Positions 1 to 64,000 of a stretch of 64,000 nucleotides of DNA are shown piece by piece. The first letter of the stretch is position 1, and each line of letters starts with the position of its first letter. Source of the DNA: Pocillopora damicornis. Taxonomy: Eukaryota. The translations under genes were made by a program, and so were the position numbers. The stretch spans positions 558,001-622,000 of the forward strand of contig NW_020845300.1 of the NCBI RefSeq assembly GCF_003704095.1, in the 5' to 3' direction. Under the pieces are notes generated by a model that did no database searches, had not been told where the DNA came from, and saw only the letters and a program-made list of their open reading frames with translations.

Positions 1-3000
1 ATGGGGTCTGTTGGAAGCTGCAGGTTCTCCCATGTCTTCAGAACAATCTGTTGAGTTGTATCACAAAATAAGATCGATTCGCACTTTACTACAGCTTTAT
101 CTGTCGTGGAAAACAATATTGAGTAAAATCGAGACTGCTAAATATAACACTCCCTACTATCGATACATTTCCTAGATTTAAATACATCGCAACACTATGA
201 CATCACAATGAAGCTAACAAACCTTTCCCTTTAGGAACTCTGGAAGGGTATGACGATCAAAGAGATGCTGATACTGGACTTTCAAACCATTATCCCTGCA
301 CACTTGCATGAAAAACTTGCCCATCCGTTTCCTGAGAGGGAAAACAAAGTAATGGGTTATTGATACATAAATAGCACGCAGATCACTGAGGGTATGAAAA
401 AAAATCCGTCAAGTTAAAATTGAATGTATTTACTGTCACTACTAATCAAAAATCACTCTAGTCACTTTTAACCCTTTTCATTATAACATCAATATGCGTA
501 TTCTTCATACTGTTCTTTATACATTCCCTAAGGTGGTGACACGGAGAATTTTTTTATCAATCAAGAGCTTCTTTAGTTGGTGATAATCTCCTTTATCCTC
601 GTATCCTCGTGACCTCTGTGATTCAGAAATGATCACGAGGGAAGAATTTAGATGCCAGTCACTCTAAAGGGCCAAAGAGAGAAAAGAAACCGAGGGTTTC
701 TTGCGTAAATAGAAAAATTGGTGTTTTTTAAAGCTCTATTGAATTCAGCAAATTGCCCTACGCGTTCCTTGAAATCTTTGAGCTCAAGATCAACTGATTT
801 GGTTACCTCCTGTCGACTCCCATTGCACCACAGTAAGTTAGAAAAGCTGCTGCAGCGATACAATTGGACAGAAGAATTTCAGATGAGGTGTACTCGTCAA
901 CATACGCTTTCCATTCTCGCTCCATGTATTTCAGGCTACATGAAGTAATAATCATTCAAAAATAAGATGACATTATTAATAATAATAATAATAATAGTGA
1001 TGATGACGATAAACGAACGAAAATTTTACCAAACACAACCCATGTAACAAGAAAGGAAGGGAAGTAATTCTTTTCGTTTTCAGCTGCAAATACAACTTGA
1101 TAGAAATCTGCTATATGTTCTACTTCAAATTTTGTGTTTGTCACCTTGTGGATGGGGAGTACTCAACAACCTTTTTCAGGTACGAACTGGTGTATCATTT
1201 AGATTCCCAGAGTTCCAAATGTGTATGAGGAGAATTCGTTTTGATTTAATAATATCCATACAGAATAAGTAAGACTGTAGTTGGATTAGAATTCTTCGCA
1301 CTGATGTTGCACTTGTGGTTACGACCCAGTCCTATTGTCTAAACTCATTTCAGACATGGTCAACTCTAATTTCCTATAAGAGTTCATTGCAGTGAGTAGT
1401 TACAGATCATAATCAGGTGACACCACTATCGGTTGACGAGACAACTGCTTACCCATGTCGACCACCAACCAACACAAATAACTTCATTGCCTCTACATTC
1501 CTATATCAAATTGTCAAACAGAGAGCGTGACAGACAAACACACGAGGAGACAGATAGACGGAAAGACGGACATAGAAATCAGCAGGCAGAAAAAAAAAGG
1601 CAGATAGACACCGACAGATACGCAGAGAAACAAACAAAGACCCAGACCGACAAACTGACAGACAAATGAACAGTCAGACAGATAGAAAGACACACAGACA
1701 GATGGGTAAAGACATAAAGAGACAGATAAATGAAAAGAGAAGAAATGCGGGCAGACAAGGCAAGGAAGACAGACAGATGGATAGACAGACAGATTGACAG
1801 TTCACAAGATATCTTTACCTATGCAATAAGTCGGTAGCAGCCTTGAGCCTCTCACTACATGACCTGACATCATTGCTAAGGTCATGTTTCACCACCACTG
1901 CATCATCATACTCTTTCTGCAGCTTTGTTACAGTTTCTTGGAGATCTGGCAAGTCAGCTTCGGTCAGCTCGACTTCTGGCTCAGGCGTGTTTACCTTCAA
2001 GTAACAAAATGAGCAATAAATGGCCATATTGCATCGATGAATGAATGCGAAGAAAAAGAAAGGTATTTCGTCGAAAATTGCTGCTAAATGATTCTTTCCC
2101 TTGAGGCAGAGAGACCTTACGTCCTTATGTTAACTACTCAACCACGACTGCCAATTAAACCTATATCAATTATCCTTTCAGACTGCCAATATATTGAATT
2201 TACCAAGGTGATTTGAGTGTAATCCCACACGAGTTTGCCTACGAATTACAAAAGGTCAGAAACGCTACATCAGACAAGCCGCGTAACATTTTTCACAAGA
2301 ATTTTATAATTCTGTCGGGTTTCCTTGATGTTCCTGTTTGGGGAAATGATTTTCAAAACCTTTCCTTGCCTTTTCCTTTTCTTTGTTTTCTGCATATTGA
2401 TCGATTTCAGCTCGTCTCTCATCCTCTTCGCGTTCCGTCATCAGCTCTTCCAAGGTATCGCAAGCCTTTTTGTAAGGATGGTACCGACTTGTGTACTCCA
2501 CTAAAGCAACAGTGTACTCCACGAGAACCGCAGCATCCTCTGATGAATATTTAGCTGCTGTGATGGTGATTCCTTGTGGTTTCTTTTCTGTTTAAAAATA
2601 ATAAGAAATTGGGAAAATTTATGGAGAAAAACAGACCACTGAAAAGCTATTAACTACCAATCGTTATTTCGAGATTTTCCTTTAACAGATAATTTTTAAC
2701 TTAAAAGTCTCTGATGTATTATGAAATTTCTACGTTTCGTCATGGCCCTATCTTACATGCCTACTGGTCTCTTTCTATCAGAGTTTATCTCGCTTTCAAT
2801 GTAAAGTGAATGGAGTGTTTCTTCTGCGATAGGACGGGATGCTGCTCATCTATCGCCAGTAACCCCTCCCTCTCAATTCATGATGTTTCCATCAAAGTTC
2901 CCGACCATTCACTCAAACTTCTTGGTGGAGCGCGGCGCTCCACGAGTGAAGACGTTTGCAACAGATTAAATCAAAGTGACCACACAAGGGCTCATATCTG

Positions 3001-6000
3001 AACCTTTTCATTAATAGTTAAGCGTACTTAATCCGCCGAATCCAGGAATGAAGGACCTTCAATAACTGTCTTACATCGAAATCTTCGGTTTACAAAGAGG
3101 CTTCGGTTTGAAGACACGTTAAAGAGAATAGTCAAAGAAAATGGTACGTGTTCTGCGTTATGTCTAACCTTCGCCGGCCGTTTCCTGCTAGCAAACTATA
3201 AACTCACTAACTCAAACTAATATTACCTGGGGTAATCATTGTTCGACCGGGGGAAGACTGGTAAGTACTCGCACTGGCACCTGGCGCAGCAGTGCGCAGG
3301 TCACTGTCAGAGACTTCTCCGCCGCTGGAAGTGGCCAAAAAGGACTGAACACCCTTGAGGATGTCGTCGGGTAGTCCTTCTTTCCAGGGAACGTGATGTA
3401 GAGATTCGACAAACTTCTGCGAGTCGTTCATAATTTGCTGGATAGCTTTCCATGTCGAGCGGTCAACCTTACCCTCGGCATTCACTCCTATGATTGAGAA
3501 AAGTGAAATATTGATGAAAGGAAGAAANNNNNNNNNNNNNNNNNNNNNNNNNNNNNNNNNNNNNNNNNNNNNNNNNNNNNNNNNNNNNNNNNNNNNNNNN
3601 NNNNNNNNNNNNNNNNNNNNNNNNNNNAAAGAAAGAAAGAAAGAAAGGCGATTTAGCAACAAATTTGAAAAATGACACAATTAAGATAAAAAGCTTAGTA
3701 AGTAAGACGCACATTTAGAAAAGAAATGATTTCATACCCAAGAGTGGAGCCTGTGCTCCTCCCTTCTGAGATTGTTCCTTGAAGCCCCGTTTCTTGTGTG
3801 GCGCGGAGCTCGCGCGAGACGCCTCATCTGACCCAGTCCCTAGAGAAGAACTATGATCTCCTCTCCGATCGTGCCTAGTCGGGGGTGGAAGGGTGGATCC
3901 CGCTCCTCCGATACCCGGAGCAAACTCCGGTCTACCCAGTAACACCATTACCATCACCATAACCATACCGGCCATAGGCGGGGGGCTTTGAAAAGCTCTG
4001 AGGCGCTCGCATAAAGATCTGTCAACCTTATGCATCCAGTGTTTAACCTACATACAACATAGATACGGTTAGATTATGTATTGCAAACCCAGCGAAACGT
4101 AGCTACCCAAGGATCATCGGTCATCCCAGTGGTTACTAGGAATATAGCTATCCCAGGAAATTCGACGGTAGCCATTAACTCTCCCGGATGGAGGGAGGCA
4201 TTGTGTGAATCTATCCACCAAGGATTTACGACAGTCAATCAAGCGACTAAAAACTCTGCAGTGAATTTCTAAGGCTACTTTCGCCACCTATTTGTTGGAA
4301 AATAACATCACAATGGGCAAATTCTTATCAAATTTGAGAGTCAATGGGAGGAATCACTTTTGCTGAACCAACCTGCTCCTCAGATTTCTTCAAAGCCACT
4401 TTAGTTTCCTTTACTTCGTCCTCTGCGTGAGAAATCGCCTCCAGTACCTTCAATTGGCGGCTCTTTATGTTGGTTTTCTTCAGTTTCTCAAACTCTTCAT
4501 CTAACTCGTCCGCTTCATCATCCTACCGCGCACAATCAAATGGAGACGAAATGTAAGAATAACCATGATATTGGAGTACGAGTGAGGCCTTAAACTACCG
4601 CTAAAATCAAACGCTAACAATCGGAGTAATTGATAAACAAATATATGACTGAACAAACGAACAGACTGATTAATTAACAAAGGAACAAATTAAGGGGCTA
4701 AGTTTCTCAAAAAAACTGTGGTTCTGCTTTGGTGGGAGAGTATAACAAGGTACATACTATTATCAACTGAGTTGATAACGTAAATTGGCCACCGTTAAGA
4801 GTTTCAAAGCTGAGGTTTCAAGCGTTAGTCCTTCATCAGAGAGAATGATCGAACGAATGATTTCGTTCGAGCGAATGATTTCGCTCTAACGAAGGGCTTA
4901 AGCTCGAAACGTCGGCTTTGAAACTCTAAACGGTAGCCAATTAACGCTATCAGCTCTGTTGATAATTCCAAATTACCTTGTAATAAACGGACAGACGGAC
5001 ATTTGACAAACGAACACAAAAACCAACGATTTTATGAATAACAGCGTGAGTCAAGAAAAGATTGAGCGAGCAAGAGGCAAATACCACAAACAGGGAGACT
5101 CAACATCCGTTTTACCGTTCACAACGTCCTAAAATGCCTGCATTCTCACATCAGAAGCAAGCATAATCAAACACAAAAGGAAAAAGAAGGAGAAATATAG
5201 ACAAGTAGAGAAATTGGCTTAGTTTCGGCTTTCCACCACATAACTGTTATAAAATGGAAATTTCTTTTACTTAAAAACACTACCCCTTTAACTATAAAGA
5301 TAACAATAAAAGCAGCACAAGAGTATGAAACACTCAGCCGTTGAATAGGCTCCGGTTGAAAGGACCGGGGAGAAATTGGCTTCAAGTAAAGCGGCCGGCG
5401 GGGAAGAGGGTCAGGGGAAGAAGAGCGCCTACCCCACCCTACCCTTCTCTCGCTCTTTTTCGTCCTATTTTACTCTTCACCCCATCCTCGATTAAACAAC
5501 CTGTTCACAGACTATAAACAATGAGAATCAAGAAACCTGCAATAGAGCTAAGTCATCGTCTTCAATCTCGCTATCAATGAGTGCAACAAACGCACTTAAA
5601 GTGGCACTGCCGATACCAAGTTTAGCTTTAAGTTTCTCAAGCGCTGTAGCTTTGGCAGTGAGGGCTTCCAGCAACTCATCTGATTTGACCGTAGCAACAG
5701 ACAACTTCTTTTTGGTGTCTGAAATCACGTCCTTGATCACCACGGAATCTTGTCGTGTTAGCTCCAGGGTCGCCACGGCACGGCTGACGAAAATAGAGGA
5801 AGAGAAGGTAAGAATACGGACATAATGAGTGAGCTGACTCACGTTAAGCAGATCAAAAGAAAGACAGGAATTAATACGAGTGTTTTTCCCCAAACTGTGA
5901 ACATGCACAAATAACTTAATCAAATTAATGCAACCATTAGAGAAATTTGATTTAAGTGCGTGCAAAGATCAACGGTTCTTAAACTGAGGGAAGCGGAATC

Positions 6001-9000
6001 CTTAAAAAAATAACCAAAACAACGACAAGAGCTACCTTTAGGTAGCATGTCGTACACATGATCGTATCCTTGTGTTTTTGTTTTGGATTAAAATTTCGTG
6101 TCGATATTAAATCTTTGGAAATGACAAAATAATGGTAAATTATGCTAAGAGGTGGTGAAAAAATTATATTAATTATATAAACTGTTGCAAATATTTTCCC
6201 CTTTAATAGAATGTAATACGTACTGCAAACTGAGACTTTGTTCAAACGTTCACATCGACTTACGTGAGTTGATCAACTCGTTCGTTTGCCTCCTTTCTCT
6301 TGTCTCTAAAGATGTGTCTAAAGCAGTGCATGAACTGTATATACGTGGTAGGCCCGACAAATACGTCCCCGATTATGTTGGATCCTCCGTTGTCTTGATG
6401 CTTCAAGTTAATCTTCTCCAGTAGGATTGACAGCGAGCGCGGTTCGCTTGCGCTGGGTTCTTCTGGAGGAGACTCGGCTCTGGTCAAGAGATGGTCGTCC
6501 CCGGCCCAGGGGATCTGGTGACACTCTCTTAACACGTGACCATGAATGGTGGATAGGGACACAACCACTTTGTCTCTGCAAAAGTATACGAGAACTTCTA
6601 CACAGTGTTTCAAAGATATATAAGTACATACAGTGTATACCGTGACAAAACGCATCGAGGTATTTAGCGTGATCCGATCGAAATTACAGAATAGTCGCAA
6701 AAGGATGATAGAAGTGACCAATCAATTCTGTCAAAATTTCTTAAAGAGATTATCATGTGCTTCTTAAACACACTAAACATGCAGTGGGAAGACACAAAGT
6801 TATTTTGCGTTCCCAGAGAATGACACTAAGTTTTGAAAAAATGTTGTTCCTTGACTTAGAAAAAGGATAGATTTCTATCTTGGAAAAACATGTAGTTCTA
6901 ACGTACTGGCTTGCTCAGAGACATATGAGGACGTATAACAAATACAGCTAAATGTTTTGATTAAATTAAAAAGCAGCCTAACGCTTTCAGATGACTAATT
7001 TGTATTTCTTGTACAAATTTGTCATCTTCTAGTTGAACCATTTCCCTCACGTTTGAACTATTTCTTTCATTTTTGTGTTTTCTTATTAATTTTATTACAG
7101 TTTTTCGCAGGTTTAGGAAAATTTTGCAAGTTACATAAAAATACTCAAAACATTGTGAAGAAGCTTTGTTAAGATCTTGTTAAAGATGTCGCTTTACGTA
7201 CCTAGTTTGTTCAGAAATATCATCAAGCACGTTGTATTTCTTAAGATAATGGCTGGCTTCTCCTTCCAAAGCGTACTGAGGCCAGTCCTTAACAAAGTCC
7301 ATTTGACAGCCATACAGGATACCAGGGTAACAACTATGAACATAAGGACAAAAGTATCATATGATTAAACCCCAATAAGTGACAAGTATCTAATCTCCTC
7401 TCCCCCCCCTCCCAACAGAATCATCTCTGAATCAAACATCACAATCACGAATGAGAGAAAAGGAAATGATCATGAACTCAAGAAGCTCTTGATTGTTTCA
7501 AAAATTAGCCTTGTAAGCACCCTGTGAAAAGAATGAGGAACAGAATGGAGAATTTGCATACTGATGTTATGGCGTAAAGGGTAAATAATGGTCAAACGAA
7601 CTCGTTTTCAAAGTTAGAACTAAGCGTGGGTGCACTTTCTATTAATCAGGCCTGGCTCAGCTGGAAGGAGAGATCCTAAGTCGTTTGAAAAAAATGCAAG
7701 AGTACACCGAAATGCAGAGTTCGTCTGGAAATGGATCTGCCAGTTTTAAAAAGCGACCATCTATATTTATTGACAGGAAACTCTGACCGGTTAGTTTTTA
7801 CTTCATGAGGCGGCCTAAGAGGTTAGGAAAATCCTGAAATTACTCAGCTTTATTTATTTTTATGTTTATCTCATGTCATACCTTGGGCCAATTCTAAGCA
7901 GCTTATGAGTGGGTGGAAGACAAAGGATGATGTGAAGATTGGCCTTCACACGAGTGATGAAAAATTTCATGGGGTCCGCCAAAAAGTTGGAGAATTTCTT
8001 CTTGATGGCTGGCATCAAAGCCTGTCAATAAAACATAAAAGAAACATTTAACACATGCGAATTTGACAAACAGGGACAATAATGGCATTAAAAAAAACCA
8101 AAAAGACTGAGGCAATATGTCAGAGGAAAACCTTACCTGCAGCAAGCTGTCTAATTCATCGACGGAGAACAACGGCGGATACTCTCCGCTGATAAGTAAA
8201 CTGTTTAACGCGTCCAAATACATGTCATCCCTTAAATCTGGTGCCTGGATAAAAACAACATGATTTTCAAATCAAAATAACACCACCATTGAAAGAAATT
8301 ATCTCACACTTAAATGGTAAACTATTTGAACAAAAAGATTTTTTGACTGTAAAGTTGATCTTAATATCTTGATTCCGCCCGAAAAGGCGATTTCGAAAAT
8401 CAAAGATAACTTTTGCATCCCTGATTTCTTTTAGACAGTTTCAGGAGGCCTGAATGACCCTTTAGACCCTGACATTTGCATGTATCTCTAAGGTGCTAAC
8501 AAGAAGAATTTGTTGAACAATTAAGAGCTTCTTCAGTTAAGGATCATTTCCTTCATTCTTGTGGCCTTAATGGTTGATTCGGGTGATATTGTAAAGAGAC
8601 ATTAGAAGCTAATCACTCTTAGCTCCAACTAGAGCATTTAGGATTCTCGACCACTGAGATTTTTTATAAAACTAGTTCACTCTGAATCTTGGTAAACAGA
8701 AACGATGTGAAATTGTTCTTCTGGAAGTTCAGGTCCACTTCTATACTTACAGTAAACAAGACAGTGGTGGTCTTTCCATCGCAGCCAGCTTGACGCACAG
8801 CAGATCTGAGTCCATCGAGGAACGTGTTTGGATAAGAACAGTCCACAGGGTGAATGGGATACTCCAGCATGTACAATGCTAAAGCTGCAAGGGAGTTGAG
8901 GTGAGTCCCTATCGACCCAATCAGCAATGCATTCCCTCTGTTAGAAAAGAATAAATTATTGAGAAAAGGAAGATTAGAGACTCACGTAAGACTCAAATCA

Positions 9001-12000
9001 GGAGAGAATGGTGTCCAGAGATTGAAATCCCCAGACAGGCCGTAAATTAGATTCCTCGTGAGTTTTGGGTGAATATGATTACGAGCTTGAGAATTTCCAA
9101 AACTGAAACAAAGGGCGCGCGAACCATGGGTTAGTTTGGCAGAAAAACACAACATCCGTGGACATTAGTGGTAGAGCGTTTTGGCGCAAACAATATCCCG
9201 ATGCATCCACAGCTTTCATAGTTTTTCAGTCAGGCAAGAACTTGATTGCGTCCGAAAATTACAAGTGAACTAACTGTGTTGATCATAGAGATCATAATGA
9301 AGCCTTGCAAGTTTCTATTGGTATGCATTCCGCGCGAACTCAAATCGTCTATTCGTAGCTAACTCCTCCGAGGATCTAAAGTTCTCTATTTCTAGATTAC
9401 TTCCGTTTCCAGAGATCTCAGGAGTGTCAAGAAATAATGAACCCCTTATCGTGAATTTTCCTCACGTGGAGATCCAACGCAGCATGCGAGGTATTTGTAA
9501 CATAATAGGTCATTTTACAGTTGTGTACTTAGTTGCCAAGCCTTTGATTTAGAGTGAGGCTGAAGGTGACCTTGTTGTGATATAGACTAGTATCTAGTTA
9601 GCACGATAACAAAGTAATTTACATTTGAAAAGCAACAACGTTTGTATCTCAACAATTTCACCCTTAGCCTCACTCCTGCTCACCGGAAACATGGTATGAT
9701 TCTACAAATAACTTTACAGGCATAACCAAGGAATAAGGCTAATTCAGTCTTTTCATCTCTTCTTCTCTTGGCTAAAATACAGTGGTTCTGAACTCACTCA
9801 ACCAGATTTATCAAAATAAAGCGTATCAATTCCAGTATGGCAAGATTTCGATATGATTTAATTCATCAGCTGTTTACCTGTTCTTATAACTTAAGATTCT
9901 ATGCAGACGGACAACATGAAACATGACATGAGATGAGATCATTAAATCCAGTCCGCTGAACTCGTCATTGTAACGCTTCAGATAGCTTTGTAAACAAGCG
10001 GACACGTCTTCAATGTTATTTATGGCTTGAAGAAGGATCTGCAACAACAAACAAAACAAAAAGTCGAATATTCATCGCCAAATCCACGACGGAGATTGGT
10101 GCTGTCCACTACTTTAAATAAGGTTTATTTGCTTAGGATTTTCACCAAGCTTTTAACATTGCAAATGATGAGAAAGGAAAGTGTTCATATTGGAAGAAAA
10201 CCGTATAAAAAAACATTCATAATATTCATAAAAATGTCTACCCCTCTTATCTCAATAAATCTACAGCAAGGTTGGTGAATCCAGACCCCAAACTCATGTT
10301 TGGTCGAATTCCTATCTACCTGGTATGGCTCCTTTGGAGGGCTGCTGCAGTGTTAAATTTACAGTACTTCATTTCACGTGATTTCGTTTTACTTTGAAAT
10401 CTTTTCTACAACAAACCTTTGGTGCAACACGTCCCTGAGTCACAGGGCGTTGAGCGTAAAGTCCTGCATCCAGAGGAAAAGTAATAAACAGTGGAGACGG
10501 AGAATTGGCAGGAAGCTCTGGAAAGTTCTGAAGCAAAACAAAAAGAATAAGCTTATCTGCTCTGTACATAACAAACTACTGAGTCCATCAAAGCAACTTT
10601 TTTTGCAGTTGTACCTCTTTAATAATTGTTTTGAGAGTTTTCTCAAACCATTTAATATCTAATGATCGGCATATACGGTCCTTAATCACTCGTGTTACTT
10701 CATGCTGCCACAGGGATACCACGTATTCCTCATCAGCCTGCATCTCCTCTGAACAATTTTTTAACCCCTGAAATTAAAACATCCAGTAGTCACAACAAAG
10801 AAAATGCAAGTCTACTTCAACCCTACCACTCCCAGAATCTCAAGGAAAGTTCTTCCAACTAGTAACAATACACCCCAAAATTAATAATATACCTGGTTCG
10901 TATCACTTGCCTGCTTGCCAGTGCATTAGCACTGGGGGACTATTTTTTTGCGATATTCTGACACACAAAAAACAAATCTTCAACCGACGTGCTTTCACTA
11001 TGCATTTTAACTTTTTTCTTAAAGAGGATCGAGTCAACAGACTGAAACATCATTTCAATTGCCTCATTTCCAAAAGTATCTAAATATATTTAGCGATCGA
11101 TACCGTTTTCGGAGATCTCAGGAGGATCAAGAGTAATGTTACCCAGATAGAAATCCCAAGGCACGTCCATTTGTGCCCCTTCCCGTGACTCTCCCCCTCG
11201 ATTCGATCACAGCGTCAAGTATTTTTTAAAAACAATTTGGTAGCAGCAGACCAGTGTAATATAACGGTAGGAGAAAATTGTCCACGCCTGAGTAAAACAT
11301 ATCTAAGGCCATCGAGGTTTAGACGGAGTATTATCCAATGTCCATTCAATCGGCCCAATCACCACCCATGTAATACGTTTTGTTTCCAAACTCTCTTATA
11401 AAAGACGTGAACTTTTATGAAATACTAGTTATATGATGAGCTAAATTTTGATTGGCTTTTACTTTTGGAAGACAAACGCTTAAATGACGTCATCGTTAAC
11501 AACATTTTACACATTTTTTATCATTAAAAAAAAAAAAGATTCCATGTTTCCGTGAGTCTGTTCAGTAACAGATCACATATGACGTCAAAATGTGGTAAGA
11601 ACATTAGTGACACACTCGGCTGCACATCACGTGCCACGTTTTCGTTCATATCCCATTTTGAAGCCATCTGTGATCTATTACGAAACAGATGTAAAGCAAC
11701 ATGGAATTCCCTTGTTAATTAGCTAGCAACCTCCACATGTACAGTTCAAGTTGCGATTAATTTCGGAGCATGTAAGCTACCTGAAACACCCTCGTGATTT
11801 CCCTGAGATTGAACAGGTAATGACACCTTCCAGGAGTTGGCGAAGGTCTTAGTACATCCTGCAAACTGTTGAGCAGCATACACGACGCCATCACTATCTG
11901 CTCGTGAAACTCTTGTGGCAAACCCATGCCTTGATTCTGAGCCATGTTAGCCTAAACAAATGAAACAATCGAAAAGAGTCAAAATAGTTACATAGCAGAT

Positions 12001-15000
12001 GAATGATAGACTAATTTTTTTCTCAGCCAAGCTTTGAAGTTAGTCTTGAAAACCTTTAGTTTTGTTCTGCTGCGCGTTCTTGATGAAGTTAAACAGAGAG
12101 CCATGGTTGTACTCACCTCCAGTACGGAAGTAACAATAGTGAAGAGCGACTCTTCTGACGGAGCCGGTAAACGGAATACAGCAAAATGGCGCTGCAAGAC
12201 AAGTTAATGTAAGTTAACAAGTAAAAAAAAGCTCACCAGAAAAAGTAAGCATGTCTAAGGTACAAGGGTAAAGATCAACAGGAGGTAAAAATGGCGTGCA
12301 AAGGAAATAATACCTCCTTACTAGAGAGATTTTTATCGATGTTGTAAAATCGTTATCATACACACCTTTAGTCTCTCAGGAATTTGCTCGCTGGTGACCA
12401 GTTCTGACTGCATGTTCATAGCCGCCGTAACGACGACACCCTCTAAAACACGACGGTCAAAAGGCTTTTTGGTGTTGAACAGGACTTTTTCATCGAGAAC
12501 TTGTCGTAACAACTAATACATACAAGAGACAAGAAACCACATGTCATAGAGTGGAGTCAAAATATTTCAGGTTTTGTGGAAAGTCATCGATCCACAAAAA
12601 ATCAGTTATTATAAATAATAAACTGCGACATCGACGGTCTTAAGTCATGTCTAGATTCAGAGGTTTCGATAAAAGCCGGTTACTGACAGTCTACTACCGC
12701 CTATAAGACCTCTTAACCTTTCATTCCTAAAATCTCACTAGTAGTTCCCCATTACTGTCTGCACTACAATTCATGTGAAATAAGTTTGGAGAATTTGGTA
12801 CTGGATCAACTAATAATCCCCTAACTGATTTTTTCTTAATTCCCATCTCTTGTCTTCATGAAGTTATATCGAAATTGTAAGGCGAAATTCTGTCTTGGTC
12901 ACTCATGGGAGCTGAACGGTCAACGCTTAACGCTCATCGGTCACCGCTGACTGATTAGCCTGCGAGCAGGCTCTCCTGTCTGGGATGCGCCTTAGGCACC
13001 ACTTATGGGAAAAGTTAATGAAGCCCCTGCAGATTCACTCCTTAAGGAACCATCGATCTTGAAGCTGCTCTGCATATTTCTCAAAAGGTTAGAAAATCTG
13101 CACATATTAAGTTTATTTCTTTATAAATGTTAGGCTGTTTAAACAGAGAATCGCAAAAATCAGTTCCCAGCTGAAATCTGGTACATTGCTGGTCGCAACA
13201 CTTTGTTCGCGAAAACACAAAAAATCGACATTCCGCAAAATTTTTTATGCCTCACGGTATATTCCAAGCGCATTTCAGTCGCAAAGATAAGATCAAGAGG
13301 AAAAAGATGCAAGGTTAAACTCACCTCGTTGACCTCCTGAGTTCCATATTGATCTCGCTGAGGAAGGCTAAGATCATCTATAAACATGTTGAGTATTTTT
13401 CCTTTCTTGGCACCATACACGAATCCTGTGTCACACAATAAGTAATGTCATCTAATTATGGGCTTATGGGAAATTATTTTTGTACTGCCCGAGTTTCGCC
13501 GCTCCGTGTGAAAAGTTGTTTACCTCCGTTTTAAAATTTTTAGTAAATAGATGAAATTGTGCCTCTGATAACTGATGTATCGATTGGCTTTTAAATGGTC
13601 TCTCCCGTGCCGTTTTCAAATCAATTTTAATATGTTTCAATGTGTTCAATCTTTCTTTTGCTAGTCCAACCGTTATCGTTATGGTCTCCATCACGTAGCT
13701 CTCTCAGAGGGAGAGGAAAAGTACATAAAGGAGGTAAAAATGGGAAAAGAAAAAATGATGATACAGTGTGGTAGGAAAATGCCCGAAAACACAAAACAGT
13801 GTCGTACAATAATATCCTCTCTCGAGTGGTTGTCTTGAAGAGAAGGAGTACGTTGTACTGAGAAGGGGTCTGGACCGACCCCAGGCTGTACGAAACTGCG
13901 CACTCGGTTAGTAACAGGTACTGGGGTTAACTCACCTTGTCTATGGTAAATGTTATGTTCAATAAAATGCTGTAATGAAGCAGCTCCCGAGGTTCCTGAA
14001 TATACATAGCGTTTTACAATTTGGTTCTTGTCCTCTGAAAAACAGTGGAATGGAAAAACATAAATCTATCAGGAAAGACCATGTCGTTGTAAAGCAATAT
14101 TGAGTCAAAATGTAATTTATTTAGCGTTTTATTATCCAGCCTAAAGAAAACGGGAAGTGCTGATTTTCATAACGATACATTGTTTTTGACGCTCACCTTG
14201 CTTGTCAAGGAAGTCGCTGATCAGTGATGTTTTTCCACATCCTGCAGGACCTGTCAGCAAAATGTTTCTGCCAGAAGCGCTGGCCAACTCCATGAACTGA
14301 CGTGTACGGATCTATATGAAAAAAAAAAAAAAATCCGGGAGCTTAACAAATTAAATAAAAGCCTCCGTGCAGAAATCGTTCATTCGCTTTGTTGTTTGAG
14401 CGTATGCGCTTCAACTGTGGGACTTTCTTAGTGTTTTTAAAATAGCTGCACATTGAAAAGGAATAATTAAAGAAAATGAAGAGGCAAGTTAAATTACAAT
14501 CAGTAAAGCTGAAAATGTGATAATATTTATGAGATGTGAGGACTTACTGTGTCAACTGTGTCCACGAATACCTCTCCGAGGAGATCTGCTGCATCAAAAT
14601 AGCTTACTTCTGGAACTCTTTATCGAAAAAGAAAAAAAAACCAAAAGTGAATACATTTACCTGGCTACATGGCTACGGGTATGTCGGTAACGATTGGTAA
14701 TTTAATTTCCCACAAATAATTGTTCAAGAGAGTGGCTCTGAATCGCTGTGACAAAACTCACCTTGACTGCCACGGGTCCCACTCTCCAGATTCATCAACA
14801 TAATAATCAAACACGGAGATTTCTTGATCATAATCTGGCAAGGCAGTTGTCAGGGACAGTAACAGCTCGCTGAACTTCTTCCTGTCTTGTTCATCCAAAA
14901 GGCCACCAAATGACCAAATAAGCGAGAACAAGTACAACCTCTCAATATGAAGCTCGCCACCAATGTCAGTGTTGCCCTAAAAAGAGGTGAGATCGAAACA

Positions 15001-17869
15001 TTTGATCATAAACAGAAACACAGCAACTTGCATTATTTTTTACGTTCACTAACATGACTCTGCAGTGCAAATTGATTAAGTTACTCTCCATTCTTCATTA
15101 TAGAACACAGACTGAATGGAGAAACAGCACGCATTTTTCCCAGCTTTTGGAATTTATGAACTCCAAAAAAGCAATTATACACCTTCACAAAAGTACTAGG
15201 GGAACACAGAGTTAAGAAAGATCGTAAACTCTTTTTTAGCCTGGCACTGCAAGCTCAGCAGTACCAACAGCAGGAAAGTCAACATAAGTCTCACGCTTAC
15301 CTCGATCAATGCCTTTAACAGTGCGAGACACGTGTTAAACAGCCCCACCTCGCAAACTTTCATGAATGGTCTACAAAAGAGAAAACAAATAGGATTACAA
15401 CCAGTAACGTAACAAACTCAGGAGAACTCTGATCGCGACTCAACAAGCAGAGCGACTTGGGGAGATATCGATACAAGCAAACATTTTGAAAGATTCCCGC
15501 TAGGTTTAGATTCCCTCGTTTTCACAAGATTAAGTTTGATCATTCTTCCCTTTTGCTACTCCTCCCTGATAAGAATCCAGGCCACCCCTACCCTCCCCAC
15601 CTCTTAGAAATGGATTATAAAGGCTGGCCCTCTGAGAAGGTAAAACAAAAGCTAACCTTGCTTCATAGTGAACAAACTGCGAGATGACATCAACGGTCTT
15701 GTTAAATGCTCGTTGCAGACACTAAGAAAGAGGAAGAAACAAGGCGTCAGCTTAAGAACTGTTCAAAGTTCTTCGCTATTATTCCCAAATTACAATAATT
15801 TCTTTGTTCGAATCGATCTTAGAAACGCGCTGTTTTTATTTGTTGATAATAAACACCTACATGGCTTTCTTGGGGAGATCTGTTTGCCAGCCAGGCTTCA
15901 GCCAAAGGTCTCCAGCCCAACACAGTCTCATCCATGTAGACCACACCCTAAGGTCACAAATGAAATTAAAAATAAAAACCAGAGTAAACAAGGACACACT
16001 TCAATGTTGTTTGTGTGAAGTGCTGCTTCAAGGAGGCTCGTTTGAGTGAAGGGCGTTTAAAGTTAAACATCGTAACTGGAAATGATAGGTATCTTAAGCC
16101 AATTTACTGCACTTTTTTTCAGGCGACCACAGCAATATCAACACTTGTATGATCAAGCATAGACGCTTTTTCCCGATGGGTCAACCTTGGCTCAGTGGCC
16201 ATCTCACTTTCGTCAGAGTGACTGGCGAAGGGCTAACGCTAATTTATCTTTATGTGTTATATTTGCACCCAGCGCACCAATAATGACGAGGAAGCGGTGA
16301 CTTGGAACTTCTGTTTGACAGAATGAAGCTGCAGTTTCAAGAATTCAAAACTGACTTCTTATAACAATTAGAGGAACAATTGAGACAAAACCATACTTAC
16401 ACATCTGGAGACAGTGGAAGGTGAAGCGTCTGTCAGATCATCTGTCTCAAAAATCAGTTTGACATATTCTGATAGATATAGCCTTTCACCGTTCAATAAG
16501 TTCAGATACTGAAACAACAAAAGGCACGGAGACAAAATCACAAACATTACCACTTTGAAAGTGCATCATTTTCGACAGAAGACAACATCCTTCAACGTGC
16601 TAGCGGCAATTAAACATAGTGCGCTGGCTTTCAACAACAATCCGCCCGTTTTATATGATTTCGCAAATTGACCACACGCACAGCGAGATGCGTGAAATCC
16701 TTTTTTCGGTAAACATGTTATAAACAGCAAAGGTGAAATTAAAAAAAATGATTGTAAAATAAACGGTTTTTTGAAATGATCTTAAGTCGTCTTACATAAC
16801 TGAAAAAAAAAAAATGAATGGCAAACTTTCCAGCAGTCATTTTACCCATTTCCCTTACATCTGGTGCCTTTAAGGAGAAACGAGCAGGGAGTTGAGGGGA
16901 GGAGAGGCAACAAATTACTAATGAGATATTGTGAGTGAAAAGGTTAAAAAAGACACATTGTGGTGCCTTGGATACGGGAAACGAATCTCATTTATGGCCA
17001 GTCCTGACAAAATCTACCCATTCTGCTACCCGTGCTTTAGAACCCATAAAAGCCGCGTTCTAACGAGTGAGGAAAGTTCTCTAGACATGTCATTACCTCT
17101 CCTTTATCCAACGCGCTGCTCAGAAACTCAGCCCATCCTTGATGCAAAGGAGCGTCTAAGCATAGCCAGGTCGTCATCTTATGCACACTATGGTCCTTGT
17201 TGGCCTTCCTGAAGTAAGCAGTGAAGATGCCATCCTCAAAATCTGAAGATGAGTTCACTTTACCAAACATCAGAGCTGGATCAGACACGGCTAATGGATT
17301 TATTCTCTGTAACTTGTGTGTATGCATCTGTGAACCTGTGTTCTTGTGTTTTGTCAGTGAACATTCACTGAGGGTCTCCACCAGTCCTGAGATACAGGAG
17401 GATTTGCCAGTACCGGGAGGTCCGGCGACAATGATTCCTAAGTGGTATAGGAATAGTGTGAGCAGAGAAAAAAACCTTAGATATGTTCTTTCCTAGTCAA
17501 TATGTCATTCGTAATCGTAACAGCTTGGTCTTTACCAACTTCAAATCGATAGCGAATTGAATTTGAATGTTACTTTATTGTTGAAGGAATTGGTCCAGGG
17601 AGACCGAAAAACATTTCAAAGATACGAAAACGCGACCCAAAAGTAAACTCCATTAATTTCTGACTCTATGTAGAAGACTGGTATTCTTGTTATAATGGTG
17701 TGAACCTAGCGCTGTCACCATTGTCAAATCCCCAATGCTCCGATAGCCTGCTCCAGGCGGCAAATTTGTGGAAACAAACGAAAAAGCGGGGACTGCGCCG
17801 CCTGCTCCGTGATTTGTCTCCACTGCACAATTGGTTGACAAAGGCTAATAGGTAAAGAGTTTCCGCTGG

Positions 17870-17900
<31 letters not shown>

Positions 17901-20900
17901 AAGGGAATGACAAAGAGCTAACGCTCGAAACGTCAGCTTTAGAAAGTCTTTACAGTGGCCAATTTCCATTATCATCTCAGTTGCTAAAACTACATCATCT
18001 TATAATTTCCCCCACCGACGCAGCATCACGGTTTCTCTAAAAACTCTAAGAACAGGTATATGTTGTACGCGAGATCAATAAAATGACCACCTAACAACAA
18101 TTTTAGGAAATAAATAACCTCGGTGAACTTTGGAGAGAGTCCACAGTTGATGTATCTTTGCAATCCAAGGCTGATGAGGGACAAAACCTTTCTCCCGTGT
18201 GTGCGCCAGGAGAACTGTCTCGAAATCTTGAACCACTTTGGTTATGTGGAATGCTGGGGCAGGAGGTTTAGGAAGACCATAGAAAACATCACGTAGAACC
18301 ATGTTAAATACGTTAAGTTCCTGAAGGTAAACGAGAGGCTTAAAATGAATGATAGGTTGACAAAGAATAAACCAATAAATAGGAAATTATGCACCCTATC
18401 GACAGTGAGAATTTCAACGAGTCAGTCTTAGGAAGTGTTCCCGTTGCAATTGGTAATAAGATTTACCTCTGAGAATACACGATGGATTGCTAAAGCCACA
18501 AACGTGAAGTTTTCTTCAACCACTACCACTTTGTAAAGATACAATAGTTACCTCGGGTGATAATCTTGGACCAATACAATCTTGCAGTGATTGTAAAACG
18601 AACGAATGCTCTAGTCTGGCAGCAGAAGTTAAAGCGGATGGAGTAGTAGGCTTTTTGTCTTTCTGACCAAACTGGCTTCCTCTGTCCTTTCCAGCTCCTG
18701 AGAAAAATTTAGACATCTATTCCATCATTTCCGTGATTATATTGTCTTCAAAAGCGTTCCAACATGCATATGAAAACAGCGAGACTAAATCCAGATTTAA
18801 TGATAAGCAGTCACCTACAGAAATACGCAAGTTTTTTTTTATTTCTAGGTCGCCGTTATTTGATAAAATAGTTTGTTCAACGGCCCATAGTCCTTTTTCA
18901 GGGGTGCCTGCCCAAAGCCGTCTCACTTGACTGAGCAAAATATGTCTTTCGCACAATAAGCTGATTAAAAGATGCAAACCAGAAAAAAAATAAACAAACA
19001 ACGCACTAAACAAGACAAACAAACACAACAAATCACATATAACATTTGAAAACATTCCGTAGGACTTCACTTCTGCCGAAAAACTTCGCAAAGGAGAGTG
19101 ACAACTTTTCAACATGATCCGCGCTTCACGCAACAGCATTTTGCGCCAAATCGTCTGTGTGTTTAACGCAAGGCCGTTTTACCGTCAGTTACGTTCTCTA
19201 CGACTGTTCTCGACCTTACTTACCAAACTGTGTGGCTACTGACTGCGTACTGGAGGGTCTCGCCAAATCAGCTTGCACGGCATTAAGTTTGCTTCCCAGA
19301 GGTCCCTGAGAGCTTTTCCTGTTGCCAGCATGTTGTATGACGCCCACAAAAGACGACAGGCTGAAGTTGTGGTGACTCTTTCCACTTCTGTCGAGGAAGG
19401 ATACACAGAAAACCAAACATGTGAAATATCTTTATGGAAAGTTATTCCGATTTCCACGCTCTCGTTCGTCAAGGGTATACATATGTCGTTGATCAACGGG
19501 CGCAAGCTGACGCAAGCACTAGCACATACTTTACTGCTACGCAACGTTGTTTCGGGTCCAGCGCTTTTATAGTCAAAATTATTTTCAACACGAAAGAAAC
19601 CATAAAAAATAAGTTTAGTGAGAAAAGTAAAGCCGAAAAGAGAAGAATTCAACGAAAAATGGAACGGGGATGGCTTGGGATGGACCAGATTAAAACAGAT
19701 TACCAACGACGAACTTGAGAATAAGACAAAACGAACAAGGATGGTTGAAAATAGAAGGGTAAGTGCTCTTCAGCTACAAGAATTATTCCCTTCCAAAAAT
19801 TCTTAAATCGGGGTCGCTTCTTTATTGAAGGGTCTGTTTTAATGTGGTGACTTACAGTTGCTCCTTGCAGACATCTGCGACAAGCTTGAGACGATCCGCT
19901 AAAATCTTGGGGGACTTAAAACCCTGCCCTGCGCAGTGAGCCCTCAGTATCAGAGATGTGTCTGGCATCACCATGGCAACAGAACGGAACAAAGCACGGA
20001 CCTCAGGCGGGAATTCATAATTGTGTCCATTGGAACAAATGGTGAGGAAAATGGAAAAGTTGGGTTTAACAGTGACCTGCCATTAAAGACAAAACAAAGA
20101 AAAAAAGCCGTTAATGGTAGCCCTTGAGTAGAAATAACGCTTAATTTTTGTCAGTATTTTCAATATACATAACTGCTGCTCTTCAACTTTGATCTGAAAT
20201 GTATTTTCTGAGATTCTAAACTTTTTTTTTTTATCATCATCAAAGCGAAACTCGGCTAGGGGGTCCTGTGCCAATTAGTTGTTCTTGTTTCATTTTGATG
20301 TCAAGTGAGCAAAGAACCCTTCAACACATAGCTACCATTACCGGCGGAACATTTCCCGATTTTGGTGACACGTGGCGATTAGAAATATCTAGGAAGGTCT
20401 GTCGGTTGCATCTTACCAGACGCATATAACCTAGAACTAGGTCATATGCCTCTGGTGTTACCTAACAGTTCCCTGATTGTTTGTTGTTAATATGCTTCTG
20501 GTGTTACCGAACAACAATTCCTCAGCTGTCCCTGATAGCTTTTTGTTAATATGCTTCTGGTGTTACCGAACAGAAATTTTTCAGCTTTCCCAGATAGTTT
20601 GTTGTTAATATGCTTCTGGTGTTACCTAACAGTAATTTCTCAGCTTTCCCTGATAGCTTTTTGTGCTTCTGGTGTTACCTAACAGCAGTACTTCAGCTTT
20701 CCCTGATAGCTTTTTGTTAATATACTTCTGGTGTTGCCTAACAGCAATTCCTCAGCTTTCCTTGAAAGCTTTTTGTTAATAGGCTTCTGGTGTTACCTAA
20801 CAGCAATTTTTCAGCTTCCCTGATAGTTTAGTGTTAATATGTTCCTGGTGTTACCTAATAGCATTTCTTCAACTTTCCCTGAAAGACTCTTGTTACTCTT

Positions 20901-23900
20901 TAACGCAAAAGGCGGAGAGAGGCCCTGTGACCGAGTGACTAAGGCCAGAGCTTGGACCAAGACTTCTCCACCTCGAGTCCAGCCCACTGCCCACTCTTAT
21001 CTAGCTATCCCTATTATCTACCACATTGCAGCAATTTTTATAATCACATACATCCTTTCCATCCTCCAAAGTGCAGGTAGAAAGTCCACCTCTCAAAGCG
21101 AGTAGCACAGCTTGGATCTCAAACAGCATAACTGAAAGACACTCCATGTTTATTTTATGGAACTCATCCATCAGACCCCAGCAACCTTCCTGCAACAGAA
21201 AAGACAGCAAGAATTAGGTCTTCAAGACAAAAAAAGAAAAAAAAAAAAAAGAAACCAAGAGCTCATAGATTTCTCACCTCTGCCAGACCTACAATAATCT
21301 TTCCTATCGCTGTTGAAGACATCTTTGGAGAACAACTCTGTGAGACCAGATAACGACCAAGCAAAGATGCTAGACCCTGTGGAAACAAACATACCATTCA
21401 ATAATGAATACTTGGGGAAAAAAAAGTTGCCGAACGTTCGTTTTTTAACCCACGACTTTCCAAATGGTACTTCAGATGTTCCTCAGGAGCACCTGATGCT
21501 AGTAACAAAAGGACAATTAGACAAGATGTAGATTCATGTGGCGAAGAAAGGAGAAAAGCAAGGGTAAGAGCAAGATTAAGGAGCAAAGCAACAACTGCAA
21601 GCAAAAATTACCTTTACTGTCTCAGTTTTTCCTGTTCCTGTTGGTCCAACAAGCGAACCCCCAAAGACATTCCATACGGCCTAAACATGATCAGAACAAA
21701 AAAGCGCTTTAATGAATCTACTTTCCCGAAGATCCTTTCCCCTTTATGTATTTTCATATATCGGTAAGCACACGAGGCTCACAAAAAGCCCCCACTTCAA
21801 CAAGCACATTTCGTCCCTCGGGAAAGCCCCAGATTACAACAAAGTCAGATATCTGCATTTTGCTCCCAAACCAAAACAGAAACAGTTCATTAACTATACA
21901 ATTGTTCCGCTGATCAACAAATCGCATTACCTGTGTCAAACTCAGAAAGCACCTCTCTGTTATGGGAGTAAGGGCGAGGGAAACATCGCAGCCGTAGAAT
22001 TCAAAGCCATAAGATAGCTGAGCGTCCAACATGTGAATATAAAGATCCTCATGCTCCTGAACACCAGCTGTAATCTTGGGAGGTTCCGAACTGGCAGCAC
22101 GACTAACGGCTCCTTCCAGTGAAGGCAATAATGTAAGTGAAGGTGACCTCCCTAAAGAGTAACGCATAGTCAATAACTGAATATTTTATAAGTAACAATT
22201 TTACAGTATCTACATTTTGAAAAATCGGGCTAAATGTTTTCGAGTTCGTTATTTTTTGATGCGTTTATTATTCTGTCTTTGGTGTCCTTCCATCATTTTG
22301 AGTTCATATCATGTGGTTTCTTTCAAGTTAAATGCTCTTTTTTTATCATATTCTAGAAGTATTTGTTTTATTTAAGTGCATGGTTAGTGTATATTCCTTT
22401 TGATACAGAAATGTCACTTCTACAGCTGTACGTGTAACTTCCAGAAAGTGGGTAGATGGTTGCCAATCTTCTTTTTATATTTTACATTTCATACGTTTTT
22501 TCTTCCTTCAAACTGTACAAATTAATACGAGTTTCAGAAGCGTTTTATGCGAAGTTGAAAGTTCTCTAAGCAACATAATAGGCTAAAGATTCACTAACCA
22601 GGTGCTCTGCTATTGTCTGTTCCATAGAACCTGATATTTCTCTTCCATTCAAAGTCCACTACATCTCTAAGCTTGCGCCTACCGAGGTCTTCGAGAACAT
22701 CTCTTAAGTACATTCCTTGCTGTGGAAAGTGAAGTTCTCATGAGGGACCGACTAGTATAGCTGCTTTAACTAGTTGCAGAGTCTGAAACAAATTGCGACT
22801 ATTGCTTCGCGTTTTGGGTGGGTGCTGGTGTATTTTTTACCCAAAGCATTTCGTATTCAACCCTTTAACTCTCATGAGTGACCGAGAGAGAATTTCTCCT
22901 TACAATATTAATACAGTATCAGGCAGACAAGTGAGGAGAATAAAGAAAACTCAATTAGGGGACTACAAGTTGATCCAATACCAAATTCTCCGAATTGGCG
23001 TCATGAGTATTTTATGGCAGAAAGTAGGGAGAATTAGTAATGAGATCTTGGGAGTGGAAGGGTTAAAGGGTTAAAGATCACGTGTGGAGGCAATGTAAGA
23101 GTGAAGAGTCTTCCTCGAGAAAACAAAACATACAACATGTAAATTATAACCCCGGCCTGGGCTCGAACCGTGACCTCTTCACCCCGAGTCTAGCAGGCTG
23201 TGACACTGGATCGTTGTGTATTCCAGTACCGTAATCCCACCAGTTGTAATGCTGGTGAGATTACGGTATTGATTGTGCATTAATTTTACTCACCGAGACC
23301 AAGGTCTCCAGTCGCAGTTTATGATAGGAAGTCATGGGAGAGTCAGTGTGTTTCCAAGAACCCCTGGCCAGGAGGTTTGGCAGCTTGCTGATAAGTGACC
23401 AAAACCGACGAGAGGCGTTGGGCATTGCTTTACGGTCAATACGAATATCTCCGATTCCCTAACAGAGAAAGACGTGCTATTAAGTAAAATTCATACATGG
23501 AAATAATTACAGCTGCTTTTCAAGTTGTTAGATAAACGTATACGAACCAATCCAATACTTATGCTTTATTTTGTAACAAACGACCAATTATTTTAAACAA
23601 CGCTATCTAACTGACAAACTTCGATTTGGCTTGAAATCCCCATATAAACCTGACACCAAGGCTAACTGATTCAGTCATCAAGATGGATTCTCAATAAACG
23701 CAGACCAATCATCTTCAATACCCCACGATAACTTAAGCGATATACTTTTAGACTATGTCATATCCTAAACGAATGCAGTTTATATAGCATAGGCACGTAC
23801 AACAGCACGTAGACACTTACAGCCTCACATTCCCTTGTCCAGATGTAAAGCAGTCCTAATCTACAGGTCTGTGAAGGATACTGGAAACAGAAAGTCATGT

Positions 23901-26900
23901 GAGAAACACCACCTGTGAGAGACTATTATTCACGACCATACGACAGGCCCACCAACCACCACACAAAAGTAGTTACCTGTTCACGGCTAGCCAAGCTAAG
24001 GGCATAACATGAGGCGTTACAGCTTTTCGTCTCACGGAGTGAAAATTAAGATGTGCGTGTGAATTACGGGCATCTGCGCTTTTAAGTGCAATTCTAAAAT
24101 TGATATGGCTAATTCTTTTGCTTTTCAGCTAAACATCGTTGATACGATGAGAAGTTCAATTTCTCTTATGTATTCTTTAAAGACTCTTAGAAATAACCCT
24201 TAATCAATCAGGGAAAACACTGAGTTATTGATAATTTATGCCTTGACAAACCTTGAAAATCCACTCTTCTAGACTAAGTCCTGAGTCAATATCCTGAATA
24301 CAATCTACGATGGAGGATCGCAGAGATTCAGTGATACTCCTCAACAACGCAGCCAACCACACGTCAACACTGGAGACAAGGGGAACCTAGAATCATTAAC
24401 GATCAGAAAAGATACACAACATAAAAATGCTGTTCAAACGCTTGAATATTATCAGACATACAATAAATACGGTTGCAAGGGGAGAACTAAAAGAAGCATC
24501 ACTAAAGAAACAGCAATTGACACAACCTATTCTCCGTTTTTCTATTTGAAAAAACTATCAAGCACCCTTTATTTTCTTGTAATTTCTTCGATTAATACAC
24601 TGCTACAAAACAATTGACGTGAGAGATGGACGCAAGTAAGAGAGCTGAGAGTGAGGAGACCACGTGGTGCCGCGCCCTTAAAATTCGTGCGAACTCTTGG
24701 GTCGCATACGGATTAGCGATAAGAATGTTGGAAAGTAATAAGCAGGCTTGACATAGGAGGAATACTGAGCCAACAAAAAAGGGATAATGGTCGAGTAACA
24801 TTCGAAATGATTTTCAACTTAACATCTAGCGTTCTTTGCAAAGGTGGTAAAGAGAAACACATCCTTTTGGTCAGCGAGCTAGAATACTACCTATCAATCT
24901 ATCATGCCCTTTTCGATTTCCAGTTATTTTTAATCTAGTTATAGATGTCACCTTTGTGATAAGTTCCAGAGTTTCTCCCTGCTCTGAGGTTACAGCTACA
25001 GCGAGATTATTGGGAAGATGACTATGCCAATCGGGTTCAGCGTTTCGCACTTCTAGGGTCGAGGTCAAAATGCTTGGCTTCCGTACTCCCGGAACTGATT
25101 CTTTCGAAGCTTGGACAACAATGTCAGAAATCTTCCTGAAACGACTCCCAAATGTATCAGCAAAAGGAAGTGGCGAGATTAGATCCTCCCTGCCACTCCT
25201 ACTCCGCAATGAACTTATGATAGAGCTCTTCTTCTGAGCCACTGTTTCTGGTTCTTGTTGAGTTAACATCACGTCACGTACACTGTTGAAGATGCATCTG
25301 GAAAAAAAATTGAAGAAAAGAAATTCGTGAGATGTTTGCTCAAACACAAAGCAACAAGGGGTGCAATCCTTACGTGAGCTGCTTAGTCCTCGAAAGTTAT
25401 TTTCAATCAAAGTGAAAGTTTGAATAAACGTCTTCCGGGGTAGATAAATACCACAAGCAGGGGCACATGCAAGAAATTTTTGTTGGGGGAGGGTCCAAGC
25501 TTTGATCCAGAAAACACATTTTTTTAACACTAGAGCCTAGATAAGATATAAAATGTTTCATGTAGGTAAATTTCAAATACTTCATATCGAGTAGTAATTC
25601 GCGATTCTGTCTTTGGGAGAATTTTGGTTGGAGACAAGTAGTGGAAGAACCAAAGGCTTGATGGAAGGNNNNNNNNNNNNNNNNNNNNNNNNNNNNNNNN
25701 NNNNNNNNNNNNNNNNNNNNNNNNNNNNNNNNNNNNNNNNNNNNNNNNNNNNNNNNNNNNNNNNNNNNNNNNNNNNNNNNNNNNNNNNNNNNNNNNNNNN
25801 NNNNNNNNNNNNNNNNNNNNNNNNNNNNNNNNNNNNNNNNNNNNNNNNNNNNNNNNNNNNNNNNNNNNNNNNNNNNNNNNNNNNNNNNNNNNNNNNNNNN
25901 NNNNNNNNNNNNNNNNNNNNNNNNNNNNNNNNNNNNNNNNNNNNNNNNNNNNNNNNNNNNNNNNNNNNNNNNNNNNNNNNNNNNNNNNNNNNNNNNNNNN
26001 NNNNNNNNNNNNNNNNNNNNNNNNNNNNNNNNNNNNNNNNNNNNNNNNNNNNNNNNNNNNNNNNNNNNNNNNNNNNNNNNNNNNNNNNNNNNNNNNNNNN
26101 NNNNNNNNNNNNNNNNNNNNNNNNNNNNNNNNNNNNNNNNNNNNNNNNNNNNNNNNNNNNNNNNNNNNNNNNNNNNNNNNNNNNNNNNNNNNNNNNNNNN
26201 TTTATAATCTTGGTTAATCTCTCAACAAACGTGACGCTTTCTACATTGTTGAACCGAACAGTATGAAAGATGCCTTGTCACAGATGAACCTATGACTTGG
26301 CCTTGCTCACCAACAAATTGTTGGACCTTAGCGATAATATCGGACCACGAAATTCCAAGGTCCAAACGTCCATCCTCGTGAGATTGATGAATGAAAAGCA
26401 TTTTTCTTCAATGTCCATCGTTTTTCCCTTCATTGAAACGCTGCCGAGTGGAATACCGTTGCTCTTTAGAAAGGCGCACTATTGCTGACCCTTAAGGAAA
26501 AAATGTAAATTGACTCGCTTGCTTCAATACCTGTAAAACATTTCTTGTTTCATACGCTCTTTTCATCATCTTCATGTAGCTCTTGTCTACTCTTGCAAAC
26601 CGATTATACTCTTGTGGAAGGTCCTGCATGAAAAGTGGAAAGGTATGTTACACGTGATAAACTCGTGCTTAACGAGCACTGACGTCAACTGGCACTTACC
26701 TTAGCTGTTCCGCCATGACTGAAGACCTCCTCGAGATGTTGCCACAAATCTTGTACAGTCAACCACTACAAAAAAAAATTATGTAAGCAATTTCACGTTG
26801 GGAGTGCAAAAGCCATTTATTCACAAAGTCACGGACAAGTAACAGCAAGTTTCTTCGGATATGGTCCACTCTAATTTTTTTCCAATTTCACCCATCGTAC

Positions 26901-29900
26901 ATCTCCTCTTTGGTCCTATTATTTTTGGATGTACAGGGGCTTTGATACAATTTGCATATCAAGTCCGTACTTTGAAAACTGTGTCACTGTTCCCTATCGT
27001 TAACTATTCTCAAACATATATAATTATAATTTGCCGTTTCCTTAATCTGACGAGAGACTGCAGCGCAGAAAAAAAAGCAATAGATCACCACTAACTGCTG
27101 CGTCCTATTTATAGTTCCAATAAAAAGCGCAGAAAGTTACGTTCACGTACCTGCTCTAGGACCTCACTGATTTCTTTTAACTTGATGGCCCATGCTGCAG
27201 CCTCGTCACGAAGTGGTCCGATGTGACGTGATGTCAGCATTAGAGCAAGAGTGGCTTGCGCATCTTCCAACAGGTCTAACAGATGTTCAGTGTTACTATG
27301 GCTCAGACACACCAAGCCTCTGTTCTTGAAATTTTCGAAGGTAAGGACCTGCAAATAGTGAGTCCGTTAGTAACAATGCCATATCACTTAAAGAGCTGTG
27401 TTACCACATTTTATTTAAGGTATTTCAAATTACAAACTTAAGGAATAAAGGCCACCGTTTTCGAGAAGATGAAGCTCTTTAAACATTTACCTGTTCCGTC
27501 CACTCCTCCTCAGTACTTCTCATTTTGGCTTCCAACTCCAGCTCTCTACTAGCACATCGGCATATTTCCTCTATTGCCGCCTGGTGTCTAAAAAAATATA
27601 AGTGGACACTTGGATTACGCCGAGACACACTTGGCCACAAATTGCTGCAACACGACGGGGGAACCATTCGCAACGTTGATTAGTCACATGTGACATGAAA
27701 AATATTTGAGAAAAATTTTGTCGCTGCGACTTAATTTTGTCAATGCTGTTGGTCGCACAAATTCAAACTAGCTTGAACATTCGACTCGTGACTAAAATTA
27801 ACCGTCTAACTGTAATGGACGACCGATCTCGCGATTTACTATTTAATTTTCTCTTTTATTGCCTGAAACCTATATGGAGAGGCACCATTCGCAACCCAAA
27901 CAACTTGCACTTACTGAAGTAATCCAATATCCAACAAGTGAACAAGTTTGAAGATGTGCGCTTCGAGCTGGAAAGACGAACCTGTAACACTCATCACCTG
28001 TAGCCAATGGCGATTACGAATCTCCTAAAAAAGAGTAAAAGGAGAGTTCGCATGAGAACTATAGGAAGACACTCTAATAATAAAATTATTCTGCGGCGAT
28101 CACCATCGCCATAACGTTGAAGGAAACAACGAAAAAAAGATTTCTCAGGATAGCCAATTTATGTAACAAAGAGGCTGGAATGTACCTAGCAGAAGTAAAG
28201 ACGTTAATTGTACCAACCGAGAATAAAAAGAACTGTACCGCAAAAAAAACAAATTTAACACTTCGACTTTTAATTCATCACTACTATTAATAAGGACATA
28301 CTCAGACTTTCTTTCTTTCAAGCAGAGGACCGAGTCTTAATTGAAACTTAAGAAAGGAGGTACTTGTTTCTAAAAAAACACTTCCTTCTGATCCGAATAC
28401 AGAAGAACAAGAATGAATACTTTCAATTCTCTAAAACACCAGGAGGCAAAAACCGTAGGAAAAAACGCTTCCAGTACATACTTTTGAATTAAGTTTGTGC
28501 AACGTAGGGAAGACATCCAGGTAATGTTTTATGGCATCTCTCATTTCTTTGTAGGCATCCCACTCTTGTATTCTCTGAGGCAAACGAAGGCACTCTTGCC
28601 AATAATGCTCCATCTGCAACCAAACAAAACAAAAAAGGAAACATTCTCAGTATATGTGAGAGATGCGATCGCTTAATACTAGCGCTGGGCTCAGAATCTT
28701 GAATTGAAAGGACTAGATACCAGCTCCGGCCAGGGTCATTTTCTTGGTCAAGACACTTTATTTTAAGAGTTCTCTCTCCACCCAACCAAGAGTAAAAATT
28801 GCTCCCGGCGGAATGTCACGGAAACTGGGTAAACTGCTGGGGATGGACTTTCATTCCATCCAGGCGGAAAAGTAATACTCCTGGTCGCTACATGCCATGG
28901 AAACCGGGATAAGGTATGACATTAGTAGGCCAATGGTTTTGTAAGACTTAGCTTAACCTGATATCTAAAATAAAATTTGTGCTTGGAATTCTGTTCCTTC
29001 GAACAAAAGTCTCTTGTTTAACATGGATCAATAGGCGTAGACTTGAACTGACAGTGATCTTTAGATTCTGGGTCGAACAGAGGGAATATGTGTTCAGAAT
29101 ATTCCCTTAAAAGCGCAAGTGTAACACTGCCCAGGCCAGCTCCGTTTTTGAAAGAAAACGCAATGATTGTGGCCAGTCTTTTATGGACTTAGCTGAGAAG
29201 GAACGATGACAAACCAAGTCAACCACAAGTTTGTAGTTTTCTGAAGTTGCTATCAGAAATGGTAAAAAGTAAAACGAAGCTTGTCAGAAGAAAATAAGAT
29301 CTAAAAACCTAGTAGCATTTGTCCTTTGATTTTAACTGTAACAGCTTTACCTCGGATATTTTAAATTCCTAAATCTTAAATTCTCCAGCTGGGTTATGTG
29401 GGAAGTGATTTGAGAAAACGAGACTATCGTAATGTAGTTTTAAACATTACTGTACCTCCTGATTTGCGACAACCAGATCCACCTCTGACCACAGGGTATC
29501 CCTAAACCTGAAGAAGACACAGTTTGTTGGAACCTTAAACTTCACGTAAAGTTTGAAAATAAAATTCTAAACAGTACCAGCTTGCTTTACTGGTAGTTTA
29601 TTTCTTTTCTTTACTTTTCCTATGTGAGACATAGACCAGTGCAGTTTTACACACTGCCGGAAAATTCGTGTTACCAAGCTGATCGTGACATGGCTACTAA
29701 CCTTTGATCAAACGAGATGAACTGTTGAAACAGACCGTACAGCAAACCAAGAAGTTCGAGTTCCTATAGAAAAGAAAAGGTGAAATAACACTTTATATGT
29801 GAAGCTGTGTACACCATAGAGAACTGCCGAAAGCTGTTTAACTTGTTCATGTACTGCGCTATCAAAATTAATGAATAACTTGTTTCGTTCGGGGCCATCA

Positions 29901-32900
29901 TCAAAGAGGTGTATTACTAGAGTGAAGAGAAACAACCGTCCGTTTACAACAAATTAATTATATTTGAAAATGCGCGTCAGAAATTATCTCACATCTATCG
30001 GCCAACATATCTTAGCGTGTCACCAACATAACCAACCTCTCCGGTTTTGTCCAGTTCTGCAAAAGGTGTAGGAACAATTCCGAACAGCATTTGAACAGAA
30101 TCTAGTGTCTTTCGCTTGGCTTCAAACTGAGTATAGTGTTGTTGAAAGTCTTGTAATCTCATCACAGCTTCAGCTGGTCTCACACCCGGTACTCCTGGAC
30201 CTTGAGAGTCAAAGCTGTTCCGGAACTGAATCACATTCACAACAAACGCCTAGAAGAAAGAATGTCATACGAAATTCATTTATATTTCAAGTATGCCATA
30301 TCCTACCGGAATGCAAGACGCTTGTCGCTTATGGGCCTGGTAGGTGGCCTAACTTATCAACAAGTTCTGTTATCGAAGATTATCAGGTCGCAAAATTGAA
30401 CGAAATCATCGTAGGAGAATCAGATCCTCCCGAGTCGAATAACAAGTTTTTTTGGTTTTTTGTTTGTTTGCTAACATTTCCTTAAATTTCATCTTAAGTG
30501 ACTCATCATCAAAGAAATTTAAATATTTTTATTTTTGCACTGGAGAGATTACTTCAGCCCTTACCTTGACTTCTTTGTCTAGTTCCTGTTCAAACATCCC
30601 ACGCTTTTGAACTAATAACTCGTCTCTGACCTATATATATTTCATAAAACAAAACGAAAAGAAGACATGACAGACATCTTAAATAGATGTTTAGATAGTG
30701 TCTAAGATAAAAGAAAGTTATACATAAGGCTCAAGATTCTTTGGTGTGCAAAGAATTTTTTTTAAGACTTATCTAATAGTTCCTTGCCAAGAATGAAGTA
30801 AAAATTTTCGAGCATACTTCGAAACATTAGACGACAGACTTAATTCAGTTATGTGCACAAGAAAAAGTTCGTAACACTTTGAAATCTGTTTTAAACTCAA
30901 CAACATGTTGTGGCCGCAGGCTGCGTTACATAATGAAGATTGTAAATCAAATGAACTAGTCGCATGAGACAAAGTTGCACCGTGTTCATCAACCTTTACG
31001 TAATTTCTGGGCGGTGTCGGCGATGGAGTCGCAAAAAGCGGTAGAAGAAAGTCAAAATAAAGAAAACATAAACGACTCTCGTGGGTTTGTTGTACTTCAA
31101 AAACAGTTGGCTTTCTTTTCCATCTCTCGAAATAAGCAAGTTATTCTTGATTCTTGATAAAGCGAAATTTTTTTGTTATTAAATAAATCCTTTACTGAGT
31201 AAGCTTGTTCGGTCAATATAACTGGATATTAACCTCGTTGTTGTTGTTGTTGTTGTTGTTGTTTATTCGCGAAAAGGAAAAGAATTTGGCCGATACCCAG
31301 CCATATTGACCTGATGCTTGGTCAATAACGCATATATATCGCCCTACCTTTTCGGCAAGCTCTATCAGTTTGACCCATTCATCCCGTAGATTGTCCACTT
31401 CTTGTACTTCTATTCGTGGAAGACACAGGTTGTACTCTCTGATGAAGTGACAGGAAGAGTTTGAAGAAACGTACAGTTCACTTTGTCACGCAAAATATAC
31501 GCACAAACAAAAATGCATCGCTTAAACATGTGAACTACTCTTACGGGGATCTTAAGCTGAGGTTAAATTAACTGATTATGACTTTGTTCACAACTTTACC
31601 AACGAGGTAATGTTCACAGATCCACAAAAGATTCCAAGGGCTATCAACCTTGAAGGCCTGTCAAGTTTTTAGGTTGACAGAGGTTTGAAAAGTCGATGGA
31701 TAGCTTCAGGTTTAAGACCATTTTGGATAAAATCTTATTAATGTAAACACCAAAGCTTTGCTCCTATTTCAAGTACCTCAGCTTTCCATACATGTTCTCC
31801 ACAGGTAGGTAAATGTCATCAATAGTGTTCTCCATGTCTCCCAGTTCTTGGAGAAGTTGAAAGGCACTGTTGAGTTCATCTAAAGTGACAACAGGCTGTG
31901 AAAGTCGCTCATAGATGCTGTTACGGTGCGTAACTATCTTGTCCAATTCAATCTGAAAGCAAAATGACAGTAAGCAAAATGCACACGATCCAAAGTTTAT
32001 AGGTGACAGGAGTTCTTCGTGCGTTCTTCATGCGCTAGGATCGTGAAAGTAGAAAGCGTCGAGAGTGAACACAAATTTGAATCTAGCCCACCTTAGCTTC
32101 TTCGTGCAGCTGAGTAGAATATCTCATTTTCCACGCCACTGCAAATCCATGTAAGGAGTCCTTGATAGGCGAGGTGTTCAAACATACTGAGCCCACCATA
32201 AGTCTGTCAGGAATCTCCACCACATCATGCTCTATCGCCTGAAGTCTCTCTACCTCCAGCTTAAACATGGTAGTTCCGGGATCATTGTCGACAAACACCT
32301 GGTACAGTGCATGCATGTCATCCTTCCATAGGAAGTCGTAACGACGGAAATTAAACAGCTGCCTTTCCACTGTTTGTTGGAGGCCTGGTTATAATGCAAT
32401 AAGAGTGTAACGATTTTTAAATTTGTTTACGACGTTATAGGGAAGAGAAGGGTCTTAATAGCGATCTTGAGAGAGCAAGGGCGTACAAAGGGGGTTTCAT
32501 AGTACAGGGGCGTCTAAGGCAAGGGAGCTTAATGGCGAAATGGGCTTATAAGATAGGGGCATAAGAAGACAAGGGCGTATAAGGCAGGGGGGCTTAATGG
32601 CAAAATGGGCTTATAAGATAGGGGCATAAGAGGACAAGGGCGTATAAGGCAAGGGGGCTTAATGGAGGGAGAGGCTTATCAGATTGGGGAATAATAGGGC
32701 GGGGGCGTTTAAGGCCAGAGGTCGTAATGGAGGGAGCGGCTTATTAGATAAAGCTTAATAGAGCACAAGCGACTAAGGCAAGGGGGGCTTAAAAGAGCTG
32801 TGGCGTATTGGGCAAGGGTGCTTAATACAGTATACATGTATAATGAAAGAGAGATGAATTACTTGTGACTGAAGTAGAGAGCTCTTCTAATGTTTTATTC

Positions 32901-35096
32901 ACTTGATGATCTTGTGCAACTGATCGATGAAAAGACTCATTGACATCTGCTGCCCACCACATGATCGTCCTAGAGACATCAACCAAATGTACGGCAACAC
33001 GTTGAACGCCATCTTGGATCGTCTGAAGAGACGGCTTTATGACGATGTCTGGAATGTTGAATTGCACATTGACCTCAAACTGAAGCAGCTCTTCTTGGTT
33101 AGTCGTGCTCCACTCAGAATACTGAGAACTCACAGACTCAGCATAATCACTGTTTTCAGACCCGTTGTCTGATGAGTCATCCCAAGAAGATCTGCTCAAA
33201 TAATACATAAAAACATGATATTAGGGTGACACTATTATTTGAGGTCAGTTTCCTGACGTACAAGTACATTACACTTTCTTTTCCTTTATTTACCGTTAGA
33301 AACTAATTTTACAATTCGTTAGCAAAGCATTACAAACCCTGATATTTTTCTGCTCTCCACTTCAATTCCACTCTTTTTGCGCCCAGGAGGTTTTACACAA
33401 TCACCAATGATCAGCAAGGAAGAGACTATACTCTCCAGTACGGCTTGATAAACCAAACTGCAATAATGACCAAAGATATCACCGATGACTGACTCGTCAG
33501 TTAAGCCACTGACAGCAGTTGCAGCTCGCGTTCCTGGCGCTGAAGACATGATGGTGCCAATCCTGGTAAATCGAGGTGTCATTGCACCAGTTCTGTCCAA
33601 ACCAAGACTCATGCTTGGGCTAGGACTGATTTGAGGACTGGCAGGAGAAGAGATTCGCCTTTGATTTGCAGTGGCAACGACTTCCTGTAAAGCGAAAAGT
33701 GGAAGTTGAAGAAAACCTGGTCTTTAAAAAACGATTACGCGAGAAATTGTAAAATATCCTATAAAAAATCTTAGCAAGCTATACCCCTCGCTCATTGAAT
33801 AGTACAGCATTACAATTATATTTAGGTTGTAGCAGTATGAGCTAGGATTTCTATAGTAGTCAATGAATGGACACTACAACTGACAAACTTTAAAGAAATG
33901 CTCAAAGGGATGCCAAAAGATGCTAAAGAGACCAGTAATCAGAGAAATATTACAAACAGTAGGCTTTTCCCTTTACCTGCAGCGCATTCTCTACTTCCTT
34001 AACCATTTCATGTAATCTCTTCCCCTGCTGAGTCACTGCTTTGTTTTCTTCTTCCACAAACTTTTCCACATTCCAAACATGAGCAGTAGCCAACTTTTTA
34101 TCAAAGAGAATCACCCTTCGGATTTCCTCAATCTTTCTCTCTATGCCTTCAGACACTACTTCTTTAACACTGTCCACAACTTCTTTGAGCCTAGAATTGG
34201 CAGAATGCACCTGATGTAGGTAAGCATCGATATTCATGCTGCTCCAGTTAAGGGTGGACACACCCGGCTGTAGGTAGTGCAAGACAGATTCCATGTGTGG
34301 TGTAAGCAACTTGTACAGGGCCGAGGGTACATTCTGACAAACCTTGTAGTAATCCTGTAGAACTAGCTCTAGTGATTGCTTGTATGACTTGAGTCGATGC
34401 TCCTATATGAAGAAATAAGTCTAAATGTGTTACTTCAGATGATATACACCTTTTTTTTATTTTGAGTATGACAAAAATAAATTAATCTAACGCATTTCAA
34501 TCACGTGACGAAAGTGATTTTCGGAGTGTTGACTGTTCAAGGGAGATCATCTGACCAGAAAATCATCACTTTGTTAGGTAAGAGTGGCGCTAATTTGGTG
34601 ACGTTACGCATTTGAGAGTAAGTTCTAATTCGAGGATTTACGGTACAGCAGAACAAAACTGAAGACGCCTTTAGAGCTGGACTGATATCATAGGACCAAA
34701 TCAAGGACGATACATACATCTCTGTAAGACAGCCTGCACCTACCTGTTTAAGGACGTCTAGGGCACTTTCAGGAAGTTGAATCCCCATCCTCATCAATGA
34801 TTTGCTCTCCTGAATTAGTTCAAGAAGCCTACATGTAGGGTAATTGTAGAGAATAGAAACAAAGAGAATATAGATAACGTTAATTAAGCGGTTCAAAATC
34901 CACAGTATAAATTCCTACTCTGCTAATATTTTTTATCCATTCTTAGACTCTAACAGTACTCTCTCGGTTCATTTTTTTTGTGTTTTTCAGACAAGTTAAG
35001 GAAAGTGCGAGGCAACTGTAAAGGTCGACTTCCATGTAAGAGGAGAAATTCCTTTCATCATGCTACAAAGGCACTTGCCTCTGCTTGCTTACAAAC

Positions 35097-35127
<31 letters not shown>

Positions 35128-38100
35128 GCACCTATTCTGCAGGATAGTACATCAAAACGAGTTGTTTTGCACGAACACAGTACCACTGACAAGCTCCAGA
35201 AACCTGTATATTCTTTCATGAACCATTTCTCCTGTTAGCCATGTCCTACCTTCCGTCAGCATTCACCACTAGCTGTTTTGTTTCAGGGTGAAATGCAAGA
35301 AGGGAAATTTTTAGTCCACTGCACGCGCTGTCAATACGGGACTTCCACAGGCTCAGCCATAAGTTCTCAAACTTTACTAAAGCTGTAGCAATGCGATTGT
35401 AAAACTTGACGATACGACCAAAGTCCTGTTAACATGAGCGAGAACTTCCTTCAATTTTTTAACTTGTCTACCCACAATGAGAGTAAAGTAACATTCATAA
35501 AATCTCTTTTTTTTTAACTTTTCCATATTATTGAATTATTGGATTAATAATTATTGACAGAAATGCATAACAATAACAAATTAAAAATAGTGACCCAGGT
35601 TTTTGCAAGTTTCTCTGTGCAAGTTTTACAGAACCTGTTCGTAGCCCTGTGCGCTTGCTGGTGCTATTATCAAAGACGACAATCAATACCGAGGGTGGAA
35701 AGAGGCTCTCTGAAAGTTAATTACTACACTGTACAGTACATGTTGCCAAGCACCCCAACACAAATAAGCCAGGTCGCAAAGCTTACCATTACAGCAGCTC
35801 ATCAAGTATTTAAGTTTTCAGCTTTACTTAATTGCTCATCATTTTCAATTTAGTATCTCACCCTATAAGATGTCACAAATTTGTTTTCTTTAAAGATCTT
35901 CATAGGATCTTCAATCTTCTTTAGCAAGCCTCTTGACCAGGTTATTGCTCCAGCAACAAGTGGAGAGTTGCGAACAAGAGGAGGGCTCTCCTGTTTTCAG
36001 TATATAAATGCACATTATAAATAAATGTTGTGGTTCATTTTTTGTCTTAGTTTACAATTTTTCAAATCAGTTTGATTTTTACTTTTGTTTGTTATGTATC
36101 CATTAGCACAATATGAAACAAAGAAAAATAATAATCAAACAGGTTTGAATTACTGAAAAAAAAAAAGACAATTGAGTCAAAACAAATAAAATTAAATTTA
36201 CATTTTCATGTCTGAAAATTACACAGAATGAAACACATACTCATTTTATTGAAAAAACACATCTTCACCAAAAGCTAACATGAACAATTCTAGCAATGAA
36301 TGACACAAACCAAGAAAAAAAATCCATTTCATTAAGTCCAGGGATCTACATGTATATTGTAAATCTCTATTGTCAGTATAAAATCAAAACAAAATTAGAT
36401 TGGAGCTGGAACTACATAAATTTTACGTAAACATATGATTTTGCCTCTTTCTCAAAAATGGTGATCTTGTGGGTATTTTCCATCTAAGTGTTCCAAATCA
36501 TGACATGCAAAATAGGTTAAATGTTTAAAACTTTAACTAAATGGATGACTTCACCCAACTACAATATTCATGGACATTCATTATAAAATTAATACTGTAA
36601 AGGTAAGTAATCATACAGCACACATGTCTGACATCTACTGAATTAACAGAAAATTATTCCTTTCAACTGAAATTCCAATCAAACACGTGTGTTACTTCAC
36701 CTTTTGGCTCTCATAGATTTTCTGTACATTTTCCAATTCTGTTTCAAACCAGCCAAACACTTCAAGGAATTTTTCTGACAACACAGCTCTGAGACCAGGT
36801 CTGTTCATCACACAGTTAAAACTATAAACACAGAGAACAAACAGACAGTTAGGGCCTATTGTGAAGGCAACTTTTTTCCAACTTGGATTAAAATGCTTTG
36901 AGTTTGAAGGTAACAAGTGCTTCATTACATGTATTAGGTTTAAACTTGTTGTAACATTTTCCATTTCAAGCCACTATTACAAAGTATTCTTTTTGGAAAT
37001 AACTGTTCACTGATTTTAAATCCATATTAATAAAAAGAAAACACCACAGACACCCACAGAAAAATTGCATAAAAATTGTACCTTGTCAGAATTTCAAGAG
37101 CCCTCTTGATGTTCAACTTCAATTCAAAGACACCCTGAAACATAGACACAATCAAATGCCATCATCTGATCAATGCTTCTGTGATATAAAAATGTAAATG
37201 TAGATTATTGCAGTAAATTAAGGTAAGTTACTGCACAAGTACCATTAGGTATGTGATGCAAACACAAAACTATTAACTTGTGTTGTTTTCTGATTGCTTG
37301 ATACCCTGTTAAAATAGTCCAATGAATCTAAACCAGCCCTGCCCTACAACTTACATGTACAATTCAGTAAGTTTACAACCAAATACACAAATAATACAGG
37401 TAGAAGTCTATGCGTGTTTCAAAGACCTTGTGTTTAACTTCTTGCCAATGAAATAGAAACAGTTCTGCTCTCTCCTAGTTAGGTTGTCAAACTCTTCTTT
37501 TCATTAAATTTGTTTTATCTTTTAATTGATATTGCATCAAATCAAGTTTCTTTAATTTTGATATTAATAAAAAGGTACATGCTTTTAACATACAAAGTAC
37601 CTTGAGATAATTACAAATGTAGCTCTCCATTTGTTGTACACCAGCAACAAAAGATGTATACTGTTCTTCAAATCTTTCTTTGCCTTTGCCTTCCACATCA
37701 AGGAAGGTCTCTGTTGTAACAACACCCTCCATTGGAGATCTTATAGAATGGATCGTATCCAGCAGAATTTGGGAAATGCTCTGAAACTCAGTGCCTGAAT
37801 TATATACTTCTTTCACTTCCTCTTCCTCTTCATCTAAGCTCTCTAGCATGCTCTTTAGCACATCTGGTTTGTTGCTACCATGGGAACCTTAAATAAAAAC
37901 ATCAAGGCCATACGATAGCTTTGTGTAAAGCTCATACATGTTGCTACTACAAGGTAGTTCAGCAATAGGCAAACTAACACTAGAAAATTTAGATAATCTG
38001 ATTTTATCAATTGACTTGACAATGTTAATTGGCCACTGTAAAGAGTTTCTAAAGATGACTTTTCAAGTATTAGCCCTTCATCAGAGTGAATGACAAAGGG

Positions 38101-41100
38101 CTTACACTGGAAATGTCAGCGCTAGAAACTCTTCCTGGTGGCCAATGCACATTATCAACTAAGGTGATAGAATCAAATTATCTTCAAATTGTAATCCCCC
38201 CAACAATGGTGCACCGCAGTTTGTTTGGAATCTAACCCATTTATTTAACACGATAAATTATTGTACATTTTTAGCTACCTTGAAACCTCAAATAATAAAT
38301 GTACAGGCTGCACAGTAATTCTGAGTGATGCCTTTAGATACAACTATAACTATATTGTAGTTCAATTTCCTCCTTCGATTAAAAATCTATTTCCTTTGTT
38401 TTAGGGTGTAATAATGTTTAAACATAAAGTTAAAATGGCTCTATTTAAGCATGGTACACACACATGTACCTTTTTTAGGGGTGTTGGTTCTAGTAACTCT
38501 AGTAACTAGTAACTGTCACAGTTCAAATAAATGTAAAAATACAGAACATAATTGAAATTTATCCATTTTGACTAGACAAGCTTGATCAGTGGGGGAAATA
38601 AATTCATCTTGTCCCCTAGAGTAGCCATACCTGAATCCAATCACCTTTTGATCTTGAATGTACACTTTTGAGACCAGTCTTAGCTCGTGGGAAATGTACA
38701 AAAATGGTATCAATTTTACTTTTCATAGATATTATACCTGGATAGCTGTGGTCAGAGCCACTTCCTATGGAAGCGGCTGCTCCAGCAGGCCTGAGTCCAC
38801 CAGCATCTGTCTTGAAGTACATCTCACTAGTGACCTGATCATCTTCCACATCATGACTGTTTGTTATAACATCCCCGGTGACACGAGGCAAGTTCTGCAC
38901 TTCATTGGCAAGTTTAGAGAACTGCGACAAAGTGTGAATGACATCAATCATACTGCGGATGTGGTTACAAAAATTATCCAAGTGTGCTATGATTGATTCT
39001 TCATCAGTAAAGGCAATGCCACTGCTTCCATGACTGGTTATGCTCTCATGGTCTCCCTTCATTTTTGTGCCTGGAACATAAACACAAACAGGGTTATTAC
39101 ATTCATAACAAGTACAGTATTATATTCAAAACAAGTATTAACCTTTAACTCCCAGATCAAATTTGTAATTCTCCTTACTGTCAACCAGACAATTCTTATA
39201 AAGTTAGTTCAGAGAATTTAATATTAAATCAACTAATTATCCACAAATTGATATTTTTCTTCATTCTCATCACTTATCTGGTTGATATTGTTTTGATATT
39301 GTAAAGAGAAATTCTGTCTTGGTCATTCATGGGAGTTAAAGGGTTAAGGCCCATTCAATGGCACTACATATACTAAATTTTGAGTAAGTAAAGGCTCTTA
39401 GTTTTTTATCATGGTCAGCTGTATGTACCAGTACCAGTATATAAAAAAATTAAATTTTGGAGTTACAGTATGTTATAAATTAACAAACAATGCATGATTG
39501 TCCTAAAGATTGGTATTCCATTGACACATTTTGCAGGATACTTTGTCTAATTTATACTATAGTGCAATTTACATAATTCAGATGTACAGAATGTACCTTG
39601 CAAAGTATGTTTCAAGCTTGGTCCAAAAACAGATATCATATCCAAAATTTTAAGGGTTATAGAGACATACAAATGCTTTCTTGTACAAAAATAAATAAAA
39701 GTACATGGCAGAAAAATTAATGCAATTTGAAGAGGGAAAATAGTATTGCAACATGTGGTTCCTGATATTAAAGATTTATGGCTTGAACAAACAAAGACAT
39801 TCTGTCTCAACCTACTTTGAGAAAATGAGAGCCTGATGGGGCTGCCAGCAGCAATTGGTGACATCAAGTTTGAATTACTGTTAGTGATCACAGACCGTTT
39901 TGCACCACCAGGCTGCAGGACACTGGGTGTCATAGAAAGAGAGTGAGACCCACCAAGGCCCTCCCTTAAACTCCTGATCATATCACGGTACTGTTTATGC
40001 ATGGAGAGACAAACATTAAGCCGTGAAAGAAACCCATCATCACTGCCAAACAAGATCTCTTTGTTTGCCTTTCTTTTACCCTTCGATTTTGTTAGGTGAG
40101 CTGAATGGCTTGAGGAGGAGTCTATTTCTTCTTGAACCTTTGTCCAAAGTTTGTCTTCTTCCAAGATTGTAGTGCTGGATTCTATGTAATCTCTTGCAGC
40201 TAGCACAAGCTGATTGGTGATCTGACGATTCAACAATCCACAACAAACTTGTAGTCATACATGTACAATTATTAGCAGTTCATTGACATAATAGTCGCTG
40301 AAGATCATTTATTGCTCTGTAAAATGTTATTCTCAATAAAATCAATGATAACAATAGCAGTAACCACATATGCAAATCAAATTGTACGAGAAAACTTTGG
40401 ACTATGCACAGTGCAGAAGTTACCTTAGAAAACAGCAGCCCAAGATATCCATTTCTGGCATAGTATCGTGAAATTGCATCCATTTGTCTCACACTTGCCA
40501 TCAGTCCAGGAAGAGTATGGCCACAGATGTTGACCAGTGAGTTACCCACATTTAGTTGATCAAAGTACTTACGTAGTGACTCCAAGTACTTCACTTTATC
40601 TTTAGTCTCATTGAAGGCATCAGTAATGCTGAATGAACAAAATCAATTAATATGAGCCATTTAATACTCCTTGAAATTTCAAAGACATCCACACTAAAGA
40701 GAGGCCATTTTAATTGAAGGAGAACCTGATAAAATGTAAAAAAAAAAAAACTGAAACACATATTGTGAACAATTTGACAAGGTGATCTTGTGGGGTAGTC
40801 AAAGGACGTGGTTAGTCCTTAAACCCTTTAACTTCCAAGACCTGATTGTTAATTCTCTCCTTTAGCTGCTACACATCTCTTTGTGAATTAGTTCAGAGAA
40901 TTTGGTGTTGGATCAAGACAACAATTTCAACCTAATAAGTTTGAGAATTCTCATTACCTTTTTCTTGTATGACTCATGGATATGATAAGGAGAAGTTACA
41001 TGTTAATCACCTCTTGAAGTTAAAGGGTTAAGCGACTGTGACTGAGGTTTCAACAACCTGAGCAAAAGTCACCAAGACACTATGATAATGTCTTCTGCGT

Positions 41101-43326
41101 AAGTTATCAAAAAGTCAGTTGATGTCCAAGATAACAATCCTTTTCAGGACTTCCTTTGCCCTGACATCATATCACATGATCAACGGTCACACATGATTAG
41201 TAGAGACTTTTGTTCAAGCCCCAAAAGATTTATTGATGAGTTCATTTATCTGTTTCAAATTTTTCTTTATATTAGAGATACCATCAGTCATATACATTAC
41301 CTGGCATCAATAGCCTTCCATCGTTTTAGTACTTTGGATTTAGCTGTAATTAGAATAGCAATCACTCCTTTGCATTCTTTGCTCTTTAGCTGGTCGGTGA
41401 CGCTTGTGAGAACTTTCTGTCTGCGTTTCCACTTATCCATCTCACTGAGTGGGCCAGCAAAAGGATCAAATCTACAAATACAACTGAACAATTAAAAACA
41501 GCACATAACCTATTCCAGAGATTCAATGAGGGGTGCCCCCCACCTTAAATTTTTAATTGATTAGTCAAGACAGAAGAATAGTAGATAACCCATTAATTTC
41601 CAAGATCTGATACATAATTCTCCTTACTACCCACCACACAATTTTAGGCTATGACTCAGGGAATTTGGTATTGAATAGGCTAATAATCCCCTAATTGATA
41701 TTCTCATTCTCATCACTTGTCTGCTTGAAATTGTATTGATATTGTAAGGAGAAATTCTGTATTGGTCACTCATGGGAGTTGAAGTATTAAAAAGCTGCTC
41801 TTTGTTCTTTCCTCCTTGGTCAGTTTTATAGCCTTAAAAACTACAGAAGTACATTCTAATGAGGAGGTTGATGCCAAAACAACAAAGGGGTATCAAAGTA
41901 ATTTGTGAGGAGGGAGAGAAGTCCTTTCCATCCAATCTCTGATCAGATACTTTACCATTAAGTAGCACAGAGCTTGCACAGGGTAATGGAGTTCTCATAT
42001 ACAAACACAGTACATGAAAAAACTTATCAAGGTACTTGGACAGAGTTGAGTCTAATTTTGCGAATACAGACCCAACATGTTCCTTTTATCATCACTTCTA
42101 CTTTGGAAAATTTCATGGCACAGCTTATATTTTCAGCTGGCAGAAGAATGCAAGAAAGCATATGCTGAACAAAGCATATTCATGATATTTTCAATTCAGT
42201 GAATTCTCTGTTATCTTAAATATTTACATGCATTGTCATCATCCCTATAGAAAGACCCAGTCTGCAGATCCTGGTGGGTGCACGCACAAGTTTTTAGTCA
42301 AATGATCATTCAGCATGCCAGAATGCATTGCACCCATAAGATCTCCTTGAGTTCAGCCATACTCTGCACACTGAACGAAGCCTGCATGTATAGCAGAGTT
42401 CTGACACCATCAATGGTCAATTTAGTGACCACTGAACTAAAGGCAACATAAACTGCTCAGAGTTACCTTGGTAACCAACTGCAGTTGGAGACTGACTAGA
42501 CAGGCACCTCCCCCTACCCTCTGCCCCCTGAGCTCATTAATTCCAATTCAATCATGATCACCATTGCCCAAAATAACACTGAAAAATAAAAAATCAGTAC
42601 ACCCAAAAAAGTCATCAAATCCCAGCAATAGAAAATGATTGTATTTTGGTACCTTTCTTCCAGTCCATCAGTGAGTATATTTTCAATGGTCGCAATCCAA
42701 TCCAAAACAAGATTCTCATACTCCAGCAAAATGGAAGGATTCACTGCAGCTGCTCTGTTCTGTTTAAAGTCAGACGTGACTTGCGACTCTGGTTTTTTTA
42801 AAATCTGCTGAGGTGCAATTGTAGCAGTAGCATACTCACTCAAAGTGTTTGTGTACTTGTCTAACTGGTTTAAAAAGTGCGAAACTTCTTCCTCAGAAGA
42901 ATGACCCCAATCTTTCTGTGCGTGCAGAATCGGAGAAAATATCTCAGAGAGCAACGAACTAAAATGAACCAAAGGATTCTCTTTGATCTCGCCACAAAAC
43001 ACCTCCTTCTCCACGCACGTAGGGTCGATGACGCGCTCCAAATTAGAACGAATGAAATACAAACAGATCGCCTCTCCATCCATGACTTCCTTAAGCTTTG
43101 CACACGAGCTAGCTATATTCATCTTTCTAGGCAAAAGACTATTCGGATCTGCTTTAGGGCAGTAGAAAAACAGCTTCGTATGCCCTTCTGGAGCCAAAAA
43201 GTCATTAATGTAGTCAAGAGTGGTTTGCTCTGCCATAAAATCCTCGAGCATCGTAGGGCTGTCATAGGGCCCGACATGAAAAGTTTCTTGCAGCTTTGTA
43301 GCAAACCACCAGTGTCTTTCATCCAT
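1..43326 (-). CDS. Divergent axonemal dynein heavy chain-like protein (outer-arm gamma / DNAH5-DNAH8-like tail); multi-exon, 3' part (AAA5, AAA6, C-terminus) outside the window
   Basis: 70 phase-compatible exons traced via splice sites (window coordinates, transcription order): 42653-43326, 41301-41471, 40424-40628, ~39816-40221, 38738-39070, 37601-37887, 37082-37134, 36701-36821, 35862-35990, 35250-35425, 34744-34828, 33977-34402, 33338-33684, 32863-33191, 32092-32384, 31777-31952, 31348-31438, 30565-30630, 30037-30249, 29702-29763, 29456-29507, 28482-28613, 27915-28024, 27491-27587, 27151-27348, 26700-26765, 26531-26623, [gap], 24952-25297, 24252-24386, 23821-23880, 23294-23458, 22599-22719, 21931-22151, 21612-21680, 21278-21376, 21052-21189, 19856-20076, 19224-19387, 18552-18697, 18119-18320, 17097-17437, 16401-16508, 15861-15947, 15657-15721, 15301-15370, 14762-14976, 14548-14617, 14197-14311, 13936-14034, 13325-13425, 12366-12512, 12117-12191, 11781-11951, 10615-10767, 10417-10527, 9878-10038, 8751-8937, 8137-8244, 7882-8021, 7202-7333, 6264-6575, 5537-5783, 4373-4522, 3738-4047, 3227-3487, 2370-2587, 1819-1994, 807-935, 223-331, 1-47. 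Dynein motifs appear in the correct order: ITDAFNETKDKVKYL, PPLVRNSPLVAGAITWSR, RNRHW, WLTVQDLWQHLEEVF, YGFEFYG..LALTPITERC, GPTGTGKTET, GPPGTGKS, ASPSTVSRC, GPAGCGKT, FIDD, HYLFNLRE, WQHEVTRVIKDR, NLHIILC, WENLQLPTD. No in-frame stops in the traced exons. Confidence 0.93.
468..670. mobile_element. Degenerate TTAA-type MITE (related subfamily; similar copies at ~7365-7584 and ~8455-8625)
   Basis: TTAACCCTTT start and the shared core tcaagagcttcttt..gataat/gatcatttcc, also present at 8520-8560 and, inverted, at 7460-7500. Confidence 0.5.
1515..1800. repeat. Degenerate (GACA/GATA)n microsatellite
   Basis: Runs of cagacaga, gacagata and agacaaa over ~290 bp. Confidence 0.8.
3528..3627. other. 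Assembly gap (100 N), intronic, flanked by GAAA repeats
   Basis: N run; the flanking dynein exons 3738-4047 and 3227-3487 are phase-compatible across it. Confidence 0.98.
4700..4985. mobile_element. Palindromic Penelope-like terminal-repeat element with hammerhead-like core
   Basis: ~100-bp inverted arms (ttatcaactgagttgataacgtaaattggccaccgtt..aagcgttagtccttcatcaga / tctaacgaagggcttaagctcgaaacgtcggc..gttgataa). The minus strand reads CTGATGAAGGACTAACGCTTGAAAC. Confidence 0.6.
11538..11709. repeat. Long inverted repeat (~65-70-bp arms), probably transposon-derived
   Basis: gattccatgtttccgtgagtctgttcagtaacagatcacatatgacgtcaaaatgtggtaagaac pairs imperfectly with gttcatatcccattttgaagccatctgtgatctattacgaaacagatgtaaagcaacatggaattc. 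Confidence 0.6.
12713..12923. mobile_element. TTAA piggyBac-like MITE, diverged copy
   Basis: TTAACCTTTCATTCC ... aaattctgtcttggtcactcatgggagctgaacggtcaa; same internal sequence as the 39138 copy. Confidence 0.68.
17850..18045. mobile_element. Same palindromic Penelope-like element
   Basis: 30-bp hairpin gctgacgtttcaagcgttagcccttcgtca-aagggaa-tgacaaagagctaacgctcgaaacgtcagc (17871-17937), followed by the family tail ccccaccgacgcagcatcacggtttctcta. Confidence 0.62.
18119..22151 (-). other. Dynein AAA1 module (Walker A/B intact, sensors degenerate)
   Basis: Walker A GPTGTGKT (21624-21647), Walker B WGLMDEFHK, ALFRSVAMVMPD. The Sensor I region reads FLTICSNGHNYEFP and the Sensor II region reads HHNFSLSS. 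Confidence 0.88.
20444..20895. repeat. Minisatellite, 8 copies of a ~59-bp unit
   Basis: Unit atatgcttctggtgttacctaacagcaattcctcagctttccctgatagctttttgtta; ctggtgtt recurs 8 times at 45-59-bp spacing. Confidence 0.9.
22857..23066. mobile_element. TTAA piggyBac-like MITE, opposite orientation to the 39138 copy
   Basis: CCCTTTAACTCTCATGAGTGACC ... GGGAGTGGAAGGGTTAA; the reverse complement aligns by eye with 39138-39347. Confidence 0.72.
23083..23210 (-). mobile_element. 5' fragment of a tRNA-derived SINE
   Basis: Minus-strand Pol III B-box GGTTCGAGCCC followed by aggccgggg..gaagactcttcactcttacattgcctc, the same family head as the 28660 copy. Confidence 0.5.
25669..26200. other. Assembly gap (532 N), predicted to hide dynein exon(s)
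   Basis: N run; the flanking exons are phase 0 and phase 2, and a conserved linker block is missing. Confidence 0.95.
26201..26480 (-). mobile_element. Possible degraded LINE (CR1/L2-like) reverse transcriptase C-terminal fragment
   Basis: Minus-strand remnants DLGI-SWSD and LVSKAK resemble the KDLG..LSW..HI..VSKA motif, but are frameshifted and short. Confidence 0.25.
28660..28960 (+). mobile_element. tRNA-derived SINE, degenerate (MetaSINE-like central domain)
   Basis: ccggccagggtcattttcttggtcaagacacttta..ctctctccaccc.. then gatggactttcattccatccaggcggaaaagtaatactcctggtcgctacatgccatggaaaccgggataag. This resembles the conserved core of cnidarian SINE2 elements (from recall, not aligned). 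Confidence 0.55.
31190..31332. repeat. Palindromic dispersed repeat containing a (TTG)n tract, abutting the donor of exon 31348-31438
   Basis: ttactgagtaagcttgttcggtcaatataactggatatt ... gatacccagccatattgacctgatgcttggtcaataa inverted arms; (TTG)n at ~31238-31263. Confidence 0.45.
32445..32828. repeat. G-rich minisatellite: ~16-bp monomers arranged in a 65-bp higher-order unit
   Basis: gggcttataagataggggcataag recurs at 32542 and 32607; monomers gggcttaat.., gggcttata.., gggcataag.., gggcgtata... Confidence 0.85.
35097..35125. repeat. (AAT)n microsatellite (another at ~976-995)
   Basis: aataataataataataataataataataa. Confidence 0.85.
37990..38240. mobile_element. Same palindromic Penelope-like element, CpG-decayed copy
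   Basis: ttatcaattgacttgacaatgttaattggccactgtaaagagtttc..tagcccttcatcagagtgaatgacaaagggcttacactggaaatgtcagc..gtggccaatgcacattatcaact. Confidence 0.58.
39138..39347. mobile_element. ~210-bp MITE, TTAA-flanked, piggyBac-like non-autonomous element
   Basis: Terminal inverted repeats TTAA-CCTTTAACTCCC ... GGGAGTTAAAGGG-TTAA; internal sequence shared with the other copies in this window. Confidence 0.75.
40819..41031. mobile_element. TTAA piggyBac-like MITE (related family)
   Basis: TTAAACCCTTTAACTTC ... GAAGTTAAAGGGTTAA termini; internal aattctc / gttcagagaatttgg motifs. Confidence 0.7.
41586..41790. mobile_element. TTAA piggyBac-like MITE, diverged copy
   Basis: taacccattaatttccaagatct ... 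gaaattctgtattggtcactcatgggagttgaagtattaa. Confidence 0.65.
42462..42475. promoter_or_regulatory. RFX X-box in intron 1 of the dynein gene
   Basis: GTTACC-TT-GGTAAC has perfectly inverted half-sites and matches the X-box consensus of ciliary genes; it lies ~180 bp past the exon 1 donor. Confidence 0.55.
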
Positions 43327-44679
43327 ATTTAGTCCGTATACTGTGTAATTGTTGAGTTACATTTAGTTCTCGTTATTTTGGAAATGTTCAGACGAAATTC
43401 CCTCCATTTTGTTGTCATCTGGTAGCCAAGCACTGGGCATCGAGGTCCCGGATGTGAGAGAAACTTTCCCCCACCAGGGTGGCCGGAGGTATAGCTCTAT
43501 TGCTCAACAAGGCATTTTGTGGATTTTGCTTACACCAAACAAGAGTAAAAACTAAATATCACGAAAAGGAGTTAACTTTGTTCAGAGGAATAACTTAAGT
43601 TGATGAAAGAGTAAAACTATATGTGTGATTCAAGTACAGCGGAAGACCTCGTCAACTCTTGCAGACCTAGGTTTTACTGATTGAGTCTATTTAGCTCCGA
43701 AATGAAGTGATTATCAATATCGGTATCCCAACAACTGCGCACCAGCCCCTCCCCTCCCCTCCCCTAACCCAACAACAGTCACCTCATAACAAGTTTGGGT
43801 TGACTAAGAAAACAAAAGAGCACTTTGTTAAGTTTATTAACTCGATATATTTAGCAAAGGCTGCAAATCAAATTTATAACAGACGAAAACAAATTTTGAA
43901 GGTGTCATCGCATTAACTCTTATGTCATTACTGCTGTTGTGATTTCTTTGGTTTGCGTTTTCGAAACCTGAGTGGAAACTGCTTTAACAATATTCAAAAT
44001 CGCAAGGGGTCTTTCCCACCTAATCATGAGCTGATCACAGGAGAAAATTTATTGTTAACATTGATGTAGCTAAAGAAAGATGGCTTGCAGAAAGAGAACG
44101 GAATGTATTGAAAATTGCAAGAGAAGCAACTTTCAGACCGGTCCCGTTCCACGATTGAGTTTTAAAATGACTGTAAGAATGCTTATGTTTGAAACCCAGC
44201 ATTTCCTAAGAGAGCTGAAAAAAGCGCCATCAGCAGTCTCCTTCCATGTAATTTAACAGCAAAGGTTTCTTTTATGCCCAAATCAGCAAACAGTTCTCCA
44301 GAAACAAACAAACAAATGAACATGATAGACAAATAAACAAAGTTTTTTTTTTCTGTTTTCATTCTTGAAAATTTATAGTTTTCAAAGGAGAGGGACGAAC
44401 AATCTCGGCTCAGTTTTTCTGCAAAGAAGGCCGAATCAATACTTTGTGAAGCGAGGGACAGGTTGTTTAAAAACTTCAATTCTGCCTTCTTACTACATGT
44501 ACACCCGTAAGTAGAATGCGACAAGTTCAAGTTCCTGAGATGTAGGTAAGAGTTTATTTGGACATGTGCTGGCTGATAATTTCATAACTTGATATGGTAC
44601 ACAGGAAGTTGTTCATTCGCTAGTTAATGGAGATCAGTAACTCTGATGCAGATCACTAACTCTGATGCAGATCATTCTT

Positions 44680-44944
44680 GGGGCACTTTCCGATTAAGTG
44701 TCGTAAAACAAAAACCACAGAAAGTCAACGGCCAATCAGAGGGCAGAAAATACCTTTAAGAACCAGTGAGAACGACATAAAACCAAACAAACTGCTAAAG
44801 CGCGAGAAAAATACGAGTCACCATGTCGTGATTGGTTTGTTTTGCATCAGATTGATTGAGAGAGTGGACCAATCACAGAGCGTAGCAAAACAAAAACCAA
44901 AGCAATCCCAGATTATTTGCTACACTCAACTGAAAACTACTCTG
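44680..44944. mobile_element. MITE-like dispersed repeat (partial copies at ~48750-48920 and ~43920-43985)
   Basis: Imperfect TIRs gcacttttccgattaagtgtcg ... acactcaactgaaaactactct; internal ccaatcaga / gcgcgagaaaa / gattgg motifs recur at 48780-48920. Confidence 0.5.
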
Positions 44945-46837
44945 TAAAATGCTCTGAGAAATTGTTCAGTCACAGAGGAAATCACACACCCAAGAAAGCA
45001 AGTCTTGTTTTGTAAACTACCTCGCCTAAGTTGACACTGAAACGAGGCTACCAGCAAACAATGTCTATATACGTATGATTTCTTTTTTCTTATGTAACTG
45101 TTGTATAAAATGTCAGGTATACCATAAGGAAATCGCAACAGTTAAAACAACGAATTCAATATTGTACATCATTTTATTCCTTTAACCATGAGTGAGTTAA
45201 TGAAATTAAACATATATTATTTTAACACGACATCTCATTCTTTCCATGTCTATATCCATACAATAAACTAAACTATTTGTCTTTCTTATAACCTATCGTT
45301 CGAGGATGATAAATTTTGGATACTAATACTGGGTTGAATGGAATTACGATTTTTGGCTCATAAATATCCATTCCGTAATTAACGCGATGTTATTTTTACT
45401 CTTCCCATCAACTTTCTTAGCGACATTTACATATTGACATTTCAACTCAGAGAGGATGTCAGTTTATAAGTTACCAAGTTTAGTATGAAATCAATAGACG
45501 GTTGAAACTGCCTTGACGACAATAATAAAAGAAAAAACGAAATTATTATTCTTAACATGTGGAAACAACTATTAAGACAAAGAAAGGTTCTTGTTATCAA
45601 AGTGCGTTGTTTTCTTTAACTCAAGTGCACAACGAAAAAAAAAGGGGTCACATTAGATTTCTCTTTCAAATTCACATTAAAACCCGGGAGTGAGAGCCAA
45701 AAATTTTGTATAATAAAAGTGAACATTCAATAATTTAAAGTTGTCTTTACAGTATACATACAGAAGATTTCGAGTCTGTTCCGGTTAAGACAAAGACTCA
45801 GGCGTGGGTGAAATGCGTCATAATAATTGGCAATGATTACAGGAATGCTTACAAAGCAAAACCCACTCTGATTTCAACACACGGGCGACTATCACCAAGT
45901 GAAGGGTCGTACGTGATGTTGGATATCCTACGCCTCGCCTGGAAACTTCCTTGAATTGTCGTAACAAAACCCTTGATTACATACCGCCACAAAATTTACA
46001 AGTTGGCCAAAAATATTGTAAATCCCTTAAACAAAAGCTTATATCGAGTTGGTGGACCTAGCCGGGAGGCAGTTGTCAAAACCACAGGATAAAGTGGTGT
46101 GAATAGAACTTGTTGCCAAGAATAACTTTGGTTTGCATGCTCATCGTTAGATCCTTAAAATTGAAGGTTTTGGCCTAATTTTACTACATCGCCTACGTTA
46201 AACCCCGATTGATATGGAAATCCAAGTTGAACGTTTCGCCAGGACAAATGATAACATAGTGTAACAAGCCATGATCACGAAAACATAAGTGTCGCCTCAA
46301 TATTTTAAGTCATGGAAATATTTAGAGGGTCATTAAAATACCCGGAAAATGCTGCGATGTTCTTCATTTTTAATTCGCCGGCATGAGGCCAAGGTCGATG
46401 GGATCACGGGTTATTTACACGTTCAAACCGCAGCTCTCCAAGCACATGCGTTTTCGGTGTTTTTTTGACGCCCTGGGTTTCCTGTAAAAAAATTAATTGC
46501 CTTTCATCACCGATGTTGAATATACTTTGTCTCTTGAAGGTCTATAAAATTGTCTTCATTGAAATTAAAGAGAGCTATCGCTATTTTCTGTACAAGTCAG
46601 TTAGATCTCAAAGCTCCACTCGATGACTGGATTCAGTGCCTTTCCAAAGACATTGATTAATTCTTGCGACATGTAATTTGTCCTCATTCAGTTTTTTGTC
46701 GCACGCGAATGAGGATTCCATGTTAGGTCAGGCGGAACCATTAGCATAGGGCTCAAGCTGAGCGATCCACGCAGATACTAGATGCTACAAAAACGCTCGC
46801 GCACCATTCACCATCTCAAGCGTTCGCGGCTTTTACT

Positions 46838-49800
46838 TCAAGTGTCCTCTCTGTGCTTTTTAATTGTTCGATTACATATCACAATGTCACAGTACTGCCA
46901 TACAGGCCTTTTAAGTGTCGTGTAGCACCATGGCCGCGCGCGTTTACCACGAGGATTACGACAATAATTGTGTTTACCCAGTCCCTCTCTATTTTGGTTT
47001 CGAATTTTCCTCTCTTCGGGATCATGCGGCCATCTTTCATTCCATGGCTGGCACATGACGCCTTTCTCAGTGTAGTTAAGCTGTCCTCGGTATTCTCTTC
47101 CATCTCCCGATGTACTATTGAAGCACGTTTCTGAGGAACAAAGATGGTGTTATCTTCGTTAGCTTTGTACAACTTCCATAATTATTTTAGATTCAGAGGC
47201 GTACAAAAGTGAAGTAAGTTACTGGAATAGAGATAGAGGAGATAGAGCTTAAGCCGAGAATTTTATAGGACAAGAGAGATTTAAAAACAATCCATAGCAA
47301 TAAAATCAAGATTATTAGATCCTTCTGCACCATGGCATTTAGCGTTTTGCTTTGGAATAGCATACCCCTCCTTACCACGCAAAATTACGTGAAATTTGAA
47401 TTACTTCCATTGAATGAAAACGTTATTAATTTAATTGTATTTTGCCTCATTCAACTTACTCGATTCCGTCGATGGTAATTTATTGCAATTGTACATGGCA
47501 TGAACTTGTGCGACATCAATCCACGATAGACTCCTACGTTGTCCGATCTGGGCCCCAATCCTCCTTCCCTTTTTCCGAATTCTAATGGTTGCTTTTCCGT
47601 TTTTACTGAAAAACTTTGTTCCATAATGCATGATGGAGAAATAGTCATATTCGTAACCCATAGAATCCATTACCTTCCTTGGCATCTTATCTAGGAAAAA
47701 GGAAAGAAGTAATTTTAGGGTTTTTAGTTCACTTCAACTTACTTTGACCGGCAACTTAGGAGTTTATTAAAACATTCAAACTCCCAACTTGCAGCATTTG
47801 AATCTACTAGTGTTTTTAAGTCTAATTGTGTGAGAACATCAGTGTTATTGTCGACGTAGAAATGAATTTTGTTTATTTTAAACCCGTCGTTAAAAACACA
47901 TGGCCAGTGACGCAGTTGTACTCAGATACTTGTGAGAGTTTTCGTATGATCCTTAGACAGGAGAACATCAGCCCTTACTAGCTCGTGCTACCGATTTTTA
48001 CTTTGGAGTCTGTAGTTCCCTTAACTCAGTGGTAGAGGGGTACTTGATATAATCAGGATTCCATAGAGTTCGATTTTCAAATGCAAAACCAACACGATTA
48101 ATGGAAGCAAAAGACTACAAATATTGCTCAAGATAACTCTAAATGTTGCTACTAATGGAGCTAATGATAAATATTATATTATTTTGAATGAGATAATTTG
48201 GATTTATCAGCTGAGTTGATGATGTAAACTGGTTTCCGTCAAGAGTTCTTAAAGCGTTAGCTCTTCGTCGCAGCAAATGAAAATGAACATCACTTACTAA
48301 ACTGGTCAAACATGTCTGGCTGAATATTTTCCTTGAATATCCTGATGTAGTGATCACGGTCTTGCCTGCTCTGCTCGTGCCACAAACCTACAGCATGACC
48401 AATTTCGTGGATGATGGTTCCCATGAATTCACAACCAGAACCTACTGAAACTTTCTGTTCCCCTCCTGCCCGGCCCACGTACGACCAGCATCTGAAAACA
48501 AGTGGTCATGATTAGGAAAAAGGCGAACTCTGAAGCCTATTCTGGTTCTTGAGCATGGATTAGTACCCGGAGCATTTTTTTTCATCCACAGAAATGGGAT
48601 GCCAATTCTTTGAAACTCATCTTGCAGTATTTCGTAAGGTTTGCTTGACGGCCAAAGTGCATTTTGATCGAGCATCGTAAAACCAACGCCAAAGGCAAAA
48701 TTTTCACAAAAACAAACCAGAGCAGAGAAAATTATCCTATAGAATCTATGCCGGGAACGTAAAGTAAAAACTAGCAAACTGCTTGCAGTGCGGAAAAAAC
48801 GCGTTTGAGTATCTCGCGATTGGTTCTTAATTTTGAATTTGTTTGGCTAAGAGAATGGAACCAGTTTGCTAAACCAAATCAATCGGGGATGGCTTTCAAG
48901 GCTCAATTGAAAATTGCTCTTTCTGGTGGGTAATCATTCTCCGGTTGAAGGAAGGTGAGAGCTAAGTATCTTGCTAAAGAACGCATCAAAATAATCCTGG
49001 CCAGCGATCGAACTAATACCGAAAGACTGTAAAAAGCTCACAAAACATTCACTGGTTGTGAAATTAAATTGGTAAAACCATAGTGAGTGAGTTAAGGTTG
49101 TGACTGTTGTCCCACTAATGCTCCACCCGTTTTTTAGATAAGCAGAGGTATTTAAGTGCAAGTTTGCATGGTTCTACGTGCCAACCAACGCTTGAAGAAG
49201 ATTTATGAAGAAGTGATAAGAAATTGCAACTATATATACCCAATCACGACAACTTAAAGGTTGTCAAACAACCGAGCGAACAAATCACTTACTCCACTAG
49301 CATAAAGGGTGTGGTCCTGGTGAAAACTAATTTCAAGATTCGCAGAAAAATGATTGCTTATAATTTCAAACAAAAGATGATGTGAAAAGGCTTGTCAACA
49401 TCACGTAACCTCACGGAGAATGAATTGCAGTGAATCGCTCATTTAGTCTCAACGATGACAAGTCCTTAAAAATAGCACACGCAAAACTTTAGCATGCTTC
49501 TCGAATTCTCCGACCCCATGTCAAGTTCATTATGCTAACGGATCAGATTATTTTCTCATATTATGAAAAGAAACCACCATTTCACTGATATCTGTCTTTC
49601 ATTTGACGAAGAATTTACTAGGACTAAAGTAAACGTCATGAACATTCATCGAGTGCACGAGGTGAATGCAAAGAACTCATGGATCGACAGCTGTTTGCCA
49701 GTAGACACAAACAAGCGGACATTGTTTTGAATTCAAGCGGACCTTTGACATATCGCCAAACAAAGCAAGATTTGGGCGAAAAGATACCAACTGATCTCCC

Positions 49801-52800
49801 AAAGGGTGCTCTTAAACATACGACCTCTAACACATTTGCACAGCCGGCGTGGACTTAATGTTTTGAAAAAAAAATGTTCGGGAGAAACTCTTATGCACTG
49901 AAACCTAAGGACAGATGGCAAAGGAAAGTCATACAGGAACTTATACGTGAACCGTCTGATAAAACTTATTACTCAACTTGTTAATTTTCGCAACAAATTA
50001 ATTAAATTGTCAAGTTCATCTGTTTGCCTCAGCCGAAATAAGAGAGACTGTCAAGGCTAGGCCAGATAACCTATTGTCGTGGTTTGGATAGTTGCGATGG
50101 TTTTTACGCTGCGTTTAATATGCTGTCTTACTTTGTAAAATGCTAGTCGAAAACTTTCATGGATCAGTTTACAAAACCAGCATGCCTAAACAAATTTTTT
50201 CGGTTTAGTTTGCTTTGAGTGTCTCGGCATTACCTGCAGAGAAGAGCCACGTTGCTCGGTGACGTATCTGAAAGGCAGGTTGGGACAATAGCGATGTTTT
50301 CGCTCTTTGGATGAGAGCCAATGGAGGCGACAATTTAGGGCGGGAATGACAAAAATTTATCCGAATTGCGAAATTCATCTCATTACGATTAAGATAAGGG
50401 TGAAGAGTTTGACGAAAGTAATTAGATATGGTTTCGACGAAGTGAAAACAATTGATTTTTCTTTCCAAGCGGTAAAAACAACTGATGAATAATTAAAACA
50501 ACAAACGATCTTGTCACGAAGAAGATACTTTGCAGCTTTTATAGGCTTTAGAGTTAAAAAACATGACAATTATATTAGCATCTTGTGTTACTCACATATA
50601 AGCCAAAAAGAACTCCTTAATTAAAGAGTGGAATAATTTTCGTGATTTCAAGCAGGCAGCAGGCGTTGTTTTTAGCCGAAAGCAGTATGATCAAGCAATC
50701 AGTGGTCACTCGCATCGCTGGCGTCTCCACGTGTACATCAGACAATACTTCACCGCAAGTTTGTTCAAGATAGGCGATTGGCTCGTTGGACATCTCAAGG
50801 AAGTAGGCCGCAAAGCTGTTTACAAAGTTAAACTGTTACAGCTACTTCCCAATTTTTGCATAATATCAGCAATCCTTAATGTTTCAATGAAAAGAAAAAA
50901 AATGAAAGTTTGGTCGATGGAAAAACACGGAAAAGCATACGAGAAGCGGGAACTACGTGTTCAAGACTTGATAACGCTAATGGAGAAAAAGACCTTTTTA
51001 GGGAATTGTTTTCATTCCTGGCTTCATTGCAATAAATCATCGTTTTAAAGTCTCATGTCGAAGCTTACGACAAAATCTTGTTTTCAATGCGTCGGTGAAC
51101 CACTCATCGCGTTCTATAGCAAAGCGGTTGCACGGTCAAAGATGGTAAAAGGATGAAGGAAAATGTTTTCCAAGAGCGACGCGAAGGAAGCTCTTACATT
51201 TCTAGGCTGCCTTGATGTCAAAAGGTAATTTTAAGTCCTGATAAAACTTTTCATTATTATTGACATTTGTCAACAATAGAAAAACTGTCAAATGTTTGTT
51301 TGTAGTTAATTCCACAACCGGCCAGCAAATCACGGCCGTTCGCCATTCAAGGTTGGTTTTATCGCCTCGGCAATTAATCAAATCATTTCTTTATTTTGCT
51401 GTCTCTTCTGATGTTCGGCTATTGTAAGTATCCATTCATGTTTTCTTTTTTCTGTTTGCTTTGAAAGTAAGAAGGAAAACTAAGACAACACTACAATCAA
51501 TACTCTTCCGGTATGTGCAGCGCACTGCCAGTAACCACGCTCGTTGCTGACCGCACTTGAATGAGTTAATTAACGATATAAATGTCATCGAGTTTCCGGA
51601 CTCACTCCTTCTCTTAATGTCACCGAAGAAGAGTGTTAATGAGTTAGCAAATTAGAGTACTGAACCGCTTTTTGTGTGGTCCGCTTTTTGATGATTTTGA
51701 TAGCAGGTACTTAGTGGTCTGAAGATATAAAAAGGTTTACAAAGGTTACAAAGAACCTGTTATGTCTAGAATGGCACAATAATCAGAAAAAAACGCGCTA
51801 AAACGTATTCAAAGGAAAAGTCGCCCATAAAATTAGCCTACTTCCTCGCTCTTGCGGCTTTTACAATACCCTCTTTTATGTTGTCACATTTAGTAGGTAG
51901 CTGCTTGCGTGTGTTTCCCATTGTGAAAGTATTAAGAGTGACCGGAAAACACGGAATACATGAATATTTCAGTCAAAGTGAGAGGTACTAATAATCCTTA
52001 CCCTCCTTCATAAACAAAGCGAATATAATCGACATCGCCGTCTCGCTTATGGCGGAAATGCAGGCACGTCCTTCTTCTCCAATGCTTTAGAGCTTTTTTA
52101 ATTTCCCTCTTGGTTTTCGAGGCTATAAGAAAACAGCAACAAAGAGAAGGCGAAACGCATCATATTGAGTAGTTTTATATCGTAATTAAATTAAAATTGA
52201 CGGCAATGAGGCCATTGTTGATAGAGAAGAATACAGCATCAATTAAAAGTGGACGTGGCTCCGCCTTCATGCATACACATCACTCTATGAAATTGGAACT
52301 GTGTGCTCTTCCACGGCTTCCCACTCATCCTATCGATCCTTTATCGCTTAAAATATTCAATGTCAGCACAAACTTCATTGAAAATTAAGCAGGACAATGA
52401 CAGGCCATTGTCTAAACTTTAACCATCTCTACTTCGACATCCTAATGACTACATTACGTCGTGTGATTAATTGCTCAAGCTACCTATATCCACTACACAT
52501 ATTTACAGAGAAATGCATTCTGAGTTCTTTTGATGGCAAAAAATTCAATCTGTCGTACGCATTCTCGACGTTCATGTTTTTAAAACATTTTAGGTATGCC
52601 GCTTTTGAATTGATGACATGTTTGGAAGCAATGAAAAGCGAGGGTTCTAACTTGCTATGACTTAGCGAAAAAAGCCATAATTTACGAAGAAACATTCCCA
52701 TAAGTCTTCTGTACATAACTTGTCGCGTGGGTTGAGGTTGCCCAGTAAACTCTTGGAGAATAGTAAAAATACAGTTATAATACTGGATCCCCATTCGCTC

Positions 52801-53630
52801 TGAGACTTGAAGTTGATTTGCGGGGGGATTAAAATACTTCATTTACACTAAGAATTCTTAATAACATGGCAAAATCGTTCTCCTCCGCTTGAGACACTTG
52901 GTTCGGTTTGTTGTTTACTGCAGATCTGGCTGAGTGGAACTTTCCTAGGCTCAAATTTTTGGCTAACGCCAACTTCGAAGTAATGTCAAGGGGAAGAGTG
53001 TAAGGAACTAAAACATCGGTTTCAGCTTACCTAAGTTTCTGTCTACAACATAAGGTATCACTCCGTTTGGCCATCGCGATGTCTGTGATTTTTTAACAGC
53101 TCGTCTCCTTCGGATATGTCCTCCTTGGATAATAAGGCGCGTTTTCCAGTCTAAAACGATATCTCCCTGGTATAGAGTCCATCCGTCAAAAAAAGCCTTA
53201 TTACCTGCAAATATTCCAGTTGGTTAGATATTACTTTAGAGGTTAATTAGGGCAGATAGTAAAGAAAAGAGCTCTTAAGTATGGATCCCGCTCTTTTTTC
53301 AAAAGCTATCAATTGCTCCAAACGTATTCCGCGGCGTTTGACACGGTCTACGCGCAATTTACTTTTGTGGTTAGCGTTAACGACGACGAGCGGCAAATCA
53401 AAGGATTTTCTGCAAGTATGGAGACATAAACACAGCTATTCAAAGAACGGACAGAAGCCGTGCACACCTTTACGGCCAATCACTTCTTGATTTACTTCCC
53501 AGGGCTCGAGACCAACCGAGTCATCGGCAAGACTAGAAGTTTTCTTTTTGTTGTCAAGGAGAATAGGAATTGCCGATAAGTAAACGATATGCGCAAACAT
53601 TAAACCAAGACCAAAACGGTGAACCAACAT
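46838..53630 (-). CDS. Secreted astacin-family (M12A) zinc metalloendopeptidase with C-terminal kringle domain, ~391 aa, 6 exons
   Basis: Exons 53468-53630, 53031-53204, 52002-52122, 48298-48491, 47460-47690 and 46838-47130 are phase-compatible and total 1176 nt including the stop. Signal peptide MLVHRFGLGLMFAHIVYLSA; propeptide Asp-switch YQGDI; furin site RRRR; WPNGVIPY; GCWSYVGR; zinc motif HEIGHAVGLWHEQSRQDRD (~48353-48409); Met-turn SIMHY; kringle CFNSTSGDGREYRG..MCQPW..NYCRNP..PWCY..WQYCDIVIC; stop TGA at 46838. Confidence 0.93.
46870..47130 (-). other. Kringle domain of the astacin protein (single terminal exon)
   Basis: Six cysteines in kringle spacing, with YRG, CQPW, NYCRNP, PWCY and W-YC motifs. 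Confidence 0.9.
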
Positions 53631-53734
53631 GGCTCCTGTGCCTTACGGTAGCATATGGTACGCGTTCAAATCAATGAGAAAGGTTTGCGCCGTATTCAAG
53701 ATTCAGTTTGCGTAGTGGCGTCACGGGCATTCCA

Positions 53735-53742
53735 TTTAAATA
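53735..53742 (-). promoter_or_regulatory. Possible TATA box of the astacin-kringle gene
   Basis: TATTTAAA on the minus strand ~105 bp upstream of the ATG at 53630. Confidence 0.3.
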
Positions 53743-56700
53743 GCTTCTATATAGAATCGGATGAGGGGGCGGTGTTACTAGTTAAACAGAAACACCACTG
53801 CCCGTCAGTCAAGCTGCGACTGGCTAATTGACAGTCAATTACAATTTACAGTTGGCTACGCTGGTTTTTCCCGACATGGAATTATGCTTCAGTCTTCTCA
53901 CACGACTAGCAGCCGCTGTCTTTTAGCTTTCCGATGAACACATTGGTAAAACCCTTCAGCAATATAGAATCGAGACCTTGAAGATTGATTGATTTCTGGC
54001 ATGGGATGGAAGTGATTTAACTGATTTCCTTGGATTAGAGAAGCCGATAAAGTCCTGTGGTGCTAACAGTGGAAACCCATTATCACTGCATAATACCAGC
54101 CTCGCGAAGTCCATGTTTTGCCAGCACGGTTTAAACTCCTGTGAGAGCTAAGCGGTTAGGATGTGTTCTTTTTGGTTTTGCTTTCCTCGCCCGCATAAGG
54201 TTCTACGATAACCGCAAACGGACGCACGGTAGCGGAGGCACGGAACAACCTGCGCAATATCAAAAGGATTTTATCACCGGTCTCGAGAGCGAGTGGGAAT
54301 GATTTTATCACAAGTTTAAAAACGGTCACTTTGGATAACATTTACTGTGACCACCAGAGTGTGGCGAGTTAGAGTAGTGCACCAGGGGGACACAATAGTT
54401 GTAATTTTAAGATGACCTCCTTGTTTATATACTGCAGTGACAGTTGGACGACTAATAAAACACGCAAACCAATGGGCATTGTCAACAGCAATTACAGTTT
54501 ATCTACGCTTGTATCGCTGGATGGTACGCACTATTTCACCAGTTTGCGTCACTTTGGTGACTTGAAGTCTCGAGGGAAAAGTACATCAACAATTGTAAAG
54601 GAGAAAAAAACATAACGTGAGAGCTCACACGTGGTTTTAATTCCAAATTTTTCATGCTGTTAACTTCAGTACAAGGCCCCCCGCGTTAAACTCTTTATGT
54701 CCCCCTCTAACATTTTCAAGTTATTTCAACATGCAGGAATCGGAAATTTTTGCGTCCCCTCACGAAACGGCTAAGAAGGCTTATTCTGACTTAAGATTTT
54801 CGCAGCTTGAAGAAGTTGATTTACATTTACGTGCCAGAGGAATGTAACTAGCACTTGTGTTGATTTGCTTTTCTTTACACGGTAAGCTAGTTGTTCGGAT
54901 GCGATATGAAACGCTCGGTCTCTCACGAAGACATATCCCCGCTATAAATTAACGAAGTTAGACCTAATCAAAGAGAATTGCCCTTGAAGAAAATGACTAC
55001 TTTAGCAAGAAAGATGATCCGGAATCAGTGACTCGTAGAAGTGCTTTTGTTGTGTGGTCTTTACGTTCTTAGTGATTGACATAAGTATGTGATAAATTGC
55101 TGAAGTGTTGAGCTGTTAATGGATATGTAAATCGCCTTTCCAAAACGCGCACTGACTGTTTCTTAAGTTGAACGTTTTACAGTAGTTGTTGCCGGATTAC
55201 TCTCGTTCAAATTTACATCTGAAACTTTTGCCTGATCAGTTTGCTTGAGAGATAAATCATCCACCCTCTTAGGGAATGAAATGATCGTGCAAATCATTCT
55301 ACAAATACTTCATGTACATGTATGTCTTATCAGTTCCGCACTTACGAAATCATTTCAGCAGGCAAAATAACTCAGCAGATTACAAGCTTCAGATAGTAAA
55401 AGTGAGTCACGGAAATTTGAAATTTCCCAAAGATAAGAAGCTTTCAAATCTCGTTTCCTTTCATGCCGAGAGTAGAATTTTTGAAAGATTCTTTGAAAGT
55501 TTTTGCTTCCAATTTTCTCCAAAATGCAACCTTGTGAAGGTTCGAACGTTGCTCGTTTTAATTAATGTGCCATAATTGCTGTTGATTCTCGGTGCTTATT
55601 TACTAAAGACAGCAATAAATATTATCGAAATGGTTTAAGTTTTCATGTTAGTAAGGGTGAACAGCAGAAAAGTAATGAGATTTTAAGAGATCCAAAACTT
55701 AGCTGGATCAGGCTGCGATTTTTTTCCTGCTTAGCAAGCTTACTGATCCAAAGACGAAGAAACACTTGTGAAAACATATGGCAAGTATGTAATTCTAGAG
55801 GCCTTTGTATGTTTTGCTGCCTTGATTTGTAATTGTCATGTCAAAGAAGTATATTTTTGGTGGATTAGCCCTGTAGGCGCTTGGCAAGAGATTTCTTTTG
55901 TAAATATCAATTATTGAGCTATAAATGTCATCCAATGAAATGCGGGCTTCTCTTCGTATTATCCAGCTTTGCTGTTTGAGTAGTTTCGGATTCCCTTCTG
56001 TTACTAACATGTGCCATTATTATGGGGGGGAATGATTTGCATTCAAGGTGCTTTGGTAAATAGTTGTTTCGGCTAAAACGCTTTCCACGTGACAACAACG
56101 TGTTCGCTTATCTTTAAACTCCCTGCTGACTATCGCGTGTTAGTTTACCTCAAATTAATTTATCCGAGACAATTCACAGTTCCCAAGCAGAGGGAAGCTA
56201 TTATTTTCCATACGGTTTTATCGCGCAGGGTAACAAAAGAGAGATTTTTAAAATCTCGTCGATCGATCCCCCGTTGTTGTGCCTGTAGAAGGTGGGTCAC
56301 TCTCGAGAGTAGCGCGGCGGAATGCACGACTCGCCATGTTTTGACCACTTTGTCGCCGGCATTATCAGAGTTCGCGAAAACCACAAAGCGAGAAAGTCAT
56401 ATCTATCGGCATTGTAATCCAATTACTCACTAGTTCTCGTCGCATGAAGCGACGAAGACAATTGATAATTGTTTGTCCAACACCTTCATCCAACTTCCTC
56501 CTAACTATCTATTTTCTTGGCTTTAGATTTAAATTATTTCGCGGGATCAGTTTGCTAGGACATTATATTCCGCTGTCTTTTTTCATTGGTTGGGACTAAG
56601 AAAGATTTCAATGCTGAGACCACGAATTTTCAAGGGCGCCTAGTTTACGTAATCATTGCTTTACTGAGATCAATCTTTTGTTACCTAAATATAACATTTG

Positions 56701-59700
56701 AACGAGCAATAGCAAAAATTTAGCAAAAGAGTAAAAGGATATTGGTGTTCCGCCCATGGTAACAGTACAAACCCATATTTGAGCATAACCACTTCACAAT
56801 GGAAGACCAGCAATAAAGTTTGCAATTTGCAACTTAAGATATCTGCTGTTTACATTCGTCGCTTTTCAGTCGCTAGATACACGAAGCAACTCGATTAGGA
56901 CACTCGATAAATTTCTCTAAGGTTAAAAGGGTAAGAATTGTTTATTGATCACGTAACATCTCGAGAACTATCAGATTATTTCGATAACCTTCTCGTAAAT
57001 TCCACGGATTTTTAGATGAGAAGATTTACGCTGGTATAATTGGATCATTCTTAGTTATGCAGTTGCCCCTGCATGATGGATCATGAACCAGCCACGCAGG
57101 ATAGGAAGCTCTTTATACGTGACCATGTCCAAAATCGGGGTTAAGTCAGAAAAATTAGTAACACAGGAAATCCAAAAATACCCATTAAATAATAAATGCG
57201 AGTGGCATTTCTCAGTTTTGCCCTCCCAATTGATTTACATAAAAAGCTGAGGTGGATAAAAAAAAGTTGTTAAATGAATTGAATCGATCACAAAACAATT
57301 GAACTCGATCCTTCTGGAAAATACGACTCACACCCGACGACTTCCGCTGACATTGACTGGGGGTTTTCTCAAAAATTCGCTGCTCTTCGATTTTCAAGAG
57401 AACATCTTTCATGCAGAGAATGATATTTAGAATGTACGAGCAAGACCATCCAAATTGCAGTATTTTGAATAAAAATCCTGAAAAGCAGTTTCTAAAGAAA
57501 CATTCTTTTGTGTTCAAAATCCACGATAATTTGGTGTAAGTTTCTTTAGAGTATATCACCAGAACAAGTGTCTTCCACATTCTCCTCCTGCACTCTCACC
57601 AATGTCCATGAGGTTCAACTATAGTTTACTGAGTTACGTTTTTACAGCGCTGAATTAATACTTGTAGCTACCAAACAAACCACTTTTTTTTTTTTTTTTG
57701 CTTAATTTGTCATCTTTTGTTTTATGAAAAGTAAAGGTGCACGTAACGCTTAACAATTCCTGAGGATCTTTCCTTGGCAGAGATGAAAGATACATCAGGT
57801 TTTCAGTTCAAATTATGGAATGGATTTGGCTCGAGTATCCAATGTAAAAAAGAGCACCTTTGTAAAATGTTAGGGTTACTGGTATTTCACAGCTTAAAAT
57901 GCTTATCTAACCGGCAGAAATATATTTTTTCCACTCACGAAAGGCAAATAGAGTTTTGGAACATTTGTACAAACATTTGTCAGGAGACACCAAACTCTCT
58001 GAAAAGTTTTTGTGGTGTTTTAACTGCACTGTGTCAGAGAGGAGTCTTGAAATATTTATCGGAACGCTTGCTTCAAAGGACTTGTCGACTTTAGCGTGTA
58101 CTTTAGTTCTCGAACGTTCATTCATTGCAAAAGAAAATCATATCAGCGGAAGTCGTTTGAAAGTTCATCTAAGAGGAAGCTTTGGCTCCGTCTGCTCTAA
58201 CTTAAAACTAAAATATGCATGTTTAAACTCTTCCAAAGCTTATCAAGATAGTTTCAATTTCTAGTTTCTAGTCTTATTCTAAGGCGCAAATAGTCCAAAC
58301 TAGAACAATAGCGCTTATTTTTATAACACGAAACTCATCCTTGAATAAACAGAGCGCTATCCTCGGCATAACCAATTCAAACAAAGGATCAACGGTGATG
58401 TTTTAATAAACCACGAGAGAAGACAGCCATGTCAGTATAATCCACGAATGAAGTTCTATTTTGGCAGCCTATTACAACTTCCTAAATTTATTTAGAGCAT
58501 CCTCGACCACTGTTTTCTTTGGGATTCCGCTTCATTATATAAATGGCGGCTCATCCTTCCATGCTGTGGCGTTTTCTTGGTAATTTTCTAACAACCTTTC
58601 ACGAAACGTTAATACGTACCGTTTAAATGTCGGAATTAGAAGAAATTTCGGGAATGAGACATTCTTGTAAGTGTTAATCGATAAATATTCGTGCACTAAT
58701 GATTCATTGTGGTGTGAAACAATTGAAAAATCGTCGGCTATTTTAAAGGAAAGTGCGATATCGCCTTCTTGGCAATTCATGTGGCCGCCATAAACTTTTT
58801 CGGAGGAAAAGTTAAAATGGCGATCGGATGGGCAAGCAGAAGTGTTTATCTGAGCACATAAGAAAAAGCAAACTATCAAAGATGATTTTACGACAAGCTA
58901 GAGTCAGTGGTATAATTGTAAGGTTCGGTAGTGGACAGTGCATACCCACTCTACACGCCAAATGATTTGAAAAGTGTGATTTTTACGCCGGCTACAGTGG
59001 TTATTTTGGCAGGTGAAGGCACCCGAGAACAATTTGTCGACAATTTTAAATCATCATCAAATTTTAACACATAATCGGCTGAGGCCGAACTCGGTTAACA
59101 CCCACTTTAAGTCGCCACTTTTACCGCGGCACGTGAGGTCAAAAATGATAACACTGTGATAATATTTACCATCCCGCAAGAGTCTACGAAAGACACCGCT
59201 GGTTTTCAACACTGCAAATGATTTAATAATCATTTGCGTCAACGGAAACTATAGAGAATCGACCAGAAGGCCGCCATCGTTTATAAAACTGAGAACGTTA
59301 ATTGTTCTGCCGCCCTTTTGAAAGTGTTTCAGTTGATTGTGCCGATATGAAAATGGTTGAAAATCTTGTTTTTCATTGAAAGATAAATCAAACGCTCTTG
59401 GCAGGGAAAAATTACTTTAGACTAATATTATTTGGGGATTAATTCATTTAGTGGGCTTACTTAGGCAGGCGGTGTGTTTTTTTCTTTGTCTGAAGGTCTA
59501 AAATGCCGTCTTAATAATTTCGTAATTTTTGCGAGACACACGGTGAAGGAAAGGGCAGTAGTAAATTGTTATCATAGTTGGGATTCTTAAGATTTCTTAA
59601 GCTGAAATCAAATGGTTTCTATTTGTTTGAAATACTCGAGAGATTGATTTATCTTGCCGCGCACAGCAAGCGTGCAAACAGCACTAATGTCAAGAAATCA

Positions 59701-62700
59701 CGAAATCTTTCAACTCTGCCTAATAAACCGAAAAATGTCCCTCTAAGAGTTTCTGCATGAAACAACCACTTGCTGGATATTAAGTATATTTTGCCAAGGT
59801 CTTATTCAGTGTTTGTGTAAGGAGAGTTAGAGAAAGATTGAAGGATTGTAGCTTTAGCTTCCCACTTTTTCCTTAATATAAAATGGTGAGAAACACTGTT
59901 CTTGTTTTCTCGACAAAATATCAAACTTTGCGTGGAATTTTAAGCTGCGTCATACCAATTACGCTGATTAACCCGCTCTTGTTGTTTTACTTCCGGCTCT
60001 GGCTAACTATTTTAATGATGGACCAAATGACGCGTCGTGAAGGACCATTGTCATTTGTACTAAAATCTTCTAAACTTAGAGAAATGGCCTGTTTTCTCCC
60101 TGGATTATTTTGGAGGTTTGTTCGCTAGTGATTCTTATTTTGATAGTCATTCACTTCTTGCCCCACCCCTCCCATCCCTAATTAACGATGGACGGCAGTA
60201 CTTTCCGAAATCGCGGCTCCCTTTAATGCGCCTTGTCTTTTCTTTTACTCTTCTAAGTGTGATCGAGAACAATCATTAAGGCGTCCCGTCTGTTCTCTTG
60301 CGGAAACGCAGAAATTAATTTGAAATTAATCATTTAGATAATTTGCCTTTCACAAGATCCGTCCCTCTTACCCTCTGATTGATTCCTATCTGAACAGAGG
60401 TGAATTTACCAGGCATGCCCAAATTTAATGGTGCATATGAAATTAAACTGTTACAGAATGTAAACGAAAGTATACGCACGGAAACGTACATGCAGAGAGG
60501 AAATTCTTGAAGAACAAAGCGTTCTCTACAAGAAACTATACAAAATGAAGATGCAACCAGAAAAACAAGTCTAAAATCGATATTGAGAACTGAGGTCTGG
60601 AACTCCAACGTTTCAGAAACCTTTGCGCTAGTAAAAGTTTCGAGTCAATGACGCATAATCGTGAGTTTCATGCGAGTTGGAAAAGGTACATTCTGAAATA
60701 CCAAGTTTACGAGAACGTCATTGAGGAAAAAAAAAACTGAAGAAACTAGCCGGAAAGAGAGGAGCGCCAATCAACGGTGTTCGCTCTCTAGTGGTTTCTG
60801 CCCCGAAATTTTAGTTTTATGATGACTAGATTACCGGGAGCTATCTGTAGTTGTGTGGTAGAGCATCCGAAGTTCTGCCAGGACTCCGTCGAAGCCCCTT
60901 TTCTACGAGTATGCTCGTGTAGTTGAACGAAAACTTCTCTTGCTTCTTTCAGTCTCCCTGTGAAATGACTCATAAGCTCGACAGAAAAACTAGAGTATCA
61001 GACGCATAGAAGTGGAGTTCTTGCAACTGTGAGCGCGACAAGAAGAAAAATGTTCCATATGATATCGATGAAAATACTCTACCTCGCTGGCTTTTAAATG
61101 TGGCCCCACTGATCTACACCGAAAACCACAGTGATAAAAAGACAGCCATCGCCTTCCATCATACGCTTAAGTTTTCCCGTCAAAAGTTGCTAGGGCGCAG
61201 CGTGACAAAGTGCACTTAAGTACCTGTTAGTTTTGTTAATTTTACCAAAATTTATTACTTTACGAAAATTATTCTTTTTTTGAAAAAAAAAAATATGATT
61301 GCGTGCTACAAAATACTGAAATTTGCTCATACATGTCTCAACATCCAATTAATCACTTATGCGTTGCGAAAATTATTCGGTCTAAGAGAACGCATGTGAA
61401 TCTCTATTGTTTTGACAGAATAGTGATAAATCGTTTAATTTTGTCAATAGGGTTTTTCAGATCAACGCCAAAAATAACAACATTGTTATAGTTTTTAAGC
61501 CTTAAAGGTCAGCACAAAATCAACATCGCGTGGGGCTGCCCTCTTTCTTCTCGGAAGGAAATATATGTACAGTTCCGTTAACAATTAGATCGGTAGGAAA
61601 CGATCAATCTCTTTCTGAATTGCCTTTGTAATTAGATGGACCTAGCTTACACCAGAAAGAAAGAAACTTTGACCTTACAAAAACGCCTGCAGCGCTAGTA
61701 AAATGTTGTTTATTTGGCTGCCAAAAAAACAGTTTGCCGAGTTATTTTTATAACTGATAACTTTAATTTGCATCTGTTAATTTATGTTTTATATGGTGAA
61801 GTTTAAAACTGGGCGTTCAGTTTTCTTATAAAACGCTGCGAGTTATCAATGCTGTTTCTCGCACCGTTTCTAGAGTTTTTCAAAACGACATAAACCCGAT
61901 GTTGGATCACTGATATCAATACTGTGAAATAGAACAAGTTACTTCTCTCTCTTAAGAGAAAACGAAAGGGGAGAGATTAAACAGGAGACCCCAAAGTATC
62001 TAATTATTGCTAATTAATAACAGTAGACTAATTAATAACAGTAGAAAACTTTACTGATTCCATCTGCTTGGCTTCTAATATCCCACAGCTTTAAATTTTT
62101 ACTAAATAGTAAGTCCTGCTCACGTATCCTCGGTACGTAGTTTGAAACTATAAATAGCAGATTAACTTTTACAATAACCCACTTTTCGATTGGTATTTTC
62201 ACAGTATAAACAGAATTAACTTCCACAAAAACGTCTCTATAGATACCATGAGGATTGCGTCATTTCCCTAACTTGCGTGCAAAAGTGAAAACAGAGCTTT
62301 TTTTCCGATGGGAACGAGTTTTCTTTGCGTGGTCGGATTATTTTCAATTCCCTGTTGCGAGAATTACTTTATTGATTCCCTTGATGAATATTCTTCGTGG
62401 GAAATTGTACCTTACGACAACCTCCACATCCGTTTCTTAACCAATGGGCATGGTTGCCGGAGATGGGAAGGGCTAAGATTGTAATTTTTGGAGCACATTT
62501 TATATCAGAGAGCCACAACGTGACTCAACGAATCCAATAAAAACAAGCTAAGAAACAAATGGTAAAAAGTCAAAGAGAATGCGATGTCGAATTCTGTCTA
62601 TCAATAATACAACCACAAATGCATAGTGTCTATTTATAGCTCGTCTATGAGCATCAGAGGAATAAGGGTCAAAACAGTTTACCAGCATGGCAAGAAAACG

Positions 62701-64000
62701 CGATCATTAGTTCCTGATAACAACGTTCTATTCCAGACTGATTTCATGCAATAGTTTAACTGACTGCGTTGATCAGTGTACAGCCAGTATACATCTGATT
62801 ATAATAAATGAAAAAAAAAATGTTTTAAAAACATTTGTTAAGTCCTTCACAGTTTATGCATTGTCTCCTTCGATTTGTGGACCTGGCAGCACATGGTTCC
62901 TTCTACTGACAAAACAAACTTTATTTCTTGCCACAGCTCTTCCTGAATACACAGTCTAACACAAGGAAAACAAAACAGACATTTTTAAGGTTCAGGTCAT
63001 AGACCCCCGGAATGAAACAGCTGCTGATGTAGTGTGCCACCAAAGTGTCATGTGCTCAAAAAAAAGGCATACGGAATATTTGGAGAGTTTCGAATGAAAA
63101 AATATTTTCTTATACCACCATTCGCGTCGTTTTCCCGTGCATTTTAGCCTTGCCTTCCCTGATGCGTTTAAGGTAAAAACCACGTGGTTGCACAAGCCAG
63201 TAGTAACGAGACAGGGTGGAAGATGCGTTCAAGCGCGCGGAGCTTCGAATAAGTGTTAGACCTTGTATGTCGCATAGTGATGCCGTTTTAAATAGATCAT
63301 TGTCTACAGTGATCATGTGGCCGATTATCTTCCAAAGTCCCTATATGTGTGAGGTTTGTTGACAGCAAAACATCGCTCAAAAGACATGCAGCCCTTAATA
63401 AGATGCATCTATTGAACTCAAAATTGAACAAATTAGGACGAAATTTTCAGAAAATGTCTATGAATCTTTTAGAAATTAAATCTGAAACAAAAATCACAAA
63501 AACGGCGAAAGATTACACCGTACATCGACAATTGGACATGTTGGAAAAAATTGTATTAAACAGCAACTTTAGGGTGTTTTATTGAAAGTAAAAACGAGTA
63601 GAAACTCAACCTTTGTTGCCTTTTTGTCTAACCTGTGAAATTTGGAAAATTGGAATTAACTATACTTTATATACCGCATAAGTTACTTATATTCGTATAA
63701 CAGTTCCCGCAATGAGTTGAGCGTAATATGCAAATGATTTCGCTTTAAGACCCTCTTCCCAGCAGAAGAAACTCCAGAATTTTGAAGAACATTAGAAACT
63801 TCTTTACAGAAAGGACGAAGAGCAGGCGAAGAATTCGCCCGCCACTGAGCCTTGAAATGCTTGAAACCGAGAAATATTTGACTTCCTAAACCTTCATGAT
63901 TTTGTACTTTACTAACTTTTTAAATGGCGACGTGTTTTACGCATGCAAGGATCAAACCAGCGATCAGAACCGGCTCGAGAAGTAATGCACTGGAAGAGGC

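What the first reader, a model, noticed from the sequence alone, without database searches (positions are those of the whole stretch)
19224..21680. Dynein heavy chain whose main catalytic site (AAA1) has lost Sensor I and Sensor II: candidate pseudo-motor dynein
Seen: the spliced AAA1 keeps Walker A (GPTGTGKT) and Walker B (LMDE), and the arginine finger donated by AAA2 (SPSTVSRC) is present. Three near-invariant motifs are replaced: DEFNR becomes DEFHK, Sensor I FITMNPGYAGR becomes FLTICSNGHNY (Asn lost or shifted), and Sensor II HYDFGLR becomes HHNFSLS (Arg lost). Known: AAA1 is the primary ATPase driving the dynein powerstroke, and these sensor residues are needed for hydrolysis. Inference: the frame stays open over ~4,000 traced codons and 70 exons, so this is a maintained gene rather than a pseudogene. 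It may be a nucleotide-binding but hydrolysis-impaired dynein acting as a brake, scaffold or regulator in cilia or sperm flagella. It appears distinct from DNHD1 because it has a full gamma-type long tail.
Basis: partly seen in the sequence, partly recalled or inferred. Interest (0 to 1): 0.8.

Follow-up and report, generated by a model that had tools for sequence, protein, structure and literature searches.

The report
Coral orthologue of non-motile DNAHX dynein

Summary
On the minus strand lies a dynein heavy chain whose AAA1 keeps Walker A (GPTGTGKT) and Walker B (DE). DEFNR has become DEFHK, the Sensor I Asn is replaced (TICSN), and the Sensor II Arg is replaced (HHNFSLS). The AAA2 arginine finger (SPSTVSRC) is present.

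The gene is real and maintained:
- 92 resolved exons, 70 of them in the window, giving a 5,240-codon open frame (66 codons hidden in an N gap).
- Spliced poly(A) transcripts in four independent RNA studies.
- pN/pS of 0.13.

It is not new. It is the coral orthologue of DNAHX (founder XP_041462850, sea urchin; Chai et al., bioRxiv 2025), a subfamily related to outer-arm alpha (DNAH5/8) chains and reported as non-motile, with ATP trapped in AAA1. Our gene is 45% identical to the founder over its full length and falls in the same fully supported clade. It shares 14 of its 15 insertion sites with the founder, including the AAA4S "PS2i" lock and the stalk and MTBD inserts.

The coral also keeps canonical DNAH5-type and DNAH8-type genes. 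DNHD1 is a remote clade.

Small additions: anthozoans keep a complete P-loop, DE and arginine finger, and every DNAHX member examined lacks the AAA4 P-loop lysine.

The parts
1..43326 (-). In-window part of the DNAHX gene: ATG at 43326 and 70 exons. The last 22 exons and the stop codon lie 5'-ward of the window on the + strand, down to about -12,409 in window coordinates (G000:C1935, loci L001/L002).
   Evidence: Spliced model from transcript contig L003 and guide P0214. It matches P. verrucosa XP_058947938.1 at 99.3-99.6% with no gaps.
42653..43326 (-). Exon 1 with the start codon (MDERHWWF...).
   Evidence: 92% identical to residues 1-225 of Montipora P0214. Segment 1 translates with no stops from this ATG.
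26531..43326 (-). Tail (DHC_N1 type) and start of the linker, residues 1-1797. It carries the family's tail insertions, e.g. the 86-residue insert at 37790-38897.
   Evidence: The tail exon 33977-34402 best matches outer-arm alpha/gamma chains in the PDB. Insertion map.
25669..26200 (.). Assembly gap (N) that hides 66 codons (residues 1798-1863). It was left unfilled.
   Evidence: N run found. The size comes from ungapped alignment coordinates on both sides.
21931..22151 (-). Exon 33: start of the AAA1 module, with an anthozoan-only 28-residue insert (22057-22140).
21612..21680 (-). Exon 34: AAA1 Walker A GPTGTGKT (21624-21647), intact.
21278..21376 (-). Exon 35 of AAA1.
21052..21189 (-). Exon 36: Walker B with Asp-Glu kept, but DEFNR has become DEFHK (21154-21174).
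19856..20076 (-). Exon 37: Sensor I loop FLTICSNGHNY (20017-20049). Cys sits at the canonical Asn column, and the Pro, Tyr and Arg of NPGYAGR are gone.
   Evidence: HMMER alignment to dynein-1, MAFFT alignment, RNA contigs.
19224..19387 (-). Exon 38: Sensor II HHNFSLS (19354-19374), with Arg replaced by Ser.
18615..19296 (-). 52-residue insertion in the AAA1 small domain (residues 2420-2471, spanning an intron). The sea urchin DNAHX has 48 residues at the same site.
17097..17437 (-). Exon 41: AAA2 with an intact Walker A, GPPGTGKS (17400-17423).
16401..16424 (-). AAA2 SRC motif SPSTVSRC, the arginine finger that faces the AAA1 site. It is present.
14228..14251 (-). AAA3 Walker A GPAGCGKT, intact.
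8892..8918 (-). AAA4 P-loop remnant GSIGTHLNS (canonical GVGGSGKQS). The lysine is lost in every DNAHX member examined.
6383..6511 (-). [quoted passage not shown] It has the family-conserved flank QIPWAG and the helix SILLEKINLKH.
1965..5557 (-). Stalk and microtubule-binding domain with four insertions: CC1 (4448-5557), MTBD (3453-3792 and 2577-3332), CC2 (1965-2411). Pfam's stalk model PF12777 no longer matches.

Best explanation
The locus encodes the DNAHX orthologue of a pocilloporid stony coral. It is a 5,240-residue dynein heavy chain related to the outer-arm alpha/gamma (DNAH5/8) class.

Shown here: the gene is intact, spliced, expressed and under purifying selection. It belongs to the DNAHX clade and carries the family's insertions. 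Its AAA1 site keeps the nucleotide-binding P-loop, the Walker B Asp-Glu and the AAA2 arginine finger. It has lost the Sensor I Asn and loop, the Sensor II Arg, and the Asn-Arg of DEFNR.

Inferred from the sea urchin cryo-EM work and general AAA+ knowledge: AAA1 binds ATP but hydrolyses it poorly or not at all, so the motor sits in a pre-powerstroke-like state. The AAA4S insert holds the C-terminal cap. The inserts in the stalk and MTBD weaken or abolish microtubule binding. The protein therefore acts as a non-motile partner or scaffold, pairing with another heavy chain as 'dynein-X', probably to keep axonemal dyneins inhibited during delivery or assembly in sperm flagella or cilia.
For: Identity and membership:
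- 45.4-45.5% identity over essentially the full length to the founder XP_041462850.1 (P0191), against about 30-37% over a few hundred residues to canonical chains.
- In two ML trees (4,370-4,386 columns) the gene sits in a clade with the founder and with sponge, cnidarian, mollusc, echinoderm and amphibian members, with SH-aLRT 100.
- 14 of 15 insertion sites are shared with the founder.
- The AAA4S insert shares sequence motifs across the family.
- Pfam finds all motor domains except the stalk model PF12777.
- Length is 5,240 aa, against about 4,600 for canonical chains.

A functional gene:
- No stop in 1,797 + 3,377 codons.
- A 14-kb intron-free transcript contig matches 85 exon blocks at about 99%.
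- Eight GT..AG joints across AAA1-AAA2 are seen in RNA contigs from four studies.
- pN/pS is 0.127 (82 synonymous, 36 non-synonymous; p = 8e-27). In AAA1 the count is 12 synonymous to 2 non-synonymous.

Motif states.

Not the only outer-arm alpha gene: C2136 groups with DNAH5 and C3096 with DNAH8, and both have fully canonical AAA1 motifs.

Mechanism in the founder: ATP retained in AAA1, no post-powerstroke class, PS2i contacting the C-terminal cap, and a heterodimeric phi particle (paper).
Against: No biochemical or structural data exist for the coral protein. Unlike the sea urchin protein (Walker A Thr to Val), the coral AAA1 has a complete GPTGTGKT, keeps Asp-Glu and keeps the arginine finger, so residual or regulated hydrolysis cannot be excluded. 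The hairpin part of the AAA4S insert is about 15-20 residues shorter in anthozoans, so the lock may work differently. Assigning the MTBD inserts to 'pre-H3' and 'H5' rests on alignment position only. The RNA runs are whole-colony (meta)transcriptomes, so a sperm-specific role is not shown. The functional model in the source paper is itself a proposal in a preprint.
Confidence: 0.88

Rival explanations
1. It is still a working, perhaps slow, motor. Non-canonical residues substitute for the lost sensors, and AAA1 hydrolyses ATP and drives a powerstroke.
For: Walker A, the Walker B Asp-Glu and the AAA2 arginine finger are all intact in anthozoans. AAA1 is under purifying selection (12 synonymous to 2 non-synonymous). 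The replaced motifs are themselves conserved from Nematostella to Pocillopora.
Against: The Sensor I Asn and Sensor II Arg are needed for hydrolysis in AAA+ ATPases (established knowledge). The Asn at +2 is not conserved. The stalk and MTBD carry four inserts and no longer match PF12777. The AAA4 P-loop lysine is lost. The sea urchin orthologue was seen only pre-powerstroke, with ATP bound.
Confidence: 0.08
2. It is a decaying duplicate (pseudogene) of an outer-arm dynein gene.
For: Catalytic motifs are degenerate and there are many low-complexity inserts.
Against: The frame is open over 92 exons. pN/pS is 0.13. Correctly spliced poly(A) RNA is present in four studies. Identity is 83-85% to Montipora and about 67% to Nematostella in the AAA1 region (68% by mean tblastn), with full-length orthologues in many phyla.
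Confidence: 0.01
3. It is the coral orthologue of DNHD1, the other dynein heavy chain with a degenerate AAA1.
For: Both are over-long heavy chains with disordered inserts and a poorly conserved AAA1 (paper discussion).
Against: Oyster proteins annotated DNHD1-like form a separate clade on a stem of 2.0 substitutions per site, far from the DNAHX clade. The window gene keeps the Walker B Asp-Glu, which the paper says DNHD1 lacks. Its tail is of outer-arm alpha/gamma type.
Confidence: 0.01
4. It is simply the coral's DNAH5 or DNAH8, as RefSeq names its orthologues, with lineage-specific changes.
For: Database names for orthologues are 'DNAH5-like', 'DNAH8-like' and 'dynein gamma chain, flagellar outer arm-like'. 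The tail is of outer-arm alpha/gamma type.
Against: The genome has two other genes that group with DNAH5 and DNAH8 and have canonical motifs. The window gene lies outside the canonical outer-arm alpha/gamma clade, which has SH-aLRT 100.
Confidence: 0.02

Closest known systems
DNAHX (founder XP_041462850, Lytechinus variegatus; Chai, Suchenski Loustaunau, Zheng, Yang, Zhang, bioRxiv 10.1101/2025.01.18.633724)
   Same: It falls in the same clade (SH-aLRT 100) and is 45% identical over the full length. It has the same over-length (5,240 vs 5,272 aa) and the same insertion sites in the tail, linker, AAA1 small domain, AAA4 small domain (PS2i), CC1, MTBD (two sites), CC2 and C-terminal region. The AAA1 Sensor I and Sensor II are degenerate. 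An outer-arm alpha-type tail is present. It coexists with canonical DNAH5/8.
   Different: The particular substitutions differ. The coral keeps the Walker A Thr (GPTGTGKT vs GGTGVGKT) and loses the Sensor I Asn that the sea urchin keeps (TICSN vs TVNSE). Sensor II Arg becomes Ser, not Lys. The hairpin part of the AAA4S insert is shorter. There is one extra anthozoan-only 28-residue insert before AAA1. No structure or biochemistry exists for the coral protein.
Canonical outer-arm dynein alpha/gamma heavy chains (DNAH5, DNAH8; Chlamydomonas gamma; Tetrahymena alpha)
   Same: The tail (DHC_N1) type and overall domain order are the same. This is the closest canonical class in trees and in PDB searches of the tail exon.
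   Different: Canonical chains have invariant GPAGTGKT, DEFNR, TMNPGYAGR, HYDFGLR and the AAA4 motif GVGGSGKQS. They match Pfam's stalk model and are about 4,600 aa long. The window gene fails on all of these points. The coral has its own DNAH5-type (C2136) and DNAH8-type (C3096) genes.
DNHD1 (dynein heavy chain domain-containing protein 1)
   Same: It is an over-long heavy chain with disordered inserts and a degenerate AAA1. It has been proposed to be non-motile and is needed for sperm flagella (paper discussion).
   Different: It is a separate, very divergent clade. According to the paper DNHD1 lacks the Walker B catalytic residues and its inserts are at different sites. The window gene keeps Asp-Glu and has an outer-arm type tail.

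Membership tests
DNAHX | Groups with the founder XP_041462850 to the exclusion of all canonical heavy-chain classes in a heavy-chain tree | tested here: met
   Two IQ-TREE (LG+G4) trees of 52 rows each. The clade with the founder has SH-aLRT 100 and a stem of 0.54-0.55. The accession of P0191 was verified.
DNAHX | Unusually long protein (about 5,200-5,300 aa) caused by many insertions along the whole chain, including a prominent tail insert | tested here: met
   5,240 aa. There are 15 insertion sites of at least 15 residues, 14 of them shared with the founder, and the tail insert is 86 residues against 97.
DNAHX | Insertions in stalk CC1 and CC2 and two insertions in the MTBD (pre-H3, H5) | tested here: met
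   Inserts of 32, 30, 38 and 23 residues lie at the same alignment sites as in the founder. PF12777 is not detected, though it scores E = 7e-31 in a canonical chain. Assignment to particular helices was not tested.
DNAHX | Pre-sensor-II insert (PS2i) in the AAA4 small domain | tested here: met
   A 43-residue insert sits at the same site, with the shared QIPWAG flank and a conserved helix motif. The central hairpin part is shorter in anthozoans.
DNAHX | AAA1 catalytic motifs (Walker A, Sensor I, Sensor II) poorly conserved and unlike canonical dyneins | tested here: met
   Sensor I, Sensor II and DEFNR are degenerate, while Walker A is intact in anthozoans.
DNAHX | Coexists with canonical DNAH5/8 genes in the same genome | tested here: met
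   C2136 (DNAH5-type) and C3096 (DNAH8-type) both have canonical motifs.
DNAHX | ATP trapped in AAA1, motor locked pre-powerstroke, no microtubule-based motility | not testable with these tools
   Known only from cryo-EM of the sea urchin protein. This needs biochemistry or a structure of the coral protein.
DNAHX | Forms a heterodimer ('dynein-X') and phi particle with another heavy chain | not testable with these tools
   The partner heavy chain is unidentified even in the source paper.
DNHD1 | Groups with DNHD1 proteins in a heavy-chain tree | tested here: not met
   Oyster DNHD1-like proteins (P0490, P0493, P0497) form a remote clade.
DNHD1 | AAA1 lacks the catalytic Walker B residues (as stated in the DNAHX paper) | tested here: not met
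   The window gene reads LMDEFHK, with Asp-Glu kept.
Canonical outer-arm alpha/gamma (DNAH5/8) | Outer-arm alpha/gamma type tail | tested here: met
   Best PDB matches of the tail exon are Tetrahymena alpha, DNAH5 and Chlamydomonas gamma.
Canonical outer-arm alpha/gamma (DNAH5/8) | Invariant AAA1 motifs GPAGTGKT, DEFNR, NPGYAGR, HYDFGLR, and placement inside the canonical clade | tested here: not met
   Motifs. The gene lies outside the canonical clade, which has SH-aLRT 100.

The most novel reading that the evidence does not exclude
Two readings go beyond the published account.

(a) In anthozoans the DNAHX AAA1 is not simply dead. It keeps a complete P-loop, Asp-Glu and the arginine finger, and its replaced sensor motifs are conserved from sea anemone to stony corals under purifying selection. 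It could therefore be a slow, regulated nucleotide switch rather than a permanently ATP-locked site.

(b) The lineage may be older than animals. Two non-metazoan proteins (P0244 from a metagenome, and P0245 with EukProt id Nk52_evm2s805) are the supported sister of the DNAHX clade. They have a dead AAA1 Walker B and a degenerate AAA4 P-loop. An AU test rejects DNAHX forming one clade with animal DNAH5/8 (p = 3e-50), though long-branch effects are not excluded.
Probability: 0.2. Interest if true: 0.55.

Novelty: new member of a known kind. Interest (0 to 1): 0.3.

Why it matters
The gene shows that the DNAHX family extends, with all its structural hallmarks, into reef-building corals. These animals release sperm into water, which fits the proposed link with external fertilisation.

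Public annotations call these genes "DNAH5-like", "DNAH8-like" or "outer arm gamma chain", so they can be mistaken for working outer-arm motors in ciliary gene inventories, in expression studies of coral reproduction, and in disease-gene orthology tables.

The comparison adds three points that a specialist could use. Different lineages disabled AAA1 in different ways. Cnidarians kept the nucleotide-binding and arginine-finger residues. Loss of the AAA4 P-loop lysine is universal in the members examined. None of this opens a new question, because the central idea was published in 2025.

Tried and rejected
- **Exon chaining from tblastn HSPs alone.** It failed at six junctions because HSPs read through short introns. 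I replaced it with the transcript-guided model.
- **PDB searches with the Sensor I exon and the tail exon.** Both returned only canonical chains. No DNAHX chain appeared, and the preprint lists placeholder PDB codes.
- **Word search with P0098 to get canonical animal DNAH5/8.** It returned oomycete and other protist outer-arm chains instead. The animal DNAH5/8 and DNHD1 sequences came from the search with P0245.
- The genome search with P0098 and Pfam with P0291. I used P0107 and P0227 instead.
- **P0244/P0245 as possible DNHD1-type proteins.** Rejected: their nearest named relatives are DNAH5/8, and DNHD1 lies elsewhere in the tree.
- **Earlier scan notes.** They held nothing on other dynein heavy chains of this genome.
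- **Not done.** No structure prediction, complex prediction or fold search, because only single exons or proteins over 1,200 residues were available by reference.
- **Operators' rules.** The joined spliced model was never sent to a search tool. Searches used single exons by reference or database proteins, and the joined model was used only in local scripts.

Full report
**Observation.** The minus strand of the window holds the quoted peptides in open stretches:
- GPTGTGKT in 21579-21680
- LMDEFHK in 21004-21213
- FLTICSNGHNY...ALFRSVAMVMPD in 19855-20082
- HHNFSLS in 19219-19431

Pfam's dynein AAA1 model (PF12774) matches these pieces, but weakly. In a scan of the whole genome with that model, about 18 contigs carry a dynein AAA1, and this locus has the weakest best hit of them all (44 bits). 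HMMER aligns the Sensor I exon to cytoplasmic dynein-1 with a Cys at the canonical Asn column and a one-residue gap. No solved dynein class scores above 40 bits.

**Gene model.** The window is G000:C1935:558001-622000, and I fetched the 20 kb on its low-coordinate side. A single tail exon (33953-34402, given by reference) was searched against 1.84 billion representatives. That search, followed by a word search with the best full-length hit, gave full-length relatives. The Montipora foliosa protein P0214 (5,240 aa) maps end to end on the locus, from residue 1 at 43326 to residue 5,240 at about -12,406. Its only sizeable hole coincides with the N run at 25669-26200.

A 14,086-nt Logan contig from run ERR9592236 (L003) aligns to the locus in 85 intron-free blocks at about 99% nucleotide identity. 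Nearly all junctions are GT..AG with perfect flanks. The final model has 92 resolved exons. Segment 1 has 1,797 codons from the ATG to the gap, and segment 2 has 3,377 codons from the gap to the stop, with no internal stops.

The model matches Pocillopora verrucosa XP_058947938.1 at 99.6% and 99.35% with zero gaps. This fixes the hidden part at 66 codons and the full length at 5,240 residues.

**Expression and constraint.** Eleven RNA-seq runs from four studies hold 20-30% of the sampled words of window 17097-22151, where exons make up 31.7%. Contigs from four of these runs, one per study, show all eight splice joints across AAA1-AAA2. The joints read CT..AC on the + strand, which is GT..AG on the gene's strand, and they fall at my exon borders. 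One 10-kb poly(A) contig matches every listed exon piece with no differences.

Of the 23 exonic variants listed there, 20 are synonymous and none changes a motif residue. Against L003, the coding sequence has 82 synonymous and 36 non-synonymous differences. That gives pN/pS = 0.127, with p = 8e-27 against neutrality. Within AAA1 the count is 12 to 2. Neither is met.

[quoted passage not shown] The founder is sea urchin XP_041462850 (5,272 aa, annotated DNAH8-like). The paper reports the following:
- It branches next to the outer-arm alpha chain.
- It carries insertions in the tail, stalk and MTBD, plus a pre-sensor-II insert in AAA4S that contacts the C-terminal cap.
- Its AAA1 motifs are non-conserved, it retains ATP in AAA1, and it is seen only in the pre-powerstroke state.
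- It forms a heterodimer and phi particle with another heavy chain.
- It occurs from sponges to frogs but not in mammals.

P0191 in my searches is that accession. The window gene is 45.4-45.5% identical to it over essentially the full length. It is 83-85% identical to Montipora and 94% to Stylophora, and about 67% to Nematostella in the AAA1 region. Canonical chains reach about 30-37% over a few hundred residues.

Two maximum-likelihood trees of 52 rows and about 4,380 columns put the window gene in a clade with the founder and members from sponge, jellyfish, anemone, corals, molluscs, annelid, nemertean, echinoderms, hemichordate, amphioxus, tunicate, sturgeon and amphibians (SH-aLRT 100). 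Within that clade the gene is nested in Cnidaria, next to Pocillopora.

**Other family hallmarks.** Relative to ten canonical chains, the window protein has 15 insertion sites of at least 15 residues. Fourteen are shared in position and rough length with the founder (window coordinates):
- five in the tail
- two in the linker
- one in the AAA1 small domain
- one in AAA4S
- one in CC1
- two in the MTBD
- one in CC2
- one near the C-terminus

Pfam detects every motor domain except the stalk model PF12777, which scores E = 7e-31 in a canonical chain. The AAA4S insert is homologous, not just co-located. All members share the QIPWAG flank and a helix of the type SILLEKINLKH, both missing from the canonical DNAH8 that aligned over this segment. 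The central hairpin part is shorter in anthozoans.

**Canonical paralogues and DNHD1.** A canonical query finds two further loci in the same genome, C2136 and C3096. Stitched from their exons, both read GPAGTGKT, DEFNR, TMNPGYAGR and HYDFGLRNILSVL. In the tree, C2136 groups with DNAH5 and C3096 with DNAH8, inside a canonical outer-arm alpha/gamma clade with SH-aLRT 100. Oyster proteins annotated DNHD1-like sit on a separate, very long branch. So the gene is neither the coral's DNAH5/8 nor a DNHD1.

**Nucleotide sites.** Canonical chains are invariant at the AAA1 motifs, whereas DNAHX members differ from them and from each other. Anthozoans share one version:
- Walker A G-P-T/S-G-T-G-K-T
- Walker B box D-E-F-H-K/R/Q
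- Sensor I T-I/F-C/S-S/T-N/H/T
- Sensor II H-x-F-S-L-S/T-S

The Asn two positions after the canonical site is not conserved, so Sensor I Asn is best called lost. The AAA2 and AAA3 P-loops and the AAA2 SRC arginine are intact. The AAA4 P-loop lysine is lost in every DNAHX member examined (G-x-I-G-x-H-L-x-S against GVGGSGKQS). The preprint's main text does not mention this.

**Mechanism.**
- *Shown:* gene integrity, expression, constraint, clade membership and motif states.
- *Inferred from AAA+ enzymology and the sea urchin structure:* ATP binding without efficient hydrolysis at AAA1, a pre-powerstroke-like resting state stabilised by the AAA4S insert, impaired microtubule binding, and a role as a non-motile partner of another heavy chain during flagellar or ciliary dynein delivery.
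- *Main uncertainty:* anthozoans keep more of the catalytic apparatus than sea urchins do, so slow or regulated hydrolysis remains possible.

**Side issue.** Two non-metazoan proteins (P0244 and P0245) are the supported sister of the DNAHX clade. They have a dead Walker B and a degenerate AAA4 P-loop. An AU test rejects a tree in which DNAHX and animal DNAH5/8 form one clade (delta lnL 279, p = 3e-50). The group was named after the tree was seen, the model is simple and long branches are involved, so this is a lead only.

**Verdict.** This is a new, well-documented member of a known kind, misnamed as DNAH5/8-like in public annotation.

Noticed in passing
window 46800-53300, minus strand: A separate upstream gene with an astacin zinc-protease motif (HEIGHAVGLWHE) and a kringle-like exon (NYCRNPRGKRARPWCYT). 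The dynein gene starts only at 43326.
   Followed up: no
window 20440-20870 (intron between exons 36 and 37): About seven tandem copies of a unit of roughly 60 bases (...ttgttaatatgcttctggtgttacc.aacag...ttcagct.tccctgatag...). They are visible in the raw sequence and produce spurious open frames on the minus strand.
   Followed up: no
window 17773-17941 (intron between exons 40 and 41): RNA contig depth is in the thousands in all four runs, with many loose ends. This looks like a dispersed repeat transcribed from elsewhere, not part of the dynein mRNA.
   Followed up: no
L003:175-182 vs window 35862/35425: The transcript contig has 2 nt fewer than the genome's GT..AG junction predicts, which breaks its own reading frame upstream of position 390. 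The genome and the orthologues are in frame. This is probably an assembly error or a rare alternative donor in that run.
   Followed up: partly
window 8892-8918, and all DNAHX proteins (P0191, P0215, P0159 and others): The AAA4 Walker A lysine is lost in every family member examined (G-x-I-G-x-H-L-x-S). It is a conserved family signature that the preprint's main text does not mention.
   Followed up: partly
P0244 (ENA metagenome) and P0245 (EukProt Nk52_evm2s805): These are non-metazoan heavy chains of about 4,500 aa with a dead AAA1 Walker B and a degenerate AAA4 P-loop, but with a detectable stalk domain. They are the supported sister of the DNAHX clade, which hints that the lineage may predate animals. 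It could also be long-branch attraction.
   Followed up: partly
P0040, P0241 (cephalopod 'DNAH5'), P0235 (bdelloid rotifer), P0471 (acoel): These very divergent proteins fall inside the DNAHX clade. Alignments for the cephalopod and rotifer members show even Walker A or Walker B lost. Cephalopods fertilise internally, which does not fit the proposed link with external fertilisation.
   Followed up: no
G000:C1390:504353-506100: One of the roughly 18 dynein AAA1 loci has an unusually long uninterrupted frame (401 aa) over AAA1, unlike the exon-rich structure of the others. It may be a retrocopy or another divergent heavy chain.
   Followed up: no
Pfam columns: The precomputed Pfam lists of all DNAHX-family proteins lack PF12777 (microtubule-binding stalk), while the canonical heavy chains in the same table have it. 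This is a simple annotation filter for finding DNAHX genes.
   Followed up: partly
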